Positions 1 through 64,000 of a DNA stretch of 64,000 nt are shown in pieces. Every line of letters begins with the position of its first letter. Within the stretch, counting starts at the first letter, position 1. The notes under the pieces are model-generated. The model had not been told where the DNA came from. It did no database searches and saw nothing but the letters and a program-made list of their open reading frames with translations. The stretch lies in contig CAKOOS010000005.1 of the NCBI GenBank assembly GCA_934098735.1, positions 4,358-68,357 on the forward strand, written 5' to 3'. The position numbers and the translations under genes are program-made. Source of the stretch: an uncultured Bacilli bacterium (lineage in GTDB: Bacteria; Bacillota_I; Bacilli_A; RF39; UBA660).

Positions 1-411
1 GTTTAATTGAATAGATAAATCAACCGAAAATGGTAAACCATACCCTAATTTTTTTAAAATTTTTTCATTTTTTAAAACTATCTCTTTTGTATCTTCTAAT
101 ATAAGTTTATTTTCATCAAATACCATAATTCTATCACTAAATAAACTATCTTCAATATTGGTTGTAATATTTATAAACGTTATTCCTTGTTTATGAAGTT
201 GTTTTAATAAAGCTACTTTTTCTTTATTTCTTAAATTATAAAAGCTTTCACAAAATACCACCTGTTTATTTGGACAAAATTCCAAACTTTTCAAAAGTTC
301 TTCAAAAGATGACTTAGAATCAAATATTCGATAAGAACTAAACATTCTTAAAAAATTTTTATCAGCATTATTTGCAAGCACAGTATAATTACAATTTTCA
401 TCAAACTTCAT
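1..411 (-). CDS. Partial ORF running off the left edge of the window (N-terminus near 411 or 345). The segment weakly resembles the Walker-B to H-loop half of ABC-type ATPases and lacks a P-loop. Function is uncertain and it may be a gene remnant
   Basis: Hand translation of the minus strand, in frame with position 1. A stop lies upstream at 433-435 and candidate starts at 411 and 345. The motif '...QVVFCESFYNL...KQGITFINITTNIEDSLFSDRIMVFDENKLI' resembles the ABC ATPase C-terminal half. This ORF is not in the supplied track because it is cut by the window edge. Confidence 0.3.
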   Translation of the reverse strand, partial: MKFDENCNYTVLANNADKNFLRMFSSYRIFDSKSSFEELLKSLEFCPNKQVVFCESFYNLRNKEKVALLKQLHKQGITFINITTNIEDSLFSDRIMVFDENKLILEDTKEIVLKNEKILKKLGYGLPFSVDLSIQLN

Positions 412-874
412 ATTCAATAACTTTGCCTTCTTTCAAACTTTTTTTTACATCTATAATTCTTTGATTTGTACTACCTCTAAATTTACAATTTAAACTTTTT
501 TTATCTAATACAAACTTACCATCGACTAGAACATCAATATCCTTTAACAGTTCCTTTTTAGCATCATTTAAAGAATTTAAAGCCTCAAAAGTATAACCAG
601 TATATGCCCAAACATTTAAAGAAAGACTATGTGCATATTTAGATATTTTTAAAGCAGCCTCTGGTTGAAAAAAAGGATCGCCTCCAGATAACGTTATTCC
701 ATCTTGATATTTTAATTCTTTAATTTCTTTAAGTATATTATCTATATTTACAGAAAAGCCCCCATTTAAATCATGTGTTTCTGGATTGTGACACCCAACA
801 CAATTATGTAAACAACCTTGAAACCAGATAACCGTTCTAATACCTTTTCCATCAATAAAGCTATCTGGTTGCAT
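401..874 (-). CDS. nrdG: Anaerobic ribonucleoside-triphosphate reductase activating protein (radical SAM)
   Basis: CxxxCxxC cluster 'FQGCLHNCVGCHN' and the motifs 'LSGGDP', 'VLVDGKFV' and 'RGSTNQ' typical of NrdG. The size (about 157-168 aa) fits. The start was trimmed to the second Met, MQPDSF. Confidence 0.85.
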   Translation of the reverse strand: MQPDSFIDGKGIRTVIWFQGCLHNCVGCHNPETHDLNGGFSVNIDNILKEIKELKYQDGITLSGGDPFFQPEAALKISKYAHSLSLNVWAYTGYTFEALNSLNDAKKELLKDIDVLVDGKFVLDKKSLNCKFRGSTNQRIIDVKKSLKEGKVIEYEV

Positions 875-887
875 GCTAGCTGCTAAT

Positions 888-1814
888 CTAACTTCCACTA
901 CTATCACTCTTTTCTTTATGTCTTTTTACCAAATTTGCTACTTTTATAAAATGATGATTTACACCAGATTTCCCAATTTTATAGCCATATTCCATCGTAA
1001 CAATATCAGCAAGCTCCTGCAAACTTACTTCTGGATATTTTTCACGAGCCTCCATAACTATTTGAACCTTTTCATCAAGTAAATCCCATAAATTATTTTC
1101 TCTTAAATAATTTATATTTTTAAGTTGTAATTGACCAGTCTTAAAACTTTTTTCTTGATTAGCAATTTCACAATTATTTAGTCTATTTACCATATTTTTA
1201 TGATCTTTGTAAATTCTAATATCTTCAAAATAAAATAAAGAATTAATTGCTTTAAATCGTTTAATTAAATCACTAATACATTCACTCATTTTAATATAAA
1301 CAATATTTTTATAGCCTCTTTTAATAATTTTAGCTTTCAAATTAAATTCATTTAATATATTTAAAATTTGTTTAGCAAGTATATCCTTAGTAATAATAAA
1401 CTCCAAATGATAACCACTTGTACTAGGATTAGTAACATTTCCAACAGCTAAAAAAGCACCTTGTAAAAATGCAATTTTCTCTTCTTCACTAACAAGTTCA
1501 TCTAATTTATAACTTCTCCCTAAATTAATATTTTTCTTTATAAAATCTACTTTATCTTTAATAGAAATTATATATATTTGCTTTACTTTAAATCTTTTTT
1601 GAATTCTTATCACTATACTTGGATTTACATTAAAGGTTTGTTTTATTTCTTTATAAACTCTTCTAGCAATACTTGCATTTTCTAAAGTTAAAACTATTTC
1701 ATCATTACTAAATTTTGCTATACAATTCATAAATGCTTCAAGCTCATATCGTGCTTCAAGTAAATTAAAATCATTTTTTGAAATTTCTTCTTTTAACATT
1801 GTTGTAAAAGTCAT
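888..1814 (-). CDS. whiA: Sporulation/cell-division transcription regulator WhiA
   Basis: 308 aa with a LAGLIDADG-like N-domain plus a C-terminal HTH. The yvcK-whiA arrangement is conserved. Confidence 0.88.
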   Translation of the reverse strand: MTFTTMLKEEISKNDFNLLEARYELEAFMNCIAKFSNDEIVLTLENASIARRVYKEIKQTFNVNPSIVIRIQKRFKVKQIYIISIKDKVDFIKKNINLGRSYKLDELVSEEEKIAFLQGAFLAVGNVTNPSTSGYHLEFIITKDILAKQILNILNEFNLKAKIIKRGYKNIVYIKMSECISDLIKRFKAINSLFYFEDIRIYKDHKNMVNRLNNCEIANQEKSFKTGQLQLKNINYLRENNLWDLLDEKVQIVMEAREKYPEVSLQELADIVTMEYGYKIGKSGVNHHFIKVANLVKRHKEKSDSSGS

Positions 1815-2767
1815 TATTTACGTCCATCCATTAAGTAAGAAAATATTAAATATCCAGTCTTAAGAGCATCATGTCTATACACTCCATCTTCAATTGTAAA
1901 CAACTTATCAGAAATAACATATATATTATCATTATCAAGTTCATGCATATCTAAAAGAACTGGATCTTTTTGCTCTTCATTAGAGTATTTACTTGCTAAT
2001 TTACTACTCATAATAGCATTATTAGCTATGACAACATCTAATTTATTTTTTCCTAAGTATTTTTCTAAATAATCTAAATGATCTTTAACAGTAAAGCCAT
2101 CTGTTTCTCCAGGTTGAGTAAATAAATTACAAACATATACTTTTTCCCCTTTAGATTTATTTATTATATCAACTAGATCCTTATCAATTAAATGGGGTAT
2201 TATACTTGTAAGTAAACTTCCAGAAGAAAAAATAATTAAATCTGCCTCATTTACAGCCTTTATAACTTTGGGATTTATATTTATTTTTTTATCATATTTA
2301 ACTTCTACAATTTTTTTAGCACATTTAGTAAGTTGTTCTTCTCCCCTAATTTCTTTTCCATCATTTGTAACGCCAATTAAATTTACATTGTCTTCCGTCA
2401 AAGGTATAACAGTACCTTTAACATCTAGTATTTTTTCCATAACTGGCAAAGCACTAGCAAAATTTCCTTTTAAATCTAAAAGAGCCGTTAAAAGTAAATT
2501 TTTAACAGAATGAATTCCTAAACTTTTGGATTTAGTAAAACGATAATTCATTAAATCAATAACATCTTGATTTGTATCTGCCATACTAAGCATAACCTTA
2601 GAAATATCTCCAACAGCAGGAATATTTAGTTCTCTTCTAAGTATTCCTGTACTTTTTCCATTATCAGCAACTGATACAACTGCTGTAATATCAACAGGAA
2701 ATAATTTTATACCCTTTAAAAGTTGTGAAAGACCACTTCCACCACCAAAAATTACTATTTTTTTCAT
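1814..2767 (-). CDS. yvcK: Gluconeogenesis factor / UPF0052 (CofD-like) protein YvcK
   Basis: N-terminal 'IVIFGGGSGLS', 317 aa, directly upstream of whiA. Confidence 0.85.
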   Translation of the reverse strand: MKKIVIFGGGSGLSQLLKGIKLFPVDITAVVSVADNGKSTGILRRELNIPAVGDISKVMLSMADTNQDVIDLMNYRFTKSKSLGIHSVKNLLLTALLDLKGNFASALPVMEKILDVKGTVIPLTEDNVNLIGVTNDGKEIRGEEQLTKCAKKIVEVKYDKKININPKVIKAVNEADLIIFSSGSLLTSIIPHLIDKDLVDIINKSKGEKVYVCNLFTQPGETDGFTVKDHLDYLEKYLGKNKLDVVIANNAIMSSKLASKYSNEEQKDPVLLDMHELDNDNIYVISDKLFTIEDGVYRHDALKTGYLIFSYLMDGRK

Positions 2768-2814
2768 ATTTCATCACAAAACAAGTGTATCATAAATACT
2801 TTTAAAATGCAAAA

Positions 2815-3690
2815 TTACAAAAAGAATCTTTTAGAATTCTTTACTCCTCCACTTACCTCAAAACATTTATCTGTAATAATAAAAGCATCAGGATCTATTT
2901 CTAGTATTTTTTGTTTTAATAAATAATAATCACTGTTATTTACTACACACATAATTAAATAGCCGTTTTTTTGAGTATATCCACCTTTACTAGGAATAGT
3001 TGTAAAACCAGTATGAAATTCATCGATTATTAATTTTTTAATTTTACGCATTTTTTTTGTATAAATATAAAATAATTTACTATCAGATACTCCAAACATA
3101 ATTTTATCAATAAAAAATGTTGAACAAGTTAAAATAATAAAAGAATAAACTCCTTTTGTAAAACCAAATACAATCATTCCTAAAATAATTATGACACTAT
3201 TAGCCACTACCATAGATTTTGATTCCGATATTTTAGCATATTTATTAATTATTTGCATAATTATATCTGATCCTCCAGTAGAAAAACCACTTCGATAAAT
3301 AAGACCACTACTAACACCATATAAAATTACGGCAAAAAGTAAAATTAAATAAAAGTCATCTGTTACTAAATAATTTGTTAAATATGTTGCAACTGGAAGA
3401 GATATAGTTACCATAAGGGGATACAATATAGAACCTAATATATTTTTTTTAGTTACTTCAAAATCTAAAAAAATTGCCCCAATAAAAAGTAATAAAAAGT
3501 TAGTAACATAAATAAACACTTGAGAATTCCAACCAAGAAGTTTTTGAACAACAATTGCAATACCACTAAAACCAGAAACCACTAAATTATTCGGAGTCAA
3601 AAACAAATTAAAACATAAAGCATACAAAAATACTCCAAATACAAAAGAAATTCCATCAATTATAATATCTCGTGTATTATTATCTACCAT
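2815..3690 (-). CDS. YitT-family integral membrane protein (DUF161/DUF2179)
   Basis: Multiple TM helices plus a C-terminal DUF2179-like soluble domain; 291 aa. Confidence 0.65.
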   Translation of the reverse strand: MVDNNTRDIIIDGISFVFGVFLYALCFNLFLTPNNLVVSGFSGIAIVVQKLLGWNSQVFIYVTNFLLLFIGAIFLDFEVTKKNILGSILYPLMVTISLPVATYLTNYLVTDDFYLILLFAVILYGVSSGLIYRSGFSTGGSDIIMQIINKYAKISESKSMVVANSVIIILGMIVFGFTKGVYSFIILTCSTFFIDKIMFGVSDSKLFYIYTKKMRKIKKLIIDEFHTGFTTIPSKGGYTQKNGYLIMCVVNNSDYYLLKQKILEIDPDAFIITDKCFEVSGGVKNSKRFFL

Positions 3691-3787
3691 CTTACTTCCA
3701 TCCTAATCTGCTTTAATTATAAAACATTAATAGTTTTTTGGCAATTATTAATATTTATTTCATATATTGTTTTAGAGGTGATATTTT

Positions 3788-4144
3788 ATGAACGGAAATT
3801 ATTATCAAAATCCAACTTTTCCAACAAACAATTTTCAAACACCACCAGGTAATATGTCAGTAACAGATGTTACTAATAATATTCCGCAAGAACAAAGTTA
3901 TATCGAAAATATTTTACGTTTAAACAAAGGAAGAAAAATAAAAGCTTATGTTTCTTACCCAGATAGCAGTGCTTGGCAAAACAAAGTATACGAAGGAATA
4001 ATTGAAGAAGCTGGAAAAGATCATTTAATAATCAGAGATAACACTAATAATTTATGGTATTTAATTAGAATCATTTACTTAAATTACGTAGAATTTATGG
4101 AACCAATAATTTATTCTCATTCATATTCAGAAAAAACTTACTAA
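3788..4144 (+). CDS. gerQ: Spore coat protein GerQ-like
   Basis: Q/P/N-rich N-terminus. The C-terminal 'SYIENILRLNKGRK...GIIEEAGKDHLIIRD...YLIRIIYLNYVEF' resembles the GerQ/YwdL conserved domain. Confidence 0.5.
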   Translation: MNGNYYQNPTFPTNNFQTPPGNMSVTDVTNNIPQEQSYIENILRLNKGRKIKAYVSYPDSSAWQNKVYEGIIEEAGKDHLIIRDNTNNLWYLIRIIYLNYVEFMEPIIYSHSYSEKTY

Positions 4145-4164
4145 AATCACTTTTGTGATTTTTT

Positions 4165-4662
4165 TTAATAATAATAATTAAATCTTTTCTTTTCATCTCC
4201 TAAAGTAGTTTTAGGACCATGACCAGGATATAAAATTATTTCATCTGGGTATTTTTGAATTAGTTTTAAACTTTTTATCATATCTAGATCACTTCCAGTT
4301 TCTAAATCAGTTCTTCCAATTGTACCATAGAAAATAAAATCACCACAAAACATAATCTTATTTTCTTTAAAATAAAAAGTCTTACTATCAGCAGAATGAC
4401 CTGGATTATGAATTACTTCATAATCAAAGAATCCACTTTTATTGTTGGCCTTTAGTTTAAAATAATTTTCTACTTCTTTCAAAGCTCCGACATGATCAAA
4501 ATGATTGTGAGTAACAAGTATCTCTTTAACATTTTTATTTTTACAAGCTTCAATTATTTTTAAAGCTTCATCACCTGGATCAATTATTATACTAAAATTA
4601 TTTTTAGTTATTATATAACAATTTTCTTGTAATGCTCCAACTACTAAAGTATCTATTTGCAT
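4165..4662 (-). CDS. MBL-fold metallo-hydrolase
   Basis: 'THNHFDHVGA' His motif of the metallo-beta-lactamase fold; 165 aa. Confidence 0.7.
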   Translation of the reverse strand: MQIDTLVVGALQENCYIITKNNFSIIIDPGDEALKIIEACKNKNVKEILVTHNHFDHVGALKEVENYFKLKANNKSGFFDYEVIHNPGHSADSKTFYFKENKIMFCGDFIFYGTIGRTDLETGSDLDMIKSLKLIQKYPDEIILYPGHGPKTTLGDEKKRFNYYY

Positions 4663-4734
4663 AAAATCACCAATTATAATATAACAAAAAAGCTACATTC
4701 TAACAACAAAAAAATTTCTCTTTCGAGAAACTTT

Positions 4735-5970
4735 TTAACCAAACCACTGAGTTCTTGAATAAAACCAAGCACCTTTGCCAGGATATCCTGGGGGATTAAT
4801 TAAGTGGGCTACAAATAGTTTATATGCATTCCTAGCTGGATATTCAGTATAATATCCTTCAGATACTGACAAATGCAAGTGAGCTCCAAATGTACAAGTA
4901 TCATATCCACCATATTTAGCAGACGTACTATAACCACCAGATTTACCAATAACTGTCTGAGTTGTTATATTTTGTCCTTCTTTTACACTTACTGATAATA
5001 AATGAGCATATAATAAAGTATATTTTTTACCAGCTACAAGTGACTGAACATAAACTTGATTACCACCACAGTTAGTTCTAATTATACTTATAACTCTTCC
5101 GTTAGTTGAAGAATAAACAGTTGTTCCCTCTGCCATTCCTAAATCAATTCCACTATGATTGCTAGATTTTCCATTTAAAATACGATAACCAAACAAACTA
5201 GATACGTAAGCCTTACTTACAGGTTTTAACCATCCAGTATTAGCTCCATAAGAAATACATACTGCAAGCCGATCAGAATCTTTACAACCGGCATCTTCGT
5301 ACATTTTAATAAGTGATTTTTGAATTTTAATTTCATCTTCAATTGAAACTGATATATCAGATAATTCTAACATACTACTATCTAATTCTGCAATTTTTTG
5401 TTCATAAGTTGTAATATTACTTTGTAATTGTTTTTCATAATTTTTCAAATCAACTTGTTTTTGTTCATTTGTCTTTATAAGACTATCTAGTTCTGCTAGT
5501 TTGTTTTTATTATATGTTGCAAGTTGTTCAATTGCATCAATACGCATAATTAAATCTGTCATAGAAGCTGAGTCACTAACAAATTGTAAATAAGCATTAT
5601 CACCATTCATAAGTTGATAAAAAGCCATTATTTCATTAGTTTGTTCATTTAACTCTGTAATCTTAGTCTGCGTACTTTCTATTTCTGCCTTCGCAGTTGC
5701 TATATTATTTTCTGACTTTTCTATTTCAGAATGTGCTTCATTAATTGCTACATTCTTTGCATTAATTTCTGCTTTCGTCAAATTCTTTTTATATTCATTA
5801 TTTCGATACTTTGTTTCTAAATCTTTAAGTTCAGCTTTTAATTCTGCAAGCGTCGTAGCTTTGCTAGAAGCATTAGTTTTCGTAGGTATAATCAAAAAAG
5901 AGTAAGCTATAATAACTATAACGCTTATATAACGAATGAAATAGTTTAAATATTTTTTAATAGTCATCAT
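4735..5970 (-). CDS. Coiled-coil M23 (LytM) metalloendopeptidase. Probably the FtsEX-controlled murein hydrolase or activator (EnvC/PcsB-like role)
   Basis: N-terminal signal/TM and a long coiled-coil. The C-terminal M23 domain carries 'HSGIDL', 'YAHL' and 'HLHL'. It sits immediately downstream of ftsE-ftsX. Confidence 0.8.
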   Translation of the reverse strand: MMTIKKYLNYFIRYISVIVIIAYSFLIIPTKTNASSKATTLAELKAELKDLETKYRNNEYKKNLTKAEINAKNVAINEAHSEIEKSENNIATAKAEIESTQTKITELNEQTNEIMAFYQLMNGDNAYLQFVSDSASMTDLIMRIDAIEQLATYNKNKLAELDSLIKTNEQKQVDLKNYEKQLQSNITTYEQKIAELDSSMLELSDISVSIEDEIKIQKSLIKMYEDAGCKDSDRLAVCISYGANTGWLKPVSKAYVSSLFGYRILNGKSSNHSGIDLGMAEGTTVYSSTNGRVISIIRTNCGGNQVYVQSLVAGKKYTLLYAHLLSVSVKEGQNITTQTVIGKSGGYSTSAKYGGYDTCTFGAHLHLSVSEGYYTEYPARNAYKLFVAHLINPPGYPGKGAWFYSRTQWFG

Positions 5971-6884
5971 ATTTTTAAATACTTCCTTACCGCTTTAATA
6001 CTTCCAAACATTCCAACAATCGCTCCAATACCTACTAAGATCAAAGAAACCCAAAATACAAAATTATAAGGTTTTATAAGCATAATCATATTTGTAAAAA
6101 GCTTTCCATGTAATCTGGTATATAAAATTACATAACCATAAATAGTAATACAAACAGGTATTATTGATCCAATAATCCCAATTATAAATCCCTCAAATAG
6201 AAAAGGAAGTTTTATACAAATATTTGAAGCACCAACTAAACGCATAATTTCAATTTCATTTCGGCGACTAAATATTGTAAGCTTAATTGTATTGCCAATT
6301 AAAAAACTTGTAACTAAAACTAATGCAATTACTAAAACTATAACAACTTTTTGAACTACATCAAATACAGATATAACTTTTTCAACCATTCCTTCGCCAT
6401 ATTTGACAGTATCTACACCATTAATACTTTCAATATACTCACTAGTTTCTTTTAATTTTTTTACATCATTTACTTTTAAAATAAAAGAATTTAAAAGAGG
6501 ATTTTCATCTAAATAATTAAGAACTGTTTCAAAAGAAGAATTATAATTACTCATTTCAAGTTTCCATTCGTCTTTACTCTTAAATACTACTTCTGATACA
6601 TTACTTTGATTGTTTAAATCAGCTTTAATATTCTCTATTTGCTCATCTGTTACATCTTTATTTAAATATACAATAATTGTTAGTTCATCTTCAATTAATT
6701 TAGTAGCATTATCAACGTTTGCTGCAGCTACTAAAGCAACAGCTACTAAAATTAAAGTTATAGTTGTACACATAATTGAAGCAAAACTTAAAGAAAAATT
6801 TCTTATTACACTTTTAAAAGCATCTCTTATGCTTCGGAAAAAAATTCTAAATGCCTTCATTTGTCTTATAACTTCCTTTCGCAT
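5967..6884 (-). CDS. ftsX: Cell-division ABC permease-like protein FtsX
   Basis: Four TM helices with a large extracellular loop; overlaps ftsE as in ftsEX operons. Confidence 0.85.
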   Translation of the reverse strand: MRKEVIRQMKAFRIFFRSIRDAFKSVIRNFSLSFASIMCTTITLILVAVALVAAANVDNATKLIEDELTIIVYLNKDVTDEQIENIKADLNNQSNVSEVVFKSKDEWKLEMSNYNSSFETVLNYLDENPLLNSFILKVNDVKKLKETSEYIESINGVDTVKYGEGMVEKVISVFDVVQKVVIVLVIALVLVTSFLIGNTIKLTIFSRRNEIEIMRLVGASNICIKLPFLFEGFIIGIIGSIIPVCITIYGYVILYTRLHGKLFTNMIMLIKPYNFVFWVSLILVGIGAIVGMFGSIKAVRKYLKI

Positions 6885-7548
6885 AATCTCCAGCTAAAAC
6901 ACCATGATTAATTAATAAAACTCTTTTCTTCATTCTATCAACAATTTCTTTATCATGGGTAGCCATTATAATAGTTGTACCTAATTCTTTATTAATTTTT
7001 TCAATAACATTCATTATATCTTTACTAGTTTCAGGATCTAGGTTACCTGTAGGTTCATCACATATTAACAATTTTGGCTCATTTACAATAGCCCTAGCTA
7101 TACAAACTCTTTGTTGTTCACCACCAGATAGCTCTCCCGGAAAAGCTCTCACCTTTTCCTTTAAACCTACCCTTTCTAAAGCACTTATTACTTTAGGTCT
7201 AATTTCTGAACTCTTCATCCCAATACATTCTAACGCAAAAGCTACATTTTCATAAACAGTTAATCTAGGAAGAAGTTTAAAATCTTGAAATACTATTCCT
7301 AGTTTTCTTCTTAATTTATATACTTTTCTATTTCTTAATTTACCTACATTTAAACCACCAACATATACAGTTCCACTTGTTGGTTTTTCTTCTCGATAAA
7401 GCATTTTTATAAATGTTGATTTACCACTAGCAGTAAGACCAATAACAAAAACAAACTCACCCTTAGAAACTTCAACAGACAAATCTGCAATAGCAGTTAT
7501 GCCATTTTTATAGGTTTTATTTACATTTTTCAATTCTATAAACTTCAT
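6847..7548 (-). CDS. ftsE: Cell-division ATP-binding protein FtsE
   Basis: Walker A 'GLTASGKST', the LSGGEQQR signature and Walker B 'LLICDEPTGNLD'. Confidence 0.9.
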   Translation of the reverse strand: MKFIELKNVNKTYKNGITAIADLSVEVSKGEFVFVIGLTASGKSTFIKMLYREEKPTSGTVYVGGLNVGKLRNRKVYKLRRKLGIVFQDFKLLPRLTVYENVAFALECIGMKSSEIRPKVISALERVGLKEKVRAFPGELSGGEQQRVCIARAIVNEPKLLICDEPTGNLDPETSKDIMNVIEKINKELGTTIIMATHDKEIVDRMKKRVLLINHGVLAGDYAKGSYKTNEGI

Positions 7549-7676
7549 GATGGTCCTCCAGCATAATTATATCATTAATAATTTTATTTATAAATGGTAA
7601 ATTATTGTATTTTACATAAACATTACTTGTAAAGGCCTATTATATTTATTATAATTGAGGATATGGAGATGATTAT

Positions 7677-9287
7677 TTGAAAAAAAATGAATTTATAGAA
7701 GGAGCTATGATTGCCACAATAGCAATAATAGTATCAAAAATATTGGGAGTTCTTTATGTTATTCCATTTTATAAAATTATTGGTGAAAACGGCGGAGCTT
7801 TATATGGTTATGCCTATAATATATATAACTTTTTTCTTATTATTTCTTCTGCAGGTATTCCACTTGCCATTAGTAAAATAACAAGTGAATATAATACTTT
7901 GGGAAAATATAAAGAAAAAACATACATGTTTAAGTATTCTAAAAAAATAATTAGAATATTTTCAATTGTATCTTTTTGTATTTGCTTTTTTGGAGCTAAT
8001 TTAATTGCCAATGCTATCGTTGGAGACTTAACTGGAGGAAACAGTGTATCAGATGTAGCTTTTGTAATAAGATGTGTTTCTTTTGCCATCTTAGTTGTTC
8101 CAATTCTTAGTATTTTTAGAGGTTACTTACAAGGTCATAGATATATATCTGTTCCTTCAATAGGACAAGTTATTGAACAATTTGTAAGAGTTGTAGTTAT
8201 TATAGCAGGTTCTTTCTTAGCCTTAAAAGTCTTTAATTTATCGGTTGCTCAAGCAGTTGGAATTGCCGTCTTCGGAGCATGCGCTGGAGCATTAGTTTCT
8301 TATGGTTATTTATTAATTAAAACTAATAAAGTTAAAAACGAAATCTTTGTTCCATTTGAAGAAGTTTCTAAAGAAGAAAAGAAAAGCATATTAAAAAAAT
8401 TAATTGGATATTGCATTCCTTTCATCATTATAAACGTAGCTAATAGTATATATAATTCTGTTGACATGATTCTAGTTATAAAGGGATTAAATTGGATAGG
8501 TTACCCTGCCAAAGACATTGAGACTATATCATCAGTATTTACAACATGGGGAAGTAAACTTGTTAGTGTTGTAACAGCAATCGCAACTGGACTTGTAATC
8601 AGCTTAATTCCTTCTATAGTTGAAGCATTTACTAAAAATGATATGGAAGAAGTAAATAACCAATTTAATAAAACATTACAAGTTCTACTATATATAATTT
8701 TGCCTCTTTCAATATTTTTAAGCATATTTTCTAAAGAAGTATGGACATGCTTTTACGGAGAAAGTTTTTATGGTCCTTTAATATTTAAATATATTATATT
8801 GCTTGCCATTTTAGATAGTGCTTATATAATGATATGTAGTGCTCTTCAAGGATTAAGCAAAACCAAATTAATTTATATATCCGTAGCAACTGGATTAATT
8901 ACTAAAACTATTTTAGATATTCCTTTAATATTTTTATTTAACAAACTTGGTATTTATCCTTTTTATGGAGCAATTCTAGCAACCACAATTGGTTATATTT
9001 TATCATTAATTATACCTCTTTATACACTAAAGACTAAATACAAATTTAATTACCAAAAAACTATAAAATCTATACCAAAATTAGTTTTGACAGTTGTTAT
9101 ATTAATAGTTATTTCCGTGCTTTTACGCAATATAGTATTTAGCCGTGTATCAGGTAGAATTGCAATTTTATTAGCTTTAGGAGTAATAGGTTTAGTTGAT
9201 CTAATCATTTACTACTTACTAAACAAAGAATTATTAAATGATTTACTCGGAGATAAAATTTTAAAAAAATTTAAAAAGAATAAATAA
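7677..9287 (+). CDS. MOP-superfamily polysaccharide/lipid-II flippase (SpoVB/YtgP-like)
   Basis: 536 aa with about 14 TM helices. The N-terminus is typical of SpoVB/MurJ-family proteins. Confidence 0.7.
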   Translation: MKKNEFIEGAMIATIAIIVSKILGVLYVIPFYKIIGENGGALYGYAYNIYNFFLIISSAGIPLAISKITSEYNTLGKYKEKTYMFKYSKKIIRIFSIVSFCICFFGANLIANAIVGDLTGGNSVSDVAFVIRCVSFAILVVPILSIFRGYLQGHRYISVPSIGQVIEQFVRVVVIIAGSFLALKVFNLSVAQAVGIAVFGACAGALVSYGYLLIKTNKVKNEIFVPFEEVSKEEKKSILKKLIGYCIPFIIINVANSIYNSVDMILVIKGLNWIGYPAKDIETISSVFTTWGSKLVSVVTAIATGLVISLIPSIVEAFTKNDMEEVNNQFNKTLQVLLYIILPLSIFLSIFSKEVWTCFYGESFYGPLIFKYIILLAILDSAYIMICSALQGLSKTKLIYISVATGLITKTILDIPLIFLFNKLGIYPFYGAILATTIGYILSLIIPLYTLKTKYKFNYQKTIKSIPKLVLTVVILIVISVLLRNIVFSRVSGRIAILLALGVIGLVDLIIYYLLNKELLNDLLGDKILKKFKKNK

Positions 9288-9288
9288 A

Positions 9289-9322
9289 AAATGTTTTAAA
9301 CATTAAGTTTAAAACATTTTTT
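9289..9322. terminator. Bidirectional rho-independent terminator between the flippase gene (+) and gap (-)
   Basis: Inverted repeat AATGTTTTAAAC-ATTAA-GTTTAAAACATT flanked by A-runs and T-runs. Confidence 0.6.
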
Positions 9323-10310
9323 TTGCAGTTCTAAGCATTTGGGCTGTATAACCATATTCATTATCATACCAAGCAAGTACTTTAACAAGTTGAGTTCCAT
9401 CAGCTTCCACAATGTTCGTTGAAAGGCCATCAACTATAGCCCCTACTTTTTTACCTAGACAATCGCTTGAAACTATTGGATCCATTGTAAACTTAATAGT
9501 TTCGTTTTGATTTTCTCTAAATAATCTATTTACTTCTTCAACACTAGTATTTCTATTTAATTCTAAAGTTAGATCTACAACAGACCCATCTGCAGTTGGA
9601 ACTCGTAAAGCGTTACCATCAAGTTTACCAAGAAGTTCTGGAATAACTAAGCCAATTGCTTTCGCAGCACCTGTACTAGATGGAACAATATTTTGAGCAC
9701 AAGCTCTACCACGTCTAGAATTAATACCCTTTTTATGAGCAATATCCAAAGTTGCTTGATCATTTGTATAAGCATGAACAGTAGTCATAAATCCTTTTTT
9801 AATACCAATATTTTTTTGTAAAATGTTTAAAACTGGTGCTAAACAATTAGTTGTACAACTAGCTGCACTAACCACTATATCTTCACTAGTTAAGATGTTA
9901 TCATTTACATTATAAACAATAGTTTTCATATCTCCCTTTCCAGGAGCACTTATTAATACTTTTTTAGCACCTGCTGAAATATGTTTCATAGCATCTTCTT
10001 TTTGAGTAAACTTGCCAGTACATTCAAGTACTAAATCAACACCAAGTTCACCCCAAGGAAGATTTGCAGGATCAGTTTCACTAAATACTTTAATTCTTTT
10101 AACACCCGCTACTACTATTTCATTTCCTTCTGCTTTTATTTCATCTTCATGAAATGATCCATGTACAGTATCATATTTAACTAAATACGCTAAATCCTCA
10201 GCACTTGTTAAATCATTAATAGCCACAATATCAAAATCTGTTTGTGTAACTATTTGTCTAAATGCTAATCTCCCAATTCTACCAAACCCATTAATTGCTA
10301 CTTTAATCAT
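9309..10310 (-). CDS. gap: Glyceraldehyde-3-phosphate dehydrogenase
   Basis: 'INGFGRIGR' NAD-binding motif and the 'ASCTTNCLAP' active site; 333 aa. Confidence 0.92.
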   Translation of the reverse strand: MIKVAINGFGRIGRLAFRQIVTQTDFDIVAINDLTSAEDLAYLVKYDTVHGSFHEDEIKAEGNEIVVAGVKRIKVFSETDPANLPWGELGVDLVLECTGKFTQKEDAMKHISAGAKKVLISAPGKGDMKTIVYNVNDNILTSEDIVVSAASCTTNCLAPVLNILQKNIGIKKGFMTTVHAYTNDQATLDIAHKKGINSRRGRACAQNIVPSSTGAAKAIGLVIPELLGKLDGNALRVPTADGSVVDLTLELNRNTSVEEVNRLFRENQNETIKFTMDPIVSSDCLGKKVGAIVDGLSTNIVEADGTQLVKVLAWYDNEYGYTAQMLRTAKKMF

Positions 10311-11949
10311 TATATTTTCCTCCTATAAATTCACGCAATATTGATTCATCATTTACATATTCTCCTGGAATAGGAAAAAACTGTTTTAAAAAATCTAATA
10401 ATCGTCTAGCCTCTTCATAATACGTAGACTCTACGCTTACTGATAATAAAAGTGGTTCAACAAAAACTTTTAAAACTCCAACTTCATAAGCAAGAGCAGT
10501 ATTTATAATTGCATTTGCTTGATGAATATATGGAAATATATATTTTTCCTCTCCATTACGAACATTTTGCCAATTATCGATTGTATTTACAACATTATAC
10601 CCCCTTGTACGATTATCTCTAACAATTCTTCTTAATAATCTTAAATCTAAAGTAGAAACATAATTATGTCTATCTATATTAAGGGGAATAAATGGACTTA
10701 AATATATTTTAAACTTATATTTTTCTGAAACATCTCTTGTTAGTTCTTCGTTTAATGCATGCAAGCCTTCAATTAAAAAGATACTGTTTTCTTTCATAGA
10801 TATTTCATCTTTACCAAATTCCCTGATTCCTGACAAAAAATTATACTTAGGAAAAACTACTTTATGACCACTTAATAAATCATTTAAATTTTTATTAAAA
10901 AGTTCTACATCAAGAGCTTCTAAACACTCAAAATCATAGTTACCATTTTCATCTTTTGGATTTTTATCTCTATCAACAAAATAATCATCTAAGCTTATTG
11001 TAATAGGATCATAACCTAATGATTCAAAATAAGAAGATAATCTTAAAGCCGTAGTTGTTTTACCACTTGAAGAAGGACCTGCAATCAATATAAACTTTAT
11101 ATCTTTATTATCTTCTATCTGTTTAACTACTTTTGCAATATTCAAATAAAAAGATAATTCACAAGATCTAATAAAGCTTTTAATTTTACCATTACTAACA
11201 GTTTTATTTAAGTCAGTTACATAAGGCATATTTAATTTTTCTAAAAGATCTTTTCCCTCTAAAAAACTCTTAAGTATATTATCATAGTGAACATACTCAG
11301 GCACAAAACCATTAGTTCTTACTCCTGGAAATAAGAATATTATTCGATTATTTCCTAAATAAACTAGTTCAAATTTATTAATTGCTCCAACATTGTGAGG
11401 CATCAAAGAATAAAAATAATTTATTTTACCTCTCAACTTATATAAATTGACCACTTTATCATTTATATTTTGGATATTATCTGCTTTTTCATACTCATTT
11501 TTTTTCTTATAATACTTTATTGCTTCTTTAGGATTAATATTTAATTTTTCAATAATATCATTTGATTCAATTATTTCACTCATTTTTTCTTTTATTTTAG
11601 AAATATCATCTTGATTTAATATCTTATCCCCAGTTACAACTCCTAGCATGCCTCTTGGAACACTGTGTTCATATCTAATATCTAAAGATGGATAAACTTC
11701 TTGTAGAGCAACTAAAAACAAAAACTTTAATCCAGCTTTATAAATTTTATTTCCAGTAATATCGGATGTGTTAATAAACTCAACTTTTTCATCTCTATCT
11801 ACTATTTTATCCAATGAAAAAACCTCATTATTTATTTTCAATCCTACTATATTTTCTAGATTACAATCTTTACTTACCTCATAAAATGTTATACCTTTTT
11901 TGTAATCATGAACAACATTATTATTCATAACAATACAAACTGTATCCAT
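10303..11949 (-). CDS. Uridine kinase/phosphoribulokinase-family nucleoside kinase fused to an N-terminal ThrRS/TGS-like domain
   Basis: P-loop 'IAGPSSSGKTT' in the C-terminal half. The N-terminal domain resembles the threonyl-tRNA synthetase N-terminus. Confidence 0.6.
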   Translation of the reverse strand: MDTVCIVMNNNVVHDYKKGITFYEVSKDCNLENIVGLKINNEVFSLDKIVDRDEKVEFINTSDITGNKIYKAGLKFLFLVALQEVYPSLDIRYEHSVPRGMLGVVTGDKILNQDDISKIKEKMSEIIESNDIIEKLNINPKEAIKYYKKKNEYEKADNIQNINDKVVNLYKLRGKINYFYSLMPHNVGAINKFELVYLGNNRIIFLFPGVRTNGFVPEYVHYDNILKSFLEGKDLLEKLNMPYVTDLNKTVSNGKIKSFIRSCELSFYLNIAKVVKQIEDNKDIKFILIAGPSSSGKTTTALRLSSYFESLGYDPITISLDDYFVDRDKNPKDENGNYDFECLEALDVELFNKNLNDLLSGHKVVFPKYNFLSGIREFGKDEISMKENSIFLIEGLHALNEELTRDVSEKYKFKIYLSPFIPLNIDRHNYVSTLDLRLLRRIVRDNRTRGYNVVNTIDNWQNVRNGEEKYIFPYIHQANAIINTALAYEVGVLKVFVEPLLLSVSVESTYYEEARRLLDFLKQFFPIPGEYVNDESILREFIGGKYND

Positions 11950-12044
11950 AAAATATCCCTCTATTCTTATTAATTATATCAATTATTCTTAAATTTGTGA
12001 ATAAAAATAGCTTTTATTTACTATTATTTACTTAGGTGATTAAT

Positions 12045-12623
12045 TTGAATATAATTCCAACAGTAATTGAAAAATCCAATAATAAAGAATATGCTTATGA
12101 TTTATATTCTAGACTACTTAAAGATCGAATTATTTTTTTAGTCGGAGAAATAAATGATAATACTGCAAATATAGTTATTAGTGAACTTTTATACTTAGAT
12201 AATTTAAATCATGAAAATATTTATATATATATTAATAGTCCTGGCGGAGCCATAACAAGTGGAATGGGCATTTATGATACAATGCGATTTATATCTAGTA
12301 AAGTCATTACAATTGGCCTTGGAATGTGTGCTAGCATGGCAGCTTTCTTACTTTCTAGCGGTGATGAAAGATATGCTCTTCCAAATGCTGAAATCATGAT
12401 ACATCAACCATTAGGTGGAGCACAAGGTCAAGCAAGTGATATAAAAATTGCAGCTGAAAGAATAATCAAACTAAAAGAAAAATTAAATAAAATTTTAGCG
12501 GATAATACTAATCAAGCCCTTGAAAAAATATATCTTGATACAGAAAGAGATAATTTCTTAAGTGCTTTTGAGGCTAAAGAATATGGACTTATTGATGACA
12601 TAATAAAAAAGAATGAATTTTAA
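12045..12623 (+). CDS. clpP: ATP-dependent Clp protease proteolytic subunit
   Basis: The catalytic-triad context '[11 protein letters not shown]', plus '[12 protein letters not shown]'. The start was set to the TTG preceded by AGGTGA; the track ORF begins 9 nt earlier at GTG. Confidence 0.9.
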
Positions 12624-12904
12624 TCCATTCTAATAATTATTTCTCCATCTGCAGAATACATGAATCTTTCTTTTGCATATCTAGCTATATAATCATCATC
12701 TTGTAATTTAGTAACTTCACTAACAAGTTTTTCCTCATCTTCAAGTAATGTTGCATATTTGTGATTAAGAATTGTAATTTCACTTTTATTTTCTAATATT
12801 TTTGTCCAATCTTTAGCAACAGAACTAACCAAAGATATAATCAAAAGAACAATAATCGTAGAAATAAGAACCAACCGCTTCTTTTCTTTTTTCGTTTTTT
12901 TCAT
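12620..12904 (-). CDS. divIC: Septum formation initiator (FtsB/DivIC family)
   Basis: Basic N-terminus, a single TM and a coiled-coil; conserved yabP-yabQ-divIC order. Confidence 0.7.
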
Positions 12905-12944
12905 ATTTACGCCCCATTTTCATAAACATTATATCAAAAAAAAA

Positions 12945-13262
12945 TTAAAACTTTAATTTTAATTTTAATTTATTTACACATTTTTTACAAATGGATTGTA
13001 GCTTTATATAATTAAGAGCCATAAATACAAAGCCAATAACAACTGTTATTATAAAATATATATGAATCATTCCCATATTTACTTTATACATAAGATAGAC
13101 ATAGATTATAACCATATCAATTACAAATACTAAAGACACCAAAAACTTTATAAAATTATTTTTTTTATTTAAAATAAATTTATTAAATCTAGCTAATAAG
13201 TAAAAAATAATACCATAAAGAAAAGATATAATAAAAGATATAACTTGAATAAAACTATTCAT
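12945..13262 (-). CDS. yabQ: Spore cortex biosynthesis membrane protein YabQ
   Basis: Small polytopic membrane protein lying between yabP and divIC. Confidence 0.55.
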   Translation of the reverse strand: MNSFIQVISFIISFLYGIIFYLLARFNKFILNKKNNFIKFLVSLVFVIDMVIIYVYLMYKVNMGMIHIYFIITVVIGFVFMALNYIKLQSICKKCVNKLKLKLKF

Positions 13263-13540
13263 TATTTAAATAATTTAGTAATTATACTATCTTCTTTATT
13301 TTTTACTTTTCCTTCAATATACATAAATGAATTAATTTTACCTTTTATTTTAACATTTCCTTCATTAGTATCTAATTTTAAAAGTTCTAAAGAGTTACCA
13401 AGTAATCTTAAATTTCCCATTGTTGTTTCCATTAAAAATTCTTCATCATCAAAACTTACTATTTTATTTACTCCAGTTATCGATATACTACTTCGATCAA
13501 TCATTTTTACTTCTTGACTACCAAAGGTTACATTTTCCAT
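13262..13540 (-). CDS. yabP: Sporulation protein YabP
   Basis: 92 aa with 'ITGVNKIVSFDDEEF' and 'LKLDTNEGNVKIKG', typical of YabP. Confidence 0.75.
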   Translation of the reverse strand: MENVTFGSQEVKMIDRSSISITGVNKIVSFDDEEFLMETTMGNLRLLGNSLELLKLDTNEGNVKIKGKINSFMYIEGKVKNKEDSIITKLFK

Positions 13541-13582
13541 ATAATCACCATTAATATATATGAAAAAAATAGATAGTTTATA

Positions 13583-14080
13583 CTATCTACTTGAATGTTT
13601 TCTTGTTAAAGGCATATCCATTTCCCAAAGTTCTGCCATAGCATCATCAGGATCTATATATGGTCCTAAAACTTTTTTGTTTTCTTCAGATTGCATTCTT
13701 AACTTTGCTTCTGTTTTATAATCTCTATACTGCATTAAATAATTTTCCAACATTTCATGAATATAATCATTTCCATCCCATTGAATTACTTCATCAGTAT
13801 CCTTTAAAAATTGATATCTTTCTGCTTGAGGAAAATATACAATACCTTTTGCATTTGCTTCTTCAAATTGTTTTTTAAATAATTCAAGATCTTCTACTTT
13901 TAAAATGCGAGCATTTATTCTATTAGTTAGTATATCATCTAAAGTTAAAGGTATACCAACATAAGTAGAATGATAATCCTTATTCTTTCTGTCCACTATA
14001 ACATGAACCCCTAGTAATATTTTCTTTCCATCACTTTTTCTATCAAAAAGATAATTTAATTTTTCAATATTTAATAACAT
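13583..14080 (-). CDS. Hypothetical protein, 165 aa
   Basis: Clean ORF with no recognisable motif, embedded in a sporulation gene neighbourhood. Confidence 0.4.
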   Translation of the reverse strand: MLLNIEKLNYLFDRKSDGKKILLGVHVIVDRKNKDYHSTYVGIPLTLDDILTNRINARILKVEDLELFKKQFEEANAKGIVYFPQAERYQFLKDTDEVIQWDGNDYIHEMLENYLMQYRDYKTEAKLRMQSEENKKVLGPYIDPDDAMAELWEMDMPLTRKHSSR

Positions 14081-14202
14081 TTGTAATCTCTCCTTTTTTT
14101 AGTGGCGAATTTTATTCTAACACACATATATACCATCGTCAAGAATGTAGATTAGACTGATTTACATCATTTGTCAATCTATTAACTATATTATATGCTA
14201 TC

Positions 14203-14229
14203 AAATAAAAAAAAGACTAAAATTAGTCT
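14203..14229 (-). terminator. Rho-independent terminator downstream of spoVG, overlapping its stop codon
   Basis: Minus-strand hairpin AAGACTAA...TTAGTCTT followed by a U-run. Confidence 0.55.
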
Positions 14230-14489
14230 TCATCTAGTTGTTTCTTGTATTCATCTAAAATAACTTTTTCAAACTTTTCTCTTGTTTCTTTATTAGTTGG
14301 AAAAACAACATTTTCTTCTTTACCCTCTTTATTTAATTTACCAGGCATTGAAACAAACAATCGTGAATTTCCTTCAATAATTTTAGCTCCTTTTATAGCT
14401 AAACAATCATCTAAAGTAAAATCTACAAAAGCTTTTAATCTAGATCCCTCTTTTTCCCTTCGATAAATATCTAATCTCGTAATTTCCAT
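14223..14489 (-). CDS. spoVG: Septation protein SpoVG
   Basis: 'MEITRLDIYRREKEGSRLKAFVDFTLDDCLAIKGAKIIEGNSRLFVSMP' closely matches the SpoVG family. Confidence 0.9.
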   Translation of the reverse strand: MEITRLDIYRREKEGSRLKAFVDFTLDDCLAIKGAKIIEGNSRLFVSMPGKLNKEGKEENVVFPTNKETREKFEKVILDEYKKQLDED

Positions 14490-14555
14490 AATAATCCTCC
14501 TTATGTTGTATTACAATTATAATTTTAATTCATTATTTTATTATTTTCAAGTATT

Positions 14556-14798
14556 TTATATCATTTTAATTTTAACATCACCAGTAATAATATCCCGGTA
14601 ACAAAAACTTTTTTCTTCTGAATTTACTAAAACAGTAAATATATTTGGATATATTTTATTTATAATTCCTTCAAATTTATTACATCTATTTCTTAATCCA
14701 TAAACCGTAATAATTATTTTTTTATTTTGCATTTTTTTGATATCACTTCGAACTAAATCAATATTCAAAATATCCTCCTTATCTTGGATAACCAACAT
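14556..14798 (-). CDS. veg: Veg family protein (DUF1021)
   Basis: 80 aa, downstream of yabG as in Bacillus. The 'IKKMQNKKIIITVYGLRNRCNKFEGII...YPNIFTVLV' pattern is Veg-like. Confidence 0.7.
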   Translation of the reverse strand: MLVIQDKEDILNIDLVRSDIKKMQNKKIIITVYGLRNRCNKFEGIINKIYPNIFTVLVNSEEKSFCYRDIITGDVKIKMI

Positions 14799-15555
14799 AC
14801 ATTAAGCCATTGCAAATAATACCACCCATGCCATCTTCTTTATATTTAGTTTTTTCTAATAGTTTTTTTAAATCAATTTCTTTATTACGTTCTGTTAAAG
14901 AAACAGTACTAGCTATAATCGCAGGATCAAGGGCATGAATATTTACTCTCTTAGGACTTGATGCAAAATTTGCCCCAGCTTTTATAAGTTCTTCATAATC
15001 ACTTTGACATGCCCCAGCAATAATAACTAACTTTTCATGACTTTTTTCAAAATTTCGAGCAGCTTTTACAGCTTTAACAAAATAACCAGAGTTCTTATAA
15101 TTATTTAAATCATTTATATCACCCTTTTTTTTATAAAAAGCATCATGTCCAGTAATGATAACTATATCTGGTTTATATTCTTTTAAAAGCAAAGGTAATT
15201 GTTCATAAATATTTTTTTCATTAATTTTTTTACCGATTGCCATGATACCATTACGTTTATAAAACTTTAAACATCTAGCTAAGTAATCTTCATCTGCATC
15301 GATATGCAGAACTTTAGCAGGTAAATAAAAATATTCTCCTCGAACAAGTAATTCATCTCTAATATCAATTTCATCTAATACATCATCATTAGTTATATTT
15401 TCTTCAATTTTTAAATCTTCTATATTAGCATCAGCAATAAGCCTAACTTCAACGCCTTTTAAATAAACAGTATTATTTTTAATATTAATTACTTTAAATA
15501 TAGTATCATTATTATAACTATTTCGAGAGACAAAAACTCCCTTTTCTATTTTCAA
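14779..15555 (-). CDS. yabG: Sporulation-specific protease YabG
   Basis: 'VIITGHDAFYKKKGD' and the overall YabG architecture; adjacent to rsmA and veg. Confidence 0.75.
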   Translation of the reverse strand: MKIEKGVFVSRNSYNNDTIFKVINIKNNTVYLKGVEVRLIADANIEDLKIEENITNDDVLDEIDIRDELLVRGEYFYLPAKVLHIDADEDYLARCLKFYKRNGIMAIGKKINEKNIYEQLPLLLKEYKPDIVIITGHDAFYKKKGDINDLNNYKNSGYFVKAVKAARNFEKSHEKLVIIAGACQSDYEELIKAGANFASSPKRVNIHALDPAIIASTVSLTERNKEIDLKKLLEKTKYKEDGMGGIICNGLMYVGYPR

Positions 15556-15608
15556 ATAATATCACCATTTAATTATATGCAAAATTATTTAAAAAAGACA
15601 AAAACACA

Positions 15609-16418
15609 TCATTTACTAATGTGTTTAAATATATCTAAAAAAATAGTTTCACTTAATTCTTCAGCTCGAACAGAATCAGGTAAATCATACTTATCTAAAA
15701 TTGTCTTAATTTTTTCCCAGTTATACATACTACTTAAATTATTTTTTAAAGTTTTACGCTTTTGTTTAAAACAATTTTTTAAAAAAGTAAAATACAAATT
15801 AGAATCTACATCAGGTTTATTTTTCCTTGAAATTAAACTAACAACAGTACTTTCCACCTTTGGCACTGGATTAAAAGCATATTTTGAAACATCACAAACC
15901 TTAACTACTTCAAAATAATACTTTAATACCAATGTTATATAGCCATAATCTTTTGTTTTTTCCACAGCCATAAATCTATCTGCAACTTCTTTTTGAACCA
16001 TAATAGTAAATTTAATAAAATTTAAATCTTGATTTATAACATGCTCAATTATAGGTGTTGTAATATAATATGGTAAATTTCCCACTAAATATAAATTATT
16101 ATATTTATAATCTTTAATATCTTCTTTAATATTACTGCTTAAAAAATCTTTGTAAATAACTTTAAACCTATCATCACAAATATTATCTAAAATTGGTTTT
16201 AAATCAGTATCTAATTCATAAGCTAAAATATAACAGTTCTTTTTTTTTAATTCTTTTGATAATGCACCTCGCCCAGGTCCAATTTCAATAATTAAATCTT
16301 CACAAGATGCAGAGGTTTCTAAAACAATTTTATCTATTATATTATTATCTATTAAAAAATTTTGTCCTAAACTTTTCTTTGCTTTCATAACAAAACTCGG
16401 ATGGTTTATTAAACCCAT
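15609..16418 (-). CDS. rsmA: 16S rRNA (adenine1518/1519-N6)-dimethyltransferase
   Basis: 'LGQNFLID' and the SAM-binding 'IEIGPGRGALS'. Confidence 0.9.
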   Translation of the reverse strand: MGLINHPSFVMKAKKSLGQNFLIDNNIIDKIVLETSASCEDLIIEIGPGRGALSKELKKKNCYILAYELDTDLKPILDNICDDRFKVIYKDFLSSNIKEDIKDYKYNNLYLVGNLPYYITTPIIEHVINQDLNFIKFTIMVQKEVADRFMAVEKTKDYGYITLVLKYYFEVVKVCDVSKYAFNPVPKVESTVVSLISRKNKPDVDSNLYFTFLKNCFKQKRKTLKNNLSSMYNWEKIKTILDKYDLPDSVRAEELSETIFLDIFKHISK

Positions 16419-16966
16419 CCGCTCCTTAAAACATCATAAGTAATTGAACTACGTCCTATATTATCATAAGCATATTGTTCTGTTGGAGTTAAAAAGTCAA
16501 GTGAATTACCCCTTACACCTCTATCTAAAACAATAGCAAGTATTCTCCCTTCACCAATACGATTACTATAAAAACTAACTATAGAACCACAAGGTAAGTT
16601 TTTACTAGAAGCAACTATATAAACATTACCATACTCGCTATCAAAGTAAGTATTCGTTCCATCAGTAATATCATAACTTGGCAAACAAGCAAGCTTTCCA
16701 CTACATAATGGACAGTCATGAGCATAACCAGTTAAATCACCTGTATAAGTATCAATTGCTGTATATTTTAAAGTTTCTTCTACTTCTACAATTTTCATAG
16801 CCATTGTAGATAAATTTATAGTTTTATTAACATTATCATTTTCAACTGCAGCTATATGTTCATTAGCACTACTTTTAGCAATAATTAAAACAAACATTAT
16901 AACAGCAAGTCTTACAAAATAATTTATAACTTTCATATAATTAATCCACCTCACTGGACAATTCAA
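16409..16966 (-). CDS. 3D-domain protein (YabE/YuiC-like, MltA-type fold)
   Basis: Signal/TM followed by a 3D domain with conserved Asp residues; sits at the yabE position of the conserved block. Confidence 0.55.
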   Translation of the reverse strand: MNCPVRWINYMKVINYFVRLAVIMFVLIIAKSSANEHIAAVENDNVNKTINLSTMAMKIVEVEETLKYTAIDTYTGDLTGYAHDCPLCSGKLACLPSYDITDGTNTYFDSEYGNVYIVASSKNLPCGSIVSFYSNRIGEGRILAIVLDRGVRGNSLDFLTPTEQYAYDNIGRSSITYDVLRSGWV

Positions 16967-17016
16967 TTATAACATTAAGTACTACATAAATCAATTGCCA
17001 AAAAATGGCCACAAAG

Positions 17017-17787
17017 TTATTTTATGACCATTTTTTTATACATATTTTTAATATTTTCATTAGTTTTTATTGCAACATTTTCTAAAGAAGTATTATATAA
17101 ATTAGCTACAAATTGACCAATTTCCAAAACATGAGCTGGACTATTTTGCTTACCCCTAAAAGGCTCCGGAGTCAAGTAAGGAGAATCAGTTTCTAATATA
17201 ATGTTTTCAAGTCCAACTTCTTTAATAACATCTTTTATTTTTGCATTTTTAAAAGTTATAACACCATTAACACCAAGTAAAAATCCCATTTTAATATATA
17301 TTTTAGCTGTCTCTAAACTACCTGAAAAAGAATGAATAGTTCCTCTTACATTAAATTTTTTTAAAATATTAATAGTATCTTCTGTAGCATCACGAGAATG
17401 AATTATAACAGGTATATCGTATTTTTCAGCTATTTTAAGTTGTTTTTCTAATAAATTTATTTGTTCAAATTTAGTTTCTTTTGTATAATGATAATCCAAA
17501 CCTATCTCACCAATTGCAACTATCTTCGGATTATTTAAATTTTTTTCTAGCATCTCTAAATCAGATTCTTGATAATTTAAAACTTCTTCTGGATGTATTC
17601 CTATAGCACCATATACCTCTTGATATTTTTTAATAGAATCAAGTACTTCCAAATTTGTTTTAGCATTACTACCATTATTTATAATATATTTTACTTTATT
17701 ATCTTTAGCATTATCCAACACTTTCTTAATATCTAAATAATCATCTTTAAAAATATGACAATGTGTATCTATTAAAAAATTATTCAT
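17017..17787 (-). CDS. tatD: TatD-family metal-dependent DNase/hydrolase
   Basis: 'IDTHCHI' N-terminus; 256 aa, downstream of metG. Confidence 0.85.
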   Translation of the reverse strand: MNNFLIDTHCHIFKDDYLDIKKVLDNAKDNKVKYIINNGSNAKTNLEVLDSIKKYQEVYGAIGIHPEEVLNYQESDLEMLEKNLNNPKIVAIGEIGLDYHYTKETKFEQINLLEKQLKIAEKYDIPVIIHSRDATEDTINILKKFNVRGTIHSFSGSLETAKIYIKMGFLLGVNGVITFKNAKIKDVIKEVGLENIILETDSPYLTPEPFRGKQNSPAHVLEIGQFVANLYNTSLENVAIKTNENIKNMYKKMVIK

Positions 17788-19312
17788 TTGTAATTATCCT
17801 ATTAAATAGTATTTCTGGTTTATTCAAAATTATATTTTCTTCTAAAATACCAAAATCATCTATGCTATCTATATCTCTATGCTGAGTATTTAATTGATCT
17901 AAAATCTTTTCACTAGTATCAGGAATAAATGGTTTTAATAAAATAGCACATATTCTTATACATTCTAAAATATTATATAAAACAGTTCTTAATCGATCTT
18001 GCTTACTTTCATCTTTTGCTAAAAGCCAAGGAGTTGTATCATCTATGTACTTATTACATTTTTTTAGGACTTCAAAAATTTCTTCCAAAGCCTCATTTAC
18101 TTTTAATTCATTCATTTTTATATCAACTATAGATTTAATTTTCAGAGCAGATGCAATTAAATCATCATCCAAAGCTTCGTGTACTTTAGGATTTAAAACT
18201 AAACCGTCAAAATATTTATGTCCCATACTTATAGTTCTATTTACAAGATTACCAAGATTATTTACTAAGTCAGTATTAGTTCTATTTACAAGGGCTTCTT
18301 CAGAAAAATTTCCATCATTTCCAAATGATACTTCTCGTAAAGCAAAATATCTTACAGCATCTACGCCATAATCATTTATATATTCTCTAGGATCTTTATA
18401 ATTACCTAATGATTTAGATATTTTACCACCATTAATAACTAGCCATCCATGTCCAAAAATTTGTTTTGGAAGAGGTAAATTTAAAGCCATTAAAAGCGCA
18501 GGCCATATTATGGCATGGAATCTTGTAATTTCTTTACCTACTAAATGCAAATCAGCAGGCCAATATTTTTTAAAAAGCTCACTATTTTCATTTGGATATC
18601 CAAGTGATGTAATATAATTTGATAGTGCATCTATCCAAACATAAATAACATGTTTGGGATCAAAATCAACTGGAATGCCCCATTTAACAGATGTTCTTGA
18701 AACACACAAATCTTCAAGTCCTGGTTTTATAAAATTATTTACAAGTTCATTTTTTCTAGATGTTGGCAAAATAAAATTAGGATTTTCTTCATATAACTTT
18801 ATAAGTTTATCTTGATATTTAGATAATCTAAAAAAGTAAGCTTCTTCAGTAACTAGTTTTACTTCTCTTCCACAATCAGGACATTTACCATCAGCTGCTT
18901 GTGTTTCTGTCCAAAAAGATTCACAAGGAACACAATAAAGTCCTTCATAAGATCCTTTATAAATATCACCTTGTTCATACAATTTTCTAAAAATAGCTTG
19001 AACACCTTTTACATGATATTCATCAGTTGTTCTAATAAAATAATCATAAGAAATATTTAAACTTTTCCATAAATTCTTTGCATTTTCTATAATTACATCA
19101 ACATATTCTTTTGGTGTAACTCCCTTTTCCTTAGCCTTTTGTTCAATTTTTAAACCATGTTCATCAGTGCCAGTTTGAAAGAAAACATCATAACCATTTA
19201 ACCTTTTATACCTTGCAATAGAATCAGCTATAATTGTTGTATAACAATGTCCTATATGAAAATCTGCACTAGGATAATATATTGGTGTAGTTATATAGTA
19301 TTTTTTATTCAT
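17780..19312 (-). CDS. metG: Methionine--tRNA ligase (short form without the C-terminal tRNA-binding domain)
   Basis: 'HIGH'-type 'DFHIGHCYT', the 'KISKS' motif and CxxC zinc knuckles. Confidence 0.92.
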   Translation of the reverse strand: MNKKYYITTPIYYPSADFHIGHCYTTIIADSIARYKRLNGYDVFFQTGTDEHGLKIEQKAKEKGVTPKEYVDVIIENAKNLWKSLNISYDYFIRTTDEYHVKGVQAIFRKLYEQGDIYKGSYEGLYCVPCESFWTETQAADGKCPDCGREVKLVTEEAYFFRLSKYQDKLIKLYEENPNFILPTSRKNELVNNFIKPGLEDLCVSRTSVKWGIPVDFDPKHVIYVWIDALSNYITSLGYPNENSELFKKYWPADLHLVGKEITRFHAIIWPALLMALNLPLPKQIFGHGWLVINGGKISKSLGNYKDPREYINDYGVDAVRYFALREVSFGNDGNFSEEALVNRTNTDLVNNLGNLVNRTISMGHKYFDGLVLNPKVHEALDDDLIASALKIKSIVDIKMNELKVNEALEEIFEVLKKCNKYIDDTTPWLLAKDESKQDRLRTVLYNILECIRICAILLKPFIPDTSEKILDQLNTQHRDIDSIDDFGILEENIILNKPEILFNRIITNE

Positions 19313-19797
19313 TATTCATTCCCTCTTTCTAAATTATTAGTACTGCCTATTCCTCCAACTCTGATATTATCTGTTTTATCATCATCAGTAACTAAAAACT
19401 TCATAAATACAGCTTGACAATAAGCAGTATTTTTCTTTATAACGTAGTCTTTATCTCCTTCATTTTGAAGAGATACAAATATATGACCTTCATTATCAAT
19501 ATTATTATAATAATCACTTTCTACAATACCAACTTGATTTGTAAGACGAACATTCCACTTAAAGCCCATGCTACTTCTTACAAAAATCATTAAAACTTCA
19601 TTATTATTAAAAGCAGCTTTATATCCCGTTGGCAACTTTATTATTTCTCCCGGTTTTATAGTATAATCATTTATTGCAAAAAAATCATACCCAGCACTGT
19701 TTTTAGTAGCTCTCTTAGGAAGCATATAACTATCATATAATGACTCATCAAAGTATTTTTTAAATTCTTCTTTACTTATTTTTTCAAAAAATCGCAA
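19312..19797 (-). CDS. dut: dUTP diphosphatase (trimeric dUTPase family)
   Basis: Five dUTPase motifs: 'SAGYDFF', 'VRSSMGF', 'GIVESDYY', the 'YCQAVF' region and 'RVGGIGSTNN'. The start was set at the TTG preceded by GAGGTGA; the track ORF starts 30 nt earlier. Confidence 0.75.
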   Translation of the reverse strand: MRFFEKISKEEFKKYFDESLYDSYMLPKRATKNSAGYDFFAINDYTIKPGEIIKLPTGYKAAFNNNEVLMIFVRSSMGFKWNVRLTNQVGIVESDYYNNIDNEGHIFVSLQNEGDKDYVIKKNTAYCQAVFMKFLVTDDDKTDNIRVGGIGSTNNLERGNE

Positions 19798-20045
19798 ATT
19801 TATCACCTCACAAAATAAAAAAACCATAAACTAAGGACGAGTATTACCCGCGGTACCACCTTAATTCATGATTTATCATGCATCTTCATTTATAACGTAA
19901 TTACCCGATTTCGACTCCAAAACCATGTTCAATATTTTCCTTTATTCTTTTCCACCAACCAAGAACTCTCTATAAAATTCTTAATATTTACTCTTTTCTT
20001 CAACGTCAAACTAAAAATAGTTTATCATAAAGCTTTTCATTATTC
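19798..20045 (-). promoter_or_regulatory. T-box riboswitch leader with a probable Met (AUG) specifier, upstream of dut-metG
   Basis: Minus-strand RNA contains AAUUAAGGUGGUACCGCGGG (about 19847-19866), a 13/14 match to the T-box consensus AGGGUGGNACCGCG. An upstream AGAGAG/GA-type element and an AUG lie in the putative specifier region (GAACAUGG). The last gene of the operon is metG. Confidence 0.6.
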
Positions 20046-20052
20046 AAGAATA

Positions 20053-20958
20053 TTATAAAACAAGTTCTTTTTCAAAATCTGTCTCTTCAATTAATATTTC
20101 TAATAAATATTGAGGAACTCCTTCAATATAATCATCCATAATAACTTTTTTTAAGAAGGCTTTATCCAAATTACCTGTTTTAATATAATTGGTAAAGCAT
20201 TCATGATAGTAAATAGATTTATCTACTTCATAACGTGCAATATGTTCTGTTATTTTTTGTTCATTTAATTCTTTAAATACTACTAGATCTCTTGTACTTT
20301 TGTTTAAAAGATTTCTATTTTTAAAAGAATTTAATATATCACAAGCTTCCATTTCTACAAATAACATACAAGTTTTTTTATAATCAACAATTGCTTTTAG
20401 TTGTTCATAATCCTTTTCATTTTCTAATATATTTTTTTCCTTAAATAGTTCGCTTACTTTTTTGGGTGAAACAACTACTCTAGATAATCTTTTTTCATTA
20501 TCAATATCCAATTTATTTATATTCTTTAATTGTTCTTTTATTTCACTTATAATCAGATTAAGTTTACTTTGAATACTTACTATAATATTTTCATCATTAA
20601 GTATCCTTTGTTGACATAAATAATAATCTCCTTGTTTTTTTTCAATAATATTTTTAAGTTGACTTGCTCTGGAAGCTAAATCAATTATTTTAACAAAATC
20701 TTGTTTTTCTAAACAAGCTTGTAAATCCATTAAAATATCATTAAATTCTATTATTTCCGTTGATAATTTTTTATTTTGTGATTTTATTTGCATATTAATG
20801 CTATCTTTATTTCTAAATTCAATATCTTTTACGCATTCAAAATACTCATTTAATATATTAACTAATTTTTGGTATTCACACTCTATCTTCGGAGAAATTA
20901 TCGTCTTATAAGCCAGTTCAAAAACTTGAACTTTTTTATACGAACCATCTAAGTCCAT
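20053..20958 (-). CDS. Hypothetical protein of about 301 aa, predicted helical/coiled-coil-rich
   Basis: Long clean ORF with no recognisable catalytic motif. The start was trimmed to the second Met. Confidence 0.4.
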   Translation of the reverse strand: MDLDGSYKKVQVFELAYKTIISPKIECEYQKLVNILNEYFECVKDIEFRNKDSINMQIKSQNKKLSTEIIEFNDILMDLQACLEKQDFVKIIDLASRASQLKNIIEKKQGDYYLCQQRILNDENIIVSIQSKLNLIISEIKEQLKNINKLDIDNEKRLSRVVVSPKKVSELFKEKNILENEKDYEQLKAIVDYKKTCMLFVEMEACDILNSFKNRNLLNKSTRDLVVFKELNEQKITEHIARYEVDKSIYYHECFTNYIKTGNLDKAFLKKVIMDDYIEGVPQYLLEILIEETDFEKELVL

Positions 20959-21009
20959 ATAGTTCACCTCGAGAAAAGAATAGCACAATAGAATAATTAA
21001 AGCAAGTAA

Positions 21010-21525
21010 TTATCCTACATCTATTTTATCAACTAATAATTTAGCTATAAATTTACCAAGGTTTAAATCTATTTCTTTAGCATCATCCACTAATATAACT
21101 AGTCCAAGAGAATCACTTTCAACAATTATTGGAACAAATCCTACATATCCTTTAATACTAAAATCATCAAAATTAATATCAATTAAATCACCTGAGATAT
21201 ACATCTCTCTATTATCTATATAAAACTTCATTTTTTCATTTATTTTTTTCTTTAAAATGCCTGTTAAAAAAGAAGATGCTATAACCTTTTCTCTATCCGT
21301 AATAATTACATTTATTTTATAAATATTATAAATTGATTCGCATAATTTTTTGCTTAATTGTTCATATTTTTCCATTATAAAATGTTTCTTCAATATTATA
21401 GAATCATTTTCCGTAAAAATTTCTAAACTTTCACCATCTCTAATCCCTAAATTTTTTCTTATTTCTTTTGGTATTACAATTCTTCCCAGTTCATCTATTT
21501 TTCTTGTTACACCAGTTGATTTCAA
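21010..21525 (-). CDS. spoVT: Stage V sporulation protein T (AbrB-family N-domain plus GAF-like domain)
   Basis: N-terminal swapped-hairpin 'TGVTRKIDELGRIVIPKEIRKNLGI...GESLEIF'; 171 aa; conserved position next to mfd; TTG start preceded by GGAGTG. Confidence 0.8.
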   Translation of the reverse strand: MKSTGVTRKIDELGRIVIPKEIRKNLGIRDGESLEIFTENDSIILKKHFIMEKYEQLSKKLCESIYNIYKINVIITDREKVIASSFLTGILKKKINEKMKFYIDNREMYISGDLIDINFDDFSIKGYVGFVPIIVESDSLGLVILVDDAKEIDLNLGKFIAKLLVDKIDVG

Positions 21526-21580
21526 TTATTTTTCACTCCACTTCACTATTTATTGTGGAATAATTTATATTTTTTATTCT

Positions 21581-24500
21581 TTAAAGTATTTTTTCAAGCA
21601 ATGAAACTAAATAAAATATAAAGTGCTTTTCTAAATTTTTAGTAAATAAAACTATAACAATTTTTTTATTTATATATTTAATATTAAAATATTTAGTTAA
21701 AGACATTGCTTCCATCAATAATTTATCACCTTTAATATTATCAGATACTTCTTCTGGTAAAGTTACCTCCACACTTCTATCAGTTTGAATTACATGTTTA
21801 ATATTATACTTTATTGCTAATTTTTCAAACCATTCTTCATACATATAAACAAGCATATCTTCTGTAACTTTTCCAAATCTATCTTCTAATTCATTTTTAA
21901 TTTCTAGAAGTTTATCATAAGAATCAATTTCATTAATTTTTTGATGAATTTCTATCTTTATATCTTCATCACTTACATAATCATCACTAATATGAGTAGA
22001 AACATTTAATAATGCTTGCTCATCTTCATCTTCTTCTATTACCTCTCCCTGTTGACGCTTAATTTCATCTTCAACCATTTTCATATATAAACTAATTCCC
22101 ACACTATCAACAAAACCAGCTTGAGAAGCTCCAAATATATCTCCAGCCCCTCTTAAATTTAAATCACGCATTGCAATTCTATATCCACTTCCAAGTTCAG
22201 TAAATTCTTTAATAGTATTTAACCGTTTAATTGCTATATCATTTAACATTTTATTTTTTTCATACATCAAATAAGCATAAGCCATTCGATCACTTCTACC
22301 GACTCTTCCTCTAATTTGATAAAGCTGACTTAGTCCAAAATTTTCAGCATCATGAATTATCAAAGTATTAACATTTGGTATATCAATTCCACTTTCTATT
22401 ATAGTAGTACATATAAGAATATCATATTCATTATTTATAAATGCAGTCATTATATTATCAAGCTCATCTTTTTCCATCTTCCCGTGAGCAAATATTATTC
22501 TTGCACTTGGCACCAAAGATTTTATATGATTCATATATTTTTCAATAGTTTCTACTCTATTATAAAGCATAAAAACTTGACCATTACGCGATAACTCTTT
22601 ATAAATAGCATCTTTTATTAAAAAATCATCTTCACAAACAACATACGTTTGAACTGGATATCTATTTACTGGAGGTGTATCAATAACTGATAAGTCACGA
22701 AGACCTGACATGGCCATTTTTAATGTCCGAGGAATTGGTGTAGCACTTAAAGTTAAAACATTAATATCATTTTTATATTGTTTTATTTTTTCTTTGTGAG
22801 TTACCCCAAATCTTTGTTCTTCATCAACAACCATCATACCTAACTTTTTACATTTTACATCATCACTTAATATTCGATGTGTACCAAATAAAATATCTAT
22901 TTTACCTTTTTGCAAATTATCTAGTATTTCTTTTGCCTTTTTATTAGAAACATGTCTATTTAATAATTCAATTTCAATTGGCCAATTTTTAAATCTTTCT
23001 TTAGCTACGTTATATTGTTGCTTAGATAATATTGTTGTAGGACATAAATATAAAACTTGTTCATTATTTAAAACTGCTTTAAACATAGCACGCATTGCTA
23101 CTTCAGTTTTACCAAAACCTACATCTCCACAAAGAAGTCTATCCATTGGTACTGTGCTTGTAAGGTCTTTATTTATCTCGTTAATACTTTTTTGTTGATC
23201 TTTAGTCAAATTATATTTAAACTCACTAGCAAAAACTAATTCTTCAGGATAATCTTTATATGGATTTTTTTTAAGCTCTAATCTTTTTTTATAAAGTCTT
23301 ATTAATTCAGCAGATATATCTTTTACTTTTTCAGAAATATACTTTTTTGTTTTTTCCCAATTTCCACTTCCAAGTTTATTTAATTTTGGAACACTTCCAT
23401 CTTTTCCAGTATATTTATAAATTAAATTTATTTTCTCAACAGGAACATAAATTTTATCAGTTCCTGCATAATTAATCATTAAATAATCTTTTTGAACACC
23501 TCGAACAGTTAGTGTTTTAATTCCTTGATATACCCCTATTCCATGGGAAACATGAACAACATAGTCACCATTTTCTAATTGATTAAAATCTTTAATTCTT
23601 TTACCAATATGAAAATTGTTTTTATAATTTCCACCTACAGAAGTAGTTTTTTCTATGTCATGGGAAGATATTACTACATATTTATCTAATATAAATCCAT
23701 TACTTAACTTACGTTTTATTATTTTTGCATCTGGAATTAATTCTAATATTTTTTCTTTTTCTTTATCATTTTCTAAATAAAAATAAACTTCTTTTCCACT
23801 TGAAATCCATTTATCATAATTTGCAACGAGTGCAACAAAATCTTCATTATAATTAATAAGTCGTTGTGCTTTTAAATCATATTCTCCTGATGAAAATAAA
23901 TTTATATATATTCTATCAAAGTCTTTAATTTGATCTAATTCATACATCAAAGAAGACTCTATATTTTTGCTCTCTTTATATTCAACAACATCATCAAGAA
24001 GCTTTAAATATGAAGCATCAATTTGGGTTTTATCAATATAAGCTACGATAGGATTTTCTAAATAATCATACAAAGAATTATGAGAAAAATCCATTATCTC
24101 ATCTATAGCTTTAATAGTTATCTTATCTATTTTTTTTGTAGAAAACTGAGTATTTTCATCAAAATACTTTATACTTTCAACAGTATTGCCATCAAATTCA
24201 ATCCGAATTGGATGAACTTCATCTATTGGATAGATATCTATCAAAAAACCACGAACAGCATATTCACCACTTGCAGTTACCAAAGATTCACGTCGATAGC
24301 CTAATTTTTCTAAGGATTCTAAAATACTATCTCTTTTATAATTATCATTTGTGTTGATAAGTAAGGTATTATCAACATTTTTGTTAGGTAAAAATTTTAA
24401 ATATCCCATTAAATTAGTAACTATTATTTTAGGAGTATTACTGAATTTTATATTATCCAATGTTTCGAGTCTTTTGTACTTTAATTCTGGACTTGATGCC

Positions 24501-24730
24501 ACAACCATTGAAGACAAAAAATCATCCATTGGAAATAAAAGAGCTTGCAATTCATTACTTTCAAATTCATTATAAATCTTATTTGCTTCATATAAAGAAC
24601 TAGTTAAAACAATAATATTACGCTTATGTTTTTGTTGCAATTTAGTCAAATAAAAAACATTTAACTGTTCTGTTAAACCTGATATTTCTGTACCAATTTC
24701 ATATTTAAAATAATTATCTAAAAAATCCAT
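21581..24730 (-). CDS. mfd: Transcription-repair coupling factor
   Basis: Superfamily-2 helicase motifs ('GDVGFGKTEVA', 'VVDEEQRFG', 'QLYQIRGRVGR') and a TRCF architecture of 1049 aa. Confidence 0.9.
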   Translation of the reverse strand: MDFLDNYFKYEIGTEISGLTEQLNVFYLTKLQQKHKRNIIVLTSSLYEANKIYNEFESNELQALLFPMDDFLSSMVVASSPELKYKRLETLDNIKFSNTPKIIVTNLMGYLKFLPNKNVDNTLLINTNDNYKRDSILESLEKLGYRRESLVTASGEYAVRGFLIDIYPIDEVHPIRIEFDGNTVESIKYFDENTQFSTKKIDKITIKAIDEIMDFSHNSLYDYLENPIVAYIDKTQIDASYLKLLDDVVEYKESKNIESSLMYELDQIKDFDRIYINLFSSGEYDLKAQRLINYNEDFVALVANYDKWISSGKEVYFYLENDKEKEKILELIPDAKIIKRKLSNGFILDKYVVISSHDIEKTTSVGGNYKNNFHIGKRIKDFNQLENGDYVVHVSHGIGVYQGIKTLTVRGVQKDYLMINYAGTDKIYVPVEKINLIYKYTGKDGSVPKLNKLGSGNWEKTKKYISEKVKDISAELIRLYKKRLELKKNPYKDYPEELVFASEFKYNLTKDQQKSINEINKDLTSTVPMDRLLCGDVGFGKTEVAMRAMFKAVLNNEQVLYLCPTTILSKQQYNVAKERFKNWPIEIELLNRHVSNKKAKEILDNLQKGKIDILFGTHRILSDDVKCKKLGMMVVDEEQRFGVTHKEKIKQYKNDINVLTLSATPIPRTLKMAMSGLRDLSVIDTPPVNRYPVQTYVVCEDDFLIKDAIYKELSRNGQVFMLYNRVETIEKYMNHIKSLVPSARIIFAHGKMEKDELDNIMTAFINNEYDILICTTIIESGIDIPNVNTLIIHDAENFGLSQLYQIRGRVGRSDRMAYAYLMYEKNKMLNDIAIKRLNTIKEFTELGSGYRIAMRDLNLRGAGDIFGASQAGFVDSVGISLYMKMVEDEIKRQQGEVIEEDEDEQALLNVSTHISDDYVSDEDIKIEIHQKINEIDSYDKLLEIKNELEDRFGKVTEDMLVYMYEEWFEKLAIKYNIKHVIQTDRSVEVTLPEEVSDNIKGDKLLMEAMSLTKYFNIKYINKKIVIVLFTKNLEKHFIFYLVSLLEKIL

Positions 24731-24736
24731 ATTTCC

Positions 24737-25288
24737 TCATTTAGTATTATAAACATTCATTGTTTTATCTATCCCATTTATTACAAAAGATTCAATTATT
24801 TCATTAAATATACCCATGTTTTTATTTAAAACATTCATTTCATCTTTACTAAATTTTCCTAGCACAAAATCAATAACATCCTTTTTTTGATTATTTTTTA
24901 TTCCAATTTTTAATCTAGCAAAATCTTTAGAATTTAAAGCCGAAATTATAGATTTAATACCATTATGGCCACCACTTGAAGAATTAGTTTTCAATTTGTA
25001 CCGACCTATTTCTTCATCTAAATCATCCTGAATAATTAAGATATTGTTAATATCAATATTAAAATATTTTACAAATTGTTCAACTGCTAAGCCCGAATTA
25101 TTCATATAAGTTTCTGGTTTAACAAATATTACTTTTTCATTATTAATTAATCTAGTACAGTATTTTGCATTAAACTTGTTAGACCATATTTCTCCTTGCA
25201 AATAATTATCCAATATCATAAAGCCTACATTGTGTCTTGTTTTATCATATTCTTTTCCAGGATTTCCTAAACCAACTATTAGTTTCAT
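24737..25288 (-). CDS. pth: Peptidyl-tRNA hydrolase
   Basis: 'LIVGLGNPG...YDKTRHNVGF' N-terminus. Confidence 0.9.
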   Translation of the reverse strand: MKLIVGLGNPGKEYDKTRHNVGFMILDNYLQGEIWSNKFNAKYCTRLINNEKVIFVKPETYMNNSGLAVEQFVKYFNIDINNILIIQDDLDEEIGRYKLKTNSSSGGHNGIKSIISALNSKDFARLKIGIKNNQKKDVIDFVLGKFSKDEMNVLNKNMGIFNEIIESFVINGIDKTMNVYNTK

Positions 25289-25290
25289 AA

Positions 25291-26007
25291 TTACCTTCCT
25301 TCAAACAAGTGTTGATAAGTAGATAATTTATCAACACAAATTATATTTTTTATTTTTACTCCATCCTTTGAGTTTTTAACACATTTACATAAAACCGTAT
25401 TAGGATCACTATTTTTTTTAGTACTTATTAATTGTATTTCTTTAACATTTAAATTATTTTTCTTAGCCAAAGCAATAATTTCATCTAATCTATTAGATCT
25501 ATGTACTAAATAAAAAACTCCATTATCTTTTAAATAATCCTTAGCAATCAAAAATATATCTTTTAAAGTAATTTTTATTTCATGTCTAGCAATCAAAAGC
25601 ATTTCATTTTTGTTAACAAAACCATCTTCCTTTGTATTAAAATACGGTGGATTACAAGTAATAACATCAAAACTATTTTTAGCATAATAATTATTTATAT
25701 TTTTTATATCATCATTAATAATTTTTATTTGCTTATCTAATTTATTTATAATAACCGATTCATTAGCCAACAAAGCTATTTCTTTTTGAATCTCAAAACC
25801 TACAATATTTGCATTTGTTTTCAAGGATAACACTAAAGGTATCGGTGCATTACCTGTACACATATCTAAAATATTTTTATCACTTTTTTGACATTTTACG
25901 TATTCTGCTAAAAGCAAAGAATCTAAGGAAAATTTAAATCCATTTTGGATTTGCATAATATATCTATCTGGATAATCAAATAAATCATTTTTCACTTTTA
26001 AGATCAT
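25291..26007 (-). CDS. N6-adenine methyltransferase, probably tRNA1(Val) m6A37 methyltransferase (YabB/TrmN6-like)
   Basis: SAM-binding 'DMCTGNAPIPLVL' and the 'CNPPYF' (NPPY) motif. Confidence 0.6.
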   Translation of the reverse strand: MILKVKNDLFDYPDRYIMQIQNGFKFSLDSLLLAEYVKCQKSDKNILDMCTGNAPIPLVLSLKTNANIVGFEIQKEIALLANESVIINKLDKQIKIINDDIKNINNYYAKNSFDVITCNPPYFNTKEDGFVNKNEMLLIARHEIKITLKDIFLIAKDYLKDNGVFYLVHRSNRLDEIIALAKKNNLNVKEIQLISTKKNSDPNTVLCKCVKNSKDGVKIKNIICVDKLSTYQHLFEGR

Positions 26008-26767
26008 ACTCTATTTTTTCTCCATCCACTAAAACTTTATAACGTTCATTTAATATATCCACACTTACAACAGTTCCTTCACCATTTAAAGTTGATATTT
26101 TTTCACCTACTTTTGGTAATTTAGCGGAAGAAGCTACATATTGATCATCTTCATAAGAAAGACAACATAAAAGTCTACCACAAGCCCCATTAATTTTGTT
26201 AGGATTTAAAGCTAAATTTTGATTTTTTGCCATATTCATACTTATAGCATTTATTTTTTTCAAAAATCTAACACAACATAGCTTTCCACCACAAATACCA
26301 ATTCCTCCAACTTCTTTAGCTTTATCACGAGCTCCAATTTGGCGAAGTTCAATTCTCGTGTGATATATACTCGCTAATTTTTTAGCTAGTTCCCTAAAAT
26401 CAACACGACCATCAGCAGTAAAATTAAAAAGTAATTGTGTCTTATCTAAATTGTATTGAGCATTAATTACATTCATATCCAATTTCATATTTTTAACAAA
26501 CTCAATACACTTTTTTAAAGCTCTATCGGCATCTTTTAAATTATTTAGATAGTTATTGTAATCCTCTTCAGTTGCCTTTCTTTTTAATGAAGCATTATTT
26601 TCATCATTATTTTTAGATAATATTTGAACTATTTTTACTATTTGTTCACCAACATCACCATCAACAACTGCCAAAGAATTTATCTCAAAATCATCTTCAC
26701 TTTGAAAATAATAGACTTTGTTAGTCTCTTTAAATACTACGCCGTACATTTTATTCATTTTCTTCAC
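25985..26767 (-). CDS. yaaT: PSP1-domain protein YaaT/RicT (stage 0 sporulation)
   Basis: Cys-rich 'GICGGKLCCVRF' and 'GACGRLLCCLSYE' PSP1 C-terminal motifs; conserved holB-yaaT order. Confidence 0.8.
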   Translation of the reverse strand: MKKMNKMYGVVFKETNKVYYFQSEDDFEINSLAVVDGDVGEQIVKIVQILSKNNDENNASLKRKATEEDYNNYLNNLKDADRALKKCIEFVKNMKLDMNVINAQYNLDKTQLLFNFTADGRVDFRELAKKLASIYHTRIELRQIGARDKAKEVGGIGICGGKLCCVRFLKKINAISMNMAKNQNLALNPNKINGACGRLLCCLSYEDDQYVASSAKLPKVGEKISTLNGEGTVVSVDILNERYKVLVDGEKIEYDLKSEK

Positions 26768-27620
26768 CTAATTCTATTACAAAACGATCTAGTAACAATT
26801 CTACATTTGCATTCGTTTCAAGATTATCTATAAATTCTATTAACATATTTATTCTATTATTTACTTCAATAACATTTAATTTTTCTAAAAACTCTAATTT
26901 TAATTCGTTAAATTTATTATCTTGCTTTAATAACTTTTTTAAAAGCTCTGTATATACTAATAAAATTATTTGAAATATTTTTCTAATTTCATCTCTTTCT
27001 TTATAAACACTTAATAATACATCTTTATTATAAAGTATGTCATCCTTTTTTTCTACTTCAATCTTATATAAATAGGTACTAATTACATTCAGCATATCCA
27101 TATTTTCAGGAGCCAAAATTGTTCCAACATTTAACTCATGTTCATCATAAATAACTTTTAATACTTCGCATCTACTTCGAATTGTTGATATGACGTTATT
27201 TATATTATCAGTTATAAAAAATCCTATTATATGATCTTCTGGCTCTTCAATAAATTTAAGCATTGTATTAGCAGAAGAATCAGTTAGTTTTTCTGCTCTT
27301 TTTATTATGTATATATTTTCTTTTGTATAAATAGGTATTGTTCCAAATTCCCTTTTTAATTCCAATATTTGTTCTTTTTTTATTGAATTACCTATAGGTT
27401 CAATAACTTTAAATGTTGGCAAATAATCTTGATCTATTAAATTACATATATTACAACAAGTACAATCATTTTCAAAATTGTTTGGACAACATATTTTTTT
27501 TACTATAAGTTTTAAATCTTCAAAACATTTTTGTAAGTTATTTGTTTCAAGCAAATAAGCATGAGATATTTTATTCTCATGATAATAATCTACTAATTTT
27601 TCTAATACCGCTACTCCCAC
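26751..27620 (-). CDS. holB: DNA polymerase III delta-prime subunit
   Basis: 'HAYLLE' N-terminal motif with a degenerate P-loop, a zinc module 'CCPNNFENDCTCCNICN' and an 'SRC'-type sensor motif. Confidence 0.75.
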   Translation of the reverse strand: MGVAVLEKLVDYYHENKISHAYLLETNNLQKCFEDLKLIVKKICCPNNFENDCTCCNICNLIDQDYLPTFKVIEPIGNSIKKEQILELKREFGTIPIYTKENIYIIKRAEKLTDSSANTMLKFIEEPEDHIIGFFITDNINNVISTIRSRCEVLKVIYDEHELNVGTILAPENMDMLNVISTYLYKIEVEKKDDILYNKDVLLSVYKERDEIRKIFQIILLVYTELLKKLLKQDNKFNELKLEFLEKLNVIEVNNRINMLIEFIDNLETNANVELLLDRFVIELGEENE

Positions 27621-27628
27621 AATTCCTC

Positions 27629-27817
27629 CTATAATAAAACAAAATATATTGCTATTAATGCCAATAATCCACTCATTCCTAAAGTAGAAACAACTCCTAC
27701 CGTAATAAAATTTATTGGAATAAATATTTTTAATCCGGTAGCAATTAAATTAAATGCATAAACTAAACAAATAGCAAACACTACTCTCTTAATTACTGTA
27801 AATATTATCTTTTTCAT
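27629..27817 (-). CDS. bofA: Pro-sigma-K processing inhibitor BofA
   Basis: Small two-TM protein. 'FIPINFITVGVVSTLGMSGLLALIAI' parallels the conserved C-terminal half of BofA; it follows recR as in Bacillus. Confidence 0.6.
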   Translation of the reverse strand: MKKIIFTVIKRVVFAICLVYAFNLIATGLKIFIPINFITVGVVSTLGMSGLLALIAIYFVLL

Positions 27818-27853
27818 ATATTCCTCACCAAAATATATGAATTAACCAATAAT

Positions 27854-28468
27854 TTATTCACTTATCTTCTTTCGATCTTCTAAAGCCTTATCTAGAGTAA
27901 TTATATCCAAATAATCTATCTCAGCTCCCATAGGAATACCATAAGATAACCTAGATATTAAAACATTGCGATGCTCAAAAATTTTCTTTATATATAACGT
28001 CGTAGTTTCTCCTTCTACAGTTGATTTTAAAGCCAATATTAATTCTGGATTTTCTAATTTTTCAACTCTTTTTACTAAACTCGCTAAATTTATATTTTCT
28101 GGTCCAATATTATCTGCAGGACTTATAAGGCCATTTAAAACATGATAAACACCATTATAATTACCAACTTTTTCAAATGAAAAAACACTTTTAGAATCCT
28201 CAATAACACATATTATATTTTGGTTTCTCGACTCATTTGCACAAATATTACAAATGTCATACTCTGTTAAATGTCCACAGATACTACATTTATGGATCTT
28301 CTTTATATCATTTAGACTATGAGAAAAATTATCTAAATCTTCTTCTTTAAAGTTTAATGTTGCTAAAGCCAATCGTTCTGCGTTTTTTTCACCTATTCCA
28401 GGCAATTTTTTATAATAATTAATTAATTTTTCAAGTGATTCAGGATAAATCATATTAGAATAATCCAC
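27854..28468 (-). CDS. recR: Recombination protein RecR
   Basis: HhH motif, C4 zinc finger 'CSICGHLTEYDICNIC' and a Toprim domain. Confidence 0.9.
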   Translation of the reverse strand: MDYSNMIYPESLEKLINYYKKLPGIGEKNAERLALATLNFKEEDLDNFSHSLNDIKKIHKCSICGHLTEYDICNICANESRNQNIICVIEDSKSVFSFEKVGNYNGVYHVLNGLISPADNIGPENINLASLVKRVEKLENPELILALKSTVEGETTTLYIKKIFEHRNVLISRLSYGIPMGAEIDYLDIITLDKALEDRKKISE

Positions 28469-28751
28469 TCATTGAAGCATATTGACCAAGTTTATTTTCT
28501 GTTTCTTTATCTATTTTAGAAAAAGCATCTTTCATAGCAATTAAAATCATATCTTCTAGCATTTCTTTATCATCATTATCAATAGTGCCATCTTTTAAAA
28601 TTTTAAATGCTTTAATATCTTTTTTACCATTAAATGTTATTTCTACCCATTCACTTTTTCCTGTAAATTCCATGGCATCTAATTCTTCTTTTTTCTTTGT
28701 AATATCTCTTTGCATTCTTTGAGCTTGTTGCATAATTTGTTGCATATTCAT
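28455..28751 (-). CDS. ybaB: Nucleoid-associated protein YbaB/EbfC
   Basis: 98 aa with the 'MQQAQRMQ' N-terminus, between dnaX and recR. Confidence 0.85.
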   Translation of the reverse strand: MNMQQIMQQAQRMQRDITKKKEELDAMEFTGKSEWVEITFNGKKDIKAFKILKDGTIDNDDKEMLEDMILIAMKDAFSKIDKETENKLGQYASMSGLF

Positions 28752-28768
28752 ATTAAATTCCTTCTTTC

Positions 28769-30361
28769 CTATTCAATTTCTATTTTATCTATATCAAATA
28801 CATCTGCTAAATCAGATATATCCATAGTTTCTTTTTGTTCTTTTTCTTCAATATAAGTATATTTATAACCATTTCTAAGATTCTTTATATATTTATTTTT
28901 TTCATCTTGCCATCTATCAGGGTTTATAAATATTAACTTAATATCATCACTACCATATTCCATAAACTTTTTTTCTATCTCTTTAATCTTTTCATTTATT
29001 TCATTTTCTCTATGAGGAAGTAATGATTCTACAACTGCATATTTATTAGACGCAGCTACAACTTCTGTATCACTTATTAAGCCTTTAATAACTGCATCAT
29101 CAACTGATTTAATAAATTCTATCCATTTTAATTTTATATAAACCAAAGCTTCCTTTGTTGCTTCAACAAAACAGTTATTAACTCTAGTTTCAATAAATTT
29201 ATCAATTTTATCTATTTCTAATTTTTTTTCACTGTTATCTTTTGGCTTATTTAAAGGCTGTTTCATTAGTTCATTTTTTTCATTTTTATTAAAATTTATA
29301 CTATTTTCAAAAGTATCTACTTTTTTTATTTTATATTCACTTTCTACGTAATTTAAAATAATCATTTTTATAAGTAAATATGGGTTAACATTAATATTTA
29401 TTTTATTTAAAATATCATTTAATTCTATGACTAATTTTTTACATGTATCATAACTTATATTCCAATCATCTTTTCCTCTTAAAATATCACTACCAACTTC
29501 ACTTAGTTCATATATAAGTTTTTTAACTACAACTTTATAATTCAAACTCGAATTACTTAAATCATTAAAAATAACTTCTAGTTTTTCTATATCATTTATA
29601 TTCAAGTATTTTATTATATCCTTTATCTTTTGGTTAGAAATACTTCCTATTTCATTTGTAACTAGCTCCACATTTATTTTAGTATCATTTTTTGATAATT
29701 GATCTAATATACTTAAAGCATCACGTAATCCACCATCAGCCAATATAGCTATTTCTTTCAAACCATCAAGTTCATAAGATATATTTTCTTCTTTGCAAAT
29801 ATATTCTAATCTATCAATAATGTCTTTTTCATTTATTTTTCTAAAATCGAATCGTTGACATCTTGATAAAATAGTTATCGGCACGCTTTCTAAATTTGTC
29901 GTTGCTAATATAAATATTACATGTTCAGGTGGTTCTTCTAAAGTAAGCAATAAAGCATTAAATGCACTTTGACTAAGCATGTGAACTTCATCAATTATAT
30001 AAATTTTATATTTTAAACTCGTTGGCATAATTTTTACATTGTTGATAAGTTCTCTGATTTCTTCAACACCATTGTTTGAAGCGGCATCTATTTCAATTAT
30101 ATCTGGATTTGTTCCAAAAGATTTACAGTTTTCACACTCTTCACAAGCTACGCCATTTTTATTATTTAAGCAATTAATTGTTTTGGCTAAAATTCTTGCT
30201 GTTGAGGTTTTTCCAGTGCCTCTAGGGCCAGAAAATAAATAAGCATGAGCCACTTTGTTTTCTTTAATAGAATTTTTAAGTATTTCTACGACATGTTTTT
30301 GGCCTATCAAAGAATCAAAATTATTTGGTCTATATTTTCGATAAAGTACTTTATAATTCAT
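28769..30361 (-). CDS. dnaX: DNA polymerase III subunits tau/gamma
   Basis: Walker A 'GPRGTGKTS', a zinc module 'CEECENC' and 'LDGG' sensor motifs. Confidence 0.9.
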   Translation of the reverse strand: MNYKVLYRKYRPNNFDSLIGQKHVVEILKNSIKENKVAHAYLFSGPRGTGKTSTARILAKTINCLNNKNGVACEECENCKSFGTNPDIIEIDAASNNGVEEIRELINNVKIMPTSLKYKIYIIDEVHMLSQSAFNALLLTLEEPPEHVIFILATTNLESVPITILSRCQRFDFRKINEKDIIDRLEYICKEENISYELDGLKEIAILADGGLRDALSILDQLSKNDTKINVELVTNEIGSISNQKIKDIIKYLNINDIEKLEVIFNDLSNSSLNYKVVVKKLIYELSEVGSDILRGKDDWNISYDTCKKLVIELNDILNKININVNPYLLIKMIILNYVESEYKIKKVDTFENSINFNKNEKNELMKQPLNKPKDNSEKKLEIDKIDKFIETRVNNCFVEATKEALVYIKLKWIEFIKSVDDAVIKGLISDTEVVAASNKYAVVESLLPHRENEINEKIKEIEKKFMEYGSDDIKLIFINPDRWQDEKNKYIKNLRNGYKYTYIEEKEQKETMDISDLADVFDIDKIEIE

Positions 30362-30391
30362 ATAAACACCTCAGTAGTTAGTATATCATAT

Positions 30392-30820
30392 TTACTGTTT
30401 TTTTGCTCTTAATTTTTTAAAAAAAGATGATAAAATTTGTTGATATTTTTTTTCATATATTTCAGCATTTATTTTATTAAATTTTGTTTTAGTATATTCT
30501 TTTTTTATTAAAGGCTTATCAAGCAAATAATAGACAGTATCAATTCTTGATTGTTGAATAACTTCATAACACATAGAGCAAGGTTTTAATGTAACATATA
30601 TTTCACAATCATTTAAATTCCATCTCTTTAATTTTTTACTTGCTTTTACTATAGCATTTATTTCAGCATGGCCTAAAACATTCTTATGTTTTTCTCTTGT
30701 ATTCACGGACTTAGCTATGATCTTTTGATTACATGTAATGACAGCCATAACTGGAATATCTCTTGATTTTTTTTTCTTATTTAAAGCTTCAATCATTAAT
30801 TTTATTATATCTTCTTGCAT
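30392..30820 (-). CDS. tadA: tRNA-specific adenosine(34) deaminase
   Basis: CDA-fold zinc motifs 'HAE' and 'PCSMC'. The start was set to the Met preceded by GAAAAGAAGG; the track ORF extension would overlap the RBS. Confidence 0.8.
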   Translation of the reverse strand: MQEDIIKLMIEALNKKKKSRDIPVMAVITCNQKIIAKSVNTREKHKNVLGHAEINAIVKASKKLKRWNLNDCEIYVTLKPCSMCYEVIQQSRIDTVYYLLDKPLIKKEYTKTKFNKINAEIYEKKYQQILSSFFKKLRAKKQ

Positions 30821-30856
30821 AAAAACCTTCTTTTCACAAAAAAAGTGCACACAAAC

Positions 30857-30945
30857 ATAGACTGACGTGGCTGCTATTTTCCAATCCTGACCAGATTACA
30901 GCATATTTGTTGCACGCCTAAATACTATCAAAAATCTTATAAAAA
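30857..30945 (-). ncRNA. ffs: Small (4.5S-type) signal recognition particle RNA; boundaries approximate
   Basis: Minus-strand RNA folds as a long hairpin (GUGCAACAAAUAUG.../...CAUAGUUUGUGUGCAC). Its apical sequence UCUGGUCAGGAUUGGAAAAUAGCAGCC resembles the conserved SRP domain IV (GGUCAGGUCCGGAAGGAAGCAGCC). A U-run follows. SRP RNA lies beside tadA and dnaX in Bacillus. Confidence 0.5.
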
Positions 30946-30987
30946 GTCAATAAAAATTAGATTTTCATATATTATGTTAACCAAAAT

Positions 30988-31001
30988 ATTTCCTGGGAAA
31001 T
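30988..31001. promoter_or_regulatory. Noc-binding-site-like palindrome ATTTCCTGGGAAAT (one mismatch to the NBS consensus)
   Basis: Direct read. The B. subtilis NBS consensus is ATTTCCCGGGAAAT. Confidence 0.55.
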
Positions 31002-31039
31002 AAAATATATGGTTTTTTCCAATATTATGTAAACCAATT

Positions 31040-31053
31040 ATTTCCCGGGAAAT
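31040..31053. promoter_or_regulatory. Noc-binding-site palindrome ATTTCCCGGGAAAT (perfect consensus)
   Basis: Direct read of a perfect 14-bp palindrome identical to the published NBS consensus. Confidence 0.65.
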
Positions 31054-31111
31054 AATTTAAGTTTAATTTTTTGCCAAAAGTACGTTATTTTTGCAAGTAA
31101 ACAAACGTTCG

Positions 31112-31127
31112 TGTTTCACGTGAAACA
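31112..31127. promoter_or_regulatory. parS: parS site 1, TGTTTCACGTGAAACA
   Basis: Perfect 16-bp palindrome matching the Firmicute parS consensus TGTTNCACGTGAAACA. Confidence 0.8.
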
Positions 31128-31302
31128 TATTAACAAGTTATCAACTCTATCTACTTAAAAATAGCAACAAAATACTAACACGAAAAATGTTATATAAAAC
31201 AAACACATTATTAATAATTTTAATTTAATTTTGTACATCTATAGATAACACAGCTATATAATAAAAATTAATTATATAAAAATATAAACAAGTTATCAAC
31301 AA

Positions 31303-31318
31303 TGTTTCACGTGAAACA
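31303..31318. promoter_or_regulatory. parS: parS site 2, TGTTTCACGTGAAACA, immediately preceded by the DnaA-box-like TTATCAACA
   Basis: Identical perfect palindrome. A TTATCAACA 9-mer abuts it at about 31293-31301. Confidence 0.8.
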
Positions 31319-31571
31319 TTAACAACAATATTTTATTGTAGACTAACAAATTAGCAACAATTACTAAATTGTTTAAATTAATTATTATTAATATAATTTA
31401 ATTATAAATATCATTGCAATTGTTATCCTTTATTTAAAAATTAAAACCATTTAATTATTAATAAGCTTGTATTATATTTTACTTAGCTTAATTATTATTA
31501 TTTATTAATATTAATTAATATATTATTATCTATCAAATAAATAAAATTATAATTATTATTATTATTAACTA

Positions 31572-31587
31572 TGTTTCACGTGAAACA
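31572..31587. promoter_or_regulatory. parS: parS site 3, TGTTTCACGTGAAACA
   Basis: Third identical copy within 480 bp. Confidence 0.8.
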
Positions 31588-31713
31588 TTTTAAATTGCAC
31601 TTTTAAATAATTTTATGTAACTAAAAAAGGAAAACTATTAATTGTTTTCCTTTTTCTATTAATTCCTTATTAAATCAATTATTTTTTTAATTCTTGTATA
31701 TACAAAGTATATA

Positions 31714-34161
31714 CTAATTATTTTCTTCTTCAGATACCTCTGTTTCTTCTTTATCTACAAGGCTTATTGTTGATACCTTTTGATTTTCTTTTAAGTTAAT
31801 TAGCCTTAAACCTTGCGTTACTCTACCTAGAACAGATATTTGATCTAATGGCATACGCATCGTCATACCTGAATTTGTCATTATAACCAATTCTTTATTT
31901 TCTTCAACTATTTTAACACTAACTAAATTTCCATTTTTTTCAGTAATATTTAAGGCTTTAACACCTTTACTACCACGTTTAGTTTGACGATATTCGCTTA
32001 CTTTTGTTTGTTTACCATATCCTTTTTCCGTAACAAGTAATATCGTATTATCTTCTTTTACAATTTCTAAGCAAATACATTTACTATCATCTAAAGAAAT
32101 ACCCCTTACACCAGATGCAGTACGTCCCATGACTCTTATTTCGTCTTCATTAAATTTTACCATTCTACCACTATTACTACCAAGTAGAACCAAATCATTT
32201 CCAGTTGTTTTCTTAACTCCAATAAGTTTATCATTTTCTCTTAAAGATATACATATTTTTCCACTATTTCTAATATTTTCAAATTCACTAATTAAAGTCT
32301 TCTTAACTATACCGCCTTGAGTTGCAAATAAAAGATATTTACATTCATCATTTTTATTAATTTTAATAACAGCATTTATTTTTTCATCTTTTTCAATTTG
32401 AAGTAAATTTACAATAGGAAGACCTTTAGATTGTCTAGAATATTCTGGTATTTCATAGCCTTTTAATCTATAAACCTTACCCTTATCGGTAAAGAAAAGT
32501 ATATAATCGTGTGTTGATAAGTTAAGAATATGTTCAACAAAGTCCTCGTCATTCGTTGTAATTCCTTTAATTCCAACACCACCACGATTTTGTGACTTAA
32601 ATGTATCAGCAGTAGTTCTCTTTATATAACCCTTATTTGTTAAAACAACCAAAATATTTTCTTCTGGAATCAAAGATTCATCTTCAATATAATCTATTGC
32701 AGTCATATCAATTTTAGTACGTCTTTCATCACCATATTTATCTTTAATTTCAGTCATTTCTTCTTTTATTATGTTTAACACCTTATTATTATCTGCTAAA
32801 ATAGCTCGTAAGCGTTCAATTTCAATTCTAAGGGCATTTAACTCTTCTTCAATCTTTTCGCGTTCTAGACCTGTTAAACGACGTAATTTCATTTCTAAAA
32901 TATTATCAGTTTGAGCTTCAGTCAATCCAAAGCGTTCCATTAATTTAGTTTTTGCTTCTCCATCAGCTTTAGATTCCTTAATTATTTTAATAACTTCATC
33001 TAAATTATCAAAAACTATCTTATACCCTTCTAATATATGAACTCTTTTTTCTGCCTTATCAAGTTCAAATTGTGTACGTCTTATTATAACTTCTTGTTGA
33101 TAATCAACATATTTAGCAATAATATCTTTTAATCCCAAAGTTCTCGGAGTTTTCTTATCAAGCATTAAGAATATAATACCAAATGTCGTTTGAAAAGCAG
33201 TATGTTTATATAAATTATTAAGAACAACTTGAGGATTAGCATCCTTTTTTAACGTAATTGTTATTTTAATACCATCTTTTAAATCAGTATGATAATCAGT
33301 TATTCCTTCTAAAACTTTATTATGTACTAGATCTGCTATTTTTTGTTTTAAATCAAGAGTATTTACTCCATAAGGAACTTCTTCAATAATTATATAATGT
33401 CTGCCATTTTTTTCTTCTATAGTCGCTTTACTCCTAATAGTTATAGAACCTCTACCAGTTTCATAAGCCTTTTTAATACCTGAATTACCTAATATGATAC
33501 CCCCAGTAGGAAAATCTGGTCCCTTTATATACTGCATAAGTTCATCAGTTGTTATATTTGGATTATCTATATATGCAATACAACCATCAATAACTTCTCC
33601 TAAATTATGCGGAGGAATGTTCGTAGCCATTCCAACAGCTATACCCATAGTACCATTTACAAGTATATTCGGATATCTAGAAGGTAAAACTTCTGGTTCC
33701 TTAGTTGTTTCATCATAATTAGGAATAAAATCAACTGTATTTTTATTGATATCTCGTAGTAATTCCATTGATATTTTAGCTAATTTACTTTCGGTATAAC
33801 GATAAGCGGCAGGTCTCGGATATTCAATATTACCAAAGTTACCATGTCCATCAACTAGTAAATAACGATAATTAAAGTCTTGAGCCATTCTTACCATAGC
33901 TTCATAAATAGAAGAATCTCCATGTGGGTGATATTTCCCCATTACGTCCCCAACTATCGTAGCACTTTTTCGATATTTTTTATCTGGTGTAAGACCATTT
34001 TCTAGCATATCATATATAATTCTTCTATGAACAGGCTTTAACCCATCTCTTAGATCTGGTAAAGCTCTTGCTTTTATAACACTCATTGAATATTCTATAA
34101 ATGATTTTTCTATTTCATCAACTATATTATTTTCATTTAATCTATCTATATTTTGATCCAT
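31714..34161 (-). CDS. gyrA: DNA gyrase subunit A
   Basis: 815 aa with the 'AAMRYTE'-like active-site region and a GyrA-box beta-pinwheel C-terminal domain; directly downstream of gyrB. Confidence 0.95.
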
Positions 34162-34171
34162 AATCTACCTC

Positions 34172-37188
<3,017 letters not shown>

Positions 37189-37304
37189 TTATTTACCCCC
37201 CTTAAGCCCTACATTTAAAATTTAAGGCATAATGGTATACCTATACACATGTTAATTATAACACAAAAAATAACCATTTAAAATAAAAAACAACTTAAAA
37301 TTAT

Positions 37305-37733
37305 TTATTTTCTTGATAAATAAACCCACCATAATCTACTACATTTAAGCAGTTGATTATTTATAATAGTGTAACTAATATTAAGATCCAATTTTAAACC
37401 ATTTTTAAAGTTAATAACTATTAAGTTATCCACTTTTTCTAAGTTATTTATCATGTTAAAATTTATCCAAATAACCTCCATTTTAATATAAAGCGGAAAA
37501 AATATTAAACAATTTTTTTCATTAATAATAATTGGTAACTTATATTTTCCCCCGAGCAAACTACTACTTCCCTGAACTCTCCCTTTAAAAGAACTTCCAT
37601 AATAAACACAACTATTATTCAAAATACAACTTAAAACATTACCATTAAATGAATATTCTTCACTAACTTCTTTTACTAAAGTACTATAACTACACGCCCT
37701 AATATAAAGAGTATCTTGCGTAATCGTATACAT
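37305..37733 (-). CDS. ComK-family (competence transcription factor-like) protein, short form
   Basis: 'CVYYGSSFKGRVQGSSSLLG...KLPIIINEKNCLIFFPL' parallels the B. subtilis ComK core 'CVFYVN...FFGSSYAGRKAGT...KPPIMVDPSNQIFLFPT'. It has its own promoter-like TTGACA-N18-TAGTAT. Confidence 0.45.
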   Translation of the reverse strand: MYTITQDTLYIRACSYSTLVKEVSEEYSFNGNVLSCILNNSCVYYGSSFKGRVQGSSSLLGGKYKLPIIINEKNCLIFFPLYIKMEVIWINFNMINNLEKVDNLIVINFKNGLKLDLNISYTIINNQLLKCSRLWWVYLSRK

Positions 37734-37788
37734 AGTTTCTCCTTTCTTTTGGCGGTTATCATACTACGCTAAAAATAAAAAAATTGTC

Positions 37789-37817
37789 AAAAAAAAGAAC
37801 AAATATTAAATTTGTTC
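37789..37817 (-). terminator. Rho-independent terminator after dnaN
   Basis: Minus-strand hairpin GAACAAAT-TTAAT-ATTTGTTC followed by a U8 run. Confidence 0.6.
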
Positions 37818-37822
37818 AATTT

Positions 37823-38941
37823 TTAATAAGTTTTAATTGGTAATATTAATTCTGTAAGGGTTTCATCAGTTACAGGTTTAATTAAAATTGGTTTATCATC
37901 TGTATTTAATAGAAGTAAAATATTATCTTCTTTAATTACCTTTAAAGCATCCATCATATATTTAGAACTGAAAGAAATTTCAATTTTTTCTTTATTATTA
38001 CAATCAATATGAAGTTTTTCTTCAGCATTACCAAGTTCATTAGATGTTGATGTAATTATCATATCTTTATCTTGAATATGCATTTTTATTATATTTTTTT
38101 CTTTATTTTGAGCAAGTAAAGCTGCTCTATCAACAGCATCATAAAACTCTTTTAAATTTAAATTAATCATATATGCAAAATCATTTGGAATAAAATGAGA
38201 TGTTTCTGGATATGATCCACTTAAAAGATTACTTTGAATATAAATATTTTTATAAACAAATAATATTTTGTTAGTAAATACATATATTTCCACATCATCA
38301 TCTTCGGCAATAATCTTTTCAAGTTCTGTAATACTTCTTCCAGGTATAACAATATTTACTTGTTTTTGACTAGGAACTTCTAATTTAATATTCTTTTTTG
38401 ATAAACGATAAGAATCAGTTGCAATACATTCTAAAATATCTCCATTTATTTTTAAGTTAATTCCTGTTAATAAAGGTCTAACTTCTTGTGTAGATAAAGC
38501 ATAAGATGTTTGATTAATTATTTCTCTTAAAACTTCTGATTTAATAGTAATTGATTCCTTACTTTTTTCAATATTAATATTTGGATAATCTTGAGGATTA
38601 TAACAGTTCAAACGATATTGATTGTTAGGTGTGCTTATTTTTATCTTTTGAGCTTCCTCTATTTCAAAATCTATTACATCTGCAGGCATTTTTCTTATCA
38701 TATCTAGAAAATATTTACTTTGAATGATAATTCTTCCTTTACCTTCCATGTGTTTAATATTTTCTTCTGGAATCATAACCTTAATAGTAAGTTCACTATC
38801 ACTTGCTAAAAGTTCTATACCCTTTTCTGTAATATCAAAAACTATTCCATTTAAAACAGCTATAGTTGTTCTCTGACTTAAAGCTTTTGTAACATTATTT
38901 AAAGCTTCTAAAATAACATTTTTTTCAATTGTCCATTTCAT
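37823..38941 (-). CDS. dnaN: DNA polymerase III beta sliding clamp
   Basis: 372 aa three-domain clamp, downstream of dnaA. Confidence 0.9.
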   Translation of the reverse strand: MKWTIEKNVILEALNNVTKALSQRTTIAVLNGIVFDITEKGIELLASDSELTIKVMIPEENIKHMEGKGRIIIQSKYFLDMIRKMPADVIDFEIEEAQKIKISTPNNQYRLNCYNPQDYPNINIEKSKESITIKSEVLREIINQTSYALSTQEVRPLLTGINLKINGDILECIATDSYRLSKKNIKLEVPSQKQVNIVIPGRSITELEKIIAEDDDVEIYVFTNKILFVYKNIYIQSNLLSGSYPETSHFIPNDFAYMINLNLKEFYDAVDRAALLAQNKEKNIIKMHIQDKDMIITSTSNELGNAEEKLHIDCNNKEKIEISFSSKYMMDALKVIKEDNILLLLNTDDKPILIKPVTDETLTELILPIKTY

Positions 38942-39057
38942 ATTTTTTTCCTTCTTTCTTTTATTTATTTTTTAATATTTATATTAATAGTGTTGATAAT
39001 GTTGATAAGTTTTTTTTTCTAGATATATTCCTTACAAAATAACTTTTCTTATCAACA
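38942..39057. promoter_or_regulatory. oriC: oriC part 2 (dnaA-dnaN intergenic): AT-rich DNA unwinding element plus three DnaA-box-like 9-mers
   Basis: TGTTGATAA at about 38991-38999 and 39000-39008, and TTATCAACA at about 39049-39057. An AT tract TTTTATTTATTTTTTAATATTTATATTAATA lies between them. Confidence 0.7.
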
Positions 39058-40401
39058 TTATTGTAACTTCATCTTTATTTCTTTCAACATGTTATTAAGA
39101 TTATCATTTACTTCTAACTCTTCCTTTATTTTATCACATGCTGTAGATACTGTCGAGTGATCTCTTCCTCCGAATTCAAGGCCAATTTTAGCCAAGTTTT
39201 CATCTGTTTCAACCCGGCATAAATACATGGCTATATGCCTTGGTCTTACAACTGTATTAGTTCTTCTTTTACTTTTTAAATCATCAACGGATATTTTAAA
39301 GTACTCTGCTACGGCACTTTGAATTGATGCTATTGAATTGTTGATAAATATATTGGTATTAACATAATCCTTTAAAGCCTCATTAGCAAAATCAAGGGTT
39401 ATTTTATCCGGTACCATCATTGCTGTATATGCTAATAATCTATTAATTGTCCCTTCTATATGTCTTACATCATTTACACATGAATTAGCTATATATTCAA
39501 TAACATCTTCATTCAATTTATTTTCTATGCTTGTATTTTTAATCTTTGCCTTAATTATTTCGCACCTAAGATTAAAGTCTGGAGGATATATATCAACGGG
39601 TAATCCCCACATAAATCTACTTCGTAATCTCTCTTCTATCTTTTTTAAATCATCAGGACTTTTATCACTACTTATGATTATTTGTTTATTTGCTTGATGT
39701 AAAGCATTAAATGTGTGAAAAAATTCTTGTTGAGTTCTCTCAGCTCCAACTAAAAACTGTATATCATCAATTATTAAAACATCAACATTTCGGTACTTAT
39801 TTTTAAATTCATTTGCATAATTTAAATTATTATTACTAGTTGCAATTCCTGTAAATTCAGTCATAAATTCATTACTAGTTGTATAAAGAACCTTAAGTTT
39901 AGAATGATCTTTAATATAATTTCCAATTGCTTGCATTAAATGCGTTTTTCCAAGACCACTTCTTCCATATATAAATAATGGATTATGAATAGTACCAGGT
40001 GCTTCTGCAACAGCTCTTGCAGCTACAAAAGCTAACCTATTTGAATTACCTACAATATAAGAATCAAATGTAAATTTTGGATTTAAATTAGTATTCCACT
40101 CTACTTCTTTTTCCAATACTTCTTCTTCTACAACTGGCTGAACAAAAGTTTCAACTTCATCCTCAGTAATATATTTAAATGTATAGTTTATTCCAGTCAT
40201 TGAGAAAAACGATGCATCAATTATATCAGCATAAGTCTCAGTAAGCATCTGTTTATGAATTTCCATTGGAACTTTTATTGTTACTACATTGTTGACAATT
40301 GAAAGTAGTTCAAGTTTTGAAAACCAAATAGTATATGCATTTTGACTTACTTGTGTTTGAATATCATTTAAAAAACGCAAAAAAAGCTCATCTGTTTTCA
40401 T
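39058..40401 (-). CDS. dnaA: Chromosomal replication initiator protein DnaA
   Basis: AAA+ Walker A 'GRSGLGKTHL' and a domain IV HTH. Confidence 0.95.
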   Translation of the reverse strand: MKTDELFLRFLNDIQTQVSQNAYTIWFSKLELLSIVNNVVTIKVPMEIHKQMLTETYADIIDASFFSMTGINYTFKYITEDEVETFVQPVVEEEVLEKEVEWNTNLNPKFTFDSYIVGNSNRLAFVAARAVAEAPGTIHNPLFIYGRSGLGKTHLMQAIGNYIKDHSKLKVLYTTSNEFMTEFTGIATSNNNLNYANEFKNKYRNVDVLIIDDIQFLVGAERTQQEFFHTFNALHQANKQIIISSDKSPDDLKKIEERLRSRFMWGLPVDIYPPDFNLRCEIIKAKIKNTSIENKLNEDVIEYIANSCVNDVRHIEGTINRLLAYTAMMVPDKITLDFANEALKDYVNTNIFINNSIASIQSAVAEYFKISVDDLKSKRRTNTVVRPRHIAMYLCRVETDENLAKIGLEFGGRDHSTVSTACDKIKEELEVNDNLNNMLKEIKMKLQ

Positions 40402-40722
40402 ACCTCACCCCACTAACAAATTTCATAACTAAATTTTATACCATTTTCTGTTAAAAAAAAAGAGTAAATTTTAAAAAACTTATTATTCACAAAATTATCA
40501 ACGACAAAAGTCCCTAAAATTCGACATTTATTATAGTTATCAACACTATCAACAAATTTAAACTAACAATAAGACTTATTCACAAATTATAAACAATAAG
40601 GATTTAATAAAATGTTGTTAATTTTGTGGATTATTTTGTAAAGTTATCAACAAATTATCCACAATCTCCAAAAAACGATAGTTATCAACCATAATAGATG
40701 ATATAATAATAAAGGTGTAAAA
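40402..40722. promoter_or_regulatory. oriC: oriC part 1: cluster of about 9 DnaA boxes upstream of dnaA. One is a perfect TTATCCACA at about 40655-40663; the others are TTATCAACA/TTATTCACA variants
   Basis: Direct read of repeated TTATC[AC]ACA 9-mers in both orientations. Confidence 0.75.
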
Positions 40723-41535
40723 ATGAAAAAAATAGCAGTATTAAATGATATTCATGGAAATCTTTTTTTATTAAATAAAGTAATAGAAAGTTTAAAAGAT
40801 AAAAATATAGATAAATATATTATTTGTGGAGATTTTCTAACAGATGGCCCAGACGATAACAAAATTATAGAAACTATAAAAGATTTAAATGCTGAAGTAA
40901 TTATAGGAAATAGAGAAGAAACTATCTTGGATATTAAAAATAAAAAATTTAAACCAGATATTAAAAGTTATCCTTTGTTTTATACAGCTAACAATTTAAG
41001 CTTTGAAAATATATTGTATCTAGAAAGCTTAACTAAATATAAAATAATTAATTATGAAGGAAAGAGAATTTGTATTTCCCACGGAAGTCCCTATAATATA
41101 AGGGATATGATAAATTTTAAAGATGATTTGTTTTTCCAAAATATTAAAAATGATTTTCCAGCAGATATTTATCTATTTGCTCACTCTCATCGCCCATTTT
41201 ATAAAGAATATCAAAATCAAGTTTTTATAAATACGGGTGCTATAAATTGTATTTTAGGTAGAAAAAAAGTAACTTCCTATGGAATAATAACTATAAATTC
41301 AAGTTTAATTAGTTATGAACAAGTTTATCTTCCTTATAATATAGAAGAAGTAAAAGAATATTATTTAAATAGCGATTATTATAAAGCTTGCCCTGAATGG
41401 AGCATGATAATATTAAATGTACTTAATTCTGGTTATAATTACATTGAAGCTTTTTCTAATCAATTTGATTTTTCCAAAAGTATAAATGAAAATTTTACTA
41501 ACTTTGTCAGAAATTATGATCTACCAATAAAATGA
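40723..41535 (+). CDS. Calcineurin-like metallophosphoesterase
   Basis: Motifs 'DIHGN', 'GDFLTDGPD', 'GNRE' and 'AHSHRP'. Confidence 0.75.
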   Translation: MKKIAVLNDIHGNLFLLNKVIESLKDKNIDKYIICGDFLTDGPDDNKIIETIKDLNAEVIIGNREETILDIKNKKFKPDIKSYPLFYTANNLSFENILYLESLTKYKIINYEGKRICISHGSPYNIRDMINFKDDLFFQNIKNDFPADIYLFAHSHRPFYKEYQNQVFINTGAINCILGRKKVTSYGIITINSSLISYEQVYLPYNIEEVKEYYLNSDYYKACPEWSMIILNVLNSGYNYIEAFSNQFDFSKSINENFTNFVRNYDLPIK

Positions 41536-41549
41536 TAAAAATGTTTTGC

Positions 41550-41579
41550 TTGACTTATTTACATCTTTAATATTATAAT
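41550..41579 (+). promoter_or_regulatory. Sigma-A-type promoter for rpmH-rnpA (TTGACT-N18-TATAAT)
   Basis: Direct read; the -10 lies about 36 nt upstream of the rpmH ATG. Confidence 0.6.
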
Positions 41580-41615
41580 AAGGAAGCTAATTTAAGAAAC
41601 GGAGGGAATTTTATT

Positions 41616-41738
41616 ATGAAAAGAACTTATCAACCAAATAAAAGAAAAGCTGCAAAAAAACATGGCTTTTTTGCAAGAAAAGAAACTGATATATTAAATA
41701 GACGTCGTAGAAAAGGACGTAAAGTTTTATGTAAGTAA
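41616..41738 (+). CDS. rpmH: 50S ribosomal protein L34
   Basis: [11 protein letters not shown]...RRRKGRKVL; 40 aa with RBS GGAGGG. Not in the track because it is below the ORF size cutoff. Confidence 0.8.
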
Positions 41739-41762
41739 AAACCACTTTAACGTGGTTTTTTT
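41737..41762 (+). terminator. Rho-independent terminator/attenuator after rpmH
   Basis: Hairpin AAAACCAC-TTTAAC-GTGGTTTT followed by a T-run. Confidence 0.6.
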
Positions 41763-41776
41763 CCTAAGGAATTATT

Positions 41777-42112
41777 ATGAAAAGATATGAAATGGTAAAA
41801 TCTCATGAAGATTTTAATGAAATTATAAAAAATGGTTCTAAAATTAAAAATAAATATATGATAATATTTAAAGAATCAAAAAATTTTGAAAAACCCAACT
41901 TTGGTATAGCAGTAGGAAAGAAACTTGGCAATGCTGTTACAAGGAATAAATATAAACGACAAATTAGAAATATTGTTGATAAAAATCGTTTTCTATTTGC
42001 AAATAACCATAATTATATTATAATGATAAAGAAAGAAGCAAAACTTGCTACTTTTCAAGACTTAGAAAAAGAACTTATCAATTCTCTAAGAAAGGATATC
42101 TATGAAAAATAA
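41777..42112 (+). CDS. rnpA: Ribonuclease P protein component
   Basis: 111 aa basic protein after rpmH. Confidence 0.85.
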   Translation: MKRYEMVKSHEDFNEIIKNGSKIKNKYMIIFKESKNFEKPNFGIAVGKKLGNAVTRNKYKRQIRNIVDKNRFLFANNHNYIIMIKKEAKLATFQDLEKELINSLRKDIYEK

Positions 42113-43154
42113 CAAATTTAAAATATTAATACTTGTATGTGTAATTTTTCTTACAGCTGGATGTGGAAAATCAAAATATATAATGGATGATAACAATAAG
42201 GTAATAACTTATGAAGAAACTGGCCAAATGCTTGAAAAAGATATTTTATGCTTGCCTGAAAAAGATGGTGAATTATATAAAATATATCAAAAATATGGTG
42301 ATGAATTAGATGTAGATTTTAAAGACTTACCAGCATGTACAGAATTTAAAGTAAATTCTAATCCAAGCTCTGGACTATGGGAATTTTTGTTTGTCAAACC
42401 ATTAGCGTTTTTAATATTAAAACTTGGAAAACTTGTTAATAATCTTGGTATTTCTTTAATTCTTATTGGACTTGCAATAAGATTAATATTACTTCCTTTT
42501 ACAATAAAATCCACAAAACAAACTGCTAATATGAAAAAAGCTCAACCAGAACTTGAAAAGCTAGAAAGAAAATATCGTAATAAAACAGATAATGAATCAT
42601 TAATGGCAAAAAGTCAAGAAACTATGATGATTTATAAAAAATATAAAGTTAATCCAATGGTAGGATGTTTAATGGCTTTTATTCAACTTCCTTTGTTCTT
42701 TGCTTTTTTACAAGCAATCTATAGAACTCCATCAATTTATGAAGAAAGACTTTTAAGCTTTAATTTAGGTATGACACCACTTGTGGGAATTAAGAGTGGA
42801 AATTATCTATATCTACTACTATTAATATTAATTGCAATATCAACATATTTCTCATTTAGACAAACAATGAGCCAAACGGCAGGACAAACGCCAGAAATGC
42901 AACATCAAATGAAAATAATGTTATACGTTATGCTTGGAGTAATAACTTATGCATCACTATCACTTCCAACAGCTTTAGCATTTTATTGGATCGTAACCTA
43001 TGCTTTCATAGCTATTCAAAACATAGTTATAAATATGATAAATAATAAATCCTTAACTAATAAACCTAAAAAAAACTTGACTGAAAAAAAGAAAGAAAAA
43101 ATAAAGGACAAGTTAGTTAAGAAAGAAGGCATGAAGTATGGAAAAAATAACTAA
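42102..43154 (+). CDS. yidC: Membrane protein insertase YidC/SpoIIIJ (lipoprotein form)
   Basis: Lipobox 'LTAGCG' and YidC TM-core motifs; conserved position. Confidence 0.85.
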   Translation: MKNNKFKILILVCVIFLTAGCGKSKYIMDDNNKVITYEETGQMLEKDILCLPEKDGELYKIYQKYGDELDVDFKDLPACTEFKVNSNPSSGLWEFLFVKPLAFLILKLGKLVNNLGISLILIGLAIRLILLPFTIKSTKQTANMKKAQPELEKLERKYRNKTDNESLMAKSQETMMIYKKYKVNPMVGCLMAFIQLPLFFAFLQAIYRTPSIYEERLLSFNLGMTPLVGIKSGNYLYLLLLILIAISTYFSFRQTMSQTAGQTPEMQHQMKIMLYVMLGVITYASLSLPTALAFYWIVTYAFIAIQNIVINMINNKSLTNKPKKNLTEKKKEKIKDKLVKKEGMKYGKNN

Positions 43155-43743
43155 AGAAGGAAAAGACGTAGAAAATATTTTAGCTGAAATAATGGCTGAA
43201 AATAATTTAAATGCAGAAGATTTTATCTATACAAGTAAATTAAAAAAAGGTAAATTGTTTCAAGGAACTTTATATGAGGTTGATGTATATTTAAAAAGTG
43301 ATATAAATAATGAAATTAAAAATATTTTACATGAAATCGTGGAAAATATGGGATTAGAAGTTACAATAGAAATAAGTAATAAAGAAGAAAGAACAACTAT
43401 TAGAATGTTTTCAAATAAGGATTACATTTTAATAGGTAAAGAAGGGGCTACATTAAAGGCCTTAGAAGTAATTGTTAAACAAAGAATTCAAAATGAAACA
43501 GGTATTTATTATAAGTTTAATTTAGACGTATCAAATTATAAAACAAAAATTGCTAAACATTTAGAATGGTTAGCAAAGAAAAGTGCTAAAGAAGTTGCTG
43601 AAACCAAAATGGAAATTGCCTTAGATAATATGACTTCTTATGAAAGAAGAATAATTCATAATGCTTTAACTGATTTTAAAGGAGTTAAAACAGAAAGTGA
43701 AGGGGAAGAACCTAATAGACATATAGTTATAAAGCCACTTTAA
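43138..43743 (+). CDS. jag: RNA-binding protein Jag/KhpB (KH plus R3H domains)
   Basis: The 'RRIIHNAL' R3H motif; follows yidC. Confidence 0.85.
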   Translation: MEKITKEGKDVENILAEIMAENNLNAEDFIYTSKLKKGKLFQGTLYEVDVYLKSDINNEIKNILHEIVENMGLEVTIEISNKEERTTIRMFSNKDYILIGKEGATLKALEVIVKQRIQNETGIYYKFNLDVSNYKTKIAKHLEWLAKKSAKEVAETKMEIALDNMTSYERRIIHNALTDFKGVKTESEGEEPNRHIVIKPL

Positions 43744-43756
43744 AGTGGCTTTTAAC
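43731..43756 (+). terminator. Rho-independent terminator overlapping the jag stop codon
   Basis: AAAGCCACTTT-AAAGTGGCTTT followed by a T-rich stretch. Confidence 0.55.
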
Positions 43757-43890
43757 GTGTTTTTCTTTATAAGAAACTAACAAATTAAAATTATATAAAA
43801 TATAAATATAACTTATATTGATTATAAAACGAATTTATATCAAATATAATCTCTTATTGTAAAATTATAAAAACGAAAGGAATAGCATTA

Positions 43891-44220
43891 ATGGAGAATT
43901 TACGAATAATAAGAGAAAAAAGACATAAAAATCAATTAAATGTTGCTATAGCAGTCGGAGTTAGTCAAGAATCAATTAGTATGTATGAATCTGGTGTAAG
44001 TTATCCTAAAGCAAATATTTTAATTAAACTTGCTAAATACTTAGAAACAAGTACAGATTATTTGTTAGGACTTACAGATGATGACACACCAATAAAATAT
44101 ATGACTAAAAGTCTTACAAATAAAGAAAAAGAGCTATTGGAAAGATTTATTTATCTAAATACAGAAGATCAATTAAAGCTTATAGGATATGCTGATTCTC
44201 TTATTAAAGTAACAACTTAA
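43891..44220 (+). CDS. XRE-family helix-turn-helix transcriptional regulator
   Basis: N-terminal Cro/C1-type HTH ('QLNVAIAVGVSQESISMYESG'). Confidence 0.7.
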   Translation: MENLRIIREKRHKNQLNVAIAVGVSQESISMYESGVSYPKANILIKLAKYLETSTDYLLGLTDDDTPIKYMTKSLTNKEKELLERFIYLNTEDQLKLIGYADSLIKVTT

Positions 44221-44243
44221 ATATTTAATTTTATAAATTTACG

Positions 44244-44252
44244 TGCTATAAT
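44244..44252 (+). promoter_or_regulatory. Extended -10 promoter element TGCTATAAT upstream of mnmE
   Basis: Direct read. Confidence 0.45.
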
Positions 44253-44280
44253 ACTTCCAGTGAAAGGAAGTGTTTTTTTT

Positions 44281-45630
44281 ATGGAAGATACGATATGTGC
44301 AATTTCAACTAGTATTGGACTTGGTGCTATTTCTATAGTACGAGTTACTGGAAAAGATGCAATTAATATAGTAAATAATTTATTTGATCATGATATAAAA
44401 AATGCTTCTAGTCATACTATTCATTATGGTCATATCGAATATCAAGATGAAATAATTGATGAAGTATTAATAATGATTATGAAAGCTCCGAAAACTTATA
44501 CAACTGAAGATGTGGTAGAAATTAATTGTCATGGTGGAATAAATACCACAAAAAAAATAATGGAAATACTACTAATGAATGGTTGTAGATTAGCTGAACC
44601 TGGAGAATTTACAAAAAGAGCATATTTAAATGGAAGAATTAATTTACTTGAAGCAGAATCTGTAAATGATTTGATAGTGGCTAAAACAGATGCAGCAAGA
44701 AAGCTTGCAATGAATAATGTAAATGGTTTACTATCTCAAAAAATAAGTGCTTTAAGAAGCAAAATAGCTAAAATTTTAGCAAACATTGAAGTAAATATAG
44801 ATTACCCCGAATATGCAGATGAATTAGTTGTAACTACATCTTTAATGCATGGCTATTTAGATGAAATAAATAAAGAGTTAAAAAGTTTAGTAGAAGGTTC
44901 TAAAAATGGTCAGATAATTAAAAATGGTATAAATATTGCTATAATAGGAAAACCAAATGTAGGTAAAAGTAGTATTTTAAACCATCTTTTAGATGAAGAA
45001 AAAGCCATAGTTACAAATATTCCTGGTACGACGAGAGATATAGTGGAAGGTACTATTTCTTTAGAAGGTGTAGCTATAAATTTCATTGATACAGCAGGAA
45101 TTAGAGAAACATCTGATATTGTTGAAAAAATAGGCGTTGATAAAAGTAAACAAGCAGCGGAAGCTGCAGATCTTATTTTGTTTGTATTAAATAATAATGA
45201 GAAAATAAGTGAAGAAGAGCTAGATTTAATTAATAGTTTTAAAGAAAATAAGCTTATTATTTATATTAATAAAGCAGATTTACCAAAAAAAGTAGAACTA
45301 CCAGATGAAATAGATGACGTTATATATGGAAATACTATTTCACCAGATGGATTAAACAATTTAAAAAATAAAATTATAGAAAAATTTTCATTAAAAGAAA
45401 TAATTAATAAAGACATGAGCTATTTATCTAATTTACGTGAAATAGATTTAATAAACAAAGCTTATAATACTTTAAAAAGTGCTCAACATAATTTAGATAA
45501 TGGAATGAGTGTTGACATGGTTGAAATTGATTTAAAAGAAGCCTGGAATTATTTAGGAGAAATAATAGGAGAAAGTTACCAAGATGAATTAGTTGATAAA
45601 ATTTTTAGTAACTTTTGTTTAGGAAAGTAG
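44281..45630 (+). CDS. mnmE: tRNA modification GTPase MnmE
   Basis: G-domain 'GKPNVGKSS', 'DTAG' and 'NKAD', plus the C-terminal 'CLGK'. The start was set to the ATG with RBS AAAGGAAG; the track ORF begins at an upstream GTG. Confidence 0.9.
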   Translation: MEDTICAISTSIGLGAISIVRVTGKDAINIVNNLFDHDIKNASSHTIHYGHIEYQDEIIDEVLIMIMKAPKTYTTEDVVEINCHGGINTTKKIMEILLMNGCRLAEPGEFTKRAYLNGRINLLEAESVNDLIVAKTDAARKLAMNNVNGLLSQKISALRSKIAKILANIEVNIDYPEYADELVVTTSLMHGYLDEINKELKSLVEGSKNGQIIKNGINIAIIGKPNVGKSSILNHLLDEEKAIVTNIPGTTRDIVEGTISLEGVAINFIDTAGIRETSDIVEKIGVDKSKQAAEAADLILFVLNNNEKISEEELDLINSFKENKLIIYINKADLPKKVELPDEIDDVIYGNTISPDGLNNLKNKIIEKFSLKEIINKDMSYLSNLREIDLINKAYNTLKSAQHNLDNGMSVDMVEIDLKEAWNYLGEIIGESYQDELVDKIFSNFCLGK

Positions 45631-45638
45631 GTAATAAA

Positions 45639-47507
45639 ATGTTTGATTGTATAGTTGTTGGTGGTGGTCATGCTGGAATCGAAGCCTCTCATATAGCTGC
45701 CAAAATGGGATGTAAAACATTACTAGTAACAGGAAATATAAAAAATATTGGTGATATGCCATGTAATCCATCTATTGGAGGGACTGCTAAAGGAATAATT
45801 GTACGTGAAGTAGATGCTCTCGGAGGATTAATGGGCAAAATTGCAGATAAATCCCATTTACAAATAAAAATGTTAAATAACTCTAAGGGCCCAGCTGTAA
45901 GAAGCTTAAGAGCTCAAGCAGATAAAATAACATATCCACAAAATATGCAAAATTATTTAAGTAAAATGGAAAATTTAACTATTAAAGAAGCAATTATAGA
46001 AGACTTAATTTTAGAAAATGGAGTTGTTAACGGTGTTATTACTGAAGATGGTGAAAAAATATACGGAAAAACAGTTATTTTAACAACAGGAACATATTTG
46101 TGTGGCAATATTTTAGTGGGTAGTGAGAATACCCCTGGAGGACCTCACGGTGAAAAAAGAAGTAATTATTTATCGCAAAAATTAAAAGAATATGGTTTAA
46201 AAATACTTAGACTTAAAACTGGGACCCCACAAAGAATAAAAAAAGATTCTATTGACTTTAGTGTCATGCAAAAAGAAAATGGGGATAATACACTTTGGAC
46301 ATTTTCTTATGACGATAAACCTTCTTATAATGTTGATGAACAAAGCTCTTGTTATTTATTGTATACTAATGAAAAAACTCATCAAATAATTAGAGATAAT
46401 TTAGATAAATCAGCAATGTATGGAGGATATGCAACAGGTGTTGGACCTAGATATTGTCCATCTATTGAAGATAAAATAGTGCGCTTTAGTGATAAAGAAA
46501 GGCATCAATTGTTTCTTGAACCAGAAAGTTTATATTATGATGATTGGTATTTACAAGGTTTTTCAACTAGCATGCCAAGAGATATTCAGTTACAAATGGT
46601 TCATAGTTTGCATGGTCTTGAAAATGCCATTATAACTAAATATGCCTATGCAATTGAATACGATGCCATAGATCCGTTGCAAATTAAGCCTTCATTAGAA
46701 AATAAAATAATTGGTAATCTTTTTACAGCAGGTCAAATAAATGGTACGAGTGGTTATGAAGAAGCTGCAGGTCAAGGAATAATTGCAGGAATAAATGCCG
46801 TTTTAAAAGTTCAAGGAAAAAAACCCCTTATTTTAAAAAGAAGTGACGCTTATATCGGAGTTTTAATTGATGATTTAGTTACAAAAGGAACTATTGAACC
46901 ATATCGTATGTTAACAAGTAGGGCAGAATTTCGCCTTCTTTTAAGATCTGATAACGCCGATTTACGTTTGAGACATCTAGCTAAAGAAATAGGAACTATT
47001 AATGATGAACAATATCAAAGATTACTAACAAAAGAAAAAAATATTAAAGAACTAACAGAATATTTAAAAAATAATGTCTTGCATTTAACAGATGAAGTGA
47101 AGAGTATTTTTTCAAGAGAAAATAAAAATATTCCTTTAACTGGAATAAACTATTATGATTTATTAAAAAGACCAGAAATAGATTTAAAATTTATAGAAAA
47201 TTTTATAACATTAGATTATTCTGATGAAGTAAAAGAACAAGTAGAAATAAATGCTAAATATTCTGGATATATACAAAAAGCCTATAAAGAAGTTGAAAAA
47301 TTATTAAAACTTGAAGATAAACAAATTCCTGATGATATTGATTATAAAAAAGTTACCAATCTTGCTAGCGAAGCTAAGCAAAAACTTGAAAAGATAAGAC
47401 CAAAAACTATCGCTCAAGCTTCAAGAATTAGTGGAGTTAATCCTGTTGATATATCAGTTTTGACTGTTTACTTAAAAAAGGAATATAGTAAAGATGACAA
47501 TAAATGA
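45639..47507 (+). CDS. mnmG: tRNA uridine 5-carboxymethylaminomethyl modification enzyme MnmG (GidA)
   Basis: FAD-binding 'VVGGGHAG'; typical length. Confidence 0.95.
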   Translation: MFDCIVVGGGHAGIEASHIAAKMGCKTLLVTGNIKNIGDMPCNPSIGGTAKGIIVREVDALGGLMGKIADKSHLQIKMLNNSKGPAVRSLRAQADKITYPQNMQNYLSKMENLTIKEAIIEDLILENGVVNGVITEDGEKIYGKTVILTTGTYLCGNILVGSENTPGGPHGEKRSNYLSQKLKEYGLKILRLKTGTPQRIKKDSIDFSVMQKENGDNTLWTFSYDDKPSYNVDEQSSCYLLYTNEKTHQIIRDNLDKSAMYGGYATGVGPRYCPSIEDKIVRFSDKERHQLFLEPESLYYDDWYLQGFSTSMPRDIQLQMVHSLHGLENAIITKYAYAIEYDAIDPLQIKPSLENKIIGNLFTAGQINGTSGYEEAAGQGIIAGINAVLKVQGKKPLILKRSDAYIGVLIDDLVTKGTIEPYRMLTSRAEFRLLLRSDNADLRLRHLAKEIGTINDEQYQRLLTKEKNIKELTEYLKNNVLHLTDEVKSIFSRENKNIPLTGINYYDLLKRPEIDLKFIENFITLDYSDEVKEQVEINAKYSGYIQKAYKEVEKLLKLEDKQIPDDIDYKKVTNLASEAKQKLEKIRPKTIAQASRISGVNPVDISVLTVYLKKEYSKDDNK

Positions 47508-48213
47508 GTTTATAGAAAGTGTTAAAAAGCTGGGAATTAAAATAAGTGATGAAGAGTTAAATAAATTGGACATTTATGTCAAATTTTTATTAGAGTATAA
47601 CGAGCACACTAATTTGACTGCCATAAAAAAAGAAGAAGATGTTTATTTAAAGCATTTTTATGATAGTTTAACAATAAGTTACGTCATTAATTTGGAAGAG
47701 GAAAAAATTCTTTTAGATATCGGAACAGGGGCAGGTTTTCCAGGTATGATTTTAAAAATATTTTTTCCAAATTTAAAAGTAACCCTTTTAGATAGTAATA
47801 ATAAAAAAACAAAATTTTTAGAGAAACTAAGAGATAAGCTAAACTTAAATGACGTCGAAATAATAAATGACAGAGTAGAAAATCTAGCTAAAACACGTTT
47901 AAATTATTATGATGTTGTAACCGCTAGAGCAGTTACTAACATGACTGTTTTAACTGAACTTGCTATGCCACTTGTTAAAGAAGAAAAATATTTTATAGCA
48001 CTAAAGGGAAGTAATATAAATGAAATTGAAGATAGCTATTATGCTATTTCTGTAATGCATGGAAAAATAGTAAAATCTAAAGAATTTGAATTAGCTAAAG
48101 AAGCTGGAAAAAGAAATATAGTAAAAATTAAAAAGCTTAATAAGACAAATATAAATGAAATAAGATCTTATGATAAAATTATTAAAAAGCCGTTGCAAAA
48201 AAAGATTAAATAG
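47494..48213 (+). CDS. rsmG: 16S rRNA (guanine527-N7)-methyltransferase RsmG (GidB)
   Basis: 'DIGTGAGFPG' SAM motif; follows mnmG. Confidence 0.9.
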   Translation: MTINEFIESVKKLGIKISDEELNKLDIYVKFLLEYNEHTNLTAIKKEEDVYLKHFYDSLTISYVINLEEEKILLDIGTGAGFPGMILKIFFPNLKVTLLDSNNKKTKFLEKLRDKLNLNDVEIINDRVENLAKTRLNYYDVVTARAVTNMTVLTELAMPLVKEEKYFIALKGSNINEIEDSYYAISVMHGKIVKSKEFELAKEAGKRNIVKIKKLNKTNINEIRSYDKIIKKPLQKKIK

Positions 48214-48226
48214 TTTAGAATAAAAG

Positions 48227-49354
48227 ATGATAGGGTTGATAGATGTGAATAATATGCAAATGGAAAATACCGTTTTACAAGTTCCTATAGAGGATATAAT
48301 ACCAAACCGTTTTCAACCACGGTTATCTTTTGATGATTCTTCTTTAAATGATTTAGCCTCATCAATTAAACAACATGGAATAATTCAACCTCTTGTTTTA
48401 AGAAGAAAAAATGACAAATATGAAATAATTGCGGGAGAAAGAAGATATAAAGCTGCGCGTATGGCTGGTTTAATTACTGTTCCTGCTATAATATCAAATT
48501 TAGACGATAATGCTTCAGCAGAAGTTGCAATCGTAGAAAATATTCAAAGAAAAGATTTAACAGCAATTGAAGAAGCAAAATCTTATCAAGCTCTTTTAGA
48601 TAAAGGCTATATGACACAAGAAGAATTAGCTCGCAAGATGGGCTTATCACAGTCAGCAATTTCTAATAAACTTAGGTTACTTTCACTTGATGAAGAAGTA
48701 CAAAATGCTATACTTGCTGAAAAAATATCTGAAAGACATGCTAGAACACTTTTAAAAGTTCCGAGTCATGAAAAACAAAAAGAATTATTAAATAAAGTAA
48801 TCAAAGAAAGAATGACAGTTAAACAATTAGAAGATGAAATAAAAAAGAATGAAGGAAGTGCAAAAGAAGTGAATCAAGAAGAAATTCCGATTATAAATTC
48901 AACTCCAGATATTAACAATGTTATAAATAATTCAGTAGATATTAATAAAATTACTAATAGTCCAGAGGAATTATTTACGGAAGAAGTAACTCCAAAAACT
49001 GTAACTCCTGAAAAATTCTTTTCTAATCCCGAAAAAATGCCTAATAAATTCTTTAATTTTTTGGAAGATACAGCAGCTAATATGAACGTTCATGAAGAAA
49101 TTCCTATTATTGAAATTGCACCAGAAGAAAAAACAAAAGATAATAATTCAATTACAAAAACTGATAATATTGAAATGTTAGATGATTTTATAGTTCCAAC
49201 AACAGCTGAAGTAAAAGTAGAAGATGACTACTTAGATTCAGTATTAAAGACTATTCGTGGATTAAATTTAGATAGTGATAAAGTAGTTGTTAAGGAAATG
49301 AATTTACCAACAGAATATCATATCAATATCATTATAAAAAAAGATAAAATCTAG
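48227..49354 (+). CDS. noc: ParB-family protein, Noc (nucleoid occlusion)-like, with a long low-complexity linker; start uncertain
   Basis: ParB box 'IIPNRFQPR' and 'GERRYKAA'. The HTH region 'GLSQSAISNKLRLL...KISERHARTLL' matches Noc (GQSTIANKLRLL, KITERHARALI) better than Spo0J (SRPHIANHLRLL). It sits at the rsmG-noc position. Confidence 0.7.
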   Translation: MIGLIDVNNMQMENTVLQVPIEDIIPNRFQPRLSFDDSSLNDLASSIKQHGIIQPLVLRRKNDKYEIIAGERRYKAARMAGLITVPAIISNLDDNASAEVAIVENIQRKDLTAIEEAKSYQALLDKGYMTQEELARKMGLSQSAISNKLRLLSLDEEVQNAILAEKISERHARTLLKVPSHEKQKELLNKVIKERMTVKQLEDEIKKNEGSAKEVNQEEIPIINSTPDINNVINNSVDINKITNSPEELFTEEVTPKTVTPEKFFSNPEKMPNKFFNFLEDTAANMNVHEEIPIIEIAPEEKTKDNNSITKTDNIEMLDDFIVPTTAEVKVEDDYLDSVLKTIRGLNLDSDKVVVKEMNLPTEYHINIIIKKDKI

Positions 49355-49375
49355 AAGACTTTGCTTCTAGATTTT

Positions 49376-49720
49376 TTATTTATTAGTAAATTTTTGTAAG
49401 TCAAAATTATAAAGAATTATTTGTGACTCATTTATAGTAAGATAAGTATTTTCATCAGATACTTTATAATCTTTAAAGTTATTTTTAAGTTTAAAAAGAA
49501 CTTCATATTGAGGAGTAATTTGTACCATTCGTCCTTTTAAAATATTATCTTGTTCAGTATCTACAAAAAAAATTATATTCTTATTAGTTAAAATAATTTG
49601 ACTCATAAAGTAATTGTTATCAAATTTTATTTGAACATTTGCTTCTTCTTTTAAAATTTCTTCATCATTTAGTTTAAAATCATAGTTATACATTATATCA
49701 CCTACTAAAATTATATCCAA
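49376..49720 (-). CDS. Hypothetical protein, 114 aa
   Basis: Clean ORF with no recognisable motif. Confidence 0.35.
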   Translation of the reverse strand: MDIILVGDIMYNYDFKLNDEEILKEEANVQIKFDNNYFMSQIILTNKNIIFFVDTEQDNILKGRMVQITPQYEVLFKLKNNFKDYKVSDENTYLTINESQIILYNFDLQKFTNK

Positions 49721-49742
49721 TTAATGATATAATATCAATAAA

Positions 49743-51689
49743 TTAATTTTCTTCTTTACTAACATATTGAGTGGGACTTACATTAGGTTCAGATCCCTTG
49801 ACATAATAAAATAAAGTACTTTTATTTTTATTATCAGTTACATTTCCTGTTACTGCATCAAAAGGAATAGCAATTACATTTTTAGGTATTTCATACCAAG
49901 AATTGTCTTTATCTTTTAAAACATACTCAATTGTACTTGCCCATGCTTTTTTAGTTTGATTTCTAGTTTTACTTTCTACAGGTTTATTATCATCGTAACC
50001 AGTCCAAGTAATAACTAGAGCATTAGAGTCATAACCAACTATCCAGTAATCAGTATCAGTAGATCCTGTTTTTATAGCATATTTATGAGTTAGTTTTGAA
50101 GCAATATTTAGAGCAGTTGGTGTTGTATAATCGATAAATGCTTCATTAGTCGTAGATGTTAACATTTCATTTAAAATAAAAGTATAATTGGGATTAAGCA
50201 CTAATTTTCTTTCATCAACATGTTCATACAAAACATTACCATCCAAATCTTCTATTTTTTGTATAAAATATAATTCTTTCTTATATCCACCAGAAGCAAA
50301 AGTATTATATCCAGTTGCAAAGTCTAGGATATTTATCTCACTAGTTCCAAGTGGTAAAGAAGCAACTTCAGATAGTGAGGCATTTATTCCTGTTCGCTTA
50401 GCTACTTCGATCATTTTATCAACACCCAAAAATAAATTTGTTTTGATAGCATAAATATTATCAGATAAAGCAACTGCAGCAGCCATGGTTATATCTTTAC
50501 TAGCATAAATATTTCCAGCATTTTGTGGAGAATATGTTTTGTTGTTGGATAAATGAAATGTCGTTTCCTCACTTCTAAAAGTACTAGACATCGTCATATT
50601 GTTTTCAAGAGCAGCGTAATACAAAAAAGGTTTCATAGTTGAGCCAACTTGTCTTTTGCTTTTAAGGGCACGATTATATTGACTTTTTGCATAATTTACA
50701 CCACCAGTAAGGGCCATAACTTTTCCTGTGCTAGGCTCTACGATTACACTGGCAACTTGCAAATCATCATCTGTCAAATTTGCTAGTATATTTTCTTCTA
50801 AATTTTTTTGCACTTCTAAATCGAGATTAGTATATATTTTTAATCCTCCAGATTCTATCAAAGAAGATGGTATAGACTTTATATTATTTAGTTCATTTAA
50901 AACAGCATCTTGGTAATACATCACCATTTGAAGATTATTACTTTTTGTTTGACCATAAATATCTATTTTTTCTTTAAATAAGTTATTCAACATAGCTTCA
51001 TCAATATAACCATTATTAAACATAGCTTGAGCTACAATTTTAGCTCTTTTAATAGATTCATCGTAATTAGAAACTGGATTATACCGAGATGGATTTTTAG
51101 GAATACCTGCAAGTATTATAGCTTCTTCAAGAGTTAATTCACTTGGCTTTTTATTAAAATAATAACTTGAAGCATTTACTATTCCCATATTTCCTTGACC
51201 ATAATTTATAGTATTTAAATATCCCGCAAGTATATCATCTTTATCATAATGAACCTCTAACTCTAGAGTTAAAAAAGCTTCTTCAATTTTCCTAGACCAA
51301 GTTTGATTAAAGTCTAGATAAAGATTTTTTATATATTGTTGTGATATCGTAGAGGCACCTTGAACTATACCTTTATTTTTAATATTTATAAACATGGCTT
51401 TAGCTATTCGCATATAATCAAAGCCATTATGTTTATAAAAATTTTTATCTTCGACAGCTATAACAGCTTCAATTAAATAATCGCTTATTTCATCAATATT
51501 AGCCCATTCATTACTTCTAGATCCCTGATAAAGTAATTCGTTTTTATTATCATATATATATAAGCTACCACTTGTTTTTAGATTTAGTTTAGGACTAAAA
51601 TAAGCATAAGTATAAAGTCCCACTATTATAACCACAAAAGTAATAAATAAAAATATTAAACTTTTTATTATAAAACGCATAGTTTTCAA
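49743..51689 (-). CDS. Class A penicillin-binding protein (transglycosylase plus transpeptidase)
   Basis: GT51 motifs 'EDKNFYKHNGFD' and 'GASTISQQ'; transpeptidase 'STMKP' and 'KTG'. Confidence 0.85.
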   Translation of the reverse strand: MKTMRFIIKSLIFLFITFVVIIVGLYTYAYFSPKLNLKTSGSLYIYDNKNELLYQGSRSNEWANIDEISDYLIEAVIAVEDKNFYKHNGFDYMRIAKAMFINIKNKGIVQGASTISQQYIKNLYLDFNQTWSRKIEEAFLTLELEVHYDKDDILAGYLNTINYGQGNMGIVNASSYYFNKKPSELTLEEAIILAGIPKNPSRYNPVSNYDESIKRAKIVAQAMFNNGYIDEAMLNNLFKEKIDIYGQTKSNNLQMVMYYQDAVLNELNNIKSIPSSLIESGGLKIYTNLDLEVQKNLEENILANLTDDDLQVASVIVEPSTGKVMALTGGVNYAKSQYNRALKSKRQVGSTMKPFLYYAALENNMTMSSTFRSEETTFHLSNNKTYSPQNAGNIYASKDITMAAAVALSDNIYAIKTNLFLGVDKMIEVAKRTGINASLSEVASLPLGTSEINILDFATGYNTFASGGYKKELYFIQKIEDLDGNVLYEHVDERKLVLNPNYTFILNEMLTSTTNEAFIDYTTPTALNIASKLTHKYAIKTGSTDTDYWIVGYDSNALVITWTGYDDNKPVESKTRNQTKKAWASTIEYVLKDKDNSWYEIPKNVIAIPFDAVTGNVTDNKNKSTLFYYVKGSEPNVSPTQYVSKEEN

Positions 51690-51777
51690 GAGCTATCACC
51701 TTAAATTTAGTATGTAATTATAAAATTTATCTATACATTTATATTAAAGTTTGTTATAATGTTTTGGAAAAAACGAG

Positions 51778-52119
51778 GTGAAAAACTTGGTTATTGACTG
51801 GCAACTTAAAAATAACGGAGAAATAGTTATAAACTCAGAAAATCAAAAAGTTAAATGTATCAATGAAATAATATATTATAATGATGAATATGGAAATCAT
51901 GAAGTAGATATTACTAAGAAAATATATCGTAAAAAAAACAATAATGAAAACATAGAAATAGATTTTGTAAATAGTTTGTTAACTATTTCATTTGATGATA
52001 AAAATCTTAAATTTGATATAGAAACAAAATATAATATAAATGGTAATGATATAGAACTTATTTATTTTATTGGTGATGATGAAAAAGTAATTAAAATTAC
52101 TAGAAAAGAGGGTATATGA
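51778..52119 (+). CDS. Hypothetical protein, 113 aa
   Basis: ORF overlapping the argS start by 4 nt. A TGTTATAAT extended -10 lies upstream. Confidence 0.4.
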   Translation: MKNLVIDWQLKNNGEIVINSENQKVKCINEIIYYNDEYGNHEVDITKKIYRKKNNNENIEIDFVNSLLTISFDDKNLKFDIETKYNINGNDIELIYFIGDDEKVIKITRKEGI

Positions 52120-53723
52120 AAAATATATTAAGCAGTGTAATAAAAGAGGCTTTAAAAAAATTAAACATTGAAGAAATAGATGTAGAAATTAGCAAGCCAG
52201 CTTTAGAAGAAAATGGAGATTTTTCATCTAATGTGGCAATGAAATTAGCTAAGGTATTAAAGAGAAATCCTTCAGAAATAGCTAAGGAAATAGTTGAAAA
52301 TATAAATAGTGACCAAATTATCAACATAGAAATTAAAAATCCTGGATTTATAAACTTTTTTGTTAAAAAAGATTATTTGTTAGACAATATAAATAAAGTT
52401 TTAACAGAAAAAGAAAATTATGGTAGTAGTAATATTGGCTGTGGAAAAAAAGTAAATATTGAATTTGTTAGCGCAAATCCAACAGGAATATTGCATCTTG
52501 GAAATGCTCGTGGAGGAGCTTATGGTGACTCGTTAGCTAGAATACTAAAATTTAGTGGTTATGATGTTACAAAAGAATATTATATTAATGATGCTGGAAA
52601 TCAAATAAATAATTTAGGGTTATCAATTTTAGAAAGATACAAAGAAATATGTAATATGCCATTTAGTATTCCTGAAAATGGTTATCATGGAAAAGAAATA
52701 ATTGCTATAGCGCAAAAAATATACGATGAAAATAAAGATACTTGTTTAAATAAAGATATCGAATATTTTAAAGAAATTGGTTCAAAAGAATTAATTAATC
52801 ATATATTTACTGATTTAAAAGATTATAGAATAGAATATGATGTTAAAACCAGTGAAAAAGCAATAAGAGAAAAATATAAAACAGAAGATATAATTAATAA
52901 ATTAGCTGAAAATGGATATATTTATGAATTAGATGGTGCTACTTGGTTTAAATGTAGTAGTATTTTTGATGACAAAGATCATGTTTTAATAAAAGAAGAT
53001 GGTGAAATTACTTATTTTTTACCTGATATTGCATATCATCTAGATAAATATAAACGCGGCTATAATAAAATGATAGATGTTTTGGGAACTGATCATCATG
53101 GTTATGTAGCTAGGTTAAAAAGTAGTGTTAAAGCTTTGGGAGAAGATCCATTAAAACTTGAAGTAAAACTTTTACAATTAGTTAGACTAATTGAAAACGG
53201 CGAAATAGTGAAAATGAGTAAAAGAACGGGAAAATCTGTAACATTAAGAGAACTTATGGACGAAGTAGGAGTAAATGCCATGCGTTATTACTTTTCTAGA
53301 TATAGTTTGGATACTCAAATGGATTTTGATTTAAATTTAGCTAAAAGTAAATCTAATGAAAACCCTGTTTTTTACGTAAGTTATGCTTATGCTAGAATTT
53401 GCTCTATTTTAAAAGAAAAAGATTGTCATGAAAAACTTGAAAAATATATTGCATTAAATGATAAACCGTCATATAATGTTTTAGAAAAAGTTTACGAGTT
53501 TCCTGATGTTGTTAAAATGGCAGCAACAAAAGAGTTACCACATTTAATAACAAATTATGTTTATGAATTAGCAAGTTTATTTCATGCTTATTATGCTAAG
53601 AAAAAAATACTAACAGAAAACGAAGAAGAAACTTTGGAAAATTTAAATCTAATTAAGTGTGTAAAACAAACTATATTTAATGCATTAAACTTAATTGGAG
53701 TAATACCACCAGAACAAATGTAA
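52116..53723 (+). CDS. argS: Arginine--tRNA ligase
   Basis: 'SANPTGILHLGNARG' HIGH-region and class I architecture. Confidence 0.9.
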   Translation: MKNILSSVIKEALKKLNIEEIDVEISKPALEENGDFSSNVAMKLAKVLKRNPSEIAKEIVENINSDQIINIEIKNPGFINFFVKKDYLLDNINKVLTEKENYGSSNIGCGKKVNIEFVSANPTGILHLGNARGGAYGDSLARILKFSGYDVTKEYYINDAGNQINNLGLSILERYKEICNMPFSIPENGYHGKEIIAIAQKIYDENKDTCLNKDIEYFKEIGSKELINHIFTDLKDYRIEYDVKTSEKAIREKYKTEDIINKLAENGYIYELDGATWFKCSSIFDDKDHVLIKEDGEITYFLPDIAYHLDKYKRGYNKMIDVLGTDHHGYVARLKSSVKALGEDPLKLEVKLLQLVRLIENGEIVKMSKRTGKSVTLRELMDEVGVNAMRYYFSRYSLDTQMDFDLNLAKSKSNENPVFYVSYAYARICSILKEKDCHEKLEKYIALNDKPSYNVLEKVYEFPDVVKMAATKELPHLITNYVYELASLFHAYYAKKKILTENEEETLENLNLIKCVKQTIFNALNLIGVIPPEQM

Positions 53724-53736
53724 GGAGAATGAATAT

Positions 53737-54156
53737 ATGAAATTAAAGCAAATACCTAAAGATGAATTAGAATTAATGGGATATGATGATATTGCTTTAC
53801 TTATTTTGCAAGAAAGTGGCAAAAAAATGAAACTTCGTGATATATTTGTTAAAGTATGCGAAGTGTTAGAACTACCTAGTGAAACTGTAGATAATCAATT
53901 AATGGATTTCTTTGAACTAATGTCTATCAACAAAAAATTTATAATGTTAGATAATGGTTATTGGGATCTTCAAGCAAAACACAAATTAGATGTTGTTTTT
54001 GAAGACGATGATGATGATGTCATAGAATCAGATGAAGATCTTGAAGAAGATGAAGACGAAATATTCTATGATAAAGAGGATGAAACAGAAGATGTAGCTG
54101 AAGATGATTTAGCTGATTTAGTAGTAGTTGATGATTTAGAAGACAACAACATGTAA
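53737..54156 (+). CDS. rpoE: RNA polymerase delta subunit
   Basis: N-terminal HARE-HTH-like domain plus a poly-acidic C-terminal tail (DDDDDVIESDEDLEEDEDE...). Confidence 0.7.
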   Translation: MKLKQIPKDELELMGYDDIALLILQESGKKMKLRDIFVKVCEVLELPSETVDNQLMDFFELMSINKKFIMLDNGYWDLQAKHKLDVVFEDDDDDVIESDEDLEEDEDEIFYDKEDETEDVAEDDLADLVVVDDLEDNNM

Positions 54157-54185
54157 AGGTCCCACTTTAAGAAGGAGAATATAAA

Positions 54186-55247
54186 ATGTTTAATAGATTA
54201 GATGCTATTGTTTTAAAATACCAAGAGCTAAAAGAAGAATTAATGAAACCAGAAATTTTAAATGACTTTAATAAACTTAAAGAATTATCTAAAGAACAAA
54301 GTAATTTAGAAGAAACTGTTTTAACTTATGAAAAATATAAAACTGCTAACAAACATCTTGAAGAAGCTAAAATGATGGAAAATGATCCAGAATTAAAAGA
54401 AATAGCTTTAGAGGATATTTCTAGACTTGAAAAAGAAATAGAAGATCTTTACCATGAACTAGAAGTTTTATTAGTTCCGAAAGATGAAAATGATGGTAAA
54501 AATGTTATTATGGAAATAAGAGGAGCAGCAGGTGGAGATGAAGCAAATATTTTTGCTGGAGATTTATTTAGAATGTATTCTTATTATGCCGAAGCAAATG
54601 GCTGGAAAATAGAAGTTATTCATCAAATTGAAGGAGCCAGCGGAGGTTTTTCTCAAATAGAATTTATGGTAAAGGGTGCAAATGTTTATTCCAAATTAAA
54701 ATATGAAAGTGGATCTCATCGAGTTCAAAGAATACCATCAACAGAAACTCAAGGAAGAGTACATACATCTACAGCAACTGTACTTGTTATGCCTGAGATA
54801 GAAACGGTTAATATTGATATCAAAGAAAGTGATTTAAAAATAGATGTTTATCATTCAAGCGGAGCAGGTGGACAATCAGTAAATACTGCCAATTCTGCTG
54901 TTAGGATTACTCATATTCCTACCGGAGTTGTAGTAACTTGTCAAACAGAAAGAAGTCAGCTTCGTAATAAGGAAAGAGCAATGAATCTTTTAAAAATCAA
55001 AATAAATGATGAACTTATGCACAAGCAAGAAAGCGAAGTCGGAGCTACAAGAAAATCTAAAATTGGAACTGGAGATAGATCTGAAAAGATAAGAACATAT
55101 AATTATCCACAAAACAGAGTAACAGATCATAGAATAAATTTCTCTACCATGACTTTAGATCGTGTAATGGATGGAGAGCTTGAACCAATAATTGAAGCTT
55201 TAATAACTGAAGATTTAAAATTAAAATTAGCTGGTATGTCATTATAA
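54186..55247 (+). CDS. prfA: Peptide chain release factor 1
   Basis: PxT-type 'PSTETQG' and the 'SGAGGQSVN' GGQ motif. Confidence 0.95.
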   Translation: MFNRLDAIVLKYQELKEELMKPEILNDFNKLKELSKEQSNLEETVLTYEKYKTANKHLEEAKMMENDPELKEIALEDISRLEKEIEDLYHELEVLLVPKDENDGKNVIMEIRGAAGGDEANIFAGDLFRMYSYYAEANGWKIEVIHQIEGASGGFSQIEFMVKGANVYSKLKYESGSHRVQRIPSTETQGRVHTSTATVLVMPEIETVNIDIKESDLKIDVYHSSGAGGQSVNTANSAVRITHIPTGVVVTCQTERSQLRNKERAMNLLKIKINDELMHKQESEVGATRKSKIGTGDRSEKIRTYNYPQNRVTDHRINFSTMTLDRVMDGELEPIIEALITEDLKLKLAGMSL

Positions 55248-55270
55248 CCAGCTTTTTTGAAAGGATTAAA

Positions 55271-55990
55271 ATGAAACCAGAATATATAAGTGAAGTTGAT
55301 TGGAATTTACTAACTAAAAAATATTCTAAAGAAGAACTCTTATCAAAATTAAAAGAAAATATTCCAGTTCAATATTTAATTGGAGAAGTAGAATTTTTAA
55401 ATACTACGCTATACGTAGATAAAAGAGTTCTTATTCCTAGATTTGAAACAGAATTTTTAGTTGATAAAACAATTAAGTATATAAAACAATTATTTAATAA
55501 AAAAGTAGATATTATAGATTTAGGCACAGGAAGTGGTTGTATTGCTATATCTTTAAAAAAAAATTTAGATGCAAACTTAACAGCTGTAGATATTTCTAAA
55601 GATGCTTTAGATGTAGCTAAAAAAAATGCCAATTATAATAAAACTAAAATTAATTTTTTAAATCAAGATATGTTAGAAAATCTATCTCAAACTTTCGATG
55701 TTATAATATCTAATCCTCCATATATTCCAGTTAATGGTTATGTTGAAAAAATAGTAAAAGATAATGAGCCATCAATTGCTTTGTTTGCAGAAGATAATGG
55801 TTTGTATTTTTATAAAAAAATATTAGAAAATCATTTAGAAAAAGTAAATAAACCAGGGTTGATAGCCTTTGAAATCGGAGATAATCAAAAAGAAGAATTA
55901 GAAAAATATCTAGAAAATTATCAGTTTAAGTACAGTATAGAAAATGATTTACAAAACTTACCAAGATATTTATTTATTTTTATTGAATAA
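55271..55990 (+). CDS. prmC: Release factor glutamine N5-methyltransferase PrmC (HemK)
   Basis: 'DLGTGSGCIA' and the 'NPPY' motif; follows prfA. Confidence 0.85.
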   Translation: MKPEYISEVDWNLLTKKYSKEELLSKLKENIPVQYLIGEVEFLNTTLYVDKRVLIPRFETEFLVDKTIKYIKQLFNKKVDIIDLGTGSGCIAISLKKNLDANLTAVDISKDALDVAKKNANYNKTKINFLNQDMLENLSQTFDVIISNPPYIPVNGYVEKIVKDNEPSIALFAEDNGLYFYKKILENHLEKVNKPGLIAFEIGDNQKEELEKYLENYQFKYSIENDLQNLPRYLFIFIE

Positions 55991-56030
55991 AATATAAAAA
56001 TTATTTCCATCATCTTTTTAGGTGATATAA

Positions 56031-56543
56031 GTGAAAAAAATAGTTATAGTTCTTTTTATAGTTATGTGTTTACTTCTTTTTTCTAAGAAAGATACAAATA
56101 ATGTAATAATTCCTAAAGATGCAATTCGTTTTAGGATTATAGCAAATAGTAATAAAATTGAAGATCAAAAAACTAAATTAGATTTAAAAACTGATCTAGA
56201 GCCAATTATTAATAACATTTTATCAACATCAAAAGACATAAATGAGACGAGAGAAAACATTAAAGGAAATTTAAATGAAATTAAAAGTACTATAGAAAAA
56301 TATGATTCTAATTATAAAATAAATTTTGGTAGTAATTATTTTCCAGAAAAAAACTATAAAGGCGTAACTTATAAAGCAGGTAATTATGAATCACTAGTCA
56401 TAACTTTAGGTAATGGTCTTGGAGATAACTGGTGGTGTGTTTTATTTCCACCTTTATGTTTATTGGAAGCTAAAGAAGAAGATTATGATGACTATACTTA
56501 CTCATTTTTTATAAAAGAAATATTAAATAATAATTCTAAATAG
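56031..56543 (+). CDS. spoIIR: Stage II sporulation protein R
   Basis: Signal peptide, 'IRFRIIANSN' and 'GDNWWCVLFPPLC' SpoIIR motifs; prfA-prmC-spoIIR linkage as in Bacillus. Confidence 0.75.
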   Translation: MKKIVIVLFIVMCLLLFSKKDTNNVIIPKDAIRFRIIANSNKIEDQKTKLDLKTDLEPIINNILSTSKDINETRENIKGNLNEIKSTIEKYDSNYKINFGSNYFPEKNYKGVTYKAGNYESLVITLGNGLGDNWWCVLFPPLCLLEAKEEDYDDYTYSFFIKEILNNNSK

Positions 56544-56584
56544 ATATTATGAAATATAGAGCATATAATTACAGTGGTGATAAT

Positions 56585-57118
56585 ATGCAAGAATTAGTAT
56601 CCATTTTGTTAATCGGAGTATCTTTATCAATGGATACTTTTTCTTTGTCCTTAAGTTTAGGATCAATTATTAATAAAGGTAAATATTTAAAATTATTTCC
56701 ATTTGTTGTTGGGATATTTCACTTTTTTATGCCAATGTTAGGAAATAAAATAGGAATAAATATAATGCAAATTTTTAATTTAGCAAGTAACATCTTACTT
56801 GGATTGATATTAATTATTTTAGGTGTAAATTTAACTATTCAATTTTTTAAGAAAGAAGAAATAAATATTAATTTATCTCTCATAAGCATTATTTTTTTAG
56901 CTTTTAGTGTAAGCATTGATTCATTTACAATTGGCCTTGGCATAAGCGAAATAACCAATAAATATTTAGTGGCTTGTTCGATTTTTTGTTTATGTAGTTT
57001 TTTATTTACCTTATTAGGTTTAATTATAGGAAAATATTCTAATAACATTTTAGGCAGATATGCAAGTATTATTGGTATTTTATTATTATTACTATTAGGT
57101 TTTTATCATATTTTGTAA
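56585..57118 (+). CDS. MntP/YtaF-family (DUF204) membrane protein, putative Mn efflux or sporulation protein
   Basis: Two internal repeats with 'SMDTFSLSL' and 'SIDSFTIGL' motifs. The start was trimmed to Met 13. Confidence 0.55.
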   Translation: MQELVSILLIGVSLSMDTFSLSLSLGSIINKGKYLKLFPFVVGIFHFFMPMLGNKIGINIMQIFNLASNILLGLILIILGVNLTIQFFKKEEININLSLISIIFLAFSVSIDSFTIGLGISEITNKYLVACSIFCLCSFLFTLLGLIIGKYSNNILGRYASIIGILLLLLLGFYHIL

Positions 57119-57164
57119 ACTAATTTTATATATATCTTTTTTATTATACAAATAAATTTTCTCA

Positions 57165-57173
57165 TGCTATAAT
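57165..57173 (+). promoter_or_regulatory. Extended -10 promoter element TGCTATAAT upstream of the membrane XRE gene
   Basis: Direct read, about 20 nt upstream of the AAGGAG RBS. Confidence 0.45.
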
Positions 57174-57192
57174 CATAATAAAGGAGTATATA

Positions 57193-57693
57193 ATGAATAG
57201 TAAAGAATTAGGTTTATTAATAACTAAAAAAAGAAAGGAACAAAATTTAACTCAAAAACAACTAGCTGAAAAATTAAAAGTCTCTGATAAAAGTATTTCT
57301 AAATGGGAAAATGGTGTAGATGAACCAAATTTAATGATGCTTTCAAATATTTGTAAAGAGCTTAATATTTCTTTAAAAGAACTTCACCTTAATATAGAAA
57401 ATCCAAAAAAAGAAGATGATAAAAACACTAAAATTCTAAGTAATTCAGTATTTAAATGGGTATTTTACACAATAAGCTATATGTTATTTATTACTATAAT
57501 TATGGGATGTGCAACTATCCAAACTATTTATCAAATAGTATCTAAAAACATCGTTAAAGAAGACCTAAAGATAATTTGGCAAAATTCATTTGACTGGGTA
57601 GCAGGCTTGCTTCAAATAGTATTTATAATGTCAATAATAATTGCCATTTACATTTTCATATTTAGTTTAGTAAGCCGAAAAAAGAATAAGTAA
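57193..57693 (+). CDS. Membrane-anchored XRE-family HTH regulator
   Basis: N-terminal Cro/C1 HTH ('LTQKQLAEKLKVSDKSISKWENG') plus two C-terminal TM helices. Confidence 0.65.
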   Translation: MNSKELGLLITKKRKEQNLTQKQLAEKLKVSDKSISKWENGVDEPNLMMLSNICKELNISLKELHLNIENPKKEDDKNTKILSNSVFKWVFYTISYMLFITIIMGCATIQTIYQIVSKNIVKEDLKIIWQNSFDWVAGLLQIVFIMSIIIAIYIFIFSLVSRKKNK

Positions 57694-57775
57694 TTGCTAT
57701 TTAAGTAATTACTTATTTTTAAACGATTATTTACTTTATAATATTAGTTTGATACAATTTTAGAGAGGGATTATT

Positions 57776-58171
57776 ATGGAAATTTTATTTATTTTAATAA
57801 CTGCATTTGCAGTAGTAATTTTTATTTTAACGTTTGTTATTATGCTAAGTCCAAAGGCACAAGGAAAATGGCTTAGTAAACAAATTAAAGCAACTAAAAG
57901 TATGTTAGATTATAGCAAAGAAGATTTAAAAGATTTAGCTAAAATGACATCTAATTTTTCTAATGAAGTAGAAAACGAAATATTAGATGAAAATGAAGAA
58001 GTTTTAAAAGATAATGCTAGAAAAAGAGCAAATATAAAAAAAGAAGAAATAAAGATAACTGCTAAAGCAATTAAAGAAGGTTTAACGAGTGATAAAAATT
58101 TTTGTAAGTATTGTGGAAAATTAATTGATAATGATTCAAAGTTTTGCAAACATTGTGGGAAAGAATTATAA
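57776..58171 (+). CDS. Membrane protein with a C-terminal zinc-ribbon (CxxC...CxxC)
   Basis: N-terminal TM, a charged helical region and 'CKYCGKLIDNDSKFCKHCGK'. Confidence 0.5.
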   Translation: MEILFILITAFAVVIFILTFVIMLSPKAQGKWLSKQIKATKSMLDYSKEDLKDLAKMTSNFSNEVENEILDENEEVLKDNARKRANIKKEEIKITAKAIKEGLTSDKNFCKYCGKLIDNDSKFCKHCGKEL

Positions 58172-58216
58172 TATTATTTAATTAAAATCCATAAGTATTA
58201 TTAAGAGGTGAGATTT

Positions 58217-59470
58217 TTGAAAAAAATAATAATTGAAGGAAATAAAATATTAAGTGGGAAAATAAAAATAGGTGGTGCAAAAAATAGTGTAGTAGCTTTA
58301 ATTCCAGCAGCAATATTAGCAAGTGGAAATGTCAAGATTACTAATGTTCCTAATATATCAGATAAAGATGCTTTAATTGAAATATTAAAACTTCTTAACA
58401 TAAAAGTAAAAAATAAAAAGGATACAATTGAAATAGATCCAAGTAAGATGATAAATACTGTTATTCCTGAAGATTTAAGTAGTAAATTAAGAGCATCATA
58501 TTATTTTATGGGAGCGCTTCTTGCAAAATACAAACATGTTGAAATGTATTTTCCTGGCGGATGCAATATAGGTTCAAGGCCAATTGATTTACACTTAAAA
58601 GGATTTGAAAGTTTAGGAGCTAAAATTGAAAAAGAGGATAGTAAATACATTATTACTGCAGATAAGCTAAAAGGAAATTCTATATTTTTAGATTTTGCTT
58701 CAGTTGGAGCTACTATTAATATTATGATTGCGGCCACAATGGCAGAAGGTACTACAATTATAAATAATGCAGCAAGAGAAGCTGAAATTACAAATATTGC
58801 TGAACTATTAAATAATATGGGAGCTAAAATATCTGGCGCTGGTACTGAACAAATCAAAATTGAGGGGGTAACTAAAATGCATGGTGCAGAAATTAAAGTT
58901 ATTCCTGATAGAATAGAAGCTGGTACTTATATAATAATGGGAGCTCTTTTAGGGAAAAATTTAGAAATTGATGGAATGATACCTGAACACAATATTGTGC
59001 TTTTAAATAAACTTCAAGAAATGGGTGTAGATTTTAAATTAGATAATCATCGTATTATTTTAAATAAAAGCAATAATTTAAAACCTACAAATGTAAGAAG
59101 TGTTGTATATCCTGGTTTTCCTACTGACTTAGGGCAACCTATGGCAGTTTTGTTAACACAAGCAAATGGAATTTCTTTATTTGAAGAAACCATTTGGGAA
59201 AATAGAATGGGACATGTAAAATATTTAAATCAAATGGGGGCAAACATTGAAGCTGAAAGACAACATGCTAAAATTACTGGACCAACTAAGCTTCATGGAG
59301 CAGAAATTACTGCAACTGATCTTAGAGCTGGGGCAGCTTTAGTAACTGCTGGATTAATTGCAGATGGTACAACAATAATAAACGATGTAGAACATATTTT
59401 AAGAGGTTATGAACGAATTATAAACAAATTATCTGATGTAGGTGCTAATATTAAAATAGTTGAAGTATAA
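58217..59470 (+). CDS. murA: UDP-N-acetylglucosamine 1-carboxyvinyltransferase
   Basis: 'GGAKNS' N-terminal motif and the active-site Cys context 'GGCNIGSRPID'. TTG start with RBS AAGAGGTG. Confidence 0.9.
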   Translation: MKKIIIEGNKILSGKIKIGGAKNSVVALIPAAILASGNVKITNVPNISDKDALIEILKLLNIKVKNKKDTIEIDPSKMINTVIPEDLSSKLRASYYFMGALLAKYKHVEMYFPGGCNIGSRPIDLHLKGFESLGAKIEKEDSKYIITADKLKGNSIFLDFASVGATINIMIAATMAEGTTIINNAAREAEITNIAELLNNMGAKISGAGTEQIKIEGVTKMHGAEIKVIPDRIEAGTYIIMGALLGKNLEIDGMIPEHNIVLLNKLQEMGVDFKLDNHRIILNKSNNLKPTNVRSVVYPGFPTDLGQPMAVLLTQANGISLFEETIWENRMGHVKYLNQMGANIEAERQHAKITGPTKLHGAEITATDLRAGAALVTAGLIADGTTIINDVEHILRGYERIINKLSDVGANIKIVEV

Positions 59471-59496
59471 TGTAAAGAGAAATCTTTACATTTTTT
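59471..59496 (+). terminator. Rho-independent terminator after murA
   Basis: TGTAAAGA-GAAA-TCTTTACA followed by a T6 run. Confidence 0.6.
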
Positions 59497-59507
59497 ATGG
59501 GGGAATT

Positions 59508-60191
59508 ATGAAAAGAAGATATAAATTAGCTTTAATAATATTAATTGGTATAGTTTTAACATTTTTAATTAATAAAGTGAATTTTTCTTCTAATATAAAT
59601 TTAGTAGCTATCGGAGATAGTTTAAGTTTAGGAATGACACCTTATAAAGTTGCAGGAACTAGTTTTAATGATTACTTAAAAAATGAATTAGAAAGTAAAA
59701 GAATATTAAATGATTATAATGATGAGTTTTCTATAGATGAATTTAAAATTCACACTTTAAATGAATGTTTAAACAAAAATATAAAAGGAAAATATTCCAA
59801 AATACCTATAAAACAAATAATAGCCAAAGCTGATATTCTCACATTTGCTTTAGGAATAGACGAGTTTTCTAAATTAAATACTAAAGAAATAACAGATGAA
59901 TTTATTAGTAATTATTTAAAAGAAGTAGAAATATTTTTTTCATCAGTACGAGAGTTTTACGAAAAAAAAATAATTTTATTAGGGTTATATAGCGCTAATA
60001 ATTTTAGTCAAAATGATGCTATAAAAGTAAATGAAAAACTTAAAATAATATGTGGCAAATATGATGTTGTTTTTATAGACATATTAGCCTTAACTTTAAA
60101 AGAAGATTATTATCTGGATCAAAATAATTATTATTTAAATTATAGAGCTCACAAGGATATAACAAAGCTTATAAAAAAAGTAATTATGTAA
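59508..60191 (+). CDS. SGNH/GDSL-like hydrolase, membrane-anchored
   Basis: N-terminal TM followed by 'VAIGDSLSLG' (GDS(L) block I). Confidence 0.5.
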   Translation: MKRRYKLALIILIGIVLTFLINKVNFSSNINLVAIGDSLSLGMTPYKVAGTSFNDYLKNELESKRILNDYNDEFSIDEFKIHTLNECLNKNIKGKYSKIPIKQIIAKADILTFALGIDEFSKLNTKEITDEFISNYLKEVEIFFSSVREFYEKKIILLGLYSANNFSQNDAIKVNEKLKIICGKYDVVFIDILALTLKEDYYLDQNNYYLNYRAHKDITKLIKKVIM

Positions 60192-60286
60192 ATTAATATT
60201 TTGCCTTGCTAATAAAAAAAAATATGATATAATAGTTAAGAAACGAATTACTATGTCATGAACTTGACATGGCGGAAGGAGAGAGT

Positions 60287-60499
60287 ATGAAAGCAAATAT
60301 CCATCCAGAAGTTAAAGATGCTACAGTTACTTGTGCTTGTGGAGCAACATTTAAAACTAAATCAATTAAAGAAAATATTAATGTTGAAATTTGTAGTGAA
60401 TGTCATCCATTTTATACAGGAACACAAGGAAAAGCAAAAAGAACTGGAAATATTGAAAAATTTAATAAAAAATTTGGATTTGATAAAGAACAAAATTAA
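60287..60499 (+). CDS. rpmE: 50S ribosomal protein L31 (zinc-ribbon C+ form)
   Basis: 'MKANIHPE...TCACGATF...[10 protein letters not shown]'. Confidence 0.85.
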
Positions 60500-60546
60500 T
60501 TTTTGTTTTTTTTCTTGCCCTAAATATAGTATAATTAATAAAGGAG

Positions 60547-61005
60547 ATGATAATTATAAAAATTTTTGTTGGATTTGACCATCAAGGAATTAAATGTAAA
60601 GAAAATATTGTTAATTATTTAAAAGAAAATGGCTTTGATGTTTGTGTTTCAAATATTCCAAATAGTGATACTGATGATTACCCAGATTTTGCTAAAGATG
60701 TTTGCAATAATGTTGTAAAAGAAAAAGCTTTAGGAATTCTTGTATGTGGATCTGGTATTGGAATGAGTATAGCTGCCAATAAAATAAGAGGAATAAAATG
60801 TGCTAGAGTAGTTGATGGAAATGATGCCTTTACTGCTAAAAATCATAATGGTGCTAATGTAATAGCTTTTAGTGCTAATATTAATTCCGATGAAATTCAT
60901 AATATAATAGATAATTTTTTAATGACTAAGGATCCAAGTGAAGAAAGACATTTAAGACGAATTGCTAAAGTAGATGCCATTGAAAGAGAAAACTATGGAA
61001 ATTAA
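60547..61005 (+). CDS. rpiB: Ribose-5-phosphate isomerase B
   Basis: 'GFDHQG' and 'LVCGSGIGMSIAANK' RpiB/LacAB motifs. Confidence 0.85.
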   Translation: MIIIKIFVGFDHQGIKCKENIVNYLKENGFDVCVSNIPNSDTDDYPDFAKDVCNNVVKEKALGILVCGSGIGMSIAANKIRGIKCARVVDGNDAFTAKNHNGANVIAFSANINSDEIHNIIDNFLMTKDPSEERHLRRIAKVDAIERENYGN

Positions 61006-61180
61006 ATTAATTTTATACATAAGTTTTACCTTCATTAGTGCTCTAGGATTATCTGGTGTAAATTTTGATGGCTTTTTCAAAAAAAATAAAGTTTTAGAAG
61101 CAAAAGTATTTGTCATAACATTAAGTTTTGCTCTAAGTTATTTACTAACAAATTTTGTTCTAGATTTTTTAAATTTGTAA
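60974..61180 (+). CDS. Small hypothetical membrane protein (68 aa)
   Basis: Two predicted TM segments; weak support. Confidence 0.25.
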   Translation: MPLKEKTMEIKLILYISFTFISALGLSGVNFDGFFKKNKVLEAKVFVITLSFALSYLLTNFVLDFLNL

Positions 61181-61192
61181 TATAATAAATAT

Positions 61193-62110
61193 ATGAAAAT
61201 AAAAAATAGATATTTAATAATATTAATTATCTTATTAAGCTTAATAGCTATAAAAAGCAGTCCCAAAAAGACTGCTTCTTTTAATAATGACGAAAAAACT
61301 AAAGAAGAAAAAAAAGAACCGTTTAAAATAAATGTTGTAAATAAAAAAACAGGTGAAATTATAAATTTGGATTTAGAAAACTATATAATTGGGGTTGTGG
61401 CTGGCGAAATGCCCGCTTCATTTGATGTTGAAGCTTTAAAAGCTCAAGCCATAGCTTCTAGAACTTATGCTCTATATAAAATTAAAAATAACAAGACTTT
61501 AACAACTGATATAAGTACACAAGTATATATAACTAATGAAGATATGCAAAATAAATGGAAAGAAAACTATAATTTATATTATGAAAAAATAAAAAATGCT
61601 GTTTTAGAAACAAAGGATTTAGTCATTACTTATAATGGTGATTTGATAAGTAGTTACTATTTTGCAATGTCAAATGGTAAAACAGAGGATTCAAAATTAG
61701 TATTTGGAACTGATGTTGAATACTTAAAAAGTGTTGAATCTAATGAGAATATAGAAACTAAAAAAACAATTTCAATGTCTAAAAGTGATTTTTGTACTAA
61801 ACTAAGCATTGATTGCCAAGATATAGTCATAAAAAACGAAGAAAAAACATCATCGGGTAGAATTCAGAGCATAGTTATCAACAATAAAATATTTAAAGGA
61901 ACCGAAATAAGAACTTTGCTTGGATTAAGGTCAACTGACTTTAATATATCATTAGATGAAAATAACATAATAATTACCACTAATGGTTATGGCCACGGTG
62001 TTGGAATGAGTCAATATGGAGCCAATGCATTAGCTAAAAGTGGTTATAATTATGAAGAAATTTTAAAGCATTATTATCAAAATACAAATATTACCAAAAT
62101 TAATGTATAA
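61193..62110 (+). CDS. spoIID: Stage II sporulation protein D (lytic transglycosylase, SpoIID/LytB domain)
   Basis: 'ALKAQAIASRTYAL' and 'GYGHGVGMSQYGA' motifs. Confidence 0.85.
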   Translation: MKIKNRYLIILIILLSLIAIKSSPKKTASFNNDEKTKEEKKEPFKINVVNKKTGEIINLDLENYIIGVVAGEMPASFDVEALKAQAIASRTYALYKIKNNKTLTTDISTQVYITNEDMQNKWKENYNLYYEKIKNAVLETKDLVITYNGDLISSYYFAMSNGKTEDSKLVFGTDVEYLKSVESNENIETKKTISMSKSDFCTKLSIDCQDIVIKNEEKTSSGRIQSIVINNKIFKGTEIRTLLGLRSTDFNISLDENNIIITTNGYGHGVGMSQYGANALAKSGYNYEEILKHYYQNTNITKINV

Positions 62111-62152
62111 GATTAATTATTTTTTTCCATACTTTTACTAGGATGGTGAAAT

Positions 62153-62791
62153 ATGAGAAAAAGAAAATTGAAAGGTTTTGTTTTACCAACGATTTATATC
62201 ATGGTAATTGGTGTTTTATTTATAAGTATTTCTTATGTAGGAAGCGCATTACAAAATCAAACAAAATACAAAAATATGGCTGTTAGTGCTTTAAACAAAG
62301 ATAATGTAACATCAGTAGTTAAAAATGAAGATGTAAATCCAAGTGTGATTGTTAAGCCTTTTGTAAGTAGTAATGTATCAATTAGTAAATCATTTTATGA
62401 TATGACAGATGATGAGGTAAAACAACAAAATTCTTTAGTGTATTATGAAAAAACATATTTACAAAATAGTGGTGTTTTATATACATCAAGTGAGCCGTTT
62501 GATGTTGTAAGTGCTTATGATGGTACCGTAACAAATGTTTCTAAAGATGATATTCTAGGAAATTACTTAGAAGTAACCCATAATACTAACCTTAAAACAA
62601 TTTATTATAGTTTAGGTGAAATTACTGTTAAAAAAGATGATATTGTTAAAAGTGGAGATGTATTAGGTAAAAGTGGTAGTAATAAATTAGAAAATGAAAA
62701 TACTAATTCTTTGTTATTTGAAGTTTATCATAATGGTTTTGCTATAGATCCAGAAGATTTTTATAATATGTCTATTGATGATTTAAAATAA
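62153..62791 (+). CDS. Degenerate M23/LytM-domain membrane protein, SpoIIQ-like
   Basis: N-terminal TM. The LytM fold is present ('VSAYDGTV', 'YSLGEITVKKDDIVKSGDVLGKSG'), but the HxxxD and HxH zinc ligands are replaced, as in SpoIIQ. The spoIID-spoIIQ-spoIIID order is clostridial. Confidence 0.55.
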   Translation: MRKRKLKGFVLPTIYIMVIGVLFISISYVGSALQNQTKYKNMAVSALNKDNVTSVVKNEDVNPSVIVKPFVSSNVSISKSFYDMTDDEVKQQNSLVYYEKTYLQNSGVLYTSSEPFDVVSAYDGTVTNVSKDDILGNYLEVTHNTNLKTIYYSLGEITVKKDDIVKSGDVLGKSGSNKLENENTNSLLFEVYHNGFAIDPEDFYNMSIDDLK

Positions 62792-62839
62792 CATATTCCC
62801 TTCCTCTTAATAATACAATTTATTAAGGGGTTGTTTATT

Positions 62840-63091
62840 ATGAACAAAGATATACAAAAAAGAGTATTGAATGAAGCGAATCATGTTTTAAATACAAAGG
62901 AAACTATAAGAAAAACAGCAGATAGATTTAATGTTAGTAAAAGTACAGTTTATACAGATCTATCCGAACGATTAAAAAAAATAGATAATAATTTAATGAA
63001 TGAAATAAATAATATTTTTAAAGATCATGATCGTGTAAAACATTTAAGAGGTGGAGAAGTAACTAAACAAAAATATAAAAGAGGGAGCTAA
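62840..63091 (+). CDS. spoIIID: Stage III sporulation protein D
   Basis: 'VSKSTVYTDLSERL' HTH and a 'HLRGGEVTKQKYK' C-terminus, as in SpoIIID. Confidence 0.8.
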   Translation: MNKDIQKRVLNEANHVLNTKETIRKTADRFNVSKSTVYTDLSERLKKIDNNLMNEINNIFKDHDRVKHLRGGEVTKQKYKRGS

Positions 63092-63694
63092 ATGAAAATA
63101 AATAATATTGTATATTTAACAGATGATTATGTTTATTTAAAGCATAAAAAAAATAATAATATAATAAAGTATAAATTAAATAAAAATATTGTGGAAGCAG
63201 GCAAAATTGCAAATCAACCCAAGTTTATAAAAAGTTATGAACAATTATTAAATATAAATCATTTAAATAATTCTCTCTTTGGAGAAACAATTAAAATATT
63301 AATAAGTCCTAACTATAACCAAGCTGACATAAGAATACTCAAAAATTTATTTATGTGTTTTAATTATCGAAAAGTAATAGTGGAAAATATTTTTAAAATA
63401 TTAAAATTAGATAAAAATAGTTTTTATATAAATGGTTATGAAGAATATATTGAATTATTTTACTTAGATGAATTTAATAAAAATAACTATTTATTAATTA
63501 ATACTAATTTATTTTTCACTACCGACGATTTTTTAAAATATTTAAAATATCGGGTAAAAAATAAAGAGTTATATTTGCTTGGTAATAGTGATTTACTAAG
63601 TGAAATATTTACTTTTTTTGAAGAAAAATATAATAATAAAACATTTATGTTTAGTAATAACGAACTATATTTAATAAATAAAGCAAAGTTTTAA
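63092..63694 (+). CDS. Hypothetical protein, 200 aa
   Basis: Clean ORF with no recognisable motif. Confidence 0.35.
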   Translation: MKINNIVYLTDDYVYLKHKKNNNIIKYKLNKNIVEAGKIANQPKFIKSYEQLLNINHLNNSLFGETIKILISPNYNQADIRILKNLFMCFNYRKVIVENIFKILKLDKNSFYINGYEEYIELFYLDEFNKNNYLLINTNLFFTTDDFLKYLKYRVKNKELYLLGNSDLLSEIFTFFEEKYNNKTFMFSNNELYLINKAKF

Positions 63695-63788
63695 ATAATT
63701 GTTGTTGTCGATTTTTGTCGAACGATTTATCTTGAATAATACTTGACTTCGTGGTACAGTTTAAGTGTGGGAAGGAGTTGAGTGATCA

Positions 63789-64000
63789 ATGATGCAAGGA
63801 AAAGTCAAATGGTTTAACAACGATAAGGGCTATGGCTTTATTGAATATGATAAATTATCTGACATTTTTGTTCATTATTCAGCAATTGTAAAGGATGGCT
63901 ATAAGACATTAAATGAGGGATCTTTAGTAAATTTTAAATTAATTGAAACATCTAAAGGTTTACAAGCAGTTGATGTTGTGGAACAAGAAATGACTACTAT
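63789..64000 (+). CDS. Cold-shock protein (CspA family); the 3' end is cut by the window edge
   Basis: 'MQGKVKWFNNDKGYGFIE' RNP1 and 'VFVHYSAI' RNP2 motifs, with RBS GGAAGGAG. Confidence 0.8.
   Translation, partial: MMQGKVKWFNNDKGYGFIEYDKLSDIFVHYSAIVKDGYKTLNEGSLVNFKLIETSKGLQAVDVVEQEMTT

Follow-up and report, generated by a model that had tools for sequence, protein, structure and literature searches.

Paired parS and Noc-binding sites in an origin-proximal gyrA-ffs spacer of uncultured low-GC Bacilli: a putative loading hub for two ParB-family proteins

ParB and Noc are textbook diverged paralogs that load at their respective sites, parS and the Noc-binding site (NBS), as CTP-dependent clamps and spread over several kb. 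The two sites differ by two bases per half-site, and the two proteins are usually studied as separate systems with separate site distributions. The window analyzed here (the whole stretch of DNA under study, 64,000 nucleotides in length) carries both types of site, side by side, in one intergenic region between gyrA and ffs. This raises the question of whether such packing is a conserved property of the locus and, if so, which proteins read the sites and what their joint presence near the origin would imply.

Sites and setting of the gyrA-ffs spacer

The features of the window that bear on this question are listed below by position, with strand where it applies.

30836-30921, minus strand: ffs (small SRP RNA), conserved flank of the site array
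30922-30950, minus strand: ffs promoter-like site TTGACT-17-TAGTAT with TG, predicted, at the ffs-side boundary of the array
30987-31002: NBS site 1, TATTTCCTGGGAAATA, one mismatch (core ATTTCCTGGGAAAT, 30988-31001), pattern match
31039-31054: NBS site 2, perfect 16-mer TATTTCCCGGGAAATA (core ATTTCCCGGGAAAT exact, 31040-31053), pattern match
31112-31127: parS site 1, perfect TGTTTCACGTGAAACA, pattern match
31303-31318: parS site 2, perfect TGTTTCACGTGAAACA, pattern match
31572-31587: parS site 3, gyrA-proximal, perfect TGTTTCACGTGAAACA, pattern match
31624-31655: terminator-like hairpin 3' of gyrA
31714-34161, minus strand: gyrA (stop at 31714), conserved flank of the site array
38991-39057 and 40483-40663: DnaA-box clusters of a bipartite oriC, on either side of dnaA (39058-40401)
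48227-49354, plus strand: Noc-type ParB-family gene (375 aa), predicted NBS reader, directly after rsmG (which ends at 48213)

The original prediction had named three mismatch-free parS 16-mers and two NBS palindromes in this region, and had proposed a pattern search for both, allowing up to two mismatches, as a check. Run on the 64 kb of the window, this search places every match in the spacer. For TGTTTCACGTGAAACA it returns only the three exact copies (0.02 expected by chance), and relaxing it to three mismatches adds only two weak matches; for ATTTCCCGGGAAAT it returns only the two spacer sites (0.16 expected by chance). All three parS sites match the 16-bp palindrome consensus TGTTNCACGTGAAACA exactly. 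One NBS is exact and the other departs from the consensus at a single central position (position 8 of the 16-mer), a variant that is also present in relatives; in both cases the match continues over the 16-bp form T-ATTTCCNGGGAAAT-A, that is, TATTTCCNGGGAAATA. Both site identifications are thus upheld. Successive sites are separated by 52, 73, 191 and 269 bp, with no common unit, so that the array in the window is non-tandem and differs from a sopC-like head-to-tail iteration with one ParB-family site per unit.

The prediction that these sites occupy a gene-free island beside gyrA also holds: open reading frames in the spacer (30922-31713) do not exceed 27 aa and the spacer gives no Rfam match below E=0.5, and a hidden gene or RNA was rejected on these grounds. 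At its gyrA end, the terminator-like hairpin lies 37 bp from parS site 3 and is predicted to shield the array from gyrBA transcription. At the opposite end, the promoter-like site (read from 30950 to 30922) is predicted to drive ffs, and NBS site 1 lies about 45 bp upstream of its -35 element.

The locus had further been described as origin-proximal, in agreement with a GC-skew minimum near 40.5 kb of the window and with the DnaA-box clusters flanking dnaA; from these two markers, the parS and NBS sites are located 7.4-9.7 kb from oriC. The sole perfect DnaA box near the origin is at 40655. Genes on the minus strand follow the order dnaA-dnaN-(ComK-like)-recF-gyrB-gyrA-[spacer]-ffs-tadA-dnaX-ybaB-recR, and the opposite side of oriC carries rpmH-rnpA-yidC-jag-mnmE-mnmG-rsmG, followed by the ParB-family gene. 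A second origin within the spacer was considered and rejected, since the spacer holds one DnaA box with one mismatch (31293) and no cluster.

Two minor features of this region can be recorded here. A 23-nt direct repeat, AAA(C/A)ATAT(T/A)AACAAGTTATCAAC, occurs at 31123-31145 (3' of parS site 1) and at 31278-31300 (5' of parS site 2), and the one-mismatch DnaA box at 31293, TTATCAACA, lies inside it. The ComK-family ORF between dnaN and recF (37305-37733, minus strand; 142 aa; Pfam PF06338, E=1.6e-23) occupies a position at which Firmicutes usually carry a small S4-like RNA-binding gene.

Recurrence and architecture of the array among relatives

Conservation of the array was analyzed by scanning 80 gyrA loci, one per species, for both palindromes; 69 of these loci belong to the lineage and 11 constitute an outgroup. 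The nearest GyrA relatives are uncultured gut Bacilli of roughly 25% GC, with records named Clostridium sp. CAG:609, Firmicutes bacterium CAG:460, Candidatus Coprovivens and 'uncultured Tenericutes/Bacilli'; the lineage probably corresponds to GTDB order RF39. Within 2 kb after gyrA, the 69 loci (100.8 kb in total) contain 248 parS sites at no more than one mismatch, 134 of them exact, and 120 NBS 16-mers, 98 of them exact. The remaining flanks of the same loci (1.017 Mb) contain no parS and 22 NBS, a density of about one NBS per 46 kb outside the arrays. Both site types are present in 41 of the 45 species with at least 1 kb of sequence downstream of gyrA, and one type is absent in the other four; this count includes as parS the symmetric variant TGTTCCACGTGGAACA, which is carried by three seemingly NBS-only species. 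These 45 species have a median of five parS and two NBS, with maxima of 19 and nine.

The synteny gyrA-[array]-ffs-tadA-dnaX is conserved, with a few species carrying the array between tadA and dnaX instead, and no such array is present in the outgroup loci (four Izemoplasma-type and seven with Clostridia-type record names). A separate scan of metagenome contigs for an exact parS 8-38 bp from an exact NBS matched at least 120 contigs, and gyrA, tadA or dnaX homologs adjoin the sites in all 116 of those with a recognizable neighbor gene. The pairing of parS and NBS is therefore lineage-wide among these uncultured low-GC Bacilli. That the packing singled out as unusual by the original prediction is meaningful is strongly supported by the presence of both site types in the same spacer in 41 of 45 species and by the absence of parS from the 1.02 Mb of flanks. 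The comparison of syntenic regions that it had proposed reveals a pairing that recurs at one locus, of which the window, with three parS and two NBS, is a small version; arrays in relatives reach 19 parS, or nine plus nine alternating sites.

One apparent higher-GC carrier of the array (L188, 48% GC) was rejected as a probably chimeric contig; along its positions 1-9295, GC content is low from about 6215, just before an NBS-parS pair, ffs and tadA. In a Coprovivens-like clade, a single exact NBS is also kept on the far side of dnaA and oriC, upstream of the gyrA stop by about 11.2 kb (at about 1150-1195 in L020, L022, L023, L025, L058, L062 and L073).

The distribution of NBS bears on the reading that these palindromes are operators of an unrelated regulator, for instance one controlling ffs, and that their match to the NBS is coincidental. 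The window lends this reading some plausibility, as both NBS lie just upstream of the ffs promoter and each is embedded in a direct repeat of about 38 bp. We nevertheless consider it very improbable. The 16-bp sequence is identical to the NBS of B. subtilis and S. aureus, and a reader gene of the cognate type is present in the window. Moreover, NBS in relatives belong to arrays whose distance from ffs can reach 1 kb or more, or which fall between tadA and dnaX, and the scattered NBS found elsewhere, about one per 46 kb, are as expected of Noc sites.

Array architecture differs between clades. In the clade of the window (GyrA about 90% identical or more), a block of parS is followed by one or two NBS at the ffs end (PPP..NN, with P for parS and N for NBS); the PPPNN array of the window is a small member of this clade, one relative of which has 19 parS. 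In more distant clades, the sites alternate (NPNP) through up to nine units, and several of these arrays are clean tandem repeats in which each unit carries both site types, such as 75 bp x 8.8 (L055), 64 bp x 7.8 (L050) and 84 bp x 5.8 (L046). Unit identity in several relatives reaches 90-92%, and copy number varies widely among close relatives. Both of these properties would be expected if the array were a neutral or selfish satellite that contains the palindromes by chance. Unit length and spacer sequence, however, vary between species, and the only elements common to all are the two palindromes and their immediate flanks, which argues for selection on the sites rather than for a selfish or neutral repeat. 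Since, in addition, the window and its clade are non-tandem and the array keeps one fixed location throughout the lineage, a satellite origin appears exceedingly unlikely.

The order of sites is also relevant to a different proposal, in which one bound protein acts as a boundary or roadblock that stops the sliding of the other and provides insulation, so that Noc might, for example, guard the ffs promoter from ParB clamps. Such a role would suit the clade of the window, in which NBS always occupy the ffs-facing side of the parS block, and the window itself, in which some 45 bp separate NBS site 1 from the -35 element of ffs downstream of it. A single boundary does not fit the distant clades, where the two site types alternate one-to-one through up to nine units, because roadblocks would then separate every loading site; on balance, we regard this proposal as unlikely. 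As a separate observation, centre-to-centre distances between adjacent NBS and parS in loci L001-L200 peak at 26-29 bp and 35-37 bp, in a dataset whose metagenome portion is biased by the search pattern and whose tandem copies are non-independent.

Two classes of site and their predicted readers

To quantify how sharply the two sites are separated, we counted all 16-mers conforming to the scaffold T-N-TTTC-N-C/G-N-GAAA-N-A in the window and the 80 genome loci. The resulting 262 sites comprise 141 pure parS, 118 pure NBS, three others and no parS/NBS half-site hybrids. The discriminating positions, two per half-site, are invariant in parS and 99-100% conserved in NBS, and the tolerated variation falls on the outermost bases and on position 5/12 of parS, a known degenerate position. 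A dual-specificity homodimer would be expected to tolerate hybrids, and this strict split therefore points to two separate readers.

The predicted NBS reader is encoded in the window, 17 kb from the spacer. The protein combines ParB_N (PF02195) and HTH_ParB (PF17762) domains, and its best PDB matches are Noc proteins; it scores 280.2 bits against the NCBIfam Noc model TIGR04285, below the cut-off of 315. Specificity in this family depends on four positions defined by Jalal et al., which read Q,K,K,R in canonical Noc and R,x,x,G in ParB (PMC7383237). In that system, Q173 reads adenine 1 of the NBS and R201 reads the C6:G-6 pair, one lysine, at either 179 or 184, suffices, R173 is always present in parS-specific variants, and dual-specificity variants have mostly T or S at 201 (PMC7383237). 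Alignment to Noc and Spo0J structures assigns Q,K,S,R to the window protein and Q,K,T,R to its orthologs, position 184 being S, T or N, and not K, in this family. With Q173, R201 and the permissive K179, the protein is predicted under these rules to read NBS and not parS. Among the nearest 150 cluster representatives (50% identity clusters), the readable motifs are Q-K-x-R or near variants, usually with N184, and none is of the R..G type. The best 120 close homologs are all orthologs, at 63% identity or more.

To locate the counterpart that would read parS, the window and 200 related loci were searched by tblastn, the queries being the Noc-type protein of the window and a fragment of Spo0J from B. 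subtilis; ortholog gene contexts, close homologs and cluster representatives were inspected as well. No parS-type ParB (R173/G201) turned up in the window, at distances of up to 10 kb from gyrA in the 69 genomes, in 120 of the metagenome loci or, in relatives, up to 10 kb from noc. Neither soj nor spo0J follows the Noc-type gene of the window, and no ParA-type domain is listed near noc in relatives. S. aureus offers a precedent in which noc and parB coexist without ParA (PMC5540599).

These results invite the reading that a single Noc-type protein binds both parS and NBS in a lineage without a separate ParB. In its favor are the finding that neither the 64 kb around oriC nor any related locus examined contains more than one ParB-family gene, the departure from the canonical lysine at position 184 and the existence of dual-specificity variants in a mutational scan (PMC7383237). 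Against it, the protein has Q173 and R201, whereas in the same scan parS-specific variants always have R173 and dual-specificity ones mostly T or S at 201 (PMC7383237); the absence of hybrids among the 262 sites, with their near-invariant discriminating bases, tells against it as well. We consider a single reader improbable, and favor two readers.

The predicted reader departs from canonical Noc in its membrane-binding region. In B. subtilis Noc, a highly conserved N-terminal amphipathic helix (aa 1-15) is needed for membrane binding and function (PMC4331003). In the window protein, which has no N-terminal membrane helix, 14-16 residues precede the ParB N domain, and in 144 family representatives the median number preceding the PNRFQPR motif is 16; any membrane tethering is therefore hypothetical. 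Instead, at least 61 of the 150 representatives (P0121-P0270) share an internal motif, N-[KR]-F-F-N-F-L-E-D-E-x-A-N-M (NKFFNFLED), which in the window protein lies at about aa 272-287, within a long variable linker, and is followed C-terminally by a short conserved, Noc-like end. The N-terminal motif of Noc reads ..S-R-F-F-G-L-G-E-K-E; NKFFNFLED resembles it and has a similar helical hydrophobic moment. We hypothesize that NKFFNFLED may be a relocated membrane-binding element that substitutes for the N-terminal helix. A Pfam search with the C-terminal 168 aa finds no domain, and the AlphaFold model (mean pLDDT 58.9) is confident for the N-terminal and DNA-binding domains only, its C-terminal half being uninformative. 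As judged from sequence, these proteins form a large and divergent subfamily of Noc in which the canonical membrane helix is missing.

A putative loading hub and its relation to known systems

Taken together, the conservation of parS and NBS at one spacer and the presence of a Noc-type reader in the window make co-loading of ParB and Noc, as the original prediction had suggested, the best reading of the sequence data. We consider it probable that two paralogous ParB-family proteins load at the gyrA-ffs spacer, which would make it a conserved hub close to the origin; the four alternatives weighed above (a dual reader, a roadblock, an ffs regulator and a neutral repeat) are each less likely. Points against the hub are that no parS-type ParB turned up in the loci searched, that the Noc-type protein departs from canonical Noc (a score below the TIGR04285 cut-off, no lysine at 184 and no N-terminal helix), that one site type is missing in four of 45 species and that the array of the window is small. 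Under the hub reading, a canonical ParB would load at parS as CTP-dependent clamps and mark the origin region, for instance for SMC loading, and the Noc-type protein would load at the adjacent NBS. Each would spread over several kb and, the hub being 7-10 kb from oriC, both would be expected to reach and cover the origin, so that the same origin-proximal DNA would carry the two proteins. Noc of S. aureus spreads over 8-10 kb and restrains replication initiation (PMC5540599), and an effect on oriC is therefore conceivable here.

In B. subtilis, Spo0J and Noc act together to prevent Z rings over the nucleoid (PMC6852036). By analogy, and with moderate to low certainty, the hub may physically couple a ParB-marked centromere to Noc function, namely membrane association and/or keeping the septum off the origin. 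Such coupling would hard-wire the Spo0J-Noc cooperation known genetically from B. subtilis. A more elaborate version, possible but doubtful in our estimation, is a composite centromere in which loading sites that alternate or adjoin would force ParB and Noc clamps onto shared DNA and the NKFFNFLED motif of the Noc-type protein tethers the ParB-marked origin to the membrane, providing ParA-independent segregation and/or anchoring in sporulation, together with a nucleoid-occlusion focus at the centromere. The suggestion of ParA independence derives from the reduced genome and from the lack of any ParA gene seen near noc.

Each component of this locus is already known: parS, NBS, ParB-family readers, clustered parS and tandem plasmid centromeres. 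The parS sites share with the ParB/Spo0J-parS system of B. subtilis the 16-bp palindrome TGTTNCACGTGAAACA, the tolerance at position 5/12 and the origin-proximal placement. In B. subtilis, however, about ten parS are scattered singly over a large origin domain, whereas here one spacer accounts for every parS in a region of at least -40/+23 kb around oriC, the copy number being three in the window and as high as 19 in relatives, where some form tandem repeats, and no parB gene stands beside noc in the related loci examined. With the Noc-NBS systems of B. subtilis and S. aureus, the lineage shares the NBS core, a reader with Q173, K179 and R201 encoded after rsmG, and some NBS scattered outside the hub. 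It differs from them in the concentration of NBS beside parS near oriC, and its reader differs from known Noc in lacking the N-terminal amphipathic helix, in having S, T or N at 184, in its long variable NKFFNFLED insertion and in its score below the TIGR04285 cut-off.

The F plasmid centromere sopC consists of 12 tandem 43-bp repeats bound by SopB. The head-to-tail repeats of relatives (62-105 bp) likewise each carry a ParB-family palindrome, but the hub is chromosomal and each of its units has sites of two ParB-family specificities instead of one. The paper that names sopC also covers clustered chromosomal parS, which number 20-23 in Streptomyces and Listeria and form a cluster of four in Pseudomonas (PMC7333895). 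The hub resembles such clusters in its multiple copies near oriC and species-dependent number; they extend, however, over tens to hundreds of kb across genes and have one specificity, whereas the hub occupies one spacer of 0.6-2 kb with NBS mixed in.

A full-text literature search returned no description of a fixed chromosomal locus in which parS and NBS are packed, co-amplified and often arranged one-to-one, of the confinement of all origin-proximal parS to one spacer or of a large Noc subfamily without the canonical membrane helix. The two site types are neighbors at this locus, in a one-to-one ratio in many species, and stay sequence-distinct throughout the lineage. This provides a natural setting for asking whether two CTP-dependent clamps that share a stretch of DNA cooperate or compete, or whether each is an obstacle to the other. 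It also bears on the question, raised in PMC7333895, of why parS form clusters and differ in number, and on whether attachment of the origin region to the membrane aids segregation in bacteria that lack ParA. Being short, the arrays could be transferred to B. subtilis, E. coli or in vitro assays despite their uncultured hosts.

Origin-proximal motif arrays that position the origin relative to the membrane or septum are also known from sporulating Bacillus, in the form of RacA-ram and RefZ-RBM. The present hub is likewise an origin-proximal motif array in a lineage bearing sporulation genes, and the proteins and motifs involved are unrelated. Sporulation genes in the window are a bofA-like gene (27629-27817), spoIIR (56031-56543) and spoIID (61193-62110), found here in a genome of 25% GC from a lineage that public records often label 'Tenericutes'. 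The window also contains a T-box leader (19830-20012, minus strand) and an L31 ribosomal-protein leader (60251-60281, plus strand), both ordinary.

Follow-up and report, generated by a model that had tools for sequence, protein, structure and literature searches.

A short ComK-family gene held between dnaN and recF in uncultured gut and rumen Bacilli, and its putative control by Spo0A

In the window, that is, the whole 64-kb stretch of DNA analyzed here, a small gene lies on the minus strand between dnaN and recF, and the original prediction took its product to be a homolog of the competence regulator ComK. To our knowledge, work on ComK has been confined almost entirely to Bacillus and Staphylococcus. 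The locus raises the question of whether the product is a ComK protein at all, whether its position is an accident of one genome, and how its expression might be controlled. The gene and its immediate neighbors are as follows.

37305..37733, minus strand: short ComK-family gene, 142 aa (ORF; Pfam PF06338)
37739..37743, minus strand: Shine-Dalgarno sequence AGGAG, 5 nt before the ATG (read from the sequence)
37823..38941, minus strand: dnaN, the upstream neighbor (three Pfam DNA_pol3_beta matches on identical public contigs)
36091..37188, minus strand: recF, the downstream neighbor (Pfam match on identical contigs)
39058..40401: dnaA, on the upstream side

The ORF is real, with an ATG start codon preceded at 5 nt by AGGAG, and a GGAGG or GGGGG ribosome-binding site is found at the same place in relatives. 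The genes gyrB and gyrA follow recF (gene identities are Pfam matches on identical public contigs), with a 4-nt overlap between recF and gyrB and no remB/yaaB in between. Since the GC skew reverses near 40.5 kb of the window, and DnaA boxes of the form TTATC[CA]ACA are clustered at 40483-40663 (upstream of dnaA) and at 38991-39057 (in the dnaA/dnaN gap), the window holds the chromosomal origin region. In Firmicutes the dnaN-recF slot usually encodes the S4-domain protein YaaA/RlbA, which shares with the ComK-like gene its position and a similarly small size but belongs to an unrelated family; the ComK-like gene moreover has a promoter of its own, which is putatively regulated. In B. subtilis the slot is that of yaaA (BSU00030; PMC3814617). 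As predicted, the ORF fills this slot and an S4-domain gene is absent there, a Pfam search of the ComK-like protein returning zero matches to the S4 domain at E ≤ 10. The G+C content of the window is 25%. The organism had been described as compact and sporulating, and the second part of this description is borne out by nine sporulation genes within the 64 kb (yabG, spoVG, yabP, yabQ, gerQ, spoVT, spoIIR, spoIID and spoIIID), sporulation genes having been seen in the window species only. The first part finds indirect support only, in the contigs of 1.32-1.36 Mb that carry more distant relatives and in the low GC content, the longest contig of the window species itself being 356 kb.

By sequence, the gene product is a member of the ComK family. 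A search with Pfam profiles gave a strong, nearly full-length match to ComK (PF06338; E = 1.6e-23; 83.6 bits versus a curated cut-off of 22.3), in which residues 2-134 of the protein align with profile positions 4-143 of 152. When the protein was compared with B. subtilis ComK by BLASTP, its residues 37-141 aligned with ComK residues 50-157 at 26% identity (E = 1e-14); the C-terminus of the ComK sequence used agrees with the degron printed in the literature (PMC8138137). The peptide similarities to ComK that had been quoted in the original prediction are genuine, as the core motifs C-x-[YF]-[YF]-G-S-S-x-x-G-R, K-x-P-I, F-F-P and W are all present, align within residues 50-157 of B. subtilis ComK and coincide with invariant columns of the family alignment (C42, G46 S47 S48, G51 R52, L66 P67 I68, F78 F79 P80 and W89). 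We found 97 homologues, all of them PF06338 and the full-length ones 139-153 aa long, which came from human-gut and rumen assemblies and, in one case, from 'Clostridium sp. CAG:609'. A scan of a genome collection with the single protein returned one short contig labeled Muribaculaceae, and this label is probably due to mis-binning. In a profile search of 1.84 billion representatives, 1,797 clusters (50% identity) were obtained at E ≤ 1e-3 and at least 114 at E ≤ 1e-30; the best ~100 clusters are nearly all 140-157 aa long, and proteins of the classical ~190 aa do not come up before about E 1e-33. The assignment to ComK is in itself routine and NCBI already names relatives 'competence protein ComK', for which reasons the locus is, in our view, a useful lead but no great surprise.

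When metagenomes were scanned with the family alignment, 80 loci were obtained, which were sorted by tblastn with the window's own proteins. The results showed that dnaN is directly upstream and recF directly downstream of a ComK-like gene of 139-156 aa in 66 of the 80 loci, and that nine more loci have a contig end on one side and the expected neighbor on the other. In locus L057 a 2.1-kb insertion separates dnaN from the ComK-like gene, in L073 the gene lies elsewhere, between pcrA-ligA and cca-dnaD-nth, and L018, L038 and L042 are short or odd contigs. The order dnaA-dnaN-ComK-recF-gyrB-gyrA was held in every longer contig examined bar three, and was found at ComK identities of 49% (L002-4), 46% (L008-9 and L012-13) and 37% (L010-11). 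Across the loci, identity to the window ranged from 38 to 89% for DnaN and from 64 to 93% for GyrB, and the G+C content was 23-28% in all sampled loci. DnaN identities reaching down to 38% indicate that the arrangement is old, and its carriers are a deep lineage of uncultured gut and rumen Bacilli of about 25% GC. The gene does sit in the replication cluster, where the original prediction had called it wedged in and unexpected, but it is no oddity of one genome: being conserved throughout a deep lineage, the arrangement is an old and stable one. A separate subclade of short ComK proteins is named 'competence protein ComK [Bacilli bacterium]' by NCBI; in a MAG of that subclade (L096) the order is again dnaN-ComK-recF, and in L097, whose protein is a close relative of the L096 protein, the gene adjoins pheT and LemA. 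Because L096 keeps the slot while its close relatives L073 and L097 sit elsewhere, the dnaN-recF slot is probably ancestral for the gene, with occasional relocation. A literature search for ComK in connection with the dnaN-recF position found no report, and it is, to that extent, new that a short ComK has become fixed in the yaaA slot throughout a deep uncultured lineage. Compared with its neighbors the gene is fast-evolving, the sister-clade identities being 48-57% for the ComK-like protein versus 87-94% for DnaA, 87-89% for DnaN, 68-71% for RecF and 84-93% for GyrB. It is nonetheless under purifying selection, with dN/dS mostly between 0.02 and 0.35 among relatives for pairs with enough differences.

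Within the origin-proximal cluster the ComK-like gene is an insulated, separately regulated unit, which is delimited by the following features.

37817..37789, minus strand: intrinsic terminator after dnaN, GAACAAAU-UUAAU-AUUUGUUC (8-bp hairpin) followed by U8 (fold)
37761..37790, minus strand: the gene's own promoter, TTGACA (37790..37785), 18 nt, TAGTAT (37766..37761), homologous to the box-bearing promoters of relatives
37255..37282, minus strand: separate recF-gyrB-gyrA promoter, TTTAAA-16-TG-TATAAT, with an extended -10 (promoter match)

The terminator that had been proposed to separate the gene from dnaN was recovered as an A/T-rich hairpin followed by the U8 tract (-7 kcal/mol, z -2.5); it was missed by the scan tool because it contains two G-C pairs, fewer than three. 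Of 68 distinct relatives, 43 have a hairpin followed by a T-run ahead of the ComK-like gene, versus 0 of 34 gyrB-internal control regions; such an element follows the gene in 22 of 66 loci. After the window gene itself no terminator was found (-1.8 kcal/mol, z 0.07), and read-through into recF is therefore possible. The promoter-like sequence of the original prediction is likewise present (TTGACA-18-TAGTAT) and conserved in relatives. In this AT-rich DNA, promoter-like matches as a class are not above chance (22 found versus 17.8 expected), and the promoter of the ComK-like gene is credible because its position is conserved in relatives. All relatives share the element TnTGnTATAAT in the recF promoter.

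The dnaN-ComK intergenic regions of relatives carry one to three direct copies of the heptamer TTCGACA, often as TTTTCGACAAAAT, which are located just upstream of an extended -10 (TGnTAnnAT) and the GGAGG/GGGGG ribosome-binding site. This heptamer is the exact reverse complement of TGTCGAA, the core of the Spo0A 0A box, which B. subtilis Spo0A and C. difficile Spo0A alike recognize (PMC3485338). Within the 120 nt that precede the start codon in each of 68 distinct loci (8,160 nt) we counted 68 perfect copies, all in one orientation, with at least one copy in 48 and at least two copies in 17 of the 68 loci, and the relaxed form NN[CT]GACA is present in 65 of them. The remaining 446,652 nt of the loci contain 20 copies, both strands together, which amounts to an enrichment of about 370-fold per strand. 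Successive boxes are spaced by 10 bp in 36 cases and by 20 bp in 8; where three boxes are present they begin 19, 29 and 39 nt ahead of the -10 hexamer, and in single-box sister species the arrangement is TTCGACA-21 nt-TGnTATTAT. Spo0A sites with two boxes 3 bp apart, and thus with a 10-bp period, have been documented (PMC2731898). From this pattern we infer that the TTCGACA repeats are Spo0A 0A boxes, and it is likely that the promoter would be gated by Spo0A~P in most of the lineage. The sporulation genes in the window lend this indirect support. The promoters of relatives resemble Spo0A-dependent promoters of the PcomK and spoIIG type in having tandem TGTCGAA cores, 3 bp apart, that adjoin or overlap the -35 region of a sigma-A promoter. 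The spoIIG promoter is over-spaced (22-bp) and Spo0A~P contacts sigma-A there, and the 21-nt gap to the extended -10 in single-box relatives resembles that spacing. The position of the boxes over the -35 region could also mean repression instead of activation. The relocated genes of L097 and L073 keep degenerate boxes phased at 10 bp, so that the boxes belong to the gene and not to the origin. A reading of TTCGACA as a DnaA-box variant was rejected, since the local DnaA boxes are canonical and are clustered at oriC, not before the ComK gene. The conserved 0A-type promoter architecture is new, no description of it having been found in the literature.

In the window itself the corresponding sequence has decayed.

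37785..37791, minus strand: decayed 0A-type box TTTGACA (one mismatch versus TTCGACA; G5>A of TGTCGAA), from the alignment with sister species

The window promoter has this one degenerate box only, which is shared with one sister (L001) and aligns with the perfect TTCGACA of sister species L002 and L016-L039. The G5>A change in TGTCGAA lowers the affinity of the Spo0A DNA-binding domain (Spo0A-DBD) about 10-fold in vitro, and the base is one that Spo0A contacts (PMC3485338). Because the window box is imperfect at this contacted base, the Spo0A link rests on the relatives, and it is weaker in the window species. Through this G5>A change a perfect TTGACA -35 hexamer with an 18-nt spacer has arisen, so the window differs from Spo0A-dependent promoters both in its degenerate box and in its normal spacing.

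The AlphaFold2 model of the protein, made with a 14-sequence alignment, is confident (pLDDT 92.6, pTM 0.87) and consists of nine strands and three helices (H34-44, H49-60 and H121-141), and a model of S. aureus ComK2 also has nine strands and three helices (PMC12491500). A sequence search of the PDB with the protein gave zero matches, a ComK structure being absent from the PDB. By fold, the best PDB matches were LytTR DNA-binding domains (probabilities 0.94-1.0), among them 3d6w (E 3e-3, probability 1.0, TM 0.41/0.51) and the LytTR domain of S. pneumoniae ComE (4cbv), both of them weak matches. These are the best structural matches, but their TM scores are only 0.4-0.5 at 13-17% identity, and the protein had zero Pfam matches to the LytTR sequence family; the likeness is one of fold and not of family membership. 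A likeness of the ComK, LytTR and RemA folds has been remarked earlier in a preprint (PMC13232269).

The end of the protein aligns with about residue 157 of B. subtilis ComK, leaving about 35 C-terminal residues missing. The entire short family stops at the same point, and in the profile search the ~190-aa relatives extend beyond it. In B. subtilis ComK the C-terminus holds the MecA/ClpC degron FMLYPK...GERY (PMC8138137), and removal of 25 C-terminal residues abolished comG activation while DNA binding was kept (Susanna 2006, as cited in PMC3128618). Naturally shortened forms are known as well, since B. cereus ComK2 is 22 residues shorter at its C-terminus and reduces the expression of comG (PMC3128618), and S. 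aureus ComK2 lacks the extra N-terminal residues and the additional C-terminal helix of ComK1 and represses comG (PMC12491500). As the present protein is without the C-terminal activation and degron region, a master-activator action of the B. subtilis type is not to be assumed for it. With B. subtilis ComK (192 aa) it shares the Pfam family and the conserved core, but it is only 26% identical, is shorter by about 13 N-terminal and about 35 C-terminal residues, and is encoded at a different genomic position behind a promoter of its own without ComK boxes. The B. cereus and S. aureus ComK2 proteins are, like this protein, natural ComKs without the C-terminal helix, and the count of three helices and nine strands matches; they stand, however, beside a full-length ComK1 and lower comG. 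The present gene also differs in occupying the dnaN-recF slot and in having 0A-type boxes in most relatives.

A direct connection to competence was looked for in the neighborhood. None of the competence machinery genes comE, comF, comG, dprA and ssbB was found within the 64-kb window. The search for ComK-box pairs (AAAA-N5-TTTT) that the original prediction had suggested gave nothing in the window beyond chance level, with one pair of each spacing and both intragenic, and no ComK boxes were found in the dnaN-ComK intergenic regions of related loci.

Taking these results together, we lean slightly toward a model in which the gene encodes a short, ComK2-like regulator, expressed as an independent unit between dnaN and recF and gated by Spo0A~P. 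In this model, Spo0A~P bound at about -31, -41 and -51 would gate a sigma-A promoter with an extended -10, and the gene would be turned on when the cell enters stationary phase or begins to sporulate. This would parallel the control of PcomK in B. subtilis, where Spo0A~P binds the comK promoter directly, with activation first and then repression (PMC3297582); such direct promoter control would be shared by the short ComK if its boxes are 0A boxes. In the window species and its closest sister, where the box is mutated to TTTGACA, the promoter has perhaps drifted toward Spo0A independence, and as TTTGACA supplies a consensus -35 with an 18-nt spacer, expression in the window species may depend less on Spo0A. 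The protein would bind DNA through the conserved ComK core and, because the MecA degron is missing together with the C-terminal activation/tetramerisation segment, would be expected to escape MecA/ClpCP control via the known degron. [quoted passage not shown] To the first of these roles, in which it would activate such genes, we give tentative credence, just short of an even chance.

The short-ComK family of uncultured small-genome gut and rumen Bacilli is thus large and diverse (the clusters at E ≤ 1e-30 above), and it combines a gene locked into the dnaA operon region with a promoter motif that predicts direct Spo0A control. If the Spo0A reading is true, the link from Spo0A to ComK would predate Bacillus. 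There would then be a handle, in the form of the three-box promoters and a confidently folding protein of 140-150 aa, on whether these abundant gut bacteria turn competent, or go into a K-state-like arrest, at the onset of sporulation. Nature also provides here a means of comparing ComK proteins that have the degron and activation tail with others that lack them.

Several other explanations have to be set against the Spo0A-gated model. It is hardly credible that the gene is a functionless remnant, decaying or hitch-hiking, or a mis-called ORF in AT-rich DNA: although its evolution is much faster than that of its neighbors (48-57% versus 87-94% for DnaA) and a search of NCBIfam with the protein gave zero matches, the dN/dS values already contradict this, the core motifs are invariant, the AlphaFold2 model is confident, and length, Shine-Dalgarno sequence and promoter are maintained even in loci with a DnaN identity as low as 38%. 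A more serious contender holds that the TTCGACA repeats are not Spo0A sites but the operator of the ComK-like protein itself, in autoregulation, or of another lineage-specific factor. LytTR domains bind direct repeats and the predicted fold of the protein resembles LytTR domains; in addition, the boxes travel with the relocated gene, sporulation has been shown for the window species only, and there is a precedent in B. subtilis ComK, which activates its own promoter (PMC3297582). We nevertheless consider such an operator unlikely. The repeat is a 7/7 match to a motif specified in advance and shows the known 3-bp inter-box gap (PMC2731898, PMC3485338). The motif is found ahead of dnaA as well, in three lineages (8 of 51 regions versus 0.9 expected), and, as the tandem TGTCGAT-3-TGTCGAA, upstream of a cold-shock (csp) gene in the window. 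Known ComK sites are different, being A/T tracts of the form AAAA-N5-TTTT, and LytTR repeats recur about every 21 bp, not every 10 bp as here.

As to what the Spo0A-gated protein would do, it may be a negative modulator of the ComK2 type, which binds ComK-type sites and damps competence or other genes, possibly beside a full-length ComK. This would fit the missing C-terminal region, the effect on comG of the likewise shortened ComK2 proteins of B. cereus (22 C-terminal residues fewer; PMC3128618) and S. aureus (without the extra C-terminal helix of ComK1; PMC12491500), and the identical number of secondary-structure elements. It is rendered somewhat unlikely by the fact that no full-length ComK linked to these genomes was found, the ~190-aa proteins of the profile search being more distant relatives only; furthermore, a gene that is single-copy and under purifying selection throughout the lineage might just as well be its sole ComK. 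Quite improbable, in our estimation, is a role outside competence altogether, in which the short ComK would be an origin-linked DNA-binding factor that is turned on at sporulation entry and acts on its chromosomal neighborhood. Its targets could be, for example, a motif near +1 of the recF-gyrB-gyrA promoter, or the TTCGACA sites at its own promoter and oriC. If true, this would link the decision to sporulate with replication or DNA topology. In Bacillus, the coupling of replication to sporulation involves unrelated proteins such as SirA, and no SirA-like fold was found among the 50 best PDB matches listed for the present protein.

The motif near +1 of the recF promoter is an observation in its own right.

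37235..37246, minus strand: 12-nt motif GTATAGGTATAC, 8-10 nt past the recF -10 box, at about +2..+15 of the transcript (conserved)

An Rfam search of the recF leader gave zero matches, and RNAalifold found no conserved fold in it, only a 4-bp hairpin at -0.3 kcal/mol. The motif itself has a single occurrence in the window and is present, at a fixed distance, in 43 of 57 distinct leaders.

In the dnaA-gyrA cluster of the window, recF shares 4 nt (36091-36094) with gyrB, and no remB/yaaB (DUF721) gene was found between them. Because of this, and with the short ComK-family gene (the ComK-like gene) lying between dnaN and recF, neither yaaA nor yaaB, the two small genes that the corresponding cluster of B. 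subtilis contains, is at its usual place. Downstream of the ComK-like gene, the extended -10 of the separate recF-gyrB-gyrA promoter is followed, after 8-10 nt, by a 12-nt motif:

37235-37246, - strand, GT(A/G)T(A/G)GG(A/T)(G/A)TAC, at approximately +2 to +15 of the recF-gyrB-gyrA transcript

The motif recurs across the related loci (e.g., 4501-4520 in L083 and 5524-5535 in L096), and its strong conservation extends to loci with a RecF identity of only 36%. Rfam gave no match, and a conserved RNA fold was not found. Possible roles are those of an operator, of a discriminator that makes the gyrase promoter sensitive to supercoiling, or of a 5′ stabiliser with AGGAG inside.

One rumen lineage (L057) has an insertion between dnaN and the ComK-like gene, consisting of a 600-aa ORF (1989-3791) without a Pfam match; downstream of it, the ComK-like gene retains its box-bearing promoter. 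The dnaN-recF slot is not the only position in which short ComK genes were found; that of L073 (3634-4080) is located between pcrA-ligA and cca-dnaD-nth, again among DNA-metabolism genes, and that of L097 (5001-5450) follows pheT, LemA and an unknown 617-aa gene. Three short contigs carry atypical loci, which may reflect chimeric assembly or rearrangement: in L018 (43-1191) the N-terminal 77 aa, 97% identical, continue into a 382-aa ORF; L038 is without dnaN upstream and L042 without recF downstream. A scan of the genome collection gave a sole match, the 2.5-kb contig L001 (CAZSXH010000115.1), binned as ‘uncultured Muribaculaceae’. Since this contig encodes a DnaN 90% identical to that of the window together with a ComK-like gene, it almost certainly belongs to the low-GC lineage and was mis-binned.

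0A-type boxes (TTCGACA or its reverse complement TGTCGAA) were also found in the window away from the ComK-like promoter:

63706-63722, tandem 0A-type site TGTCGAT-TTT-TGTCGAA, preceding a cold-shock protein gene (start codon ATG at 63790) by approximately 70 nt
40520-40526, one perfect TTCGACA within the DnaA-box cluster upstream of dnaA

The tandem site is one mismatch away from two perfect boxes, and the boxes at the ComK-like promoters are in the opposite orientation to it. In two other lineages (L008/L012/L061 and L092), dnaA is likewise preceded by comparable boxes, at a distance of 30-125 nt; together with that of the window, they recall the Spo0A boxes carried by the B. subtilis oriC (PMC2731898).

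The 790-bp interval between gyrA and the SRP RNA (30922-31713) has no ORF of at least 30 aa, and contains the following elements:

31112-31127, 31303-31318 and 31572-31587, parS sites, three perfect copies of TGTTTCACGTGAAACA
30962-31052, two direct repeats of approximately 38 nt, close to the SRP RNA on its upstream side, each containing a TTTCCnGGGAAA palindrome

The three perfect parS sites compare with 0.01 expected by chance, and two of the three are flanked by the DnaA-box-like GTTATCAAC(A). No tRNA gene was found within the 64-kb window, and Rfam gave the following matches at the gathering score:

30836-30921, - strand, small SRP RNA
60251-60281, + strand, L31 ribosomal-protein leader
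19830-20012, - strand, T-box leader

Approximately 3 nt separate the T-box leader from the dUTPase-like ORF downstream of it (19312-19827), which is directly followed by the Met-tRNA-synthetase-like gene.

Follow-up and report, generated by a model that had tools for sequence, protein, structure and literature searches.

Noc (YyaA) of Bacillus subtilis and Geobacillus (PDB entries 7NFU, 7NG0, 7OL9 and 6Y93) and canonical ParB proteins such as B. subtilis Spo0J (6SDK) are the closest described counterparts of the protein analyzed here, which shares with them the fold and the CTP-clamp family. The gene for Bacillus Noc follows rsmG, and the protein consists of ParB_N, HTH_ParB and a small C-terminal domain together with an N-terminal 10-aa membrane-targeting helix (MTS). 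Site specificity has been dissected by deep mutational scanning (Caulobacter numbering): R173 was kept in every parS-specific variant, Q173 and R201 read two NBS-specific base pairs, and the NBS preference of the Q173/R201 pair needs a lysine at position 179 or 184, either of which suffices (Jalal 2020, PMC7383237). R89 and N121 of Noc are essential for its CTP binding (PMC8429893). The apo N-terminal domain of the Bacillus protein hides the membrane helix, CTP binding has been proposed to release it, and the NocNΔ10 variant is inactive in B. subtilis (PMC8429893). In Staphylococcus aureus, Noc and ParB occur without ParA (bioRxiv 10.64898/2026.03.06.710092).

The window, the whole stretch of DNA analyzed here, covers 64 kb with a G+C content of 25%. 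The sign of the GC skew flips near 40 kb, and dnaA lies at 39058-40401 on the minus strand. To the left of dnaA are dnaN, a ComK-family gene, recF, gyrB and gyrA; to the right, on the plus strand, follow a metallophosphoesterase gene, rpmH (named by synteny with relatives), rnpA, yidC, jag, an HTH gene, mnmE, mnmG and rsmG. This dnaA and skew setting places a noc-like gene about 8 kb from oriC, at the usual Firmicutes site for noc-soj-spo0J. Its direct upstream neighbour is rsmG (gidB; 47494-48213, plus strand), after which comes an intact ORF at 48227-49354 on the same strand. Downstream, in convergent orientation, a 114-aa gene without a Pfam family (49376-49720, minus strand), which is kept in relatives, is followed by a class A penicillin-binding protein (49743-51689, minus strand) with Transgly and Transpeptidase domains in the orthologue. 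An earlier note, made from the sequence alone, had described just this order, with a ParB-family gene at the rsmG-noc position and a hypothetical gene and a PBP behind it in place of soj-spo0J. The description holds: neither tblastn (E ≤ 1) nor Pfam scans of 30 other ORFs detected a second ParB or a Soj/ParA in the 64-kb window. The rpsF-ssb-rpsR genes, a landmark near spo0J in B. subtilis, were likewise found neither in the window nor in the loci of relatives.

The mechanical ORF opens at ATG 48227, which had been taken as the start. Most likely, translation begins at GTG 48245 instead, because a Shine-Dalgarno-like AAGGGTTGAT, conserved across relatives, lies 9-11 nt upstream of this codon, the in-frame codons upstream of it reach a stop in four related species, and gene callers assign 369 aa to an orthologue that is 99% identical to the window protein. 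The upstream 'GLI' codons were considered as the remnant of an N-terminal peptide and rejected, as they constitute the ribosome-binding site. The gene at 48245-49354 (plus strand, as are all its segments below) thus encodes 369 aa. Both Pfam matches exceed their gathering thresholds (ParB_N, PF02195, residues 15-107, 114.8 bits; HTH_ParB, PF17762, residues 109-208, 114.7 bits), and the TIGR00180 match (191 bits) lies above its cut-off of 58. An AF2 model based on an alignment of 22 orthologues is confident for these two domains over residues 10-204 and shows a small C-terminal domain at residues 326-364. According to Pfam, the alignment and AF2 (pLDDT ~80), the N-terminal CTP-binding domain comprises residues 10-100 (48272-48544), with GERRYK at 48434-48451 and Box III, ENIQRK, after it. 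The HTH DNA-binding domain, delimited by Pfam, the alignment and published work (PMC7383237), extends over residues 101-204 (48545-48856) and carries the recognition segment SQSAISNKLRLLS at 48647-48685. A disordered linker rich in E/N/I/T (residues 205-325, 48857-49219) leads to the C-terminal domain (residues 326-369, 49220-49354), which consists of one helix and two strands (AF2 pLDDT ~70), aligns with the C-terminus of B. subtilis Noc and is presumed to be the dimerisation domain.

Our best explanation for this gene, to which we assign a probability of roughly 0.65 as a whole, is that it represents the orthologue of Noc in an uncultured, probably spore-forming low-GC gut Bacilli lineage (CAG:460/CAG:609/'Ca. 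Onthocola'): an NBS-type Noc with a relocated anchor, in cells whose parS sites are read by a second ParB. The best NCBIfam match is TIGR04285 nucleoid_noc (model positions 2-227 of 255), at 280.2 bits and thus below the curated cut-off of 315. The top three PDB matches are all Noc (7NFU, 195 bits; 7NG0, 195 bits; 7OL9, 180 bits); Spo0J 6SDK comes after them with 173 bits, and other ParBs reach 135-164 bits. Identity to Bacillus Noc amounts to 47% over 194 aa. In tblastn, B. subtilis Noc and Spo0J score nearly the same (184 vs 180 bits), with Spo0J ahead of Noc at some related loci, and the PGAP name of the orthologue is only 'ParB/RepB/Spo0J family partition protein'. The protein has the position, the domains, the CTP motifs and the cognate sites of a Noc; it lacks the N-terminal MTS and scores below the TIGR04285 cut-off.

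The Noc-type specificity residues that had been read from the HTH are borne out by an alignment of the experimentally defined positions with B. subtilis Noc and Spo0J. At the equivalents of Caulobacter 173/179/184/201, the window protein carries Q-K-S-R, compared with Q-K-K-R in Noc and R-H-T-G in B. subtilis Spo0J, and it shares ERHAR with Noc. The canonical parS-reading set (R173 and a small G/S/T/C at 201) is absent, with Q and R found instead. As Q173, K179 and R201 are present and R173 is not, the rules of Jalal 2020 predict a reader of NBS rather than of parS. Of the NBS signature Q173/K179/K184/R201, position 184 deviates: it is S in the window protein, N/T/S/E in relatives and never K across the lineage. 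By its sequence, the protein may have NBS specificity without showing the full signature, since K at 179 alone suffices (PMC7383237). Position 171 is L/V/I throughout the lineage, in contrast to K171, a DNA contact conserved in ParB and Noc, and together with position 184 this may mean that DNA recognition is different from that of the model proteins. Of the CTP motifs, GERR retains the counterpart of Noc R89 and ENxQR that of N121. Unlike in Bacillus and Geobacillus Noc, the third arginine of GERRxR is replaced by K (GERRYK here, GERR[YF]K in the lineage).

Binding sites of both classes are found in the window, in the spacer between gyrA and tadA, 8.5-9.7 kb from oriC (all sites are given without strand). 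Three perfect parS sites, TGTTTCACGTGAAACA, had been reported about 17 kb from the gene, and we find them at 31112-31127, 31303-31318 and 31572-31587, 16.6 kb away, where 0.06 such 16-mers would be expected by chance in the window. The site at 31572 lies 127 bp downstream of the gyrA stop, and a DnaA-box-like TTATCAACA stands directly beside the second one, at 31293. The same spacer contains a perfect 16-bp NBS, TATTTCCCGGGAAATA, at 31039-31054, 57 bp past the last parS as counted from gyrA, and a one-mismatch NBS, TATTTCCTGGGAAATA, at 30987-31002, whose flank is like that of the perfect site 52 bp away (two sites in the window vs 0.01 expected). This NBS pair at 30987-31054 had been overlooked in the earlier sequence-only reading. 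It is followed by the SRP RNA gene (30836-30921, minus strand).

All relatives of the window protein come from uncultured gut bacteria. A scan with one genome per species yielded 80 loci at 48-85% identity, with record names such as Firmicutes bacterium CAG:460, Clostridium sp. CAG:609, 'Ca. Onthocola' and uncultured Bacilli, Tenericutes or Mycoplasma MAGs. NCBI places 'Ca. Onthocola' under Bacilli incertae sedis; we take the group to correspond to the GTDB order RF39. The gene is solitary after rsmG in every species sampled, and the downstream order hypothetical gene, PBP, argS, rpoE and prfA is kept in the four closest loci. Within ±10 kb, exactly one ParB-family gene was present in 84 of 84 loci and Soj in none of them, in line with the earlier statement that the gene has no soj-spo0J partner (80 species). 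The sequence covered by these counts is about 64 kb of the window genome and about 20 kb per relative, all of it origin-proximal; in Firmicutes, spo0J is usually found near the origin. Of the 83 related loci, 81 have the specificity residues Q-K-(N/T/S/E)-R and the other two L-K-N-R. Furthermore, 1.32 Mb of related loci contained 23 perfect NBS 16-mers, which recur at about 2.9, 4.1 and 9.2-9.8 kb upstream of the gene, and neither parS nor parS/NBS hybrid sites. Given the conserved residues and the recurring perfect NBS, protein and cognate site are conserved together across the lineage.

The gyrA-tadA spacers of four relatives were reached via GyrA homologues at 92-93% identity, a TadA scan of metagenome contigs for these spacers having returned only two unrelated loci (35-36% identity). 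Each of the four spacers holds 6-9 parS sites with at most two mismatches, 4-6 of them perfect, spaced by about 60-220 bp, and one or two perfect NBS come after the array in the same spacer. Including the window, NBS directly adjoin the parS array in five of five genomes examined. The intervening DNA shows no conservation. An origin of the arrays by recent tandem duplication was considered and rejected, as Tandem Repeats Finder gave no array-length repeat. Because the DNA between the sites is neither conserved nor a tandem repeat, the parS sites are maintained by selection, and because the arrays are conserved while the inter-site spacers are not, a parS reader exists in these cells.

The question of which protein reads these arrays had been posed as a choice between a Spo0J encoded elsewhere and one protein that serves both site classes. 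The first option is favoured by the invariance of R173 among parS readers, by the cognate NBS and by the separation of the two site classes, and we consider it likely that a canonical ParB is encoded elsewhere in the genome. With parS and NBS forming discrete classes without hybrids, two proteins are also the more economical reading. The second option would make the protein the only ParB of the lineage, loading at NBS as well as at adjacent parS and merging partition and SMC loading with nucleoid occlusion. It can draw on the missing second ParB and Soj (in the window and within 10 kb in 80 species), on small genomes (a single contig of 1.26 Mb carries an orthologue) and on the unusual residues at the DNA contacts 171 and 184; moreover, an NBS that always adjoins the parS array is also what one would expect if a single protein used both. 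We nevertheless regard it as improbable, given that Q173 was incompatible with parS binding in the mutational scan, where R173 was invariant (Jalal 2020, PMC7383237), that 23 perfect NBS and not one parS surround the gene in relatives, that no hybrid sites occur, and that the HTH otherwise closely matches that of Noc. Even less can be said for a true Spo0J/ParB orthologue which drifted or converged towards Noc-like residues after a loss of noc. Such a history would agree with the near-equal tblastn scores, the loci where Spo0J scores better and the PGAP label; it is at odds with the place directly after rsmG, which is that of noc, with Noc as best HMM and PDB match, with the Q/K/R triad, ERHAR and conserved cognate NBS, and with a protein that has neither the N-terminal ParA-stimulating peptide nor an adjacent parA, and we judge it very unlikely.

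Thus, we favour an NBS-type Noc beside a second, canonical ParB. The Noc would nucleate on NBS, bind CTP, close into a sliding clamp and spread as Bacillus Noc does, and it would not read parS; the canonical ParB, with its gene outside the origin region, would serve the arrays. ParA is possibly absent in the lineage, as in S. aureus, likewise a Firmicute with Noc and an incomplete partition system; as for the separate ParB, it is predicted here. The parB gene of S. aureus is presumably not adjacent to noc, and we assume that S. aureus Noc, unlike the window protein, keeps its N-terminal amphipathic helix. With the NBS pair adjoining the parS array, Noc clamps would come to lie by the ParB loading zone about 8.5-9.7 kb from oriC, where they might serve to tether the origin region or to delimit the ParB domain ahead of the SRP RNA promoter.

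The N-terminus of the window protein, MNNMQMENTVLQVP (longer stretch MNNMQMENTVLQVPIEDIIPNRFQPR), is a short extension that is not basic and represents neither the Noc membrane helix nor the ParA-stimulating basic peptide. Unlike Bacillus and Geobacillus Noc, the protein lacks both the 10-aa membrane-targeting helix and the alpha-2 segment. The earlier note had remarked on the missing basic amphipathic helix; indeed, the top hydrophobic moment within residues 1-20 is just 0.35, and the N-terminal MTS pattern was found in 0 of 81 orthologues. Its picture of the linker has to be revised in two respects. The length, given as 170 aa, is about 120 aa in the AF2 model (residues 205-325), which is still much longer than in B. 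subtilis Noc, and what was described as a low-complexity spacer contains two strongly conserved short motifs. The linker is rich in E/N/I/T/K/P and disordered at residues 205-254 and 283-325 (pLDDT <50), and its length varies widely among orthologues (total protein length 293-606 aa).

Motif 1, PNKFFNFLEDTAANM (residues 266-280, 49040-49084), reads PNKFFNFLED(S/T)AANM and is invariant among the 22 closest sequences. In linkers that are otherwise divergent, 57 of the 81 orthologues have FFNF[LF], and the x[KR]FF core is shared by 75 of them. AF2 places a helix at residues 267-278 with disorder on either side, at a pLDDT of just 50-55. The predicted helix is amphipathic: its hydrophobic moment of 0.56-0.62 is the maximum of the linker and equals that of the B. 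subtilis Noc MTS SFSRFFGLGEK (0.56), which it also resembles residue by residue (R/K-F-F-G/N-L/F-G/L-E), a likeness that covers only about 9 residues. A basic residue followed by an FF-x-F-L face likewise recalls the C-termini of MinD and FtsA and the N-terminus of SepF, as a resemblance and not as membership. Unlike the MTSs of these division proteins, motif 1 is internal rather than terminal and has net acidic flanks; its net charge of -1 also sets it apart from most membrane-targeting helices. Motif 2, NIEMLDDF (residues 308-315, 49166-49189), is a short acidic-hydrophobic motif of the form (N)IE(M/L)LD(D/F), found in 48 of 81 orthologues. The module of motif plus C-terminal domain is rare: a search of 1.84 billion representatives gave 8 matches, two full-length (387 and 461 aa) and the others fragments. 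In this search it was not seen on a recognisably different protein and hence provided no lead to a paralogue.

Motif 1 is a candidate anchor to the membrane or to a partner. It may be a membrane anchor, a tentative assignment; the role of a protein-docking site is nearly as likely, and some other function takes up the remaining probability. Extended to the whole protein, docking would mean an NBS-binding Noc whose linker motifs bind a division, replication or condensin component and not the membrane, and which acts via this partner or away from the membrane altogether. A disordered linker that carries two distinct, short and conserved motifs has the layout typical of protein docking, acidic residues come after motif 1, whose net charge is -1, and the acidic-hydrophobic motif 2 (IEMLDDF) may resemble known peptide ligands. 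On the other hand, motif 1 resembles the Noc MTS (S-R-F-F-G-L-G-E-K) with an equal hydrophobic moment, the membrane helix of SepF likewise has acidic residues after it, and no partner has emerged, so that this alternative appears possible, but on the unlikely side. A decaying, non-functional Noc remnant without any membrane anchor would fit the reduced genomes and the loss of the N-terminal MTS, given the inactivity of NocNΔ10 in B. subtilis (PMC8429893). It is hardly compatible with 81 distinct orthologues that have intact ORFs, a near-invariant N-terminal domain and HTH and conserved linker motifs, or with the conservation of perfect NBS, and is extremely unlikely. In the reading that we prefer, the linker helix N-K-F-F-N-F-L-E-D would stand in for the lost N-terminal anchor and link Noc-DNA complexes with either the membrane or a partner protein. 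As this helix lies 60 residues past the DNA-binding domain and far from the CTP domain, control through masking by the apo N-terminal domain, as in Bacillus, could not operate in the same way.

We found nothing relevant in the literature on Noc or ParB in RF39, Tenericutes or Erysipelotrichia, and no paper describing this variant. The published Noc mechanism rests on the N-terminal membrane helix (PMC8429893), which is lacking in the 81 orthologues. In the lineage, CTP domain, NBS-reading HTH and perfect NBS are all retained, and a conserved amphipathic motif is found midway along the disordered linker instead. If motif 1 is the anchor, membrane binding would be controlled differently or not at all; if the relocated motif is the only change, the finding represents a modest extension of the Noc family and not a new kind of system. 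A more far-reaching idea, and a long shot, is that the lineage has no canonical ParB at all and that the Noc-type protein, anchored by its FFNFLE helix, is the sole ParB-family clamp at a composite, origin-proximal element made up of a parS/DnaA-box array and NBS. A single protein would then take on centromere function as well as origin tethering and nucleoid occlusion, contrary to the present rule that Q173 is incompatible with parS binding. The parS array, DnaA-box-like 9-mers and NBS together offer an unusually compact natural test bed, and this site layout could show ParB, Noc and DnaA acting side by side. Within dense arrays, parS sites were often paired with DnaA-box-like 9-mers.

The spacer between gyrA and tadA is a conserved composite element, in which 16-bp parS sites are followed by one or two 16-bp Noc-binding sites (NBS). 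It was found in the window (30922-31713) and in four relatives reached via their GyrA homologues (L087 12509-13878, L088 12512-13888, L089 12503-13857 and L090 12503-13970). The spacer contains three parS sites in the window and, allowing up to two mismatches, six to nine in the relatives. Copy number varies among close relatives. The DNA itself is AT-rich (about 20% GC) and the sequence between the sites lacks conservation.

Next to 18 of the 31 parS sites in these five spacers, we observed a DnaA-box-like 9-mer, TGTTGATAA (up to one mismatch), which begins 1-5 bp past the parS site and has the same orientation in every case (in the window: 31293-31301 and 31138-31145). This arrangement suggests that parS sites and 9-mers form paired binding units for ParB and DnaA. 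The box type that clusters in the oriC of the window's organism is TTATCAACA, with 19 occurrences in the window versus 2.5 expected. Clusters of TTATCAACA, TTATTCACA and TTATCCACA boxes are located 5' of dnaA and inside the dnaA-dnaN spacer and coincide with the GC-skew switch in the window, which makes 40402-40722 and 38942-39057 the probable oriC.

Each NBS of the composite element is followed by a conserved flank, (a/t)ttggtt(a/t)acataatat, in all five genomes (window 30960-31060), and a promoter of the SRP RNA (TTGACT-17-TAGTAT) is located about 35 bp past the second NBS of the window. In distant members of the lineage, perfect NBS recur at constant distances from noc, the Noc-type ParB-family gene, on its upstream, oriC-ward side: at about 2.93 kb (loci L012, L014, L017, L019, L022 and L025), at about 4.1 kb (L043, L051, L055, L057, L062, L070 and L076) and at 9.2-9.8 kb (L021, L024, L026, L033 and L050).

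With regard to noc itself, two features within window 48160-48244 suggest that it has its own promoter: TTGCAA, a conserved -35-like element where rsmG ends (3'), and a Shine-Dalgarno-like AAGGGTTGAT ahead of noc. Two divergent orthologues of 293-320 aa (L080 10001-10963 and L081 10004-10885) retain the GERRYRA motif and carry L instead of Q at specificity position 173 (Caulobacter numbering); they may recognize a different target site.

Based on a class A PBP encoded in the lineage and on its sporulation genes, the lineage is walled and probably spore-forming, despite the label Tenericutes or Mycoplasma in several MAG records. The window encodes the YabG protease (14779-15555, minus strand), SpoIIR (56031-56543, plus) and SpoIID (61193-62110, plus); BofA is present in relatives (L087 16883-17071).

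Between dnaN and recF, the window harbours a ComK-family gene of 142 aa (37305-37733, minus strand; PF06338 in orthologues), a position occupied by yaaA in Bacillus subtilis. A gene of 212-224 aa without Pfam family lies between rpmH and a metallophosphoesterase gene in relatives (L087 1875-2537, minus strand; also L088-L090 and L001-L004) and is absent from the window. Two RNA leaders were also identified in the window: a T-box leader (19830-20012, minus strand) upstream of a dUTPase-family ORF (19312-19827) and metG, and an L31 ribosomal-protein leader (60251-60281, plus strand).
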